In this document: positions 1 to 64,000 of the stretch, piece after piece
Layout of the letters: each line of letters starts with the position of its first letter
Numbering within the stretch: the first letter of the stretch is position 1
Assembly (NCBI GenBank): GCA_964016885.1
Contig: OZ024745.1
Location: 58,528,001 to 58,592,000 of the forward strand
Source: Eledone cirrhosa
Lineage: Eukaryota
Reading direction: 5' to 3'
Length of the DNA: 64,000 bases
Position numbers and translations under genes: made by a program
Notes under the pieces: generated by a model
What the model was told of the DNA's origin: nothing
What the model saw: only the letters and a program-made list of their open reading frames with translations
Database searches by the model: none

Positions 1-688
1 TCCCGTTGGGGTGGCAGAGTCCTTTTTGTCACTTCCGCCCCAGGACCTATAAAGGGAATAAATTCCAGCTCTCTCTCTCTCATTTGCATTTCGGCTCCTG
101 GCCATTCGCGTTCGTCTGGCAACCCTAAAATGGCCTCTTCCGAGCTAACTTCAAAACGGTAACAAATAACTTTACTTCATTCTTTCATCTACTACTCATT
201 GACTTGTCAACTATACTATTCTACATAACTGCAAATTATTAATTAAACTTTATAAACACAAACCACGTCTCTTGTTATATTCATACAATCCAGTATTTTG
301 TTATAAGTATCACGTCGGGGTCACCACTTATAACAAAATACTGGATTGTATGAATATAACAAGAGACGTGGTTTGTGTTTATAAAGTTTAATTAATAATT
401 TGCAGTTATGTAGAATAGTATAGTTGACAAGTCAATGAGTAGTAGATGAAAGAATGAAGTAAAGTTATTTGTTACCGTTTTGAAGTTAGCTCGGAAGAGG
501 CCATGTTAGGGTTGCCAGACGAACGCGCCTGGCCGAAATGCAAATGAGAGAGAGAGAGCTGGAATTTATTCCCTTTATAGGTCCTGGGGCGGAAGTGACA
601 AAAAGGATTCTGCCACCCCAATGGGAAGCAACTCCAGCTACTTCCTGTCTAGAGAGCGTTACTCTATTGGTGATGTGATGGTCACAAC
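1..688 (-). mobile_element. LTR (about 327-688) plus tRNA-Trp PBS (309-326) plus inverted LTR copy (1-308, runs off the window)
   Basis: Arms 1-308 and 326-626 are near-perfect reverse complements. The loop ATCACGTCGGGGTCACCA equals the tRNA-Trp 3' end. The arm contains CCTATAAA and begins TGT on the minus strand. Confidence 0.8.
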
Positions 689-1101
689 AAGGGAGGCAAC
701 TCTTGCTACACTACTCAAAGATTTTCATCACCTGCCACATATCAACAAAAAGATGTCATCTCAATGTTTCAACATGAAAATAAACTGTAATACTGTAGTG
801 AATCAACAGCTTGGAACAAACAAATAAACTCTACTATATGTATTGAGTACTTTTACTCCAGTTTGTTAACTCAAATGTGTGTGTAGGAGAGTATATATAT
901 ATATATATATAATATATATATGTGTATAATTTGAAATGAAAACAAAACAAAGTATTATATAATAAATGAAAAAATATAAATCTGACTAGAATCATTCTAG
1001 TATGGAAGAATATTTAATATAAAAAGAAATGTAGTCATGGATAGAGGGAGGAATAACATTGCATTCTTTTGAGTAAATGTAAGAGACATTACTGACGGGG
1101 C

Positions 1102-1137
<36 letters not shown>

Positions 1138-1923
1138 GTAGTAAACAAGGGAAAGCAACACGAGAGAACAATACAGTACAACAATGGTATATAGTTTATA
1201 TAGTTGGAGCTTTAACATTCCAGATACGAGTACTTTATCAAAAGATGGAAAAAGAGAGAAGAAAGGATGTTTGGGAAACAGAAGCAACAGGTGGAGAGGA
1301 GAAAAAGCATGTCGTAGTTAGACAGCCATCTTAGAAAAGGAAAACCGAATTCAGAACAAAGGTAGATTGTATGTGTGTGTGTGTATATATATATACACAA
1401 ACGTGTGTTTTATGTATGATCATACATAAAGTTCAACCATTTATCGAAAAGTACTCAATACGTATATATAAAGTATAACATTATTTTTTAAACAAAAGAT
1501 TGACAGTAACGTATTCACGGATGGACACACACATAGACATAACTAAAGAAATGATACGGAAGGGCGGGGAGATAACTCTGCAATTTTAAATAAAATAAAG
1601 TTACTCTTGAATGCTTTGAAGATGTGTGCGTGTTTGTGTATGTTTATTTATCTGTATGTTTATGTTTGAATTCTGTTGAGTAGCTGCACGCCAGTCCTGA
1701 CTGAGCAAGCCTATAAGCAAAGGGGTTCCATCCATGACCTCCCTTCTTTATCTTAGGCACAATGCACCGAAAAGCACATTATCGAATGTGTTCATTTTTT
1801 TTTCACAGTTAATGCGTAATTTTAGGGATATCTGGTTGCTATCTCTAGCAGGCCCAGCAACTGCTAAGAGCTTTTGTTTTGTTCTAAGTCTGTTTTATAC
1901 AGTTCCATTTGGTTTTTGTTGTG

Positions 1924-1929
1924 TTTATT
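1924..1929 (-). promoter_or_regulatory. Candidate polyadenylation signal AATAAA of FHIP2
   Basis: First AATAAA on the minus strand, about 55 nt after the stop codon. AT-rich context, so weak evidence. Confidence 0.3.
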
Positions 1930-1982
1930 TTTTCCTTTTATCATTTCGTCTTTATAAATATCACATATAGCTCCAAGGTGTT

Positions 1983-2103
1983 TCACAAAGTCGTCCGAGT
2001 AATTGCTGCATACTGTTTAACAAAGGCAATAGCTGAAAGTTCCTTGCAAAATTCTTCCAGAACAATGACAGCAGACATTTCATTGAAGGTTTCTGTGTCC
2101 ATA
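1983..2103 (-). CDS. FHIP2A: FHIP2 exon 17, terminal ([39 protein letters not shown])
   Basis: ctgcAG acceptor, TGA at 1983-1985, conserved LEEFCKEL C-terminal motif. Confidence 0.95.
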
Positions 2104-2257
2104 CTGCAGAGGAAAAGAAAAGAGAAATATTAATGAAATACAAACCTCTAACAAGATGTCTAAACAATTTAATAACGTGTGTGAATGTGTGAGAGAGAGA
2201 GTGTGTATGAGTGTGTGTGTATGTGTGAGAGAGTGTGTGTGTGAGAGAGAGAGAGAG

Positions 2258-2297
<40 letters not shown>

Positions 2298-2455
2298 TGT
2301 GTGTGAGAGAGAGAGTGTGTGTGAGAGAGAGTGTGTGAGAGAGAGAGTGTGTGTGAGAGAGAGAGTGTGTGTGTGAGAGAGTGTGTGTGTGAGAGAGTGT
2401 GTCTGTCAGAGAGAGTGTGTGTGTGTGTGAGTGTGAGAGTGTGAGTGTGAGTGTG

Positions 2456-2495
<40 letters not shown>

Positions 2496-3757
2496 TGTGT
2501 CTGTCAGAGTGAGTGTGTTGGCTTACATGGAGTTTAGTAAAAAAAATTCAAAATTCATTTGAATTCAATAAACCAAAACTGAATGGTGCAAGAATTAATT
2601 CTGCATCTTTAAAAATCTGAATGGTGCAAGAATTAATTCTGCATCTTTAAAAATGATGAGCAGTATAGTAGACCTGCCAACCTCTAAAATCCCAAACGGG
2701 GAGTACCATGAAAAAAAAGGGCCACAAACGGGGAGAAATGAGGCAAAATGGGGAGATTTTACATAATGAAAGCTATACCCATTTTCTCAAGAGAAGACAT
2801 CTCTCGCCTACCTTAAAGTGGGTAAAAGATATGTCCGTTGGATGAAGAGAGTTGACAGGTCTGGTATAGCAGCAAATTGGCAGAGTTGTTAGTGTTGGAT
2901 AGGATACTTTGCAATATGTTTTCTGATTCTATGGGTGCTGTATCGGTTGAGTGTCAGCTAAAATATAATTTCTGTATTTGTTCTGATCATTTTACATTCT
3001 GAGTTCAAATCCCACCAACTTTGCCTTTCATCTTCTGGATTTGATAAGATTAAGTATCAGTCAATTTTACCACATAAGTGGGCCACATACTAGGTGAAAT
3101 AAATGCCAGGACAGAAAAAAAAAGCAGTGGTGATTACTAGGGAGAGGAGTAATAGATAGTATAGACAGATAGATATGTTTAGAAGAGGTCACACTCTTGA
3201 AAACACCAATCTTCTGGTTATCCTTTTTATCCACAGTTTTTTTCTGCAGATACTGACCAGTAAATATTCATAAGGGGAGAAAAAAAACCATGTGTTGTAG
3301 TTAGACAGCCATCTTAGAAATGGGAAACTGCATTCTAAATTTTTGTAAAGTTTAAAACTTGAACAAAAGGTTAGATACAGTTGAAATGTAAACAAAGAAT
3401 GAAAATTTTACTGAAGCAATGCAAAAGTATGGCTTCCACCTCAGTAGTCAATGATAAAAATAATGATTTCTACTATAGGCACAAGGCCAGTAATTTGGGG
3501 GAGGGAAGAGTTGATTAAACGCCCCCAGTGCATTACTGGTACTTTATTTTATCAACCCTATTTAGGATGAGAGGCAAAGCTAACTTCGGCAGGATTTGAA
3601 CCCATAATGTAAAGGGCCATAACTCTATGCTACAGAGCATGTTGTCTGATGCTCTACCGATACTGCCAATCCACCGCCCTTCAATGTGTCAAAATATCAT
3701 CATGTTTATTCACATGTATAAATATAATATTTTGACACCGCGTTCCAACTCATTAAA

Positions 3758-3789
<32 letters not shown>

Positions 3790-6700
3790 TATATATAGTT
3801 ATTAATCTACTTTGTTATAACTAATTATTAAAAGTATATGGAGTAATGAGCTGAAAGAGATGCTCAATTGTTGTACTATTGGAACACTTAAAAGTGGTAA
3901 TAAAATAAATTGCTGTAATATATGCAAGCCAATACAACCAACTTTAACACAACTATAAGAAAAGATTGACTCACGACTAAAGTAACGAAATATTGATTTC
4001 TTACATAAGTAAGATTTAGGGACTGAGACTGTCATTAAAATTGACTCCAGTACTTGACTGATACTTTATTAATCCTAGAATAATGAATTGCAAGGAGACA
4101 TGGAAGAATTTGAATCCAGAAGGAAAGGAGCTGAAATAAATACTGTAAGGCATTTTATTTAATGATCTAAGGATTCATTAAATACACTGCCATAAGGTAA
4201 AAAAAATATTTATGATAAAAATTATTTAGGATACACATTCAGATGTGGCCTTATTCTTTTACATTATACCGTGTAACAAAAAAATTTGTTTTCTCTGTTC
4301 CTGGCTTATAATCACTTTTTTTGTGTTGCTTAGGTCCCAAATAAATTTAAAAAAGTGCTATTAAACAGTTAAAAATTTGGGTTTGTAAAAATTCTAAACT
4401 ATTCACTAGAATTATTTGTATGCTGGATTTTACGTTGTATGTAAGTTTAATTTGCTTATGTTAAATGATTTTTTTTATATATGTTTCAGGTTAAATTAAA
4501 ATTATAAAATAAAGAGTAATACCTAACGAAAATTATAAAAGTGCAATAAAGTATAAAATTGTTAAAAAGTGGATTAAAGAGATTTATTGATACTGGATTT
4601 TCACACCCTGAATAAAGGGTAAGTTGTGTTTTAAGCACAAATTTTCATTAGTATGATTAGCGTTCTTTTATATTATTTAAATATGTATTTCCTTTTCCAA
4701 TATTTATTTTGTATTGCATATCAAATTTATTTTCCAAGACAAGTATTCTGATGAAGAGGAGGAGATGGATGCTGAGGACTTGGATTACCTGCCTGAGGTA
4801 CCAGAAAAAGTTCCTCACTTTCCAAACCCAAAAGAAGTCAATGACTTGGTCAGGGATATGGGTCTGACCAAGTCCAATGCAGAGCTATTCGTCTCCAGGA
4901 TGAAGCAGTGGAACTTGGTCAAAGAAGAAGTGCAGGTGACAAGTCAGAGAAGTGGACACGAACCTTTCTCAGGCTTTTACACTCTTAGGGATGGCCTCTG
5001 CTTCTGCCATGATGTGCCTGGACTGTTTGACATTATTGGGGTGCTGTTTGTGCCCAAGGAGTGGCGGCTATTTATAGACAGCTCCACCACAAGTTTGAAG
5101 GCTGTCCTCCTCCTCCACAATGGAAACAAGTTCCCGACACTGCCCCTGGCTCATTCAGTCTGCCTGAAGGAAGATTACTACAGTGTGAAAGTCCTCTTGG
5201 AAGCTCTGCAATACAACCAGTACAATTGGGAAATCATTGGAAACTTCAAGATGGTGGCTTTCCTGCTTGGACTCCAAGGAGGCTTTATCAAATTCCAATG
5301 CTCTGCTTTTGAGACAGCAGAGCCACTTCTGACCACTACAAAAGAAAGAACTGGGAGCAGCGAACAGAATTTGTAGTTGGGACCCGGAACGTCATGTGGG
5401 AGCCACTGGTTGATCCCAGGATTGTGCTCATGCTGCCACTGCACATTAAGTTGGGGTTGATGAAGCAGTTTGTGAAGGCTCTCAACCAAGAATCAGCCGC
5501 TTTTAAGTACCTTCTTGAGTTCTTCCCCAAGTTATCTGAGGCCAAAATCAAAGGTGGAATTTTTGTTGGACCTCAGATAAAGGTGTTTGAGTCTACCGAG
5601 TTATCCAATAAGCTCAATAGGATTGAGAGAACAGCATGGAACTGTTTCAAGGCAGTTGTTAAGGGCTTCCTGAGCAACTACAGAGCTGAAAACTACCAGC
5701 AACTGGTGCAGGATCTGATAAAGGCTTTTAGCGCCACGGGATGCAGCATGTCGCTTAAACTCCATATGCTGGATGCTCACCTGGAAAAATTCAAGGACAA
5801 TATGGGCGCCTACTCAGAAGAACAAGGCGAACGATTCCACCAAGATGTGAAAGAGAGAGTGGAGGTACCAGTGCCACTACAATGAAAAAATGATGGGGGA
5901 CTATCTGGGGGCTAGTGCGGGAATGCGATCTGGACTACAACCGCAAATCCAGTCATTTCTGACGTGTATAAGTTGCTTTATAAGTGTTATTTGTTTTTAC
6001 TTGTTTGCTTTTGATAAGCTTGTGTAATAAAATAAATATATACTCTGTTGATTTAATTATATGAACTGATAAATTTAAAAAAAATGTTTTTTCTTGAAAA
6101 ATATGAAAATTTCGAAATATCAAACTCCTGACCACAAACCCAAACTTCTGATTAAATAATAGTGTTTTTTTAATAATAATTGTTTCTACTTTTTGGCACA
6201 AGGCCAGCAATTACCCAGTGCATTACTGGTACTTTATTTTATCGACCCCGTAAGGATGAAAGGCAAAGTTAACCTCGGCGGGATTCAAACTCAGAATGGC
6301 AAGGGCCGTAACTCTGTGCGTCAAAGCATAGCATCCTACCCTCTACCGATACTGCCAATCCACAATAATGGGATATAACAAACCATGAAATGACACTTAG
6401 AACCGGGGAACAAAAAATATGTTACACAGTGTTAACTCTTGCCAGTATTAGAACAGCTCCTCCACTATATTGTGGTGGCCATAACTGGACCACAAAACCT
6501 AAGGTCCCACATACATGTTAAGTGTATGAAATTTTAATTATACGAAATAAACTCTCTTGCAATAGATTGAGCATTGTTTTCCTTAACCTTTTATCTATGG
6601 ATATCCTGCATACACATTTATGTGTGTGTGTGAGTCAGTGAGTATGTGAGCGTGTATGAGTGAGTGTATAACTGTTTGTTTTCATGTTAATATAGGATGG

Positions 6701-9700
6701 GCTGAATGATTTTAACAAAGATTGAAGCTTAAAAAATATTTAAAAAACAGGATGCTTTTTCCAGTAGGGAAGTAAAAGTAAACAGAATGGTGTCTTGAGT
6801 TACAATACAATAACTATAAAGAAGGTTTGGAAACAAGCAGCCTGAGTTCCCATTCAGCAAAACAATATAAAAAGTTAGAAACAAAGAAATAGTAAATAGA
6901 TTATTTTAAAAGGAAGATATTAAGAAAGCCACAACAACACTAACAGATATCAACATGCAGGTTAGGGTTAGTATTTATTTAGGAATTTGTTATAAAGAAG
7001 CAACAGTTGCTAAATCATATATATATATGCTGCAGAAGAGAAAGGAATACTTACCAAAAAATTGGTGGGACACTTTCATGCCGCATGCTGTAGACAAGTC
7101 ATTTCAAGTCAATACACACAGAAATAAACAAACAATTGGTTAAAATAAAATAAAATAAAAAATAAATAAAGGAAAAGAGAAAAGTGGTCATTTATTAGAT
7201 CTTGGATTTCATACATATTAAGAGCGGGCAGAACAGGATTAGGGCAAGGCCTCCCTAAATGTGAAATAAATATCATTCCACTGCAAAGTGATTGTGGAGG
7301 TGCCACGGTAAAAAAGCACCCAGCCCACACTGTAAAGTGGATGTGTAGGTGCCACGGAAAAAAAAAGCACCCAGCACTCACTGTAAATGAGGTTGGTGTT
7401 AGGAAGGGCATCCAGCTGTAGAAATCAAGCCAGAATCAGTCCCTGTATGAGATAGACAAGGTCAGCCGACCGGACACTGCCCACAACAGGACAACCCGTC
7501 TAACCCATGCTAGCATGGAAGAACGGATGTAAAACGGTGATGATGATGATGATGACAGTGGAAAAGCAAAGAATAAATATACATGCTAGTATTATTTGCT
7601 TTGCTTTGGATTGGCAGTATCGGTAGAGGGTCGGACGCCATTTTTTGACATATAGAGTTACGGCCCTTCCCATTCTGAGTTCAAATCCTGCCAAGGTTAA
7701 CTTTGCCTTTCATCCTTACGGGGTCGATAAAATAAAGTACCAGTAATGCACTGGGTATTTGCTGGCCTTGTGCCTAACGTAGAAACAATTATTTGCTTTG
7801 CTTTTTGTTGAATAATTGTAATCATTGCAGATGTGATTAGGTAATAACAATCTTATATTCTAGAGATAGCTGGCTAAATCAAACATCCAATAAGACTATC
7901 AAGTGACAATGACACTATTACTAAGGGGAATGCCATGTTGAAATTTAGGTATTAAAACAGAAACCCATACTGAAGATAATTGGAAGTTTGTTGAATAGAT
8001 TTAGTTGCTACACTGAACAGGTTGAGTGCCCACAACAATTAGAACCACCGTACAGTGTTTATCAAGTTGTTAAAAGAAAGCCTTTACATAGTCACTACAG
8101 CAAATGAGGAAACTTCTATGCAAATACTCAAAATGCTAAAAATATCGGCCAGATATCCCTAAAAGTGCACTCGATCATCTTAACCCTTTAGCATTTAGAT
8201 TACTTTATGTTTACTATTATATATTCATTATTTATTTTGAGAGGGTCGATAAAATAAAGTACCAGTAATGCACTGTGTAATTGCTGGCCTTGTGCCTAAA
8301 GTAGAAACAATTATTTATTTTGAGAACAATACCTTAACATCAGTATGAGTGGCCAGTTACAGCCGGTTTGAACAGAAAGAGGTAAGAGAATTCTGGTCGG
8401 ATACTGCTGGTTTAAATGCTAAAGGGTTAAATAAGGAAATTGTATGACTAGATATACCACCAAAAAGATGGGGTAGCCATGACTGGAATGCCTTTGAATA
8501 TATGTCCGCTTGATCAAGATTGACTGGGATTAATCACCAAGTCATAACCTGTCCTGTATTTGCTGCTGCCTACAGTAGTAAGCTTTATCATCACATGATA
8601 CCTACATACATCTGGGCTACTACATAATGTTGCTAAGGGATTTGTTTTACTGTTGAGCTTTATAGCTAGTAGCCCCAACACCTTAACATCACACCTGTAA
8701 CTCTCTTCTAAATAGAAAAAATATTTAAAAGTCAAAATGTAATTCCTTTAACTCTTGATACCAATGCACCCGAAGCTGACCTGGTTTTATGATACAACAA
8801 CTGCCTATTTTAAAAGCCTTCCACACTAATTTTATTACATTCCTCTGAATTTTTTTAATTATTATCCAAATTAACTGAAACTTATAGAAATATATAAATA
8901 AAAGGATTAAATAATAATTTAATGAGACTAAGATAAAAGCAATTTGTCTGTATTTGTCAATATAGACTAAACTAAAACCTTCAACCCTTTAAAATTGTAT
9001 CGTCTCTTCAAATTCACCTCTTACATAAAATTCCAGCAAGGAGTTAAGTGTTCATAATATTAAGGATATATTGTTTTCACATTTGTAATCTATCTTGTAG
9101 AGTTGTAACTAACTGCTCATATATTTAAATAACTATTGTTATCAACTTCTGATTAGTAAAATTTCATTAATGGATACAGTCAACTGACTGTATCAATTAA
9201 TGAAAATTTCAAACTTAGAAGCTCATCAGCTTTCCCAGTTTCAGATAGTGTTAAGTGACTGAAAATACAAGACATCTTACAGTGTAGGATACCAGTCCAT
9301 TGCATAAGCCACTCACTTTCAACTACTGCTTGTAAATATTTTCAACCAAATGGACTGGAGCAATGTTACAACTCACTACTCTGTCCAGAAATCAAACCCA
9401 TGCCACTAATTGAATACAAAACCCTATTAGGTACTGTATTAATATAAAATTATATAAAAAAAGATGTTTCTATTGGAATTTTTTCCATAGATAAATGATT
9501 GCCTAACTCTTTGCAACACCACTGTATTGCACAATACATTAAGATTTCTATCATCATCATCATCATTTAACGTCCATCTTCCAGGCTAGCATGGGTTAGA
9601 CGAGAGTTGTCCCAATTTGAGGCAAGGTTGGTCGAGTGACCGTGTCTCGCTTGTATAGGACTATCTGGCAGGTTTTCTACGGCTGGATGCCCTTCCTAAC

Positions 9701-12700
9701 ACCAACCACATTTACAGTGTTGACTGGGAACTTTTTACCGTGTTACCTACACGGCCACATTACAGCGTGGACTGTGTGTTTTTTGTCGTGACACCTACAC
9801 AATCTTGATTTCATTATCTCATTTATTTGGACGGGATGTTGTGGTACCAACTTTACAGAGAAAGGGTTTTGTTGGTGGGAGTGGGAGGATGGAGTAGGGG
9901 TAGTGGATTGGGGTGTATATTTGGTTAAGAGGTGCCTACCGACTGTAGGTTTTGCTTTGTACATAGGCAAGGCGGGTCTTCTGTATTACTGCGTAGCGCC
10001 AAAGATCTCAGTCCAGTGACATTGTCTTAGAGAGGTGCAAGTGTGTAAGGTCGGAATTTATCAGATCGTCCCAGGTTTTTCTGGGTCTACCTACTCCGTA
10101 ACTTCCATCAATTTTGATCACCCTGCACTTTTTTATACAGCTGTCATCTTTCATGTGCATCACGTGACCATACCAACGTAGTCTTCTCTCAAGTAAACAG
10201 CATCTGATCCCTCTTATTCCTAATTTCTCACTTAGTTCATTTATGTTTTGCCGTTCACGTATATTACTATTACACATCCAACGGAGCATGCATGCTTCGT
10301 TCCTTTCCAGTCTGTGCAGGTCCTCTGCACACAATGCCCATGTCTCACTGCCATGTAACATTGCTGTTCGTATACAGGCATCATACAATCTGCCTTTCAT
10401 TTTTAGAGAGAAACCTTTTGTGGCCAGCGGTATAAGCTCTCTGAGCTTTTTCCATCCCGTTCTGAGTCTGGCTACTGTATTTTCAGAGCACCCTCCACCA
10501 CTACTGATTTTGTCACCCAGGTAACGGAAAGTGTCCACTATTTCTATAGAACCATTTGGGACATAAAATGGAATTTCTACCTACTCCTTGCCTACACACT
10601 GAGCATGGCCATTTCCTAGAGGGCACCTGTGCCCTATTATCCTTTCTACATACTAGAACTTTAGTCTTAAACAAGTTAACTTTAAGGCCTTTTGATTCTA
10701 GGCCATGCTTCCATGTTTGGAATTTCTATTCTAGTTCAGCCATGGATTCAGCTATGAGAGTTAGATCATCTGTGTATAGGAGTTCCCATGGGCAGCCGGT
10801 CTTAAACTCCTCTGTTATAGCCTGAAGGGCAATAATAAATAGGAGGGGGCTAGGACAGAGCCTTGATGAACACTGACTTTTACGCTAAATTCTTCACTAT
10901 ATTCATTGTGATTCGAATTCTAACCTTACTGACTGTTTCTTTATACATGGCTTGTATAGCTCTCACAAGCCATTCATCTACACCTAGTTTTCTAAGAGCC
11001 CACCAGATAATGGAGCAGGGGACTCTGTCAAAGGTTTTCTCCAGGTCTAGAAAAGCTAAGTAGAGGGGTTTACTTTTAGCTAGGTACTTCTCCTGTAGTT
11101 GTCGTACAAAGAAAAGAATGTCTGTGGAACTTTAACCTGACACAAACCCAAACTGCATTTCATCTAGATCAATTCACTCTATGATTAGTTGCGCTATAAC
11201 TCTTTCTCCTCCTTTAGTAGCCTCTTGTAGTGACACTTCCAAGCTACCTTCTTATCAGTACCAATAAGGGCAAGTACACCATTATCATTATGGACACACT
11301 TCTCCCTCTTGTTAAAGTTTTATATGTCGTATTGTACATTTATATCATTAGATATTTATGTATGTATATATGTCATTCACTATTTTGTAATGATTAAATA
11401 CTCGGATTTATTCTTTGAATTTTTTCTTTGAGCTTATTTTGGGAGACAAGACACATTTTTGAGGTTATCTCAAACATGACATCTATCACTTTGAATGTAA
11501 TATATATAATATTTATATATATATATAGATAGATAGATAGATTCATTTTATTAAGGCTAAATAGTGAGTCTTGTTACTCTGGAGTTTCGCCTGTTTATAT
11601 ATATATATTCATGCTTAAATCCAGTTTCCCGTGTAAATGTGAATGGGATGATATGTTTTGTTTTTTTCTCTTAAAAAATTGGATTTCTTCATACTGCTGA
11701 ACCAAGTATTTATATAGTTAGATGGTATATCTTTTCTATATACTAAAAAGTAAGACTGGAACCAGGTAGGCTGGTCATTAACTCAGAACCTTAATTCCAA
11801 GAATGAGGAGAGCAGGCTAGTGGACTAAAAACAAATGTCCTTTCACTTGAAAAATAAAGTTAATTTAAATCATAAACTATTATTCATTAAGTTTTAAATG
11901 TATTAACAAACAATTGTTAGAAACAGCACTGGAAAGACAGATTATAGTGTAATACTGGCTATAAAACCACCTATAAACTTTACCAGGGCTGGAGGAAAAA
12001 AACTACTTGGACCAATTAAAGGTATAAAGAAAAAAAATCCATTCAAATATTAACAATAAAGTAATAAAGAAGAAAAACATTCAAACATGCAAAACAAAAC
12101 AAACAAAGATATACGTGCATGCTACAATATGGTAAAAATCAACTGAGTCATTTTTGGTGATTGGGAAAACAATCACCAAAATAACTGATATATTTTTACT
12201 TAAAGTTTTTTTTTTTATTTCTAATTAACTGCTATTATTATTTTTCTTTTTTTACAGCAACCAAAATCACAAATTAAAACAAATTAAAATTCCTCAAATT
12301 TAAAATGCCTATGTTTTTCTAAATTCAAAAGGAGTGAAAAATATTTGAATGTAACATCTTTTTCAAACTGACATTTAAATTTAAACTCTAATTAAAATAC
12401 AATAAATTCAATAAGACAGGATGTAGTCATAAAAAAAAAAATCACTTCCTTATTGAATTTCAACTCAAGTTCAAACTTCAATTTCATATTTCCCAAACTC
12501 TGAATTTTGACTAATGAAAAAAAATCTTAATTTTTAGTTCTATAAATTTAAACCTCCACAAAAATAAACAAAACAAATAAATAAAATAACTACTAAAAAG
12601 AATTGCAATCAAAATTTCTCAAGCATAGTATATAATTAATTTTACAGAAGTCTTTTCTTATCATTTTACACCTGTTTTTTCATGTTTGTATGGGCTAAGT

Positions 12701-14266
12701 CATTACAGTCCAAGTCAGTAATTATGTATGAGCAAGATATAGTCTTCCAACCCTCCTACATCGGTTTGATGGAGGACCCCTTTTGGTATGGTTGCTATGG
12801 CTAGATGCCATTCTCAACACAATATCACTTACAATGTACTTGGTGCATTTCATCACAGCACCAGGACAAAAGAGATTGTCATGTCCTTGGCATGAATGAA
12901 GATTCTGTTCTATCCTATGTTGTTACCATTTGATCAACAATCATTTTACAGATTGTAGTGGATACATATTACTGTGGCACTAACACCAGAAAGGTAGATT
13001 TATTGCCTCAAGGCTAATGAGTACCTTCTACATCATGTAGTCTCCATTTTTTCAAGGTCAACATGACTTGGGAGTAAAATAGGGGAATGATAAACATGTA
13101 GGAGAAAATGGTGATGTATATCTATGTGTAGGAGAAGATGTTAACAAATGAAGTAATAGCAGAAATAGTGGATGATAGTTATGTGTTGGATGTTGGTAGG
13201 AGCTTGAGTAGATAGCAGCACAAAAAGCATGAGGAGGCAGCATAAGATGAGTCATGGAAAAGGATAGCAAATGATAGTACATGTTAACCAAGAATTACAT
13301 GGAGAAGATGATGGTTTGTAGCCAATGGCAATGGGTCGGGAGGTATTATTAGTAGTAGGGGTAATGGCAGGACACCGAGAATGGACAGATCAGATGCTCC
13401 CCATCATGACATAGACATTGATAGAAGAGTGGTAGAAAGATAGCTGAGTGTTGATAGGAGAGAAGTAGAGTGACACTGATAATGAGAATATTGATGAGTG
13501 ATGGTGAATGGATTGAATATTGACAGATTATAAGTCATACTTTGTTACAAGGTGGCATGGTAAAGACAAAAGGATTGGAGATGAATGACATGAAGGTGAA
13601 TTTGGTGTCTAATGAGTAGAACAGTAGATGGAGAATTGACAGAAGTATAGTGAGCAACAGTCCTATCAACATTGTTCTAATGACTACTTTGCCTTGCTAA
13701 CACAGCTGGATGGGAAATTTCCAGCACAGTGTTACACTAATCATCATCAGACTTTTGTTATTTGTATCACGGAATGGCTTCTTGAGGTTAGTTTTCCAGA
13801 CTTCGTTCAATATCTTCCTGGGTCTCTCCCTTCCACGGTATTTATTTAGAATGCTTCAACTGATAATAGGAATTTATCAAAATACTAATTTTGGGTTATA
13901 TTCATCTATCTTCTAATGCTTTTAAATTAGATTTAATACCATATTGTCAACATCAGTTGTATAATGCATGCTAAACTGTAATTAGTAGAAATACAGGCAT
14001 GTTTTCAATGTATGTCAAAGAAACTAACATGCTTAGAAAAGCTTCCAGCAGTGGCTTACCTCTCTATGGTTTTATGTTCACTAATCAGTAGCTTGCGAGT
14101 AGTTTGAAGCATCTGGGAGAAGTTTGACTCTGATTTTTTCCTGGATTTTATATCACCAACAACCTACAAAATAAAAGGATAGTGATAAACATTTATGATA
14201 CAATAGTGTATATTTATTGTTTATATATGTACATGTTTGTAAACAAACAGACATATACAATATATA

Positions 14267-14297
<31 letters not shown>

Positions 14298-17200
14298 TCA
14301 CTGAGCAGCAGATCCCAATAAAGTAATCTAAAAAGAATACTTCAAAAGCATTTTTCCCTATGGATACAGTCTTAGTTAAGCAACCAAAAGCTATATATAT
14401 AATAAGCTTATCCCTGGTTCAATCGGTGGTAACTACAGTAAGTAAGGTACTCAATATATAGCAGAGTATAAATATTTCATATAGAAATGGCTTCTACATG
14501 ACTAGAACTATTTCATTCGGAATATATATAGAATGTATCACCGTTTTACGTTCGTTCTTCCATGCTAGCATGGATTAGACTGGTTGTCCTGTTGTGGGCA
14601 GTGTCTGGTCGGCTGACCATGTCTTGCTCATACGGGAACTGATTCTGGCTTGATTTCTACAGCTGGATGCCCTTCCTAACACCAACCTCATTTACAGTGA
14701 GCGGTGGGTGCTTTCTTGCCGTGGCACCTCCACGACCACTTTATACAGTGGGGGCTGGGTGCTTTTTTGCCGTGGCACCTCCACGACCACTTTACAGTGG
14801 GGGCTGGGTGCTTTTTTGCCGTGGCACCTCCACGACCACTTTACAGTGGAATGATAGGGATCCCAGTCCCTATCATCTCATTTCTACAGCTGAGTAAACT
14901 GGAGCAATGTGAAATAAAGTGTCTTGCTCAAGGAAACAACACATCACCTGGTCTGAGAATTGAACTCACAACCTTTCGATTGCAAGGCCAATGCTCTAAC
15001 CACTAAGCCATGTGCTTCTAATATAGTATTGGAGTGTACAGATGGGAAGATAAAGTACTCAATATATACATATATAGTTAAATTAGAGAAGATTCTTGTC
15101 TTTGTCATCTGAATGACATAAATGAGAAACCAGGAGTAATGGCAAAGTGATTCATTAGCTTTAAACAAAAGATGTTTAGTTTTGTTGCTGATGAAGTCAA
15201 AATAATTGAAAGAAGTACTGAGATACTGACCTTCTGCAAGATCGAATATAATAATTTAACATCTTTTGTTACTGGCAAAGCTGGATCCAAGAAAAAATCA
15301 TGCAAAACAGGTTGAGGAAACAGACATAGACGCGATATCACAGATGTGACTTGAAGGTTCACAGCATAACTCTGAAAAAAAGAAAAGAAATGGTAAATGA
15401 CCACAATTCTATAGGGAAGATGTCGTTATCATTTTACATCCATTTTTCCAGGCTTGCATGGGTTGGACTATAGTTGGGTACCTGATAGTTATATTTATAG
15501 TGTCATTTCATTTTTAGTGTATTCCTATCCTTAAATGGTTAGAAAGCTTTTTAAAAATGTCTTGAGCTTTGAAACTCATAAGTGCAGAGCTTATCCTGGT
15601 TTTATGAGATATTAAGTAACTAAGAAGACAGGAACTGTCCCCATCCCTGGACAGGTTGCCAGTCTGTCACTGAGTTAACCCCTAGCTTTAAGTGGAACTC
15701 ATTTTTCTGCTGTGTGTATTGGATCAATACCAACATTAAGTGCCTTAATATAGGACATAATGCAGTGCCCTATTGGCAGATTCAACCTAAGACCTTTCAT
15801 TGTGATCCCAATACCCTTAACACTAGGTTGTTTGAAAGTACTGCTATAAAGAACTTATGGAACGCAGATGGGCTCTCTACCATCTGTGCGACTGAATCTC
15901 CCTTCAACAAGATAAATATTAAAGTGCTTGTTAACACGGATATGTCAGATTAACAATCAAGTCTAGCTTATATTAAAATCTTTTCAGAATATACATTTTT
16001 AAGCATTATATTTTATACATTTTGAGGCATAAGAAACTAAGTTTAATTGCAGCCTCAGAACAACCAGTGCTTTGTGAGTTTTTCTTATCGACTAATTGCA
16101 TAAACAATCTTAGTTAAACAAAGATTTTCAGTTTACTATGTTACATTTATGAAACCTATCCATATGGATTTACCATTTATACTTACAGAAAGATTTACTG
16201 AACTACACTGAATATTAACATAGTCAAAAATGAAAACCTATAGCCAAAAGATACAGTAAATTTTCTGTCTGTGAGAGGAATCCTTCAACAAGTTTTAAAT
16301 ATATTATGAAATGAAAGTGTCTATGATAACATGAGAATTTTACAAGGGTGATAAAAAAGAAAAAAGAAAAAGCTAGGTCAATTTAAAAAAAAGAACAAAC
16401 CTGATGCAGCATCTGAGAAAGTTTGGAAAATAGCATCTGAATAAAAGCACCTTCATAGAAGCTATTGTTAAATTCTGTACTGCTATCCATTTGATTGGGC
16501 CGTTTCCAGTCTTGGCACATATTTTCCATAGATTTAAACTGTTTGATTTGGAATAAAAAGAAAGAAAAAGTTAATTTGAAACCTTCAGTAACAAAAATAT
16601 TTAATAGATAAAGCACAAGCATAATCACACCCTGATTGCTCAACCTGCTGAAAATAGCAGCCAAATGTCCCTTATTCAAATTACACTCTATTGTTTTGAA
16701 AAAGAAAAGAACATTATGGATAAAGCTATTATAAATACACTATATCTGGACAAAACAACAGGATAGTTGTGACTAGAGCACCTTTGATCATAGGACTTCT
16801 TATGTGGTGTTGACTTGCAGCATTTCTAAAATATAAGCTAATATAAATCTGACAATCTTGCAGTATGTTTCCAAAAATACTGCCATTGGAAGTTATAAAA
16901 ACAGACAAAGCTTCAATAATTGTGATATTATATTTGTGTTGCATAGTGTTTATGAAAAATACATTTAATTCTCAATAGCTAAGTTCATCCCAAATGTAAA
17001 TAAGAACTATGGGAAGGTAAAACTCAATATATTAGGTAGAGGGTGGTGTATTGTAAGATTGATGTATTGTATGATTGATGTATAACTTATAGTTTTGAAT
17101 TCAAGAATGTATTGAAAAGAATATAGACAGTCCTAACTCTGAAATCAACATGTGTACTATTAAAGGAAAGTTTGTAGAATATTGAGTTTGACTGCCTAGA

Positions 17201-20200
17201 GTGAAAACTGTAACATTTGGGTACAGGCCCTACAACTGAAAACAGAATCAATGAGAGAGTGGATGGGTGAGTAAGTGAATGAGAGAAGATAACAGAGAGA
17301 GAAGTCTTTGCTTTAATGCATATTTTGATATGTTGGCAAAATTAATGAGAATCTCACCTGTTTATGGGCATCCCGTAAGTACATATCATAACCACTATCA
17401 GCTTCAGGTAAAGCTGATTTAATATCTTCAGGTAAAAGGCACAAGAAACTACAAAGAAGAAGACCAATACAGACAGGTGATAAACTTTCATCTGATAGAT
17501 TGAAAAGTAGTAAATTACAATTTAGTAAAGTATTGTACATTTTTCAATGTACTATACATGCACCTTTGATGAGCTGTAGTGCATCTGAGCACTGTACACA
17601 ATTGTCATTATTATTACAATGCATATTGCTAAGTTATTAACCTTAGTGACATAGTTTAAACCTTTTTCATTTTCACACCAACATATGTACAATATTGTAC
17701 ATCCCATATACTTAGTGATTCTCTCCTAACTACTTTAGAAAGTATAGCAAAGTCTATGCTTCACTGAGGTCTAATAAGAGTTTCAGCAAGTACAGCAGTT
17801 AGCTTCCATACTAGCTGAAATAATTAAAATAATACTTAATAAGTGCTTGGGCCGCCCTGTAAGGTGGCTATGTTGGTGACATGATTAAAAAGTACCCAGT
17901 CCAACCTGCCAACTGGTTGTTTTGGTGCCACAATAAAAAGCACTCAAAATATAGGCAATGTTTTTCGGTAGCAATATGGTAACAAAATAGTTAAAACAAC
18001 ATAAAAATAATAATATACAAGAGAACAAAACCAGGGACGTTTATTTTGTTGTTTTAGTGAGACAAGAAATGTCAGCACCCATGACCTTATATGGGGGTCT
18101 CTGTGGCTCATAGACAGAAAAGGGGAATGAAACCATGATTTGTTCAAGAGAATGCAGTAGATATTATAAATACTTAAGCTGGCTATATGGTCAGAATGTT
18201 TGCAACAGAGAGGACTCCATTAAAATTATCCAAGGGCCAAGTAGAATGTTAAATTTTGCAACAGAGAGGACTCCATTAAAATTATCCAAGGGCCAAGTAG
18301 AATGTTAAATTAAGCAACAAATTAAATCTATGAAACAATTAAATTAAAAAAAAGGGATTCCCACCTGTTAATAACTTTATGAACTTCTGAGCGGTAATAT
18401 TTAATAGTCAACAATTCAGTGGCTTTGTTATCTTGAGACAGAAAAAGATTATCAGAATCATTCGTTTCTAAAACATCTGGTTGTTTTCGTGTGTTTTTAG
18501 CCACGGAAACACTATCTGTCACTGAATCAACATGTTTTTTATCAGTGTCTGAATCTACATGTTTTTTATCAGTGTCTGAATCACTTTGAAGCAAAACTGT
18601 TTGATCATCAAGTTGTGAATTCTGATTTCCTCCATCTTTGGAAACTGAATGTGAAGGTGATATATAGGAAGAATCATCACTGGAGATAGTTTGTACATCC
18701 ATAGCTTCTGCTAATCGTTCCATTTCAACACTGCTTGGAGGAGTATGACTCGAATCTTTAGTCTTCGAGTCATCTGATTCACTCATACTTTCTGATTTTC
18801 AGATTATAGGAAAAATAAAAAGATAAAAAAATATATAAATAAAATATTGGTTTATAACACAGACACAAAGCTTTATTCTTTTTTTTTCTGAGGAGAGGAA
18901 AGAACAGTTGATTATATCAATCCTAATACTTGTTTGGTAGTTTGTTTTATCAACCACAGAGACAAAATACAAAGTTGACCTTGGTGGAATTTGAATTCAG
19001 AATGTAAAAGGATGGAACTATATACAGTCAAGCATTTTATCTTTTTTTTCTATAAAAAACATTAACCCTTTAGCATTTACCTTACTCTATATTTTCTATT
19101 GTATTTTCACGGTAAAGGCTTTATCTCACATAATATTGAAGCTATGAGATGTTGATGTTATTTATTTTGAGAACAATACCTTAACATTGGTATGAGCAGC
19201 CGATTATGGCTGGTTTGAATGGGAAGAGGTGAGAGAATCCAGGCCGGATATGGCTGGTTTAAATGCTAAAGGGTTAAAGGGAAAAGACATTTAAAAATAT
19301 AACAATATCAAATAATACCACCGATTAACTGTATTATAAGGAACATGTATCAGCTAACTTATTTTTGCTGAATAACCATAGTTGACATGGGTTGACTAAT
19401 GGCACATAGGTAACTCATCAACACTTAGGATCAATCAATCAAAAGATATTAGAACTGTAGATTAAATGAGTTAATTTCATGCTAAAACTAGATTCAAGCA
19501 TGACTGGTTATATATGGGTAGGACTAGTTAATACAATATAACTCTACTTGTCTTAATCCTGTGAGGCCAGAGATTTTCGGGTATAACCTCGCCACTTCTT
19601 CCCATGACCTGCCTTTTTCACATGTGCCTTCTAGCAATCATTTGTATAACATATCCACACCATTTCTTATTTGATCTGTCATTTTCACATGTGCCTTCTA
19701 GCAATCATTTGCATCAGATATTCACACCATAGCTAGTGTCTCTCCTGAAGAAAATAAACAGCCTATATCTTTGGTCCAAAGCTGTATTTCTTTAAGTGAC
19801 TCGATCTCTGCTTTGCTAATAGATAACCTTTACACATTCAAAAGTCTATATACTCTGCTTATTCTACTCTGGTGGCTACATATTTTCCACACCATCCACC
19901 AAATATTTCATTTCCATTCAGCAACCACCATCTGCCTTGGGCATGTTTTATGCAGTTTGCCTTTTGTACAGATCGTGGAAATTCTTGCTCTCTATTCTAA
20001 TACTAGTCATAATATTTTCATTAGAAGCAACAGTAGCACTTTATGTATCATTTATGAGTCAATGGAGACATGACTTACTAGAAGTAGCAGCCATATCTAC
20101 CTCAAATCACACCTTACCATCTTAAAAAACGAAGGACACATTGAACAAAGCTGTCCTTGAAATAAAAATAAACAGGATGTCTGTTAATCACGGCTGATAT

Positions 20201-23200
20201 GGAGCATAACATCATCAAATAAAATACATATTTTCAAAGTAACAAAAGTGATCTACTGATTCTATGGAGTATCAGAGTGACATAAGAGTACTCCTACCTA
20301 TAGTTATGGAATCGCTGAAAACAGTGTCAGCCAAAGATGCAGGACACTTAGATTGTAAACTGTAGTGACAGGATACTCCTGACTGAATATGTGTCCCTCC
20401 TTCTAAGTTACGCAGCACTAAGTTGTAGACAATGAAGCTACAGTTCTTCTGTAGCAAAGTATCAAACAGCTTCAATGATATCAAAGAAATCTGGAAATAC
20501 AAAAAAAAAAAATAAATAAAAAAAAAATACTTAAGCAATTTTAAAATTGATTATTTAAATACTAATATCCTCTAATGATTTAAAATTAGGTTTGTTAATT
20601 CAAATGTCTCTAGTGTCTTTACTAGGTGACAGATTGTTGTAAAATCTTGCAAGATTAGTGTAAAGACTTTACTTTTTTTTAAATGATGCAGCCATAGTGT
20701 TGTTTTTTCTTTCTAATGAAGTTTGTTAAGAGTTAATAACACTATAACTAGACTGACAAAATAACAGTTTCTAAAATCAAAACAATTATAATGCTAGTTT
20801 TTTAATTTATTTCTAATATGTACAAAAACGTTTGTGTTCATTAAACATCATTTTTAAGTCCTCTTTTCCATGCTGGCATGGGTTGAATGAAACACTTTGA
20901 GGTAATTTTTCTAAGGCTAGATGCTCTTCCTAATACCAACCCATAAATTATATTGAAGTATGGTATATACTGCTCACGATCATCAAACTGCCAAGCTATA
21001 GGATTTATTGTCTATCTAGGATATAAACAAACATCAACACTTGCTTTAAGCTGTGTCAATATGAAGACATACATGGAGACACATCACACACATATAATAC
21101 ATATGACAGGCTTACTCACAAGGCATTGCTTGATTCTATGCTATAGCAGAAGACACTTTTTCTAGGTGTCACACTATGGGATTGAACACAAAACTATGTG
21201 ATTGTGAAACAAGCTTCTTAACTACACAACCATGCTTGCACCTTTAAATTAAGAAAAAATCCCGAAAAACATTATAACAAAAATATCTACTGGTACCTCT
21301 TCTGACAAGTGGTTACATCTTTCTATTAAACGTGTCTTCATCTTACAAGTACTCTCCTGGGACTTTTCAGGCTTTTTATCATCGCCCAAAATGAAACGCA
21401 CAAATTCTACAGAAATAAAAGACATACATTCAAAAACAGATTAGTTTTAGTTCAACTGGAAATAGATATTATAAAACTAACAAACATTTTAAAGATGTAG
21501 AGGGAATAAAATCTATCAAGATGTTGATATGCCTAAATTTTTAATATAAGTTATATTGTTGTTTAACCCTTTCATGACTGCATTTTTAATGACATGCAGT
21601 CTATTTTAATTAATTAATTGTTTCTACTTTTGGCACAAGGCCAGCAATTATCCCAGTGTATTACTGGTACTTTATTTTATCGACCCCGTAAGGATGAAAG
21701 GCAAAGTTAACCTCGGCGGGATTTGAACGCAATCCGTAAAAGGACGTAACTGTGCTGCAAAGCATGGCATCCGACCCTCTACCGATACTGCCAGGATTTT
21801 TAGGGATCTAGTGAAATTCTTAATTATTTCATTACTAAGATAGTATCTTAATGTAAGGTTCTTATGTAAAATTATGTTGGAAGATTTTAATTTAAATAGG
21901 AACCGTTTATTTCATAGAACCAGAGCTATTTTTTTTTGGGGGGGGGGGAGTCAAGACCTGAGAATATATCATCATCATCATCATCATCATCAGCGTTTAA
22001 CGTCCGTGTTCCACGCTTGCATGGGTTTGGACGGGGGTAGTCCCACTTGAGGCAAGAGTGATTGTCTTGCTCGCATAGGACTGTCTGGCAGGTTTTCTAC
22101 AGTTGGATGCCCTTCCTAACACCAACCACATTTACAGTGTGGGTCTGGGAGGTTTTTACCGTGTTGCCTACACGGCCACATTACAGCGTGGACTGTGTGT
22201 TTTTTGTCGTGACACCTACACGATCTCATTTGTTTCGGCCTCGATGGCGCGGCACCAACATAACTTTACATAGAACGGGGTGGTGTGGATCGGGTGGGGG
22301 TGGTGGGACGGGGTGTATTTGTTAGAGATGCCTACTGGCTGGAGTAGGTTTTACTATATATTTAGGTAAGGCGGGTCTTCTCTGTTACTGAGTACCGCCA
22401 AAGGTCTCGGTCCAGTGACATTGTCTTGGAGAGGTGTAAGTGTGTGATGTCGGAGTTTATCAGCTCGTCCCAGGTTTTTCTAGGTCTGCCTATTCCGTGA
22501 CTACCGTCTATCTTTATTGCCCTGCACTTTGTTATACAGCTATCGACTTTCATGCGCATCACGTGTCCATACCAACGTAGCCTTCTCTCGAGTAAACAAC
22601 ATCTGATCCCTCTTATCTCTAATTTATTCCTTAGTTCGTTTATGCTTTGCCGTTCACGTATATTACTGTTACACATCCAGCGGAGCATGCAAGCTTCGTT
22701 CCTCTCTAGTCTGCGTATATCCTCTGCACACAATGCCCAGGTCTCACTGCCATGCAGCATTGCTGTTCGTATGCAGGCATCGTACAACCTGCCTTTCATT
22801 TTTAGTGAGAACCCTTTAGCAGCTAATAGTGGTATAAGCTCTCTGAACTTTTTCCAACCAGTTCTGACTCTAGCTACAGTACTTTCAGAGCACCCTCCCC
22901 CACTGCTGATTTTATCGCCCAGGTAACGGAAGCTGTCCACTATTTCTATAGAACCCTCTGCGCAATTGAAAGAGCTAGTAGTTTGTGGGCACTTGCTGCT
23001 ACTTATTGCACCAGAGCACCGGCCACATGTAAAATCTATGTTCTTAGTTAGCCTACCTGTGATCCCACTACATCTTTTATGCACCCATACTTTGCATTTA
23101 GGACATAAAATGGAGTTTCTACCTACGCCTTTCCTACACACCGAGCACGACCATTTCCCAGAAGGGACCGCCGCCTTGTTTTCTTTCCTACAAACTAGTA

Positions 23201-24160
23201 CTTTGGTCTTAGCCAGGTTAATTTTAAGTCCTTTTGACTCTAGGCCGTGCTTCCATGTTTGGAATTTCTTCTCTAGCTCGGCCATTGATTCCGCTATGAG
23301 TGTCAGGTCGTCTGCGTATAGGAGTTCCCATGGGCAGCCTGTCTTGAACTCCTCTGTTATGGCCTGAAGGGCAATAATAAATAGTAGTGGACTGAGAACA
23401 GAGCCCTGATGGACGCCGACTTTTACGCTAAACTCTTCACTATATTCGTTGTTAATTCTAACCTTGCTGACTGTTTCTTTATACATGGCTTGTATAGCCC
23501 TCACAAGCCATTCGTCAACGCCTAGTTTTCTAAGAGCCCACCAGATAATGGAGCGGGGGACTCTGTCGAAGGCTTTCTCCAAGTCGACAAAAGCTAAGTA
23601 GAGGGGTTTACCTTTAGCTAGGTACTTCTCTTGTAGTTGTCGTACTATGAAAAGAGCGTCTGTGGTACTTTTGCCTGACACAAACCCGAACTGCATTTCA
23701 TCTAGGTCAATTCTCTCTCTGATTAGCTGCGCTATTACTCTTTCCGTGACCTTCATGACCTGGTCGATTAATTTAATGCCTCTATAGTTACTCCTATCTA
23801 GGGCGTCTCCTTTACCCTTATAACAGTTAACGATGATGCTGCTATGCCAGTCCTTCGGAACAACCCCGTTTTGTACGACTTGGTTAACTATGCGGGTGAC
23901 CATGGTGTGTCCCACCGTGCCAGATGCCTTCAGCATCTCAGCAACTATTTCCGAAGGCCCAGCCGCCTTACCAGTCTTCATATCCTTGATTGCCTTACTT
24001 ATTATACTCCCCTCGACTAACACTGCTGGTCCCTCTATTGGGTCGATATGGGGGAGACTGCCTTTCTCCCAATTATTCTCCTCATTTAGAAGCCTTTCAT
24101 AGTGACACTTCCAAGCTACCTTCTTATCAGCGTCGGTGATGGCAAGTGTGCCATCGTCGT

Positions 24161-24192
<32 letters not shown>

Positions 24193-26712
24193 ATATATAT
24201 ATTAATGATAATAATAATAATGAGGAGGATGTATTTACCAGACAGCAATATACTTGACACGACAGTCTTCAAGCACCGCCTAAGATAAGCTGTTGCTGCT
24301 ACAACGCCAGACTCACTCCTGCAAAGTAAAATACAAAACATTATTTTTAATGAGATAAAAACAAAGCTTATATAAATATATGCTATGTATTCAAGAATCA
24401 TAGAATAGGTACATTTATCATCCAAGCATGGATTTTTATAAACCCTCAAACTATTAAGTTATGCATTTTGTTTAAAACTGTCTTTGAATTTGAATTTTAT
24501 GTTTCAAAATCAGACTTTACTGAGGAAATCAGCAGTGTGGGTACCAGGGACACCAGAGGTCTCGATGGAGACCAGTGCAAATAGGAAGCAGTCAGTCAGG
24601 CCTCGGTATTTCAATGTACATCCACTTTCCATACTGGCAAGAGTTGGATGGGTTGTCACAGTCTAAGATCAGACAGAGAGAAGTGACCTGTTTCGCTTGT
24701 ACATTCCAAATTTGGCATGGTTTTCTACAGTTGGATGCCCTTCCTTAAGTCAACCACTGAGACTAAGAAAAAAATGAATAACATTTAGATCTCCTGTATA
24801 AGGAACAGCCTAACTGCATTTTAAACAAATAAATATAGTGAAAGAAACAACTGACATAAAATATTTGAATGGAAATGAAAGAAAATAGAATTACGTTTGC
24901 ATGATGGCTGGTTCAATGAATGCTGTGAGAAAGTTGTTGTAAATAAACCTAGCAAGAGCTCGTCCCACAGTAGGATTGGCAATAGTGATTAGTTGATCAC
25001 AGTAATCAAGCCAAGAAAGGAAAGATACAACACTGCGTTTACCAGGGAAGGTTTGTTTATTTTCAATCTCGGATATTCCATCTAACCTGCAAAATTATAA
25101 TAATTGAAATTAGAGAAACAAATGAAAAGTTATTAAAAACTTCCCTTCTCTAAGAAGAAGAAGAAGAAGGAGGAGAAGGAAGAGGAATCTTTTGGTCAGT
25201 ATTCCAGCCTCATAACTCAGCAAAAATTGCTTTCTTACATCAGCATAAGGACACAAATATATAGGAGAGGAGAGGGGTACACTTGATCAAATATACACTC
25301 AAATTCTTAGTGGAACTACTTTTGCATCAACTACAAAGGGTTGAAAAGTAAACTCAGCCAGTAGATTGTAAAAGGACGCAACTAGATATGGCAAAGTATT
25401 TTGTCAAGTTTTTTTAGTTTTAACAGATGGAAAGAAACCATAAATGTGTATGTAGAAATATAATGGTTGTATGAATGGATTAACACTAAAACCTGTTCAA
25501 ATTGAATGCATTGTATGGTTATGTAGTATTGTGTAGTAATTCTACTTGCCCCATTTCACAATGTTGTTGGGAATAGGTGCTATATTATTTGTAGAATATT
25601 ACCTTTGAATAGATTGTCCATCTATCCAAGAGAAAATTTACTCCTCATTTGCTTAACACTATCAGCTATAAACAAGAACTATCTTTATAGTCTACTGGAA
25701 AGATTTATATATCTGTACATAATGCAGCACATTTTTTATTATTTTTTTTAGAGGGGTGTGATTTGAAAGACATTTGGATGCTATTTCTAGTAACTACACC
25801 AGCTGTATAGAGGTTGCTTTTGTTTTTAAGCATAATTGCTATAACAGTTGGATGACCTTCTTTTAACCACTTAACTGCAAAGAAGTGGAACCTGTCCTTT
25901 GAGGAGCAAACTGAATAAATATTTAGAAGTGACCCACAGGTCCAGCACACCAGGGATACAATAAAAAAGGGTGCAGTAATAAAGTTTAAAGCTATGACCA
26001 TTTGATTCCAAGTTCAAATTTTCAGGCATGGTCAGCCGACCAGACACTGCCCACAACAGGACAACCCGTCTAACCCATGCTAGCATGGAAGAACGGACAT
26101 AAAACGGTGATGATGATGAGTTATATATAAAATATACAAACTACTTTACCCCCATTTTGCATAAACAGCATCAAGTTCATCCGGATTAATTGTTGCAGGT
26201 AAACGCTGATAGAGCTTAATGAGACGGTTGGTAAGATTGGCACAGAAGTCAGTGTTTTCTATGAGACAGGTAACAGCAGACTTTTCTGGAAGACTTGCAC
26301 ACAACATTAGACCTTCACAAGCTTTTACAGCAACTCTCCCATCCTGTTTGGAGGAATAAAATATATATCAAGATAAAGAGAATTGTCAAACATAACTTAC
26401 ATTTTTTTGGAGGGGGGGGGGGGTTATCTTTTTAGCTGTTATATATATATAAATTTGGTTGGCATTAGGAAAGGCATCCAGCCATAGAAACCAAGGCAAA
26501 AATCAATTCTGTGTGAGTAAATCAAGGTTCTCAAACTTGGATCTCTCACAACGGGTTAGCACATCCTACCCATGCTAGCATGGATAATGGATATTAAATG
26601 ATGATGATGATGATAATAATATATATATATACACACATATATGTATACATATATATATATGTATATCATGGCCTCAGCCAGATGGCTGGAACAGGTAAAA
26701 GAGTAAAAGAAC

Positions 26713-26744
<32 letters not shown>

Positions 26745-29448
26745 TACATGACGTGTAGGCGCCACAAAAAAAAAGCACCCAGCACTCACTGTAAATGAGG
26801 TTGGTGTTAGGAAGGGCATCCAGCTGTAGAAATCAAGCCAGAATCAGTTCCTGTATGAGCAAGACAAAGTCAGCCGACTGGACACTGCCCACAACAGGAC
26901 AACCCGTCTAACCCATGCTAGCGTGGAAGAACAGTCGTAAAACGGTGATGATGATGATATATATATATATATATATAATTTACAAATACTTTTATAAAAT
27001 GTTCGAAGTGAAATAATTTTGCTAGATTTGAATATTCTTTCATCCTATAAATGGTTCCAGTCATTGGACTGCAGCTACACCAGGGATGTAGATGATCATA
27101 TTGACTCCAGTAATTATTTCAGTCTGGTAACTATTTTATCAATTTGTATTTGCTAAACTGCAAAGTTATGAGACATAAAGAGATACAATACAAACACTCG
27201 TTTTTTTAGACTGACTTGTGTAAACATAAACACAAATACAGATGAACATACATACACGCACAAACACATCCACGTAATACAATTCTGGACAGTTTCCCTT
27301 CACCAAATTCCAGCCCCAATGTAACCCAAGGTTTCAGAAGAAGACTCTCCCAAGGTGCTCCACATTTCATCAAAACCAAAATCATATGCTTGCAAAGTAA
27401 TTTTCTTAATCACACATCCATAACCATTGTTGGAGCTATTACTATTAACTGTTTGCTCAAAGTTAGATGCTCTTCCTGCAGTAAATCATTCGACTGTGAG
27501 ATGAGAATGGCATAATTCCAAATTGTCTCAATAGCAGGACAAAGGCAATATGCCCAGTCTACCATACATCATAGAATGATCGAGTGTGTAATATGGTTCA
27601 ACACCAAATTTGCCATGGCAAATCAGGTGTGCTTGACCTGTGGGTCACTTCTAAATAGTCATTTAACCCTTTAACATTTACATTAGCCTATATTTACTAT
27701 TGTATTTTCATGGTAAACACTTTATCTCACATAATATTGGATTTACGAGATTTTGATATTTATTTTGAGAACAATACCTGAACAGCTGGTTACAGCCAGT
27801 ATGAACAGCTGGTTACAGCCAGTTTGAACAGAAAAAGGTAAGAAAATTCTGGTCAGATACAGCCGGTTTAAATAACTCTACACCTATGCCTGCCTAAGCA
27901 GAGCTGTTCAGGAACTACTAAAGAGCTACAAAATAGCAGTATATTACAGACCTTGAACCTTGAGTGTGTGGCCAGTAACTTAGTATCTTCCTCATGCAGC
28001 CACATTGCTCCTATCATCAGATATAGATAATATCTTGTTTATTATTTATTAAACACCGTCACATAGCACACGAGTGTAACTTTAGACTTGCATATGCCAT
28101 ATTCCTGGTAATAAATTATGTTAATACTTTCCTGCATATCAGTTAACCACCATTATACAATGCATGGTTGTCTGAAACAGATTTGCTAATCTTTTCTGAT
28201 AAAACAGGTCAGGTTCTAATCTATTCTAATAGAACAGGTCAGGTTTCTAATTTTTTCTGACAAAACAGGAAGAAGCTATTGAAAAAGATGTCGATCATTT
28301 CAAACCAAGAACAATATATAGTGAGCCAATGAAGGAGACTTACACAGTGGCTTGAATTGAAAGAAATAATGATGAAATCATTTTCAAATCACACTCTAAT
28401 ATCTTTTAAAAATTATATAATCCATTTGATCAGTTCTTGAAACAAGAGACTTAAAAGATAAACACAATAAAATTAAACTTTATGTGTCTTAGCTATTAGT
28501 TATGTTACAAAAATTATCCAACAATGACCTAGATGTTGACTTCCTATAATTTTATCCCTTTTCACGAACAGGGGAATTAATTAAAATGCAGGTATAATCA
28601 GTACAAGGTTTTATTCTTTCTCTAAATTTCATACAAATATTTTCATTGAAAAGAAAGTATTAAATCCTTTAACCAGTCAATATACTATTGGCAATGTACT
28701 CTTACGCGATGTACTGAGTACATTTACATAACAAAGTGCCCAATAAAAAAAGCTCATTAACAGGTATGACACATGTGAATACAGGTGTGTACATACAGAA
28801 AATAAATACATATTTCTGGTTTTCATATATAATTTGTGTTCAAATAACTTTTCTTTTTTAAACATCATAATTAATATTGTCAGGCAATATTTCTGACAGG
28901 AAATTGGCCAAAGCACCCTTTACATAATGGCACTTTACAAAAGGAACACATGAAAGATGTTTCTATCTAGTAACATTATAAACTTTTGTAATGCTTTGAT
29001 ATATGTTTATTTACTAATTATAATATATGCCTTGCACTATACTTAATTTTTTTATAACAGCATATTCCTCTATACCAGCATGTTTTAAACATTTTTAATG
29101 CTTTTAGCTGCTCCTAATTTAATTTTTTGCATTTATATGCTCATATTTTTCATATGCTTCTTCTACCTTTGCTATCTTCTCTTATATGAATGTTAATACT
29201 TATGCTTACTTCTCATATTGCGTATGCTCAAAATATTCTTTGACAAGCTTATTTATGTTTTAACCTTTACTATATACTCCGATGATTCCAGCCTTATGCT
29301 TGGATGCAACGATTGAAAGTAATTAAATGTTCTAAAACACTCTTTGATTATTATTTATAAAGTATTTCAACTCTATAATATACTTGTTATTTTACATTGA
29401 GCTATTCTCATACATGTAATTGGATAATATTTAATATTACCCACATTT

Positions 29449-29484
<36 letters not shown>

Positions 29485-32400
29485 TACATTTATATATATA
29501 TATATTAATACAATTATATATATATATATACATATATATTAAAAATAAAGATAATTTATATTCTAACATACCTCACTGGAGCACATTGACAACAATGAAT
29601 TTACAATGGAATACTCTAAGGATCGCTTTGATGACTTTGGCCCCATTTGTGATAAAGGTGAAAGTTGTGCATATTTCGGTCCATCCGAATTCTTGGGAAC
29701 CTAATAAAGAAAATATTGAAAATCAGATCTTGACATCTATCTCTTTTGATATTGGTTTTTATATAAAACTGCTTCTGGTTTTATTATTAAAAAAAAGTGT
29801 TTTTTTTCTTTCTTCAAATGTTTATATTTATCAAAAAACCTTTCCATCATAATTTTATGTAAGAACAATTGTAAGTTATGTTCCAAATACCAGCTTAATA
29901 GTGAGAAAGTAGTTATATTAATAAATTTTGCCAAATTCTTGATTATTTATAAAATTAATAGAAAATCATAGACAAGACCCATCCAACTGATGTAAGCATG
30001 GAAAAGCTGACATAAAACGATGATAATAATGATGATGATGATGACTTTCATTAGAAATATGGTAATGTCCCACCCTTGCAAGCAGGGAAAAAGCGGACGT
30101 AAAATGAAATGATGATGAAAGGGTTAAATAATTGGAGATGAAAATAACAAAACATTTACTTTGTTCAAATCATCATCAACATCATTTGTCTTAACCCAGT
30201 ATGGCATTGATGGTCATGAAATATATAAAGTGTATAATGTATAAAATTAAATACTAACCTCCAAAAAGAAATTTACTAGGTATGGATCAGACTTAATTTT
30301 GGCACATAGGGTACACAGGAATTGAACTTCTTCATTTTCAGATGGTCCGGATTTAATTTCACCACATATCTTAATCAATCGCTGAAAAAAGGGATACATT
30401 GCAGTTTAATCAAATGGCACAGAATATATAATTTCTAAATGTCTAACCCATGCTAGCGTGAAAAAATTGACGTAAAACAGTGATGATGATGATAATGTTG
30501 CTAAAAGTTTTACATTTCTTTTATATAATTCAGTGATTTGAATAGCTTTCTTCTTATAGCTGGTTTTCCATGCTAGAAAGCAGAAGTAGGTTAAGCTTTG
30601 TTGCATCTACTTTTTTTTTCCGGTTGCAAACCCTCTTTATCACTAATAACAAAATGCTGAGATCAGTCACATACATTCAGAGATGTGCCTATTCACATGA
30701 AGTATACACATACAATTTTCAACACATAACTTAGTGGTCTGGGTCTCTCAAGTAATGTACCTCACAGCTATTGTAAATGACTACAACTGTGTATTTAGTT
30801 TTATTATAAACATATCCTTCTTATCCCCAGCTTCCAACCATAGAAACTACACCAAAGAGGGTTGAGAGGATCCTTCAGTTAGAACAAGACAACCTCTTTA
30901 GAGTTGGTGCCACAAAAAATGCACCTGGTAATCCTGTAAGGTGGTTGCTGATAGGGGGTGCATCTAGCTGTAGAAATCATACCAAAAAGGGGGCTGAGAG
31001 GACTATTCAGTTGTGTTAAGAGCACAATAATCTCTATAGTGTTGGTGTCAAAAAAATGCACCCAGTAGACTTTGTAGAGTGAGGGAACTTGTGTAACCGA
31101 GATGCAACTCCTGTCTTAACTGAGAGATCAGTCACTCCAATTAAGTCCTGACATGGTCTGTGATGATCCTTCTAACTCTTGCTAGTAGGTATAAAATGTT
31201 AAATGATGATGGTGGTGATGATAATGATTACAACATTTCTTTAGCTTTTTTTCTATACTGCTACAAGTTGTAGTACAACGGACAAGACCGATTTTGTTAA
31301 AAGGCCTCTCCCTATTTCAAAGACTAGGGGCAAACAAACCAACAAGGGATCTTCCCTCTATATGGTTGTTTGCTCAGATAGAAATAGCAGCCAAATTTCT
31401 ACTGTTGTAAAATAATATTAAAAAAAACATTTGTTGATCTAAACAACATTGAGAAAATTTGAAATGTAGTCATCTCATTTCTGTTGACTATGATGATAGT
31501 TGATCATAGAAAAAATTGAGCAAATAGCCCTGGGGATGTAAAACAAGTGGACAGAGGTGTTCACATTCTTCTGTTTCCTGGGGTAATTTGCCTGATTTTT
31601 TTTCAACCATTATTTATAGTGATCAACAATTATAGTCATCTGCATTGAGACAACTACATTTCAAATAAATAAAAACAGTAGAGACATACTGGATGATGTC
31701 TGGGATAAACTATGTCTAAAAAGAGAGGATGGTCATGAAGGGAATGTCACTGATCAGTTCTGCTTGATCAATGCTGGCCTGGGGCTAAACTATAAAAGCT
31801 AGTGAAAAATGTCAATTTGTAAAAGAGGGCTTTCTCTTCATTTTAAGTAGATTATAGTAGAATGACTTACCTGTACAGCCCTGTGGACATTGATGTGTGG
31901 TAGCAAAGGTTGTTTTATTCGAGTCAACAATCGTGTGAAAAATGACAAAACAACTTGTTTCATTCCAGGTGGACTCTACAAGTTAAAAAACAAAAAATAA
32001 TAAGGATGTAATAAGTAAAACAATTACTAGATGGGTTTATGAAAGATAACAGCTGAAAATTTGCTAATCTAGTTACAAATAAAAAGCAATTACAAAGGAA
32101 ACAAAGAAGATCGAAGACAGCCATATTGGTGCCACAACAATAGCACCCAGTGCACCCTGTAAGGTGGTAGTGTTGGTGCCATGACAATAGCAACCAGTCT
32201 ACCCTGTAAGGAGGTAGTGCTGGTGCCACAACAAACACACTCAATCCACCCTGTAAGATGGTAGTGCTGGTGCCAAGACAATAGCACCCAGTACACCTTG
32301 TAAGGTGATAGTGCTGGTGCCATGACAATAGCACTCAATCCACCCTGTAAGGTGGTAGTGCTGGCACCACAACAAAAGCACTCAATCCACCCTGTAAGAT

Positions 32401-35400
32401 GGTAGTGTCACAACAAACACTCAAACCATCCCATAAGGTGGTAGTGATAGTGCTGACAATAGCACCCAGTCCACCTTGTAAGGTGGAAGTGCTGGTGCCA
32501 CAACAAAAACATCCAGTCCACTCTGTAAGGTGGTTGTGATGGTGCTGGCAAAAATCACCCAGTCTGCCTTGTAAGGTGGTTGACATCAAGGAGAGCATCT
32601 AGCTATAGAAAACTAAACCCAAAATGGAGCATATGAGCAAAATTTTGTCACCTGTCGTGTCTAGCCTCATAACCTGACAGCCAATCTAACTCATACAATC
32701 ATATGAAACAAACGTTAAACAGTGATAGTGGTGATGACATTACAGATTAAAATCTGATAAAATTACAAACATTAGGTCTTACTACATATTACTGAGCCGA
32801 CAGAGGAACTTACATCATTCTTGCCCAGTGTGTAAAGAGTTTCCAATAGCTTGTGGTGTAACATGTACTCCATACAAGGCCCAGTACTACCCGATTCACA
32901 TGTTTGTTCTTCTTGCTGAAGTATAGATAACATCTGTTCCAAATGACTTGGTAGGTTTGTTTGGTCCGCAGGCAGTCTCTCATCTGAAATAGTTTAAACA
33001 ATTACAAACAATTAAAGCAATAATTTAAGAGAAAAATTTTTTTTTTTACCATAGACTCAATACAATATGAAACCCAATGTAAAGTTGTGGAATTTCACAA
33101 CAAGCCACATATTTCAAGCAATCCTTCAGGAGTTAGAATAAACCAATGAGGAAGGACATAGACAGAAAAAAAAAAAGAAAAAAAAATTCACACCATGATT
33201 ATTCTAGTTATGCTTTCACATATATATCATGAGGCAAGCAGCCATAGAATGTTGTGCATAAAAATACAGTTAGTAAAAGTTAATAAAAAAAACATCTATC
33301 CAGTTGCTAAAAAAAACAAAACAAAAAGAGCTTCAAAATGTATCAAAATTTAGATATATAAATGAATAAATGGATGTTAACCCTTCAGCATTTAAACTTG
33401 CCGTATTCGGTCAGAATTCTCCCACCTCTTTATGTTCAAACCCACCATAACTAGTCACCCATACTGATGTTAAGGTATTGTTCTCAAAATAAATAATAGC
33501 AAAATCTCATAGATTTTATATTATGTGAGGTAAAGCCTTTATCATGAAAATATAATAGTAAACAGAGTAATGTATATGCTAAAGGGTTAAATACATCGCA
33601 ATATTTAGCTCCCTCAGAGCAACCTAGTGCTCAACAACAACAATGAACAAGGATATTGAAATCAAATAAACACTTCTATAACACACACAGATATAGTAAT
33701 GCAATACCTAAACAATCAACAATGCTTGACCTGCTAGAAATTGCAATGAAAACCACTTCAAATCACAACCTGCCTTCATTAAAAATATGCACATTTGATA
33801 TTAGATCTGGAGACATTATGTCTGAAAAAAAATGAGATGGTCATGGTTAAAATGCTTTTGATCATACAGGTGCTCTATCAGAGCTGAGCAGAGGCTAAAC
33901 AACAACAAAAATTAAAGACAAGGATTCTAAGAACTCACTGGCAAACTATGACCAAAGAAATACCTTTGCAATGTAATCAGTGGAAGATTGGTGGAAAAAA
34001 AAGGACTTTCAGATGCATTAAATATACAAGCAGTAGAGACACTCATTAAGATGATTGACTATATGCTATAGATTGTTTTTAGTCAGTGCTAGGACAGTTC
34101 TCACTTCAACAGAGTTTTGATTGAAGATGTTCCAGCAGCAATAGTCCTGTCTCTCTCTTCCAAATGTAGTGTAACCATGATGATGTGCCTTATGAGTTGA
34201 TGTAATCAATGGTGGGAAATATTGTAATCTATTATATCTATATAGCCTTTCTGTATAATATATAAATATATATGAAGTATTTCCGTCGGAAAGGTACAGA
34301 AAAAAGAGTGCTCTATGTAGGCTACAGAGCTTATTAGTTATGTAATAAACAACATAAGATAATTATTTCATTTACCAGTGGTTTCTTGAAGGCAGATGTT
34401 TTGTCTGTCTTCAGTCGTCAGAATGAATAAATAACATGGTGTTTTTATTAAATATGGATTTTAAAACAAAATTTAGGAAATATGAAAGTGACCTCACTTT
34501 CATATTTCCTAAATTTTGTTTTCAAATCCATATTTAATAAAAACACCATGTTATTTATTCATTCTGACAACTGAAGACAGTCATAACATCTGCCTTCAAG
34601 AAACCACTGGTAAATGAAATAATTATCTTGTTGTTTATTACATAACTAATATATATATATATATATATATAAAATGAAGTACAGTACTTCATTATTATAA
34701 TTATACTCTGCAGTAAACAGATCTACTTGTATACTTCATTGAGTGCTCTATCCTGCATGCAATTGTGTCAGTGATTAACTAACACATACTTTACCAAATA
34801 TACATATATATATATATACATACACAAATATATAATAATAATAATCCACAAACAGTTTTATTAAACTCTGGTGAAGAAACCAAATATTTTTTCTTCAGTC
34901 CAGAAAACAATGGGTTATGTAATAACTAGAGCAAGAAAAGTGCAGAAGTTCAGGGAGCTGTTACCTCTATTAGAAACAAAGGGTCTTTCTCTATGTGCAA
35001 CAGGTGGACTGTGTGAATTTATGCGAAAGGAGTATGATGCTGCATGGTAATGAGACAAAAGCCTTGAACGCAGATCTGCAGAGGCTGGAGAGAAATGAGT
35101 TGAGTATGATTAGATGAACAATATGAACATGTATGTTTAGTGAGTGACTGAGTAAATGTACGCTGTAAGAAGCTGAAGCAATGGTATGGATATGGTTATA
35201 TGATAGGAATGAGTGATACAAGCTAGGTAATAATGTGTTCAATGTAAGGTATTCATAGCAGAGCCATAAGAAGAATGATAGAAGAAGTGTTGATGTCAGA
35301 CCTCAAGATGTTGGGCCACAAAGAGAAGGTGATACAGGACTAAGAAAAATGGTTGATTAGCCATGCCACAGAAATAGCCAACCAATACTAGCATAAAAAA

Positions 35401-38400
35401 CAGAAATAAGGTGGCTATATCTGCTTCATTAGAGATAACACAATAACAACAACAGATGACGATGAGGAGGATGCAGATATCGGACAATATCAAATGTATC
35501 TACAGGTAAAATTCCGTTATAACGAATACCATTATAATGAATTTTTCAGTATAATGAAATTTTTTTTCAATCCCCGGCCACACGCTCGATGTGTTAGGTC
35601 GATCTCATAAAGAATTTTTCATTATAACAAATTTCTTTTGGTACCCCGTGAATTTCGTTATAATGGAATTTCACTGTATTATTAAAAAAACATCTATGTG
35701 TAACTATACACCCGTTGTTTTTTGTTTTATTGAATACCAATATTTCATAAAGCAGGGCATATCTGGTTATGAGCAAAGGTGGGTACAGGCTTCATTGTCA
35801 GGTAAAACACAATGATAGAAATCGAGCAAAGAAGGTAACAGATTCAGACAACAGTTGGCACTGCAGTAGAGGAACAGATGAGTGAATAAGTTTAAATTAC
35901 CCTATTTCCCGGCATTGAAGACGCTACTTTTTTCCTAAAATAAATCTCAAAAATCTACCATGCATTCTGGAGGTCGAAGGTTGTTTAATTATTTTTTTTT
36001 TAATTCTTGGGTATCAAAATTAGGGTGCATCCTTGAGGACCAAGCGTCTTCAGCGCTGGGAAATACGGTACTTAGGAGTCAAACAGCAGAAAAATGAAAA
36101 ACCAGTATTAAAAAAAAAGCACAAAGGCAAATTTAAAGAATAAATTACTTAAAGCAGCTTTTATGTAATATGGACACTGTTTGCAGAGCTTTTAAAGAAT
36201 GGAGATTATAAACAAACAAAAATGTTTTTTTTTAATATTTCATTACCTTTGTTTTCTATAAAATAATTAGTTATGGCTTTCCAATGATGAATAAATTCTT
36301 CTTGCAATGTAAGATTAGGAGCAATCTGAAGAAAGAAACCATAATTACATAATTAATGTAAATCATAAGATAAAGAGACAAAATATTATCAGGAAATCAA
36401 GAATTTTAGGCTGAAGTTAATTAAAAAGAAATGAGAAGTCATTAAGCAAATCTCATTTGATTGCTAAAGTATTGTTTATTAAATATCACAAAATAATGCA
36501 ATTTTATAGAAGAAAAAAATATCAATTCAAAACTCAGGTGAACATATATTGGACTAATGATAGAGAGATACAATGATTGAGCTATTAAGGTGTTGGACTA
36601 TAAACCTTTGGTACCTGAAATTCTAAATTTGTTTTATTGTTGACATCTAGTCCCAAGACAGGTCAGTCTTGACTGAGTAGATTTATAATGTAAAATATTT
36701 TAGTTGTAACCACCCAATCTTTTTATAAATATCTAAGACAAACAATCTGCTGATCCCTCCTCACAAATTGCTGACCTTATGCATACATTAGAAGCCATTA
36801 TTATTATTTATTTACAGGGCTGGTAGAACTTGTAGAGTGCTAGACCAGATTGAATGAATTACACTGTTTAGTTAAAATCTCTCAAAATTTTTTTTCACTT
36901 CTCAAATGTTCACAAAATAAGGATTGCCATCATTTTAGCATTCCCATGATCATCATAACCTTTGCTATGCTTGCAGAATGGAATGCGAGAATGGTGCGAT
37001 AACAGACTGAAAGACTTAGCCTTGCAGTCTTTACTTACGTGTATAAAAGGGCCTCACATATATAATATAGTGAATTGAACATTTTTTATTAACTGAGCTT
37101 ATTCAGACAATTAGTAGAAAAAAACTCTACTGCTACTTAAAATCTATAAACAAACAAGAGAGATAATTTCAATAAGAATTTTTTAAGAAAATATAGAAAC
37201 TACAGACAACAAAAAGGTTAAAATGAAGTGGTGAAAGCAAGATACATCAATCCCCATGTTTGACTGGTATTTTATCAACCCCAAAAGGATGAAAGGCAAA
37301 AATTAACCTTGCTGGGATTTGAACTCAGAATGTAAAAGAAAATAACTAACTACTACAAAGTATTTTGGCCGATGTTTTAATGATTCTGTCAACCGATTAC
37401 ATGTTACCAGACCAAAGAATTCAAAACATTGGCAGAGGACCACAAAGTTATTGTTGTTTTGCCACAATGTCAGGTCTGATCAAAGACTTATGTTATTCCA
37501 GACATGACCACAACTTTCTTATTCGTCTGACATAATGGGTTCCATCATGTAAAGTACCCATTTCTTAACATGTGAGGGTACAATATTGAGAGAGATTTGG
37601 TTGCAATTTCTAGTAGCTCAAGCAACCATATAGAGTTTTCCTTATTGGGTTGAGGAGTATAATGAATTGAATTGGTTACAATTACTTACTAGTATTTACT
37701 TTATTTATCTCTGGATGGATGCAAAGCAAAGCTGACTTTAGTGGAATGTAAAAAAATGTTTTATGGTATTTGGCACTCTAACCTTTCTGACAGAAAGACA
37801 TTAATTTGTAGGTGGTAGAATATATTTGATTGCATTGACCCCCCTCCCATATATCACATGGTGTGCTTATTTTATCAATGTGGGCAAGATGAAAGGAAAA
37901 GCTGACTTCAGAACATAGAGAAATGAAACTAAAAACTATATTTTATCTATTTTAATATTCGTTATGTAATTTTTTTATATTCTACTGTTTTATAATAAAC
38001 ATTAAGTTTTTTTTTTTTTTTCAATTAGAATACATCTGGGAAAGTATAAATAACATTAGCTAAGTGAAGTTAAGGTTATTTTAAATGAAGCAAACATTTA
38101 TCCTATTAAATAGTATTGATAGTGTATCACCCACAACTAATAGATTAGATAACTAATTCTGTTCTGATTCTTCACTTCCAATAAAAATTAAAAAAACTAA
38201 TATATACATGCTATTTTTAAATATATTATTTTGTGTTTATCTTGCAAAATGGTGGTTTCTAATTTCGTAAATTTGCAGCTAGTTGACTAAAGAGAGCTGG
38301 GGTTTATTTTTTTGTTTTAAATTTTATATAAACATCATTGGCGTTATGCTGTGTCCATGCTAAGTGCACTTTTAACCTCTGAAAAGCATGGCCCAATTAG

Positions 38401-39858
38401 CTACAAATAGCAATCAAAGAGAAATGTAACTTACTGTTCTATAATTGGTGAGTATATTCTTTCATATGCAGTACTGATTTGGAATCCTCCTATTTATATA
38501 GCTTAAGGATAGATGGACTTCACAAAGAGCCAAGGAAGGAGCCTCTACCAGGGTTTTAAGTGTTCAATAGAAATCCAATGACTATAGACCCTTATATATT
38601 AGGAATGAAGTTACAATATTAACCCTTTAGCATTTACATTACTCTATATATACTATTGTATTTTCCCAGTAAAGTCTTTACTTCACATAATTATCTCATA
38701 TAATATCGAATCTATGAGATTTGATATTATTTATTTTGCGAACAATACCTTAACATCAGTAAGAGTGGCCAATTACAGCCGGTTTGAACAAAAAGAGGTG
38801 AGAGAATTCTGGCCAGATATGGCCGGTTTAAATGCTAAAGGTTTAATGTGTTTTTGGAAAACAGTAGTGGAATAAAAATTGAAATGATTTCAATGAGGAA
38901 TTGAAATCACCTGAAATCAACAATGATTCTTACTATTAAAAACCAAACATGATATAAATGTTTCCAAGTGGATATTTTATTTTCATATAGGCACAGCTAT
39001 GGTCATATGGTTTAAAATTTTGCTTTGCAATGACATTGTTTCAAGTGTCTTCTAGTATAGCCTCAAGCTGGTCATTAGTGAAATTAGGTACTCAGAAACT
39101 GTCAGCTAAAGCCATGGCAAATGCAGTATATTGCTCAAGAACCAAATGCACTGTCCAGTCTATAGATCAAACCAACAACCTTATGATCATAAAACTACAC
39201 ATTTTAACCATTAGGCTGTGTGCCTTCACATGCTAGGAATCATCATCATTATTTAACGTCCATCTTCATCGCTAGCAAATTCAAACAATCAATGTTAGGT
39301 AACACAATACTGCCCATTAAGGTAATTAAGATAATTGTTTCTACGTTTGGCACAAGGCCAGCAATTACCCAGTGCATTACTGGTACTTTATTTTATCGAC
39401 CCCGTAAGGATGAAAGGCAAAGTTAACCTCGGCGGGATTTGGTAATTAAGGTAATTAAGATAATTAAGATAATTAAGGTAATTAAGGTAATTAAGATAAT
39501 GAATGAGATAGGGCAATGTTTTGATGATTCAGTATTCAACTTTTGAAAGGCTCTAGATTTTAGTTAGAAGTCAGTATTATAGTATCAGCATGTTCAGCAT
39601 CTGCCTTATCTTATTTATTTGGATTTTTGTAGGGTAACTAAATTAACAACCAGCAAACAACTGGAGCCAATTTAATCAACTATATTCTTCTCACTTTAAA
39701 ATATTGGCCTATATATTTATAAAACACTGTGTGTGGGGGGTGGGTGTGGGTGTGTGTGTGTATGAGCGTATATATATTCTATTCTTTCATTCTTTTACTG
39801 GTTTCAGTCATAGACAGCAGCCATATGCATACACATATATTGATATACATATATATAC

Positions 39859-39889
<31 letters not shown>

Positions 39890-40098
39890 CACACTTATAT
39901 ATATATCGTCATCATTTAACGTCCATTTTCCCATGTTAGCGTAGATTAGATGAGTTGCCTGTAGTGAGATAAGCCAGATCAGATGACCGTGCCTTGCTCA
40001 TACAGAACTGATATTATATATATATAATAACGGGTGATATGGCGCATGTCTTTCTGGCATGACACCCATAATTTTGATTATCTTAATTTTGGATATAG

Positions 40099-40154
<56 letters not shown>

Positions 40155-43100
40155 ATGTTTGTATAAGAGGGACAGTCTACATATCTCCCAACCTGCTAAA
40201 AATTGCAATCAAATCTTCTTCATATCATACTCACCATCTAAAATCATAAAGGAATAAAGTGGTCCTGGATATACACCAGTATTAGGGAAAAAGAAAAGAA
40301 AAAGTGGCATGGTCATGGCCGGAATGTCTCTAATCATAAGTCTAACCACTCAATATTGATGTGCTACTAAATAACAACATATCATGCAAATGTGTAGAAT
40401 ATATAGTTGAAAAAAAAAAAAAAGTGAAATTTTCTAGCATCACACCAAAACAGGTTTAGGTGGTTTCCTATGAAGTTGAATCTCAGAAGAGGTTTAATGT
40501 TTTTATGATAAGGACCCTGCACTGCTCAGTCCTGGAATTGAACCTATGACCTTATAATCAAGAGTCTAACACTCTAACTACTAGGCCAGGTGCCACTATA
40601 TATAGATAGTTGCATCGGTTATTGTTTATTGAATTTGAGAAGCTAAAAATGGGAATTGTGATAAGTAACATGCATGAAGTGAAATAACTACAACCAGAAG
40701 TCAAAACTTAAAAGACGATTCTTTTTATTGATACCTTACATTCTTCTAACAAACACAAATTCACATTACATCTAGATCTGTGATGGTAAACCTATGACAT
40801 GTATGATGTGTCAGCAGTGACATGCTCCAGGTTTTTAGGTAGAGGTCTTTGAAAAATAAAAGTTCCTGCAATATCATATAACAAGCTGATCTATAAGTAT
40901 TTGAAGTAAGTGAACCTCTGTTGATTTCTTGGATGAGTGTTTCAGTTATGCAGCCAATGGAATAGCCTTCTCATTAAGAGAAACATGAAGTGGCTAAGTA
41001 ATCCACAGGCACATGTACTTTTAAAGATTCAGTGTAACAGTATGTGACATAGCTAACCCTTTGAATTACACATACAGGCTACCTGACATGCTTTCAAACA
41101 ATTTCTGTCTATTCAATGTCCCACACAAGGTTTGGGTTGACCCAAGGCTGTGGTAAAAGAAAAGCCAAGAGGTTGTGCAATGGGATTACACCCAGGAGCT
41201 CATGATTACAAAGCAAACTTGTTAAGAATTTGGCCATACTGTTCTCCTATAAACATTTATCCCAAAATAAAATACATGTTTACATGTAAGTGATTCTCCA
41301 ATAATATGATTTATCATCATCATGATTTTATGTCTGCTTTCCTTGCTAGCATAAATGGGTAGAGTACTCTCATCTTGCTCATTACATTCCATATTTGGCA
41401 TGGATGATATTCTTAAAGTCACCCACCTAGAAGGATGTATTGGGTGTGTTTTTTTTTGTTTTTTTTTTTGTGGCACCAACACTAGAGAGGTTGTCATATG
41501 CTTGTCCAGATTAATGGCTCCTCTCAGCCCTACATTATCTCTGTTTCCCTGCTAACACTGTAGCATTCAGTCTCTCACTACATTTACTTTTTCTGTAGCA
41601 GTGCTTGTACAGGTAGGTGGATTTTTTGTATATTGGCATATTGCCAGACAGCTCGGTTCTGTCATCTTCTTTATGAGGTTCAGTTTCTGAGTCATTCTTC
41701 ATAACTTCACTCCTTGTCTTCTTAAGTCTCTTACTTCCACAGGTTCTATCAACTTTATGCACTCAGCACTCTATTTATACAACTCTAGCTCTCCTCACTC
41801 ATCACATAAGCACACCAGCACAATCATCCCCCATGCACACTATATTCAATTCCTCTTATGCTCAGCTTTATTTTCAGTTCACTTATGTTGTTGTTAATGA
41901 ACTCTTTCATTACACACACAGTGTAGCATGCATACTTCATTTCTTTTTAGCCATCACAAATTTTTGGCACTCAGGACCCATATTTTGCTGCCATGTAACA
42001 CAGCAGTTCAGACACAAACGTCATATAATCTGCCCTTTACTCTCAGAAAGAAGCCTTTTGTAGCTATAATAGTTAATAGCGCTCTGAATTTCTTCTAACC
42101 CATTCTCAATCTGGCTACAATACATCCACCTCCACTGCTAATGAGATCAGCTAGATAAAAGCTTTCTACCACTTCCAGTGAGCCTTCTGTACATTTGAGA
42201 GAGTTTATTTCTTGAGTATCTTTACTATTGACTACTCCTGTGCATCTGCCATATAAAAAGTCTACCGCCTTGTCAGTTTACATGTGGTCCTACTACATAT
42301 CTTGTGTGTCCAGTCTACACTGGGTACACCATAGGAAAATTACTGCCTACTCCTTTTCAATTTCCCTTGATAGTTTTATCCTCTTTTCCTACTTACTAAA
42401 ACTTTGGTCATTGTTAGGTTTACTTTGAGGCCCTTTCATTACAGATTTTGCTTCATTTTTACTACGAGGGCTAGATCATTAGCATATAGAGGTTCCCACG
42501 AATTTTACCTGAAACAAAGATGAAATGGGATGGTCACTGCTTGAGGGTTTTTGATTCCAGGTCTGACCTGGAGCTAAACAACAACTTTAGAAACATAGAG
42601 AGGAAAAATTTCATAATTTTAACACAACGGAGAAAATAAAATGGGAACTGCAATTTGTAAGTGAATAGAGAATTGTGTGAGGAGATAGACAACAATGAGA
42701 TACAATGTTCTTGACATCCAGCAAATCAGTTCTATAGTACTGATGGGGTTCATTCATGTATTGGTATTTGATAACTTGGTGAAAGGGAGTGTGCAAAAGA
42801 AATACATGGTGTGCTGCAAGCTTTCTTCTCTGGCAAACAGTAAAAGGCAGTTACAGTGCCAATACAGGATTACCTCAAGTTGTTTGGTACGCTGCCACAA
42901 CCGTCCTTGCAGCTTGTGCATAACCCAAGACATGATGATGTTAGATGTAGTGGTCAGAAATAGGGTTCAGCAACAGAACTGTATGTAACAATGGTTGTTA
43001 TTAAATATAAAAAAAAAAAACAATAAACAAAGAATCTAGAGAAGAAATAGATTTAGAAATCAAATAGGTCGCTTGTGATTGAAAACACTTTATGTACAAA

Positions 43101-46100
43101 CAAACAAAAATACCCCTTTTTTGTAAAGAGAGAGAAAACATGATTTAATTCAAATTCAGTAAGATGTACATGAAATCTATAAACACACACATATAACCAC
43201 TAATAGAAATTTCATCAGGGGGTTTAAAGTTTCTTTCAAAACAACTTCCCATAATCTGAATACTAGTCTTTAATGTATGTAAACATATTCTAAGACCACA
43301 GGAAATTCCACAGCCTAGGTACAGTATAATGTACTTCCTGCATCCCCCCCCCCCCCATTTTAGGTCCAGTATATCATGGCACAACTCTAAATATAGCAAA
43401 ATATGACAGTTATCAAAACAATGAATGTAAGATTAAGAGTGGAAATAGCTGGGCGATGATAATTGTAATAAAAGATAATGGTGGTGGTGATGGTTGACAT
43501 AGAAGAAGTCAATATGCATTAAAGTTAGTACATTCCTGGGTGTCAGTATTTGTTTAACTCTTAACATCCTGTAATGATTTAGTAGAAAATATCTAAAAAT
43601 AGGTTTGTTAATTTAAATGTTTATAGTATCTTTACTAGTGGACAGATTGTTGTGAACATTTACAGTAAACTAATATTAAACACTTTACAATGTGTATTGA
43701 ATGCATTTTATCATGGCACCAGTTTGTTGCTTGGTTTTGTTTTTATAGTTTTTGGGGTTTTTTTCTTTCATATTTGCATCAATATTTGTAATGTTATTTA
43801 TACAACTGTGAATTGATTTCTTAAAAATAAAATAGCTTATTGATATAAACATTATCGACCATTTTACAATGTACTATATATATTTTGAACTGACGTTTTG
43901 TAGGTCCAGTCAATATGTCACATGCTGGTTTTTCATGTATTTTTGTGGAAAAATGATGCAACTTATGCATGAGTATATATGGTATATTCATACACTTCAT
44001 ATACAAATGAAATATATTTATATTCAGTACTGGAGCTGTTAAAATTTTGATTTAACCCTTTAGCATTTACATTACTCTATATATACTATTGTATTTTCAT
44101 GGTAAACACTTTATCACATAATTATCTAACATAATATCGAAGCTATGAGATTTTGATATTATTTATTTTGAGAACAATACCTTAATGTTGGATGAGCAGC
44201 CAGTTATGGCCGGTTTCAACAGAAAGAAGTGAGAGAATTGTGGCCGGATATGACCGGTTTAAATGCTAAAGGGTTAAAACAAAATTTAATTGAAAATTTC
44301 ATTTTCCTTTAAATAGAAAAAATATAAATTGTAGATTCTGAATCTCTGATGTTTAAAACAGAATTCTAAGGATTTTTTTTTTTTTTTTTGGAGGCGGGTA
44401 AGACAATAACAAAGTTAGAGAAGCTTAACTCTTTTGATACGAAACCATCCTGGATTTATGACCCAAATCTGCACATGTTAAAACCTTCCATCATAACTTT
44501 ATTTTAGACACGTTCTAAATACCAGCTTACTAATGGGAAAAAACTTAGTGATTTTGTGGAATTCATCAACATTTTTATCTACTAATATAATACCCAATGT
44601 GTTTTTGTCCATCACACACTAGAGATGACTGAGGAAGGAGAGGGGTGATGACAAACTACAGAAAGCAAAGTCCATCTGTCACACTCACTTTGTAGAGAGG
44701 GGGAGTGCCAAGCGAGATATGTACATAGAGAGAGAAAAGGGAATGCTGTGTGTTTTCAAGGTGACATACAGGGAGACGATGATGTCGGCTCTCATCATCT
44801 GTACATATATAAAGATGAAGTTTTCTGCATGTGTGTGTGTGGACAATTTTTAATGAGGGCTCATATATTCTAAACCAATCATGCAATTTCTTTGAAATTT
44901 TTTACAGAGCTTCTCCTTGCACAAAACCTGTACATGATCTACAAAGGTTTTCAAAAATCGATATTGGGGCCTTTGGAGACATTAAAAAAGTTTCGGTTAT
45001 TTGTGTGAATTTTCGTGATTAAGTAAGACAAGAGTTATCTTTTGTAATTCGGCTCATTCGGATTTTAATTGACATTGTATAATTTATCGTTTCAAGCTTG
45101 ATGTTCATACATTAAGTGATGTCATAACTTTTACAATATTATGCTTTGTACATAATAGTGTCTATTATTCACTTCACTTCTCTATTTCATGATGCGCTTT
45201 TACTGTTGTCAAAAAAGGCACCGAGCTCACATATTAATTATTTCGCTGGAATAATGCCTAAGGTTTTCATGTTTACATAAAGTACGTTTTTCTTCTATGT
45301 ATTCAAATTTACTTTGTTTAGTTTAATGAGCTACATCGAAGCTACTTGAACCGTCCAAAGTACGGGTAGTTTAGCTAGTTTTATATATAAATCAGTTTAT
45401 AGTATTATTTTATGAATTTTCAATGCTCAAACAAATCTCCCCAAAATTCAATTGCCTCTTGGGTGTTGATATTGACCACAACATAGTTGATTGACTAGTT
45501 GAATAGGAACTAAATCCCCCTCATTACATTTTTTTTTAAATGGAAGGGCATATTGGATAACACACTATGTCTGATTAAGAATAAAAAGAGCCTATGTTGA
45601 TAGTTAAAAAACGTAGGGTTAATCAAGGGCTCAGAAACAACAACTAAATGTAAGACAATGTTCTCTGGAAATAGTAAGTTATCTTTATTTATGTATGAAG
45701 CACTTAATTATACACAAACAATCACTCAACCTATTATACTGTTACAGCTTACACTTACACAGGTTTAACTGGCCTCCTATGAGAGTGCATCTTGTAGGAG
45801 GTTTCTTTGATGTTTTAATGATAGGGATCACAGTTGTCAACAAACAAGAATGTATGACATGGTTTTCAGATATGATGTGAAATGATTTTTACACACACAC
45901 ACACCATACATCAGTTCAATTTTATCAGATATAACATTTCACTGCTAATAGTATTAAGCAGGTGGAAGATTACAAGTATCTTGGCTCATATATCTCCTCC
46001 TCCAAAAAAGATTTTCTAACCAGGAAGGGTATGGCATGGTCAGCGTGCAATGACATGCACGCCATATGGACATCTCAACTTACCAACAAGCTAAAACTGG

Positions 46101-47060
46101 AAATATTCCAAGCAACCATTAAGCCCATATTACTTTATGGATCCAAAACTTGGACACTAGCATCACAACTTGAGAGGAGATTGGATGGCACATATACCCG
46201 CCGCTTAATGAGAGTGCAAAACCTATCCTGGAAACGACATCCCACCTTGTCTAAAATCTATGGCAAACTCCCTCGAGCCTCTGCCCTTCTAAAATCCCGG
46301 AGAGCTCAATTTGCTGGCCACTGTCACCGTGCCAGCAATGAAATCATATCCGCTCTCTTGCTCTGGAACCCTGACTCCAGCCTGACTAGGAGTAGGAAGC
46401 TGTCATTCCCTGACGTTATCTCTAGGGATACGGGAATCAGTAGACAGGACCTGGGGGCAGCGATGGGGGACAGGGAATTCTGGGGTATGAGAGTGAGATC
46501 CATCATCTCGACAGTAGTCGACAAATGATGATGATGATGATATATATCAAAGCTTATCACTGAATCATCAAATTAACTATACTACACAAGATCAAATAAG
46601 CACATAAATAATTTAGGTGGGGTGTACTAAATAGTATACACAATTCTCAATTAATTCATTGTCAGTTCATCACCACCTGCTCAAATTATTCAAATCCATG
46701 CCTCTCTTAGTTCACATTTTGTAATTATGTAAATTATACAGGCCCAGAAACATCATAACTCTTTATATATGTAAAACTCTATGTCGACTTATCAATGCAA
46801 ACATGGGAAGACTTTTGCTGAGGAGGTCTAATAAGACCAAAACATGTCTGCAGCTATCACCTTCACTGAAAACCAAGAAAGAATTTCCCTTCCTCAAGAC
46901 TGAAAATTGAAATTAATTTCATGGAATTACAGTAGATGAAAGCAGGTAGTCCTTGTATATACAACAAAAAGTATTTTAGGGTTATTTTCCTTACAGGGAT
47001 TAATATTGGTGGAGCTCATCCCTCTTCAGGGTTGAACACTGCCAATTTCTTCTTCTTCCT

Positions 47061-47149
<89 letters not shown>

Positions 47150-48164
47150 AATCAACATCAATACTAAACTGGTGGTTTATTTATTGACGTCAAAAATTGA
47201 ATTATCTTCCCCTTTCTTGAGTCTCTAACAACTGCTGCTAGTCTTTTGTTTTTTGTCAGAGGCACATTTAAATTGACACAAGGCCACACTTTTTGGAGAA
47301 AGTTATAAGTCAATTAAATTTAACCCAGTTTATCATTTTTGAACCCGCTCCCTCCAGTCCACTGTGTAGTCTTGTGCTGGTATTTAGAAATAATGTATTA
47401 AGGAGCAATTCAAAGTTATGAGACAATTTTTATAGTTTAATAGAACAAAATAAACAAAAAATAAAAACGATAAAACCTATGACCTAGAAATAAAAACGAT
47501 CTTGCTATGTATTTTATCGGAAGAGTAATTTGTAAAAGATTGCTGAAGCAACAGTCAAGACATTAATTCAAATTAACCAACTGCTATGAGGATTTTTGTT
47601 TACATATAACTGCTAGCTGAACTACATTCACTGCAATTAGAAATAGCAGAAAAATCTCTCTCAAATCACACTCTAATTTTTGTTATCAAACTTCCTGAAA
47701 CTCCCAATACAAGCCTGTTAATTTTAAAATGCTAATATTCATCTAAAAATCTTCCATTATAAGTTTATGTAAAAGCATCTGCCATCTTATACTCTAAATA
47801 CCAGCTTAATAAATAATAATTGTTTATTTTTGGCACAAAGCCAGCAAGTATCCCAATGCATTACTGCTGCTTTATTTTATCAACTCCACAAGGATGAAAG
47901 GCAAAGTTAACCTCAGATCGTAAAGGGGCGTAACTCTATGCAGCAAAGCATGGCATCCGACCCTCTACTGATACTGCCAATAGTTTCTGATTTAGGCACA
48001 AAGCCAACAATTATGTAGGAAGAGAAAGTAAATTATATTAACCCAGTAAGGATGAAAGGCAAAGTGAACCAAGGCGAGATTCGAACCCAAAACATAAAGG
48101 AATGTAACTATATGTCACAAAGCATGTTGTCCTCGCTCTACCAATACTGCCAATCCATCACCTT

Positions 48165-48198
<34 letters not shown>

Positions 48199-51100
48199 AA
48201 TTATTGTGTAAAGTGTTCAGGTGCACTACAACTCGTCAATATAGTACATAGAATAATACACAAATGCCAGGGAAGTACATGTTTGTATGTGTTAGCTGTA
48301 GTGTTGGCGGATCTCGGGAAGCATGGAGGCCTTAAAGGATGCAGTGTCTCGACAGCTAACAACTGATGCAGGTAGTTTGTTCCATGCTTCAGCAACTCTG
48401 AGCGTGAAAAAATGTTTCCGAAAGACCATGGGAACTGTGCTGTTTTCTTACTTTGTGGGCATGTCCACGTGTGTTAGACACATGGAAATCGAAAAGGCAC
48501 TCAGGGTTGTTGTTGGCAACATGGTTAACAATTTCGGTTAGGTTAACATAGCTGTATACAGCCTTAAATAGATATCTGGAGAGCGGCTGACAAAGGTCTT
48601 GCTGAGTGATGCTAAGACACCCTCGGCCCTCTTGACAATTTTAGAGACGTGCCTCGTCCAACGCAAATCGTTGCTGACCGTAATGCCCAGGTCACGTTCA
48701 CAGGAAGACTTCTTGATATTAGTGCTGTGGAGGGAGTATGTGGATGCTGGGTTTTTACTCCCAAAATGCATGGTGGTGCACTTGTCCACAGCTAGCTTGA
48801 GTTGCCAGTTTGAGATCCACTGTTGCATTGTGTCCAGGTCAGACTGCAAGCAGTTAAAAAGACACCCTCGGCCCTCTTGACAATTTTAGAGACGTGCCTC
48901 GTCCAACGCAAATCGTTGCTGACCGTAATGCCCAGGTCACGTTCACAGGAAGACTTCTTGATATTAGTGCTGTGGAGGGAGTATGTGGACGCTGGGTTTT
49001 TACTCCCAAAATGCATGGTGGTGCACTTGTCCACAATTTTGTTTACCAAGTCAGTTGCCAGGCGTCGGCGCTTCAATGAATCCATGCCCAGGGAAGCAAG
49101 GCGCTCAGAGTATGGTAGATGCCTGATGGAGGGTATTCGCTTGGTTGCACGTCTCTGAACAGTTTCCAGGCGGTCAATGTCCTGAGCAAGATAGGGGTTC
49201 CAGACTGGTGATGCAAATTCTAAGTGTGGTTGCACCATAGCTGTATACAGCCTTAAATAGATATCTGGAGAGCGGCTGACAAAGGTCTTGCTGAGTGATG
49301 CTAAGACACCCTCGGCCCTCTTGACAATTTTAGAGACGTGCCTCGTCCAACGCAAATCGTTGCTGACCGTAATGCCCAGGTCACGTTCACAGGAAGACTT
49401 CTTGATATTAGTGCTGTGGAGGGAGTATGTGGACGCTGGGTTTTTACTCCCAAAATGCATGGTGGTGCACTTGTCCACAGCTAGCTTGAGTTGCCAGTTT
49501 GAGATCCACTGTTGCATTGTGTCCAGGTCAGACTGCAAGCAAGATCTATAGTGTTCAGGATCTGTCCTTTTTATCTCAAGGTACAGCTTGATGTCGTCTG
49601 CGTACTTTAGTACTGTGGCATTCCTTAAGTTGGCATCTATGTCATTAATATATGCCACAAACAAAAGGGGGCCAAGAACAGATCCCTGAGGTACACCAGA
49701 TGACATCTCATATGGTGAGGAATGCTGTCCCAGAACCGTGACTACCTCTCTTCGACTGAGAATGAAGGACTTCAACCAGTTAAAAAGATCATCCTTCACA
49801 CCCATTGCAGAGAGTTTTGCCATAAGCCTTTTGTGTGGCACAGAATTGAAGGCCTTCGCAAAGTCAAGGTAAACAACATCCACCCATGAGCCGCCATCAG
49901 TGATCCGGGTGATGTCCTCAAGAAACTCTATAAGTTGATCACAGCAGCTGGAGTTGGGGATAAATCCAAATTGCGAGGGCCGGATAAGACTGTGAGAGCT
50001 CCAGAAGTTCCAAAGTGTTTCTCTGACACAGGATTCCATCAGTTTGGCGATGCAACTAGTAAGACTGACTGGACGATAGTTCACAGGTGATGTGCGGTCA
50101 CCCTTTTTGAACAGAGGAATTACACTGGCAGTTTTCCACTGTTCTGGAGTAGCACTGTTGTTCAGACAGAATTGGAAGAAGCGTGATAACTGGTGTAGAA
50201 GGAAGTACCCACCACGTTTAAGAAGCAGGTACGTAACACCATCAAGACCAGGAGAGGCATGGTTGCGTTTATTTTTTAGGTGACGTCGCAGCATTGCAGG
50301 TGTAAATTCCATGGTTGTAATAGAGTCCGGTGTCATAGGTGGTGGAGATGGTACATTCTGGTCTTCAATGGTGAAAATGCCTGCATAGCATTCAGCAATG
50401 AGCTCTGCGCATTCCTTGGGGTCGTCAGTAACCTGGCTTGTGTGGGGATTGCGAAGAGGACCAACTGGAGAGTGAGGCCTCTGCTTTGAGTGAACATACT
50501 TCCAGAACACCTTACTGTCAGGGCTGGTTGCTATGCGCTGCTCAAATTGAAGCACTGCCTTTTTTGTCACCTGTTTGAGGTGGTTGGACGATCTATTTCG
50601 CCTCTTCCTATTAATGTCTGATTTGTGAAGTTTGTACTCACGTTCAGCATTGCGCCGTTCTTTTCTGGCAAGACGGACTGCTGCAGTCATTAATGATAAT
50701 GATTTAATTTTCTTATTATAATGAGCAAGTTAGTTTTCTTGCCAACACCCTTCAAATACTTGGTTATTATAAGCAGTGTCTTTCATAAAGAATATGATAA
50801 AGAAAAGGTTTTTAAAAAAATCACACATTATATAGTGTAGTTTTAGATATAATTTGAACTTAAGATGGAATAGTTACAGCTGGCATACCTTTGATTCCTA
50901 TAGAGATCTACTCTGCAATATCCAGTATTGATTAATATAGAACCAATAATAATGCAGTTAGAGTTATGAGTGTGCTCTAATAAAGACAAAAGTTTCAGTA
51001 GCTCAGATTCAATTGCCAAGGTAGCTAGTTCATTTATTTCATTAAATGCTTTTAGGTAAGGCCTAGGCATGGTCATTGTTTGAATCGAATCTTACAGAAC

Positions 51101-54100
51101 GCCTTTTTATGGATACTGCTCTCATTAAAGTTCAAGCAATTTACGATTTATTACGCTAATGTGTGTATGAAAATCACATATAATAATTAGCTTAATATAA
51201 GGAGATAGTGCAGAAGTAGGAGGCTCTGAAAGTACAAATAAAGATTAAATGAATGACAGTAGAAGTAAAATGAAAGTCAGTGTCAGGATGAGGTGTTTAT
51301 GAGGTCATGCTTGATCAGATAAAAAAGCAGAGGTGAGGAGGGGGAATATGTGAGAATAACAATTAAAATGAGAGAGAGTTGGGGTAAGAAGTATAAGAAT
51401 GGTTGGAATGGCAGATTAAATCATACACTATAGTGATAAATATTACCGCAAAAAGAAATTCTATAATTAATACCCGATGACAGGTACACAAATATAAATG
51501 CCTCATTTTGTTATTGATTGTATGGAATAAATATTGTAGTCTTTTCTTTTTTCCTTTTTGCTGTGTTTCAGGGCAGGGCACACTTTACTTAAGGAAAACA
51601 ATGAGAAAGATATTTCCTGAGACCTAAGGTTTGTCTTCATCCAAATGGGAAATAAATTATGCCACTCTTACTTCAAACATTGTTTCAAATCAGCTAGCTC
51701 TTAAGGAAATGCATACCAGAATTTTCTGAGAAATGTACTAATGTAGAGCATTGCCACAAGCTTGGAAAGACGAAATGTTGAAGCAAGGGGCCTTTACTGC
51801 AGACTGGTTGACAATGAAGGCACTTTTGGTGAGGTGGGTAACAAAACCTGGATTTAGGGGTAGATTGCTCTTTCTTACATTTTGTAAATGTTTGTCATGC
51901 AATAAACAATAGTTCAACAAATCACTGTTTATTATTTTGCATATAGCTTAACTAAAGCTATAAATGGTGACCCTAAAGGAAAATAATAAATAAAACATAA
52001 TTCAGACTGAGATCGAAGACTTACGGAAGTTAGCGAGAGCAGTAGCCATTATCTACGGAGGTTATAATCAACAGCACGAGGTCGGCTCTAAGACATGGTG
52101 AGGTTACAGTGGAAGATTTGTTCTTTTATCACAATAAGTTTGAAGTAAGAGCTACCAGGTGTAAACACCCTGGTGGCCAGCAAACTCGATCAACTGCTCC
52201 TGTATGTTCATGATCGGATCTCCAGATGAAGATTCCTGACTCAGGAGCTGAAATCAGCATCATCACAGCATCCTCAAAGGACTTCTCTTACGGAGAGTGA
52301 GGTCAACCTTTGGCAGCTGCCAATGGTTCCACAATCAAGGTGTACAGACGCCACATTCTTTCCCTTCACACAGGCTCATAGGAACATTCATGGGCATTCA
52401 CTGTTGCTGATGTCAATGAGCCTATCATCGAAGCAGATTTCTTTCAGGCCCACTCACTGCTCGTCGATCTTCAGGGGAGATGACACGTTAACAGCAGCAC
52501 ATGTCTCTGTTTCTCTGGTAACATCTGCACATGCGGTACCTCAAATAGCAGTTTATTCTCAGACAACCAAGAACAAACTGTCGGACCTCCTTTTGAAGCA
52601 CCCGAATCTCACTTCCCCAACATTTTTCAAGCCCACAACTTGCCATGGAGTAAAACATCACATTCCAACCCCTGGCCCTCTAGTAAGTACACTGCCATGT
52701 ACACCATCTATCACCAAACTTGCCATTGTTAGGGCTGAGTTCAACTATGGAAGCTTTGGGCATAATTCGTCAATCAAACAGTCTCTGGTCATCACCTCTA
52801 CATGTGGCACCAAAACCCACCGAAGGTTGGCAACCTTGCAGGGATTATCATTGTATCAACATGTGTACTACACCTGACTGCTACCCCATTCCGCATATAC
52901 AGGACTTCTCAGCTCAGTTAGCCAGGAGCTTAATTTTTTAAAAAATCGACCTCATTCGAAGGTATCATCAAATACCTGTGCAAGATGACGACATTCCTAA
53001 AACTGCCATTATCACTCCTTTCCAGCTGTTAAAATTTTCCTACATACACCTAAAAAACGCAAGACAATCCTTTCAATGCTTGATGGAAACCGTATGCAAG
53101 AGTCTAGACTTTGTTTGTGTATACCTAGATGACATCTTTATTGCAAATCAAAATGTGGATCTACACAAGAAGCACTAGTGACTCTGTTTAATAGACTTAA
53201 ACAGTACTGTTTGGTAGTCAACTACACCAAGTGCGCCTTTGGTGTTAAAGAAATCAATTTTCTCAGACATCAGATCACAAGTACAGAGGCTACACCTAAC
53301 AAAGGGAAAGTTATGAGCAATAGACTCATGTCCTTATCCAAGACCATATTCACATATCTCCTTAACACCATAAATTAATTTATCTACTTATTTTTTGTTG
53401 TAATAGATACAATATTGGTATGGAATATGAACTATGACATGAAAGACTCAATATGGTATTGCACCTTTAACATTTAGACCAGTTTAAATGAACATATGAA
53501 TAAAGTCTACATCATGTATTGATGTACTTATATATCAGATTGACCCATCTTTCACATGTTCCGTATTTGGCATGGTTTCTATGGCTGGATGCTAATCTTT
53601 ACAGGGTGTACTGGGTATGTTTTTTCATGACATCACCAATGTGAAAGGACACAACACATCACCTGGTCCAGGAATCGAACTCACACCCTCACGATTGCAA
53701 GCCCAATGCTCTAACCACTGAGCCACGCACTTCACATACGTTACTTAAGATATGCATTGGTGCTATAACAGTTGAAAATCTAAACATATAGATAAGGACA
53801 TAAACAATGTTGAAAGTGTGAAGCATAATGATCATTCAAGCTAACACGTGTAATCTTTGAGGAGAACCTTGGATTAGTCAGAGTTTGATGCGGTGATGAT
53901 GATAATCTAACCCTTCCAGCATTTAACTATTTCTTTTATGGATGAACTGATGACATTATACCAGATCTAACATACCTAAACTTCCATGGGGTTTCAACAT
54001 TATTAAATCTTTTCGTATATCCTTAGATAAAAACGTTTTTGTATGTTTGTTTTTGTTTTTCTATTTTTACATCAGAGTGCTTAAGAAATTTTGTAACTGC

Positions 54101-55318
54101 TGTGGCAGCAAAAAGTCGTAACCAAGCCTATGTTACTTATATGGGTCATCAAGTGGAGGTTTGTTATTATTAATCGGCAACGCCATTGTCGTGTTGCAGT
54201 GTTTAAACAAAAACTCCTATCTGCACATGATGCATAATGTTCAAAAGTTTTATTCAGCTGAACTCACTTTAAAAAGATCCAGTCATGTGCAAAAAACATG
54301 CAAATAATATTAGCATAACTATGACTGTGTATTTATGTTTTTGTTTAGATCAATATTGGCCACGATAGAACAAGACCTATGATAAGGGAGGTTCCAGTCA
54401 TAACACTCCTGTCTTTGTTTTTCTTCAGACTCATCTTCCGTTTTTAAGACAATGGAGTGAGATTTGAGACAAATCTGCCTGTCACTTCTGGGAGGTCGAG
54501 CAACCACGTAAACGTAAAGAGACTTCGTTGACCCATGATTTACGCATACAAACCTATATATATATACTTTTATAAGCTGGTTGTAGATAAGATTCTGTAT
54601 ATATATATTTCAATTAACAAACACACATAAAAAATACTTAGTTTTTAAATGATTGTGTTTTGTTTTTTTTACATAATTCTTTAACTAGCGAAGTTGAGAT
54701 AGATTTTTTAAATTTTATTTCGAGAGACATATAAAGCCTGAAAAGAGGGAAAAATTCAGTTCCGAAACAACAAATAAGCAGGCAAGAAAACAGCTGTCGT
54801 TGTTGCTAGATATAACAGCCGTTATATTATACTAAAAATATAATACGGGAAATTCAAGAGAGAAGAGTTTTTATATCTTTTATTAGTTATCATCATATAA
54901 ACTTCCTAAAGCAAAGCATCTATGGCCGCTCGACTTGCTAAAATTAGAAGCTAAATCTCTCTCAACACACTCTACTGTCTTTAATAATAATAAAGAACAC
55001 ACATTAGATAATGAAGTCGTGAATATATTATGTAAGAAAAAAGACGAGATGGCCATGCCTAAAACCAAAGTTGATCTTGGGCTAAACAACAAAACACTAA
55101 TAACCGAATATCCTAAAAGTGTCCTAATTGAAAGCTAGAGGTGATGATGAGGAGGAGAAGGATTGACAGGTCTAGAGGAGGTGAAAGGAGACTGGGATAT
55201 GCATGGTTTCTTTCGTCTGAGTAGTAGTAATATTACGGAAATCGAATGAGTACAGTTCTACTGGAAGCTTACCTTCACTTCAACGACAGCCTCACAATAA
55301 AAAGAAAAACGGTTCACA

Positions 55319-55407
<89 letters not shown>

Positions 55408-57493
55408 CTGAGCTGAGCTTGTACGAAGGTGAAACAAATAAGTTAACTGTCATGTCATAACCAATGGTATAAAATAAAACTGCTTGTATATCAGATAGTG
55501 TCTTCTTACCACTTTATATACCAATATATGATACACGACTACAATATTACTATATATATACTTCATATTCACTAAACTGTTTGTTCGCAGATATAGGTGT
55601 CATTTTAATATAAAATGAGCCATGTATTCCTCACCTCGAGCCTGTGGGGCTGGACCGAGAGGGTTGCAAAAGCCAGACGACATGACAATATCCCCGTTCC
55701 GCGGAGGTAGGCCCCTCATTTGGGATGTTATATGCTGTGACACCTTCTCTACTGGCAACCTGGTGCGTTCGGCTACCAGCCCAGACTCTGTCCGATTATC
55801 GGCCGCTCTCTGATAGGTTTGTGGTAGCGCCTATAGCAGTGGAAACATTTGGTGTTCTTGGCTCCCGGACCACATCCTTGCTTATTGTTATCGGAGCGGA
55901 GTTGCCCGCAAGTGCAAGCCCCGCGGGGTGGAATGACTGTTCAAGCGCGTCTGACTGTTCATCTCCGTCCTCCGGGGCAATATATTCTCCGTCGTGTCGG
56001 CCGAGGTCAAGAGCTGCAGGGTAAGTTAGCTGTAACTCGTTCAGCCGTCACTCATATACATACATACACAAAATAGATGTTCGAAATCCAATTTCAATAA
56101 ACGCCAAATTGTGAAGGATAACACCATTTACAAAACAATGAGAAAGGGGTGTGTTTACAGTTTGAAAAACCGTTTATTAATGACAAGTCATCTATTTTAA
56201 ATAAACTGAAGTCTGTTGTTGTTGTTTTAATAATGAAAAAGGTAAGCGAATGTGGAGAATATTACTGGTGGTAAAATCGGTAGAGCGTTAGACCAAATGC
56301 CTTGCGGTGTTTAATTACGTCTCTTTACGTTCTGAGTTCAAAACCTGTGAAGGTCAACTTGCCTTTTAATCCTTCCGGGGTTGATAAAATATTAATAACA
56401 GTCAAGTTGATATAATCGACTATATTCCCCACCTATTCCAATATATGTGGCCTTGTGCTAACTTTAGAAATTATTATTAGCGCGAAATAAAATAAGTAAC
56501 AGTAATGTATATTTAGATTAGATTGTGTGTGAATATATATATATATCAGCAAAATATTAGTTTTAATAAATACATGAATAAACACAACATATATTTCGTA
56601 TCTTGTGTCGTTTACAAACTGTACAGTTTGTATGTTTGTATATTATACATTATTCCGCCTTCAAAGAATATACAACCTCGTGTCTAGCTGCTTTGTTTCT
56701 TTTTTTCAGTTTCGGTAATTTTAGAAAATACTCAGTCAATATAACCTGGTTTAGTTGAACGTAAACAATGAAATCAATATTTAATTAAAACACTGCGCAA
56801 AGAGTTCATTGAAAGTAATTACCTATTTTCTTTTGTGTATAAAGAATCTAAAAACTGATGAAATAATTTTTTTTTAAATGGCACTGTGATAACGACAACG
56901 ATGTTGATGTGATGCATGAAGATGATGCGAATTGTTTAGCCCTAGGTCAATACTGATTGTGTGCAGACCTATGATAAAATCATTCAAGCCATGACCAGTC
57001 CATCGTTATAGGGGGTATATTAGAATTACAATTACATTATCCAATGTATTTTTTCTTTTTGCAAGACAGTAGAGTGTAATTTGAAAGAGATTTGTCTGTT
57101 GTTTCAAGCAGGTCAAGCGACCACGTTGTTAAAGCTCCATCGTCGGTTCGTCGACGACGTTGATGTGGTGGACAAAAATGAGCACGTTGTCGATGTTGGA
57201 GTTATTTTCTCATTCAGTTTCTTATATTTATAGCAAAACACGTTTTGCTGTTCTTTACTTTGTTTTTGTTTTTAGTTAAGTAATATTTACAAAATTACAA
57301 AACAAAATACGTAAAAAAAACATGGTTAGTATTTTCATTAAAAGTTAATGAGGAAGAAATACAATTGACAAAAAGAAAGACGAAAGCATGAGAGAAAAAC
57401 GGGAGAGAGAGAAAGAGAGAGAGAGATAAAGAGAGAAACGTTACGTACTGCGTCGACTGCCTGCTGGATGATATTGGTAAACTTAGAGAACAT
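1983..57493 (-). CDS. FHIP2A: FHF complex subunit HOOK-interacting protein 2 (FHIP2A/FAM160B1-like), 17 coding exons, about 813 aa (whole-gene span)
   Basis: The spliced translation starts [34 protein letters not shown], includes [62 protein letters not shown] and [10 protein letters not shown], and ends [18 protein letters not shown]. These match FAM160B1/FHIP2A motifs as I recall them. All introns are GT-AG with matching phases. Confidence 0.95.
2178..2518. repeat. Compound (GT)n/(GA)n microsatellite
   Basis: Seen directly. Confidence 0.95.
2669..2863. mobile_element. Small TIR element (hAT-like MITE)
   Basis: Ends TAGACCTGCCAAC and GTTGACAGGTCTG, flanked by GTATAG on both sides. Confidence 0.6.
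4267..6431 (+). mobile_element. Chapaev3-type (CMC) DNA transposon, defective
   Basis: TIRs (T/C)AC(C/T)GTGTAAC and GTTACACAGTG, TTA duplicated at 4264-4266 and 6432-6434, transposase remnants inside, SINE nested at about 6175-6365. Confidence 0.75.
4714..5885 (+). pseudogene. Frameshifted Chapaev3-like DDE transposase
   Basis: ORFs 4714-5376 and 5394-5885 carry [43 protein letters not shown] and [11 protein letters not shown] motifs. The frameshift is near 5300. Confidence 0.85.
7055..7087 (-). CDS. Candidate 33-nt alternative cassette exon of FHIP2 (adds [11 protein letters not shown])
   Basis: ctacAG acceptor after a long T-rich AG-free tract, consensus GTAAGT donor, length divisible by 3, open in phase 2. 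Confidence 0.5.
7290..7556 (+). mobile_element. Short non-autonomous element sharing the RTE 3' end with a (GAT)n tail. Other copies at 14537-14850 (minus), 26030-26120 and 26750-26958.
   Basis: GGTTGGTGTTAGGAAGGGCATCCAGC...CCCATGCTAGCATGGAAG...(GAT)n, also found in the RTE 3' UTR at 21970-22140. Confidence 0.75.
7606..7792 (+). mobile_element. tRNA-derived SINE (representative copy). Related copies at about 3465-3675, 6175-6365, 21615-21795, 39333-39440, 47820-48160 and 61760-61965 (minus), and 59432-59612, 61005-61190 and 62968-63070 (plus).
   Basis: A-box-like TGGCAGTATCGG, B-box GAGTTCAAATCC, shared core GTTAACTTTGCCTTTCATCCTTACGGGGTCGATAAAATAAAGTACCAG. Confidence 0.85.
9551..11310 (-). 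mobile_element. RTE LINE, 5'-truncated and degraded, with two internal deletions
   Basis: High similarity to 21968-24160, (GAT)n tail, deletion junctions near 10555 and 11210. Confidence 0.9.
14060..14163 (-). CDS. FHIP2A: FHIP2 exon 16 (VVGDIKSR...[12 protein letters not shown]), 104 nt
   Basis: tgtAG acceptor, GTAAGC donor, ends phase 2. Confidence 0.9.
15231..15371 (-). CDS. FHIP2A: FHIP2 exon 15 ([19 protein letters not shown]...YSILQK), 141 nt
   Basis: tttcAG acceptor, GTCAGT donor, NLQVTSV motif. Confidence 0.95.
16401..16538 (-). CDS. FHIP2A: FHIP2 exon 14 (FKSMENMC...[11 protein letters not shown]...LHQ), 138 nt
   Basis: acAG acceptor, GTTTGT donor. Confidence 0.92.
17358..17448 (-). 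CDS. FHIP2A: FHIP2 exon 13 ([12 protein letters not shown]...[12 protein letters not shown]), 91 nt
   Basis: tgtAG acceptor, GTGAG donor. Confidence 0.95.
18365..18791 (-). CDS. FHIP2A: FHIP2 exon 12, acidic Ser/Asp-rich linker ending SEVHKVIN, 427 nt
   Basis: Lies in ORF 18328-18786. The aatcAG acceptor gives the correct phase, the donor is GTGGGA, and EVHK.IN is conserved. Confidence 0.85.
19062..19277 (+). mobile_element. piggyBac-type MITE, about 210 bp. Other copies at 8180-8430 (with nested SINE fragment), 27663-27871 (truncated), 33377-33590 (inverted), 38619-38846 and 44052-44277.
   Basis: TTAA-CCCTTTAGCATTTA ... TAAATGCTAAAGGG-TTAA, i.e. TTAA target duplication and CCC/GGG termini. 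Confidence 0.85.
20298..20490 (-). CDS. FHIP2A: FHIP2 exon 11 ([15 protein letters not shown]...YNLVLRNLE...), 193 nt
   Basis: ttccAG acceptor, GTAGGA donor, ends phase 1. Confidence 0.9.
21297..21406 (-). CDS. FHIP2A: FHIP2 exon 10 ([10 protein letters not shown]...[12 protein letters not shown]), 110 nt
   Basis: tgtAG acceptor, GTACCA donor. Confidence 0.92.
21968..24160 (-). mobile_element. RTE LINE, 5'-truncated, with an uninterrupted RT reading frame (about 600 aa) including a PHD finger
   Basis: ORF 22362-24449 contains [38 protein letters not shown] and RRLRWYGHV. The tail is (GAT)n. Confidence 0.95.
24239..24318 (-). CDS. FHIP2A: FHIP2 exon 9 ([26 protein letters not shown]), 80 nt
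   Basis: tgcAG acceptor, GTAAAT donor, phase 2 to 1. Confidence 0.92.
24895..25086 (-). CDS. FHIP2A: FHIP2 exon 8 (LDGISE...[20 protein letters not shown]...EPAIMQT), 192 nt
   Basis: tgcAG acceptor, GTAATT donor, phase 2 to 2. Confidence 0.95.
26150..26343 (-). CDS. FHIP2A: FHIP2 exon 7 ([20 protein letters not shown]...YAKWG), 194 nt
   Basis: acAG acceptor, GTAAAG donor, ends phase 2. Confidence 0.95.
29572..29700 (-). CDS. FHIP2A: FHIP2 exon 6 (VPKNSDGP...[14 protein letters not shown]), 129 nt
   Basis: attAG acceptor, GTATG donor, YSIVNSLL resembles YNLVNSLL of homologues. Confidence 0.88.
30259..30381 (-). CDS. FHIP2A: FHIP2 exon 5 (RLIKICGE...[10 protein letters not shown]), 123 nt
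   Basis: tttcAG acceptor, GTTAGT donor. Confidence 0.95.
31871..31975 (-). CDS. FHIP2A: FHIP2 exon 4 (SPPGMKQVV...[10 protein letters not shown]), 105 nt
   Basis: tgtAG acceptor, GTAAGT donor. Confidence 0.95.
32127..32585 (+). repeat. About 10 x 47-bp degenerate minisatellite inside an RTE-tailed element
   Basis: Unit approximately GGTGCCACAACAATAGCACCCAGTNCACCCTGTAAGGTGGTAGTGCT. Confidence 0.85.
32814..32983 (-). CDS. FHIP2A: FHIP2 exon 3 ([19 protein letters not shown]...[10 protein letters not shown]), 170 nt
   Basis: tttcAG acceptor, GTAAGT donor, conserved GPCMEY motif. Confidence 0.95.
34332..34651. repeat. Palindrome with about 160-bp arms and a 2-nt loop, Penelope-like inverted pseudo-LTR
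   Basis: Centre AAAGTGA-CC-TCACTTT at 34492-34493. The arms are reverse complements with a few mismatches. Confidence 0.9.
34364..34430 (-). ncRNA. Type I hammerhead ribozyme motif, sense to the FHIP2 pre-mRNA
   Basis: TTCATT-CTGACGA-stem II-GAAA-CC(ACT)GG-TA-AATGAA. Confidence 0.65.
35501..35678. mobile_element. Tc1/mariner (Tigger/pogo-like) MITE
   Basis: TA-CAGGTAAAATTCCGTTATAACGAA ... TTCGTTATAATGGAATTTCACTG-TA. Confidence 0.7.
35898..36070. mobile_element. Tc1/mariner-superfamily MITE
   Basis: TA-CCCTATTTCCCGGCATTGAAGACGC ... GCGTCTTCAGCGCTGGGAAATACGG-TA. Confidence 0.7.
36247..36325 (-). CDS. FHIP2A: FHIP2 exon 2 ([26 protein letters not shown]), 79 nt
   Basis: ttcAG acceptor, GTAATG donor, phase 0 to 1. 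Confidence 0.93.
41313..42500 (-). mobile_element. Old, decayed RTE LINE fragment
   Basis: Collinear with 21968-23340 ([10 protein letters not shown]-like at about 42470-42500, FxYL and SSGGGC at about 42120-42160), with many stops. Confidence 0.75.
45962..46540 (+). mobile_element. 3' fragment of a different RTE-group LINE
   Basis: ORF with YKYLGS, LLYGS.TW and RR.QFAGHC, ending in a (TGA)n tail. Confidence 0.85.
48167..50690 (-). mobile_element. CR1-clade LINE, 5'-truncated, with internal rearrangement
   Basis: [33 protein letters not shown] and [12 protein letters not shown] motifs, (TTA)n tail. Matching 3' fragments occur near 17540-17615 and 59290-59690. Confidence 0.92.
51965..53310 (+). 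mobile_element. Decayed Gypsy/Ty3 LTR retrotransposon (PBS, protease and RT remnants)
   Basis: TGGTGACCC PBS-like motif at 51965, and fragments [40 protein letters not shown] and KCAFG, with many frameshifts. Confidence 0.85.
55622..56030 (+). mobile_element. C-terminal restriction-like endonuclease fragment of a CRE/R2-group non-LTR element
   Basis: [24 protein letters not shown] and [22 protein letters not shown] in adjacent frames (PD..D motif), GC-rich island. Confidence 0.7.
57449..57493 (-). CDS. FHIP2A: FHIP2 exon 1 ([15 protein letters not shown]), 45 nt
   Basis: ATG at 57493 and donor GTACGT; phase 0. A second in-frame ATG lies at 57505. Confidence 0.92.
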
Positions 57494-58220
57494 ATTCTTC
57501 TTCATCGGTTAGCTTTGTGAGAAGATGGAGTAGAGGGAAAAATATACGTAATCCGCCTGGACTGTTTTGAAGGGGAGAGAGTCCAGCTCCCCTACATCAC
57601 AGTGAAAACTGGTAGATGGAAAAGAATTTGGCGACGACAAAAGAATTTGGCGACGACACAACTTCACAGACGAATCTGATATCCTGAAAGCATGTATGTG
57701 TATATATGTCAGGGCGGAAATTAATACCAGCAAACAATTAAGTGCATAATGGTATATTTATATGTATATATATAATATATATATATATATATTTCAATTA
57801 ACAAACACACATAAAAAAATACTTAGTTTTTAAATGATTGTGTTTGTTTTTTTACATAATTCTTTAACTAGCGAAATCACTTTATCATTAATAAAAAGTA
57901 TTTATACTGGAGATGTAACTCCAATACTGTGATATTAATTAGTCTAGTTAAATATTATAACGATAAACACAGTATGCACAGACGGTGTAGGAATACAGAT
58001 AAATAAAAATTGTCGGAAATACGTTGGAATTGATTGAAACATGCGTACTGTGTCATATGACATCACTTCCTACATGTGTGTGCAGACGCCAATTTCAGAA
58101 ACAACGATATTTCATAATTCTCACCGAATATGACGCCTTTTAGAATAATACTCTCCGAGCAATAAATATTATTATCATAGCTTTCAGAATGTATGTGTAT
58201 GTATGTGTATATTATATAAC

Positions 58221-58294
58221 TATTTCATCTGATGAAGGAGCTAGCCGTTTCTGTATGGATCGTCTAGTTTCCTGAAACCTTTGGTAATGAAATA
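58221..58294 (+). ncRNA. Type I hammerhead ribozyme motif with intact core
   Basis: Stem I TATTTCAT/ATGAAATA, CTGATGA at 58229-58235, stem II AGGAGCTAG/CTAGTTTCCT, GAAA at 58274-58277, stem III CC(TTT)GG, GUA cleavage triplet ending 58286. Confidence 0.8.
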
Positions 58295-58383
58295 ATTATA
58301 TTGTGCTTTTTATTAAATAATTAAATAGCTCTGTATTATACATAGAGCACTCTTTCCTTTACTTTTTCTACGTAAATACTTAA

Positions 58384-58462
<79 letters not shown>

Positions 58463-60503
58463 GTGTGTGTGTGTGTGTGTAAAATACACTGTTAAAAAAG
58501 GTACTTAATACATTAGTAGAGTGTAAGCATCAATGTTTGTTATATAAATAGTTCCTACTGGGCTAGAACATTCATTTGTATCAAATTAAGATGCTATACA
58601 AATTATATATATATGACACACACACACACACACATGTATATATACATATATATATATACATATATATCTATATATATATATATATATATATAATGTTGTC
58701 TCTGATCGAGATGAAGCAAGAGTGTATTTGATTGAATACTTATAAAAGTGAGAAAACTCATCGCTAGAACAGCCGACAAAACAGCTAAATACTGTCAAAG
58801 ACAGCGATGGGCAAAAATGCCTCAGAGGACAGAGATCAGTGGCCAGTGGTAAACAGAGTGACAATCCACAGGGTGGGCGACAGACAGATGAAATATAGAA
58901 AAGATTGAAAGAGGAGGAAGACAGGGAGAAGTATGCTGGCACACAGAAGTGACTGGGAGAAGGAAATAAAGAAAGGCGATGTACAAGACAAGTTTATGCA
59001 CACACAGCTTCATCATCATCATCTGTCAAACCAGCAAAATGGTTTCTTAAGATTTAATTTGTAGTAGTAATTGGTCGAATAATGGCAAGTGAGTAAGTGA
59101 AGTTGGTCTCAGTGAGTCGAGAGAAGAAGCTATGCCATATCCAAGGAAGCAAGAAGTTGTACTCGCTTGTTGTGGTGTGAAGTGATATTACTACGGGGAA
59201 GGTTATTTTTCTATATCACACGGATAAGCATAAACAAATGAACAAAACACCCCTAATTTTAAGGTTTTTATTTTAACAAACTACCGGCATCAGTTGTTAG
59301 CTGTCGAGACACTGCATCCTTTAAAACCACCATGCTTCCTGAGATTCGCCAACACTACACCTGATGTCCCCCCCCCTCCATACACACGCACACATGTATT
59401 TCATGACTCGTACACTGTTCATTTTCCTGACGTGGATTGGCAGTATCGGTAGAGGGTCGGACGCCATGCTTGGCAGCAAAGAGTTATGGCCCTTTATGAG
59501 TTCAAATACCGCCGAGGTTAACTTTGCCTTACATCCTTACGGGGGTCGATAAAATAAAGTACCAGTAATACACTGGATAATTGCTGGCCTTGTGCCATAA
59601 GTAGAAACAATTATTCTATGTACTATACATGCACCTTTGATGAATTGTAGTGTACCTGAGCACTGTACACAACAATTTCATTATTATTATTATGATTTAC
59701 TTTGAAATCATGATCAGCAATCAACAATGGAAAAATAATATATGTATAGTTGTAGTGTGTCATGTGTGCAACTGTAGTAATATTTAATTGACTTGACCTG
59801 TGTTGGTAACTTTCTCAGCTAGTGTCGACCTCAGCAAGGCTGGCTAGTGGGAGTATGTACTGTATATGTCGTTACATTACAAGCCGAACGAAACAAACAA
59901 TCATTCTGTTGCAAGTCGGGAGGCAGATTGATTTTTCCAAAGGAAAATTCATCTATTGTTCTCCCCGCGTACAACTGGTGCTGTTAGTCCTTCAACCAGA
60001 GAACATTATCTAAGTTATGGGGCTCTGAGGTCGTAGGTCAGTATCAAGGTGGCTGTGTGTGTGTCTGACTAAGAAAAACCATCGTGGGGAAATATGTCGA
60101 GATTTCGCTACAGTCACTACATCCAAAATTACTATCAAGTTTGCAAAACCTTCCAATCCACTCATCAACAGCGAAGAATCTATAAGGTGTAATCTCATGT
60201 AAAGTTTCCGCTTTTTTATTTTTTATTTTATTTATTTATTATTTTCTTTTCTGATTTCTAGCCAAAGTCTACTTTACACTTATTAAACTCTAGCAAATTC
60301 GCCGCCATATAGACTTATAAACCAAGGGCGAAAACTCCTCCGGGCACTTAAAACAAAGAAAACCACTATAAGTACATTCAATGTGCTTTTTATTACTTAC
60401 TAGCATTGCACAGAGAGGCAGCCCATAGCCTTGCCAAAGAACAGTTTAATCTCTCTCTCTCTCTCATTCACTCTCTCCTTCTCTCTCTCATTCTCTCTCT
60501 ATC

Positions 60504-60587
<84 letters not shown>

Positions 60588-60911
60588 ATCGGTGAAAAAT
60601 CTAATAAATATAAAGTGATGATATCCATTTGTTAGAAAATCAGAAATAATTCCGAAGTATTTCAGCAATATTTGCATCATGAAATCTTGTAAACACGATT
60701 ACTGAAAATTTGTATCACAATCATATTGTCTTCCAAAACTTTGTCAGAGTTCTGTCCCCTGACTTGGCTGTCATTTGAAGTATCGAATCGACACTTCTAT
60801 TCACCACTTCTTTCGTTTGCGAGGCATATGGAGATCTCCTCTGCCAGCAGTATCAGCTTAGGGTTCTACGGTGATCTGCGAGTCTTACTGGTATTAAAAG
60901 AATGTCTATAA

Positions 60912-61293
60912 CAGCGTTTCCAAACCTTTTTACCTTTGTGGAACCCTTGAAATAGTTTTCATGTTTCAGGCAACCCCTACATAAAAATTATTATATACCA
61001 TTATGTGGATTGGCAGTATCGGTAAGGGTCGGACGCCATGCTTTGAAGCATAGAGTTACCTTCCTTTATGATCTGAGTTCAAATCCCGCCGAGGTTAACT
61101 TTGCCTTTCATCCTTACGGGGTCGATAAAATAAAGTACCAGTAATGCACTGGGATAATTGCTGGCCTTGTGCCAAAAGTAGAAACAATTATTAATATCTA
61201 AATTAATTAGCTTATTTACTATGTTTCTAGCAGAATCCGTAGAGACCTCTTAGAAACCCTAGGGTTCCGAGAAACGCCGGTTGAGAAACGGTG
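60912..61293. mobile_element. hAT (Charlie-like) MITE with a nested SINE at 61005-61190
   Basis: CAGCGTTTCCAAACC ... GGTTGAGAAACGGTG termini, imperfect 8-bp flanks GTCTATAA and GTCTAAAG. Confidence 0.65.
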
Positions 61294-63179
61294 GTCTAAA
61301 GTGATGGATGTCTAACAGCTTTATCATATACCGTGTGTGTCATTCTGAATCTCCCCAAGAACTACATTAAAGGTACACGTGTCTGTGGAACGCTCAGCCA
61401 TTTATATGTTAATTTCTCGAACGAACGGTTCAATTATTCAAACAAGAGGACTACTCAACGCTGGAACCGAAGGAGGCCTAACAACTACAACATATTAATT
61501 GTGTTTATATGTTAAGATGTTTTAATAACCAGTTACAACTAAATATGAGTAAGTCTAAATAAAACATTCTGAAAAAAAAAACAACAAAGGAATAAAATGA
61601 ATTAACCACTAATTCAGTTTATTTCTTTGCACACAGAAAAATATTTTAAAAAGAGAAAGAAAAACATTTGCAGGAGAAAATATTCAAGAGAAGTGAGATG
61701 AATATCAACGTTTGTTTTTTAAGGACATTTTCATAATTATCTGATTGAAATAACGGTTTTTGATTTAGGCACGAAGCCAACAATTTGATGGGAGGGGAAA
61801 GTTGATTAAATTGACCCCAGAGCATTGCTGGTGCATTATTTTATCGACCCCGTAAGGATGAAAGACAAAGTTAACCTCGGTGGTATTTGAACTCAGAACT
61901 TAAAGGACCGTAGCTATATGCCACAGAGCATGGTGTCCAACGCTCTAGCGATACTACCAATCTATTGAAATAATGAACGGTGGGTAAAGATTTCAAATTG
62001 TGTTAGTTAATGAACCATTTAAATCTAATGTACTTAATATGTGAATAGACCGCTCCTAAATTTGTCGCTTCCACAAACCTGGATACTCTCACCCGTAATG
62101 TATAGGAACGGAAGATAGACAAATGGTGGGACATTGCCCTCCATTTCTTATTCATGTCGATTGCCGTCGAGATCTCTGGTGTCCTCGGTCCCCGAAAACC
62201 CGTTTTCCTCCACAAAATTAGGGAGGAGTGCATTCCGCCTAAGGAAGGAGCCCCACATGTCGTGTAGCTGATATAGCTGATATATATACCATATATACGA
62301 CGTAGAGTAAGGTTTAGAGTCAGCTGCTACTCCCCTCCCCATTCCCCATACTTTCGTCATTCAATCTTTTTTTCTTTTTCTTCTTTTTTATGTCAGTCAT
62401 GCAATTTAATTACAATAAAATATGGAAACAAACTTTCATAAGAGTTATAAGAGTTATATCCCTTCTTAAATATAAGTTATTTCCCTTACATGTTCTTACA
62501 TTAGTTTAACAATAAAAAAAAACTGTATGGAATGCAACAGGAGCAAATATTAGCACTTTCTCTGTTATTCACTAAGTTGGGTTGGATTTTTTTTTACTGG
62601 AAAATAAACGAAATTAAAAACTGATACAGGATAAATGATAAGTTTTACAATTAGGTTTTGCAGACAAACATCATAATATAAAAGATAATCTTATATATAA
62701 GATTACATTCGATAATATATTAGATTCCCGATGGTTAAAAAAAGAAAAGACAGGTTTGTTGTGGTTGGAACGTTTTTAATCATTGGTCTGATAGCTAAAT
62801 AATATATACTTTATACACCACCAGTAATCACTTATTCAAGATAACTCATTCAAATTGAAATCAATCTTAAACGTATTAGTTATTTCTCTATTGAGTGTAG
62901 CATCTACAAACTTTACGCCATGAAACATTTCATTATTTCATTTGTCTAACATTTCATTATTTCATTTGCCGAGGTTAACTTTGCCTTTCATCCTTACGGC
63001 GTCGATAAAATAAAGCACCAGTAATACACTGGGATGATTGCTGGCCTTGTGCCAAAAGTAGAAACAATTATTGCATTTGTCTAACTACTCTACTCCAAAT
63101 TTGAATTTACAAACGCTTCCCAGAGTTCGTTATACACCTATGGAATATCATAAAGATGATATGACAGAGATGAGAGTTA

Positions 63180-63850
63180 CAAACCAATGGAGGGGTGTCT
63201 AAAGTGGGAAACAACTCAAAACACTAATCCGTTCCAGTCTGCCTAACTTCTCAATGTCAAAGGAAAGGCAATTTTCATCATTCTGTTCCGAAGATTGACT
63301 GCGTTTCTCCTCAGAAACTGCTGCATCGAATACTTTCGACCCCACTGCAAAAAGTTGTGATCTTTGGAGTTCCTCATTGCTTGGAGCAGATTGGTGTTGT
63401 CATGCAGTTCCTCAAAGACGCCTAAGAGAATAGAAGTGATCTACTTGTTTTATGTTTGGATCGAGCAAATATTTATGGGTCTATACAACACTGACAGGTT
63501 GAGTTTGCACTGCACCGTCACCATGTTCCCAGTAAGACAAATGACTTTATCCTGGATTACTACACTAGATTCAGACTGGGTGTCACTTGTGGATTGGGGA
63601 CATCTTAATGGCACCGACTTGGGGAAGCAATAATAACAGGTTGCGCCGTCTCCGTTATTCGTTTTGCGCTTGTCGTGAATATGGTGAGCGAGAGAGTCAA
63701 AGTTGAATATGGAGGTAATCTATTCAAATTAGATGTACGACAGTCACCAATATGGACGACCTGGCCATCACAATAACATCGACCCTAAAGAGTAAGCGAA
63801 TCTGATCCTACAAGGGGATCACCTGTGTAAGAATAGCTTTTATGCCTGCG
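63180..63850 (-). mobile_element. Very degraded LINE RT-like remnant
   Basis: YRPINICS...ITSIL-like reading on the minus strand with multiple stops, and higher GC than the flanks. Confidence 0.35.
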
Positions 63851-64000
63851 AAGTCAAGGATTATGAGTACTGAAGAAAGAGAAGTTAGTTAACAAATTCA
63901 ATTTTCTGTCATGTTAGTTTCAGGGTAACTGGTCATGAGTCTAAAGGAAGTTTTTCCTTCAGACTTTGATTCAGCTCTAAAAGATTCTGCTGTCATAGAG

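Follow-up and report, generated by a model that had tools for sequence, protein, structure and literature searches.

A two-U3-ended LTR palindrome with a tRNA-Trp sequence at its turn in the genome of Eledone cirrhosa

Introduction

How does an LTR come to face an inverted copy of itself across a tRNA primer-binding sequence, with no genes in between? This question is raised by a locus at the left edge of a 64,000-nucleotide stretch of Eledone cirrhosa DNA (contig OZ024745.1, positions 58,528,001 to 58,592,000 of the forward strand), hereafter called the window. A sequence-only reading of the window proposed that strong-stop DNA had folded back and copied itself, leaving either a frozen replication intermediate or a member of a MITE-like class derived from an LTR retrotransposon. 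Here, the locus is described together with its parent LTR family, the related junctions of the same genome, and the possible routes to its formation.

Structure of the Palindromic Unit

The palindrome is 791 bp long and spans window positions −80 to 710 (G000:C5:58527920-58528710). With the sequence left of the window included, it starts with TGTAGCAAG and ends with CTTGCTACA. Both termini are the LTR start TGTAGC, and the unit therefore has TG...CA ends. Alignment of the arms confirmed the inverted repeat that had been claimed for positions 1–308 and 326–626, which are reverse complements with a perfect inner 179 bp. When compared along their full length, the arms are 95.4% identical and are set apart by 7 substitutions and 3 indels. 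A left arm with the same TG terminus had been predicted about 60 bp beyond the window; it is present and begins 81 bases to the left. On the right, the LTR begins not with the TGT near 686, as had been supposed, but with TGTAGCAAG, and the end of the unit falls at 710. CTAC is duplicated at both borders, which agrees with the expected target-site duplication (TSD) of 4–6 bp around the whole unit; the probability of a chance 4-mer match is 0.5%. The symmetry continues for 0 bases into the flanking DNA, i.e., the palindrome does not run into unique sequence. The 18-mer assigned to the loop (309–326) is in place, but only 17 of its nucleotides are unpaired, as A326, its final base, pairs with T308. 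Each arm keeps a TATAAA motif at LTR position ~129. The unit contains no genes, no polypurine tract, no direct repeats, and no element-internal sequence. The features of the locus are collected in Table 1.

Table 1. Coordinates of the locus and properties of the units with a matching 4-bp duplication.
Feature	Window position	Strand	TSD	Copied back (nt)	Remark
Left arm: LTR in sense, ending in U5 ...GTTATA, then AG and T	1–308	+			arm start at contig position 58527920, 81 bases left of the window, after the left CTAC
Unpaired 17-nt loop	309–325				from arm pairing
18-nt primer-binding-site sequence, complementary to the tRNA-Trp(CCA) 3' end including CCA	309–326	−			siblings: first 12 nt only
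Right arm: LTR from TGTAGC (710) to GTTATA (329), AG spacer (327–328), primer-site base 1 (326)	326–710	−
Right TSD copy	711–714	+	CTAC		left copy at L003 1477–1480
Last coding exon of the neighbouring gene, with KELAA motif	1983–2105	−			outside the unit; stop 1983–1985; AATAAA at ~1924 and ~1643
L147 (this unit)			CTAC	389
L119			TATA	372	TSD inside a TA repeat
L169			GATA	277	after ~29 nt of tRNA read-through
L155			AGAC	145
L312			AACT	51
L253			AAAC	8	first found by targeted search
L287			AACT	5

A palindrome of this kind could be an assembly artefact built from fold-back reads, which we consider very improbable. The inner 179 bp are identical and all 10 differences lie outside them (p ~0.002, post hoc), a pattern that polishing could cause; the absence of the central loop junction among the public contig pieces listed says nothing either way. 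Yet the arms have diverged to the extent given above, their symmetry ends at the LTR ends, and the TSD is exact. The public contig X1 bridges the left junction over 399 bp with 0 differences, and the contig X2 reaches 25 nt inside the right arm, although both may come from the assembly's own sample. The contig X3, from a second sample of the same study, bridges the left junction with 11 differences. In addition, six other units of the same build carry TSDs. Hairpin-driven homogenisation was considered as a general rule and rejected: 53 events were counted in the inner halves and 38 in the outer halves of 8 other units, and the identity of the inner 179 bp is not mirrored in those units.

The window holds further repeats. 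A second palindrome (34356–34629) has 136-nt arms that are 97% complementary, with a 2-nt spacer and no primer site. Direct repeats at 9945–11206 and 22344–23744 consist of ~300-nt blocks that are 85–91% identical and 12.4–12.5 kb apart. Two more repeats, a 47-nt tandem one and a 300-nt direct one whose copies are 100% identical, lie at 32080–32585 and 48547–49535.

The Primer Site and the Parent LTR Family

The 18-mer corresponds to the 3' end of this genome's tRNA-Trp(CCA) genes plus CCA, which bears out its earlier identification. When the arm was used as a query, 2030 first-look candidates were obtained in the 3.0-Gb assembly, and the best other copies among the 40 that were scored are 83–93% identical to it. 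The 25 full-length LTR copies examined comprise 8 solo LTRs, 7 of which have an exact 4-bp TSD, and otherwise 5' or 3' LTRs. Two complete elements of the parent family (L236 and L237) are ~2 kb long, with direct LTRs, a primer site, and a purine-rich tract, and no ORF of at least 150 aa was found in them. A family with this LTR beside this primer site thus exists, as the first reading required of its parent, and it is a non-coding family whose primer site is 12 nt long. Indeed, the site matches tRNA-Trp over 12 nt and then becomes A-rich in 8 of 9 sibling 5' LTRs, the ninth being mutated at base 9. Across the genome, the LTR end leads into these 12 nt plus A in 137 cases and into all 18 nt in 12. 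The latter are this unit, nine sites that continue into tRNA-like sequence and then a repeated U5 end, and two that continue into other sequence; the LTRs at the other full-18-nt sites are only 69–85% identical to that of the unit.

No autonomous element with the unit's exact LTR was found among the loci examined. Other Trp-primed elements of the genome encode a CHCC Gag motif, reverse transcriptase (RT), RNase H, and an integrase with GPY/F. Both CHCC Gag and the GPY/F integrase are present in L076, and CHCC is present in L239, whose LTR is 78% identical, while no coding sequence was seen in the unit's own subfamily. According to the available portion of PMC2582038, the CsRn1 clade of Ty3/Gypsy combines a tRNA-Trp primer site, a 4-bp TSD, CHCC Gag, and GPY/F, and its elements are described as common in cephalopods in the corresponding portion of PMC6238403. 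The tRNA-Trp primer site and the 4-bp TSD of the parent fit this clade, so the parent may be regarded as a non-coding, CsRn1-like Gypsy family.

Because the parent primer site is only 12 nt long, the 18-mer is likely a copy of the tRNA and not inherited element sequence, and it was likely made as plus-strand strong-stop DNA. The strong-stop origin put forward earlier is supported in this respect, and the 12-nt site of the siblings strengthens it. For retroviral RTs in vitro, plus-strand synthesis halts 18 nt into the tRNA owing to m1A58 (PMC8599865, available text). By analogy, the same stop would apply to the elements of this genome.

Genomic copies of the 18-mer also continue beyond this point. 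At 127 exact sites, which belong mostly to a few expanded families, the sequence goes on with A and then CG. In L032–L042 and L076–L078, which represent several expanded families, the 18-nt primer site is followed by A instead of the T expected opposite tRNA A58, by more tRNA-like sequence, by a repeated U5 end, and by a second, shorter primer site. This pattern suggests that a read-through of the modified base became fixed and was then propagated. Three independent read-throughs (L169, L257, and L306) end at about the same place past the anticodon, at tRNA position ~28–29, which we take to be near an m2,2G26 stop. ARAGORN detected no tRNA in five read-through loci. At G000:C14:21370169-21464594, 13 copies of one primer-site junction lie on one strand, most of them 4–6 kb apart, and probably form a tandem array.

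Recurrence of Two-U3-Ended Units

The exact 18-mer occurs 410 times in the genome (223 + 46 + 14 + 127). A screen covered 221 distinct loci out of these 410 and was complemented by one targeted search; sites of the ACG class and some of those in the GA and TC classes were mostly passed over because the copies seen are ordinary elements. Another 14 sites of one junction type were examined apart from the 221. An inverted BLAST match was present in 29 rows of the 221. In 17 of them, the match starts −6 to +28 nt from the primer-site end, and the other 12 are spread from +118 to +836. Among the 17, L253 gave a spurious flank match and L206 a weak one.

By inspection, seven units open with an LTR start, close with an inverted one, and are flanked by a matching 4-bp duplication (Table 1). 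Five further two-ended candidates (L079, L124, L196, L213, and L248) are without a clean TSD, and L084 and L277 have a purine-tract-like left side. The chance of at least 6 TSD matches in 12 is <1e-7, for a set chosen by eye in which some loci have two candidate starts. At least four LTR families contributed to the two-ended units, and no TSD-bearing junction was met more than once in the sites examined. Collectively, the same architecture recurs in several LTR families of this genome. A comparison of L169 with Rfam gave generic hairpin matches only, all of them sub-threshold. In the sister palindrome L066/L119 (G000:C1:398.03 Mb), the left arm is separated from the primer site by a T-rich insertion of ~190 nt. 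At nine sites (L247–L255), the first 8 nt of one LTR family come after the primer site in inverted form, and the copy runs into the purine tract in two of them.

The junction of the unit itself was found at 1 site, both as an exact match and when up to 3 mismatches were allowed. This result bears on the MITE-like class of the first reading, i.e., a mobile class derived from an LTR element. The unit does have terminal inverted repeats, a TSD, and a non-coding sequence. However, such a class consists of many dispersed copies, and MITE-like expansion of the unit is ruled out because its junction occurs once. Moreover, every TSD-bearing sister unit has its own junction and length, the unit has no polypurine tract, and its ends are the U3 start of an LTR family rather than DNA-transposon ends. 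Membership in a MITE-like class is thus exceedingly improbable. As a locus, the unit is a single dead-end insertion with no shown function; it is also a clean member of a recurring kind. A search for inverted U5 ends with any spacer gave 225 sites of an unrelated AT-rich repeat, and a metagenome scan for the loop with 3-bp arms gave one locus, L245, which is an ordinary element without a long inverted repeat.

Origin of the Unit

It is very probable that the unit goes back to an aborted second transfer and to tRNA-tailed DNA that was inserted by integrase. As to the priming step, we give about an even chance to a route in which plus-strand strong-stop DNA used its tRNA-derived tail to prime on another plus-strand copy of the LTR, with the product inserted by integrase via its two U3 ends. 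Its first step starts from the parent family with its 12-nt primer site. RT would have advanced along the primer tRNA as far as A58 and copied 18 nt, 6 of which would be unable to pair with the parent primer site. The tailed 3' end would then have met, end to end, a second plus strand ending one base into the primer site, presumably the end left after tRNA removal in a Ty3-type scheme. Extension of both 3' ends would give a duplex with two U3 ends, and the TSD suggests that this duplex underwent concerted integration. The inserted unit would be a dead end because it is without a polypurine tract and direct repeats.

Several features of known systems are consistent with these steps. In retroviruses, a single tRNA-derived base can remain at the strong-stop end. 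In Ty3, a second strong-stop DNA, whose end lies at U5 once the tRNA has been removed, displaces the initial tRNA-tailed one, and dead-end products build up (PMC5371799, available text). RTs are able to clamp 2-nt overlaps, as described in the accessible part of PMC3035444. In a model based on this clamp activity, 3'-to-3' joining of two strands would yield both the sequence of the unit and two duplex U3 ends.

The turn points provide further evidence. In L253 (6 bases), L277 (5), L119 (3), L312 (3), L079 (6), and L155 (5 of 6), the last 3–6 bases of the primer site serve as microhomology at the turn, which is about the length left unpaired by a 12-nt primer site. In this unit and in L125, which belongs to another family, the turn comes exactly after primer-site base 1 with zero overlap, i.e., at a natural DNA end, which argues for priming between two strands. 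Junctions between different LTR families are present in L095, L099, and L317–L327, and intermolecular switching therefore happens in this genome. At 14 sites (L317–L330), one primer-site copy lies head-to-head with another family's post-primer sequence via a 3-nt overlap, with several upstream LTR ends, and these sites mark a recurrent intermolecular hotspot.

The zero overlap of this unit and L125 also suits end-joining, as the junction could be a blunt join of two natural ends. Here, integrase would receive one U3 end from each of two separate LTR DNAs, whose U5 ends would be joined by ligation or by host repair, one with a 17-nt overhang and the other ending opposite the terminal A of the tRNA. 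In most sister units, however, the turn lies at an internal microhomology and the copy extends back as far as the U3 start, which is a polymerase signature, and the unit's junction shows no deletions or filler. End-joining is accordingly quite unlikely.

A close rival to priming on a second strand, possible though doubtful in our judgement, is the intramolecular fold-back of one strong-stop strand. This strand would have primed on its own U5 end with 1–2 bases, namely an A that was added or misincorporated opposite A58 and a C after it. It would later have become double-stranded and integrated. The base at position 19 is an A and pairs with base 1, and the base after the 18-mer is A in 12 of the 37 in-register read-through copies examined (T in 22 and G in 3). 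The two arms are sisters (support 100/99) and share 9 states that are rare in the 25 other copies, which single-strand fold-back explains equally well. Self-priming has also been described for HIV-1 minus-strand strong-stop DNA (PMC4668388, available text). On the other hand, a hairpin offers one duplex U3 end, and a lone hairpin is insufficient because two such double-stranded ends are required for a 4-bp TSD. In the predicted DNA fold, the tail is paired ~40 nt upstream and not at the observed turn. Furthermore, the cross-family junctions listed above cannot arise by this route.

Priming of the tail on a second plus strand remains our preferred reading. The arms differ at site 102 and in a recurrent 14–15-nt deletion, both of which are variable among family copies. 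Most arm differences are private and so do not point to two templates, and a two-template comparison has few homologous copies to draw on for most units. The five two-ended candidates without a clean TSD, the TATA of L119 within a TA repeat, the inferred nature of the intermediate, and the fact that yeast and retroviral enzymes are the source of what is known of Ty3 and the clamp all weigh against a firm mechanism.

Neighbouring Gene and Potential Transcripts

A 40-aa exon with the Pfam KELAA motif is encoded on the minus strand, and its stop lies 1.27 kb from the unit, in agreement with the ~1.3 kb given earlier for the FHIP stop. The KELAA motif presumably marks the FHIP family, which would make the neighbour an FHIP-like gene. 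The read-through dsRNA that had been envisaged from this gene is unsupported, since two AATAAA and one ATTAAA intervene between its stop and the unit. A predicted fold of −399 kcal/mol for a loop-spanning transcript of 501 nt is a trivial consequence of the palindrome. Because the TATA-like motif in each arm faces the loop, long-armed units might act as ready-made hairpin-RNA genes, and a replication error of Trp-primed Gypsy elements might regularly make loci that silence their own family, although we regard this as unlikely.

Significance and Comparison with Known Systems

In the accessible text of the literature, including PMC6894440, PMC10886601, PMC13282606, and PMC6238403, no integrated unit was found described that has two U3 ends and a tRNA copy at its turn; this reach does not extend to supplements or to older articles under subscription, and a prior report may exist. 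The two-U3-ended integration product is a recurring and, it seems, undescribed kind. In such units, germ-line DNA has retained an intermediate that, as a rule, is observed only within yeast or retroviral particles. Genome sequence can thereby be used to test three points: whether animal Gypsy elements follow the Ty3-type scheme, in which there are several strong-stop DNAs; whether integrase can work in vivo with two U3 ends, even when as few as 5–8 bases have been copied; and, through the cross-family junctions, which families share particles. The neighbouring copies carry mixed bases where RT has read through tRNA A58. Annotation software built around direct LTRs is likely to label these units as MITEs or solo LTRs.

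In non-autonomous elements of the TRIM/LARD type, a pair of direct LTRs encloses a primer site and a polypurine tract. The parent family resembles them in its length of ~2 kb, its direct LTRs, its primer site, its purine-rich tract, and its lack of an ORF of at least 150 aa. The palindrome, unlike them, has no direct LTRs, no internal sequence, and no purine tract; a TRIM/LARD identity was thus rejected for the unit, whose LTRs are inverted, and applies to its parent family instead. DIRS/Ngaro and Penelope-like elements have inverted repeats but neither an integrase-type fixed TSD nor a tRNA primer site, and this identity was rejected since the unit has a 4-bp TSD, TG...CA ends, and a tRNA primer site. 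With the CsRn1 clade, as far as PMC2582038 is available, the unit shares the tRNA-Trp primer site and the 4-bp TSD, but it is gene-less, its LTRs are inverted, and both of its ends are U3.

Complex LTR insertions in Triticeae are similar in that an abnormal template switch during reverse transcription gave chimeric DNA, which was then inserted (PMC1950507, available text). Yet those are large fusions of two elements sharing an LTR, whereas the unit is 0.8 kb long and inverted, with a tRNA copy at its turn. Retroviral self-primed strong-stop DNA and the RT clamp involve priming on 2–3-nt overlaps within or between strands, but according to the available parts of PMC4668388 and PMC3035444 these were in vitro reactions, on the minus strand, and not integrated germ-line products. 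The dead-end plus-strand strong-stop DNA of Ty1/Ty3 is likewise composed of U3-R-U5 and a tRNA-derived tail that is not passed to normal progeny, with a second strong-stop DNA ending at U5. Its tail, however, is 12 nt long and it accumulates in particles (PMC5371799, available text), whereas the Eledone unit carries 18 nt and is an integrated inverted dimer with a TSD.

Follow-up and report, generated by a model that had tools for sequence, protein, structure and literature searches.

A type I hammerhead motif upstream of octopus FHIP2A, likely part of the terminal end of a Hydra-clade Penelope-like element

In metazoan Penelope-like elements (PLEs), hammerheads occur mostly as single motifs in truncated copies, with opposite-strand pairs 100-700 bp apart, and they show a long helix II, a palindromic helix III suited to dimers, and many variable subfamilies (PMC4209133). 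It has been reported that PLE insertions are 5'-truncated, with an inverted partner at the 5' end and a tail at one end only (PMC8557442, PMC4209133), and that the PLE hammerheads assayed so far are weak as monomers or dependent on the element protein (PMC4209133, PMC11167929).

The Hydra clade of C-terminal EN+ PLEs is defined by its protein, a single ORF with reverse transcriptase (RT) and, at the C terminus, a GIY-YIG domain that lacks the CCHH, RWK, and DKT motifs. The ribozyme table of PMC8557442 holds 25 Hydra families, 19 of which have the 9-nt segment A15.1-U16.1. Nearly all Hydra families target (TA)n, and one that bears an ORF, Hydra-1_Obim, has been published for Octopus bimaculoides (PMC8557442). 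In the open-licence literature, a cephalopod PLE hammerhead was found just in PMC8557442, besides a count of 235 Rfam Hammerhead_1 matches in the giant squid, and a Hydra stem-loop or tail was not found there.

With regard to copying, the PAc protein of a Poseidon element from the lizard Anolis nicks AT-rich DNA, and reverse transcription starts at two internal points around a stem-loop, the interval between them being the tail (PMC11167929). Uncut RNA is the main template and the ribozyme cuts only when the protein is present; RNA-seq ends at the cut site were not found (PMC11167929).

The octopus locus considered here lies in a window of 64,000 nucleotides (64 kb), the whole stretch of DNA that was analyzed. 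As in metazoan PLEs, the hammerhead at 58.2 kb is a single motif in a truncated copy, an opposite-strand pair is present (at 34.3 kb), and the long helix II, dimer-suited helix III, and variable subfamilies recur. Stem III, however, has 3-4 bp where the metazoan PLE hammerheads of PMC4209133 have none, and stem II has ~14 bp with a closing pair of A-U or C-A instead of the usual G-C. As in PAc, the ribozyme is followed by a stem-loop and by two end points that define a tail, the copies retain an uncut ribozyme, and the targets are AT-rich (PMC11167929). The PAc ORF begins within the ribozyme, whereas the ATG inside the octopus core meets a stop after 11 codons, for which reason an ORF starting there was dropped, and Hydra ORFs begin further downstream.

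The hammerhead motif and its repeat family

The original prediction described a hammerhead with an intact core, an 8-bp extendable stem I, and a long stem II, all of which can be read directly from the sequence. Its "minimal" stem III is not retained as a description, as the stem comes to 3 bp when A15.1-U16.1 is counted. The features of the locus are as follows.

58190-58215: 5' flank, (TGTA)n/TA tract (direct reading)
58216..58381, + strand: whole repeat unit of ~165 bp, likely a 3'-terminal Penelope-like stub, with its 5' boundary placed to within ~5 nt
58221..58294, + strand: type I hammerhead motif (sequence reading, descriptor search, and fold), with a predicted cut after 58286
58221-58228 paired with 58287-58294, + strand: stem I, 8 Watson-Crick pairs
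58229-58235, + strand: core CUGAUGA (direct reading)
58236-58273, + strand: stem II, ~14 pairs, bulged, with a closing pair A-U, not G-C
58274-58277, + strand: GAAA (direct reading)
58277-58285, + strand: stem III, pairs A-U, C-G, C-G, with a UUU loop
58284-58286, + strand: GUA, predicted cut site 3' of 58286
58328..58353, + strand: conserved hairpin, GCTCT...AGAGC plus ACTCT, which starts 42 nt past the cut and opens the optional tail
58328..58381, + strand: tail of 54 nt, running from the short end (~58327) to the long end (58381)
58382..58480, no strand assigned: microsatellite flank (CA)n(TA)n(TG)n (direct reading)

The motif at 58221-58294 is real as a type I hammerhead. CUGANGA, GAAA, and NUH stand in core order, and there are three helices with an open-ended stem I, which can lengthen beyond a 1x1 mismatch. 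A type I descriptor matched twice in the 64-kb window (58221 on the + strand and 34421 on the - strand), compared with a mean of 0.035 in block-wise dinucleotide shuffles, or 0.015 if the 8-bp stem I was required (200 shuffles each). By constrained folding in isolation, the hammerhead fold reaches -17.0 kcal/mol against a minimum of -17.3 (a gap of 0.3), with a predicted active-core share of ~0.13; set against shuffles, the 74-nt fold is unremarkable (z -1.7). Rfam, proposed earlier as a check, returned no hammerhead family at E<=1 across the window or at E<=10 at the 58.2-kb and 34.3-kb loci, probably because stem II is long. Two subfamilies retain stems I-III despite differing sequences. Among the variants listed, which are unphased, 58245 A faces 58263 T and a minor 58245 G goes with 58263 C, as would be compatible with compensation, and those in the 58328-58353 hairpin fall within its loop.

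Two further candidates were rejected. A 45-nt intron starting at the cut-site GT is too short. The contig of this locus itself ends exactly at 58286 in contig sets X1 and X2, which was considered as a sign of cleavage; these contigs are of unrecorded library type and hold intergenic flank, and the end lies 30 nt past the private base 58256, as a 31-mer graph would yield.

The 5' boundary of the unit is given by a step in depth, by alignment starts at 58214-58223, and by inversion joints at 58211-58226. At the 3' side, 58381 is the end common to the 58.2-kb unit and the long arm at 34.3 kb. The family has a second 3' end 54 nt before it, at ~58327, where 26 X1 contigs exit into (TA)n, and the corresponding position is also where the short arm at 34.6 kb terminates. 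The hairpin motif that opens the tail has two matches in the window and none in 100 shuffles, and the tail folds with a z of -2.7. ViennaRNA favours an unbulged 7-bp hairpin in the octopus copies; a drawing with two bulged nucleotides on the 3' side and GTA/TAC as the upper stem is possible as well. In the family majority (58360-58381) and in the 34.3-kb arm (34280-34292), the tail is closed by another small hairpin, TTTCC-NNN-GGAAA, which the 58.2-kb copy has lost via a private change at 58373.

Family size was gauged by aligning three contig sets and a RAD-seq read set to 57800-58385 at 80% likeness; of the contig sets, X1 and X2 come from a single sample of organism A and X4 comes from organism B. 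The numbers of aligned contigs were 1467, 1562, and 886 for X1, X2, and X4, so that the family occurs in organism B too. Depth is unique until ~58180, at 13.5 (X1) and 10.1 (X2); the sequence of organism B did not cover this unique flank. Summed depth, a rough order of magnitude and no copy count, then rises in X1 from 1,561 at 58220-39 to 95,825 at 58280-99 and 131,305 at 58320-39, and at 58320-39 stands at 153,305 in X2 against 10.1 on the unique flank. Read only as orders of magnitude, the 3' part exists in thousands of copies, and the relatives close enough to span the whole ribozyme number roughly a hundred or more; the lower 5' depth is likely due to variation of stem II among subfamilies. 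Within the window, nhmmer recovered just the three known copies; the next best match (E 0.022 at 14441-14496) looked like an AT-rich chance hit on inspection. A metagenome scan with the hairpin motif gave no match. The repeat library of PMC13282606 may already contain the family.

The 58.2-kb copy departs from the majority letter at at least 10 sites of ~165, or ~6%. At that divergence 13 core bases survive intact by chance in 45% of cases, so the intact core is no sign of selection. Private differences at 58237, 58243, and 58290 improve pairing, and one at 58245 breaks a pair.

Comparison with Hydra-clade termini

The Hydra comparison consisted of a motif search of the PMC8557442 supplement, which pointed to this clade, followed by by-eye counts from its ribozyme table and consensus sequences. 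Hydra elements carry a type I hammerhead in sense near the 3' end, with a weak or mismatched 10.1-11.1 position and, in most families, the 9-nt stem III segment A15.1-U16.1, and the 58.2-kb copy agrees in all three respects; its canonical hammerhead lies near the 3' end with a stem III segment within the 9-10 nt expected. The segment reads ACCA-A-TGGT in Hydra-1_oBim, ACCA-C-TGGT in both 34.3-kb arms, and ACCA-T/C-TGGT in two loose-end consensuses. That of the 58.2-kb copy, ACC-TTT-GGT, is less palindromic than in the 34.3-kb arms (dimer duplex -5.1 vs -8.2 kcal/mol), and its TTT loop is also found in two Hydra consensus families.

Six Hydra consensus sequences are printed. Three of them show the hairpin clearly and one shows a variant. 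The carriers of GCTCT...GAGCACT are Hydra-2_Ajap, Hydra-1_Ajap, and Hydra-2_Amil, the variant is in Hydra-1_Crog, and the consensus sequences of Hydra-1_Amil and Hydra-1_Obim stop before the hairpin, the 5' start of the latter being only weakly alike. It thus recurs in three phyla (coral, sea cucumber, and octopus), and its upper stem varies in both strands: GTA/TAC in octopus, GTCC/GGAC in sea cucumber, and ACACTT/AAGTGT in coral. The spacing is also similar. In the three Hydra consensus sequences that hold both landmarks, the distance from cut to hairpin is 39-48 nt (42-43 in the octopus copies); from cut to short end, three give 36-47 nt (~41 in octopus), and from hairpin start to long end 50-69 nt (54 in octopus). 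The string TAGAGCAC occurs three times in the 584,131-character supplement, twice at Hydra termini and once inside a non-Hydra sequence. The hairpin motif was not found in the Naiad/Chlamys sequences of that supplement; the comparison covered Hydra and Naiad/Chlamys only, so that the hairpin is not to be read as Hydra-specific. The Hydra section of PMC8557442 does not mention it.

As for target choice, (TA)n flanks the copies at 58.2 and 34.3 kb and the loose ends at 58327, as expected of Hydra insertions. The insertions also have the general PLE shape, namely truncated copies, an inverted pair at 34.3 kb, and a one-sided tail. On the protein side, eight short Hydra ORF motifs gave no convincing match in six frames of the 64-kb window, and the stub (58216-58381) is itself without an ORF.

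Hydra-1_Obim shares the stem III, but its flanks differ, its stem II is shorter, and it has no clear hairpin. Because flanks and hairpin differ, the 58.2-kb unit belongs to a different family. It is likely the terminal stub of an octopus Hydra-clade family not listed so far; unlike the described members of the clade, this family has thousands of stubs and is placed by its ends instead of a linked ORF. The earlier assignment to a Penelope-like family is therefore supported and has been narrowed to this clade by the evidence above. The suggestion that the family may be non-autonomous, made from the lack of an ORF in the window, does not follow: most PLE insertions are 5'-truncated stubs (PMC4209133, PMC8557442) and the ORF-bearing Hydra-1_Obim is known, so an ORF-less 64-kb window says nothing on autonomy.

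Besides the family difference and the negative ORF search, further observations count against reading the unit as a Hydra stub. The octopus tail of 54-57 nt is longer than the 30-40 bp usually quoted, as in PAc, the 34.3-kb arms start ~70 nt further 5' than the 58.2-kb subfamily, and the pairing-improving differences of the 58.2-kb copy do not look like plain decay.

Inverted pairs, fixed ends, and the route of copying

The original prediction also noted a related copy at 34.3 kb with a common downstream tail. The likeness holds (80% over 111 nt of the 3' part, E 7e-22), but the locus comprises two inverted copies instead of a single one, one of them with a G8-to-A change.

34275..34491, - strand: long arm of the head-to-head pair, a related subfamily with an intact core (34421-34373), the hairpin, and a 57-nt tail, in an FHIP2A intron
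34494..34651, + strand: short arm of the pair, with a G8-to-A core and no tail, running into (TA)n

The arms are 97% alike, and the 57-nt tail is on one arm only. All three copies in the window carry the hammerhead in a terminal repeat, with one core broken. The pair 34275-34651 would form a near-perfect hairpin of ~160 bp in the FHIP2A intron (predicted -242 kcal/mol), and from that predicted structure it is likely a substrate for A-to-I editing. ATGAAGTA stands in direct orientation at both outer ends of the pair, and a target duplication is possible. TCACTTT opens both arms from one common base (34484-34501) and fits the initiator-like consensus YYANWYY; this is weakly consistent with a transcription start at the pivot of this subfamily. 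A further palindrome lies at 1-626 (~626 bp, 98-99%, 17-nt spacer); no hammerhead core was seen in it, and it is a fold-back or MITE-like element.

Contig joints repeat the pattern, since all 15 that are listed, out of 23, are inversions. Among them, the long arm ends at 58211-58226 in 14 (median 58217, 12 nt before C3), while short arms start at 58249-58323 and in no case at 58211-58226. A binomial estimate for this clustering, p ~2e-11 for independent and uniform rows, is overstated, as rows may share ancestry or be one locus in two runs, and is inflated by the fact that joints reaching 5' of the homology of the 58.2-kb copy would be reported otherwise. Stem I was considered as a fold-back primer of the inversions and rejected, because the starts of the short arms spread over 58249-58323 without any close to 58295.

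The fixed 5' end raises the question of what moved. Under one proposal, the 165 nt form a SINE-like derivative that is not autonomous, has a transcription start of its own immediately before the ribozyme, and is mobilized in trans by a Hydra-type protein, instead of arising from full-length element RNA as a by-product. The contrast between long arms (14 of the 15 listed at 58211-58226) and short arms (none of 15) agrees with it, as do loose ends before 58216 in 23 X4 contigs, whose low agreement (0.53) suggests unrelated flanks. However, an autonomous RNA with its start at that point would give the same fixed end, provided that RT begins on the 5' hairpin copy. PLE promoters sit in the pseudo-LTR (pLTR) upstream of the ribozyme (PMC2377424, PMC4209133), and the fixed 5' end is therefore best read as an RNA start, whether of the autonomous mRNA or of a separate short transcript. 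The 34.3-kb subfamily also reaches further 5', and the joints are the 15 listed of 23, in rows that may be one locus in two runs. On balance, we regard a SINE-like unit as rather unlikely.

The inversions bear as well on a second proposal, in which a non-LTR retrozyme replicating via small circular RNA has left the unit as a dispersed monomer. Non-LTR retrozymes are short, non-coding, low in GC, and PLE-derived, with a type I hammerhead (PMC7229834; 10.64898/2026.07.22.740005), and the octopus unit is likewise short, of low GC, type I, and without an ORF; in Xenopus, monomers derived from PLE pLTRs are widely dispersed (10.64898/2026.07.22.740005). Retrozymes are nevertheless tandem and head-to-tail, whereas the octopus unit is single, no head-to-tail unit is present within the window, and all 15 joints listed are inversions, none tandem. 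Two fixed 3' ends and a tail fit PLE priming and not the ends of a permuted circle, and 165 nt is below the 220-400 nt of known monomers (PMC7229834). This origin appears very improbable.

The explanation that we favour, and hold to be quite probable, is that the 165-base fragment is the terminal (pLTR) end of a Hydra-clade PLE. It would have been copied, with uncut RNA as template, into a TA/CA microsatellite and would be a passenger beside FHIP2A. This explanation brings together what is directly observed, namely the motif, the repeat boundaries, a high-copy family, inverted pairs, two 3' ends, and microsatellite flanks. By analogy, the octopus anatomy would map one-to-one onto the PAc scheme. 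The RT/GIY-YIG protein of the element would nick AT-rich DNA, and reverse transcription would be primed at one or other of two positions around the hairpin, with the short end at 58327 or the tailed end at 58381 as the outcome. RT would then read through the uncut ribozyme and usually halt ~12 nt before the core, probably at the RNA 5' end, and two such products, or one fold-back, may yield the head-to-head pairs. The ribozyme would serve the processing of the element's own RNA, likely as a dimer or aided by protein, while a lone copy would cut poorly.

More tentatively, the 165-nt unit could be the complete cis-acting module of Hydra retrotransposition, with the RNA 5' end 12 nt before the core, an uncut ribozyme, and a bulged hairpin that sets two priming points, and it may move as an independent ribozyme-bearing SINE. 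We offer this as a conjecture with somewhat less than even chances.

FHIP2A as neighbour and the meaning of the family

The gene beside the ribozyme had been named as FHIP2, ~730 bp away on the divergent strand. FHIP2A is confirmed there: one exon is 100% identical to the O. bimaculoides protein, and Pfam PF10257 matches later exons.

57443..57505, - strand: first coding exon of FHIP2A (tblastn of the O. bimaculoides protein), with the ATG at 57505

The distance to 58221 is 716 bp from this ATG, or 728 from a second ATG. Isoforms on the - strand have an alternative first coding exon (42871-42933) and an alternative internal exon (34960-35085). A low-copy repeat of ~100 bp is found at 57775-57880, on the stretch from the FHIP2A start to the ribozyme, and again in intron 1 (54600-54690). 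FHIP2A introns also hold three RT-bearing retroelement remnants. That at 22362-24458 (-) has a frame of 698 aa with RVT_1 and PHD; that at 48792-50729 (-) has one of 645 aa with RVT_1 and shows an internal duplication, exact over 300 nt (48547/49236); in that at 52230-53378 (+) the frame is broken and the RVT_1 match weak. Two adjacent open frames of 231 and 190 aa at 4681-5885 (+), without a Pfam match and likewise in an FHIP2A intron, resemble a broken transposon-derived gene. The window also has a dispersed repeat, and a related unit of 47 bp is arrayed in tandem at 32080-32585.

Reports of divergent transcription exist for invertebrates. It had been predicted that any upstream-antisense transcript from the promoter would self-cleave after 58286, and it may be asked whether the 58.2-kb copy has been co-opted to cut and destabilize such RNA. 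The placement of the copy on the opposite strand, 716 bp from the ATG, permits this. Its core is unbroken, three of its private changes strengthen pairing, and in isolation the active fold lies only 0.3 kcal/mol above the minimum. Against this, an intact core is expected by chance in 45% of cases at ~6% divergence, and among thousands of copies some will land near promoters. Three AATAAA hexamers precede the ribozyme on the + strand (57890, 58002, and 58161). With upstream flank included, the predicted active share falls at some transcript lengths by as much as five orders of magnitude (1e-6 to 0.13 over 33 transcript boundaries), and no same-strand partner ribozyme lies within 23 kb, the core of the nearest + copy being broken. 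Together with the weakness of PLE monomers, this leaves self-cleavage of an antisense transcript unsupported; a role of the ribozyme in FHIP2A antisense RNA is likewise unsupported, its tie to the gene being position alone. Co-option is accordingly hard to credit. The long arm at 34.3 kb is sense to the FHIP2A pre-mRNA and is transcribed after its own complement; since it is predicted to be locked in the hairpin of ~-242 kcal/mol, it should not cut the pre-mRNA.

Cutting of antisense RNA by a promoter-proximal copy would, if it took place, count as a rare ribozyme co-option, but nothing found points there. The single 58.2-kb locus matters little, as there are thousands of such stubs. To the little-studied Hydra clade, the family would contribute an abundant member from octopus that Rfam does not see. 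Its fixed 5' end and cross-phylum hairpin provide testable coordinates for two questions: what role the hammerhead has when the copied RNA is uncut, and which RNA feature is recognized by RT. If the unit is indeed the complete cis-acting module, the thousands of octopus copies would record the RNA start and both RT start sites.
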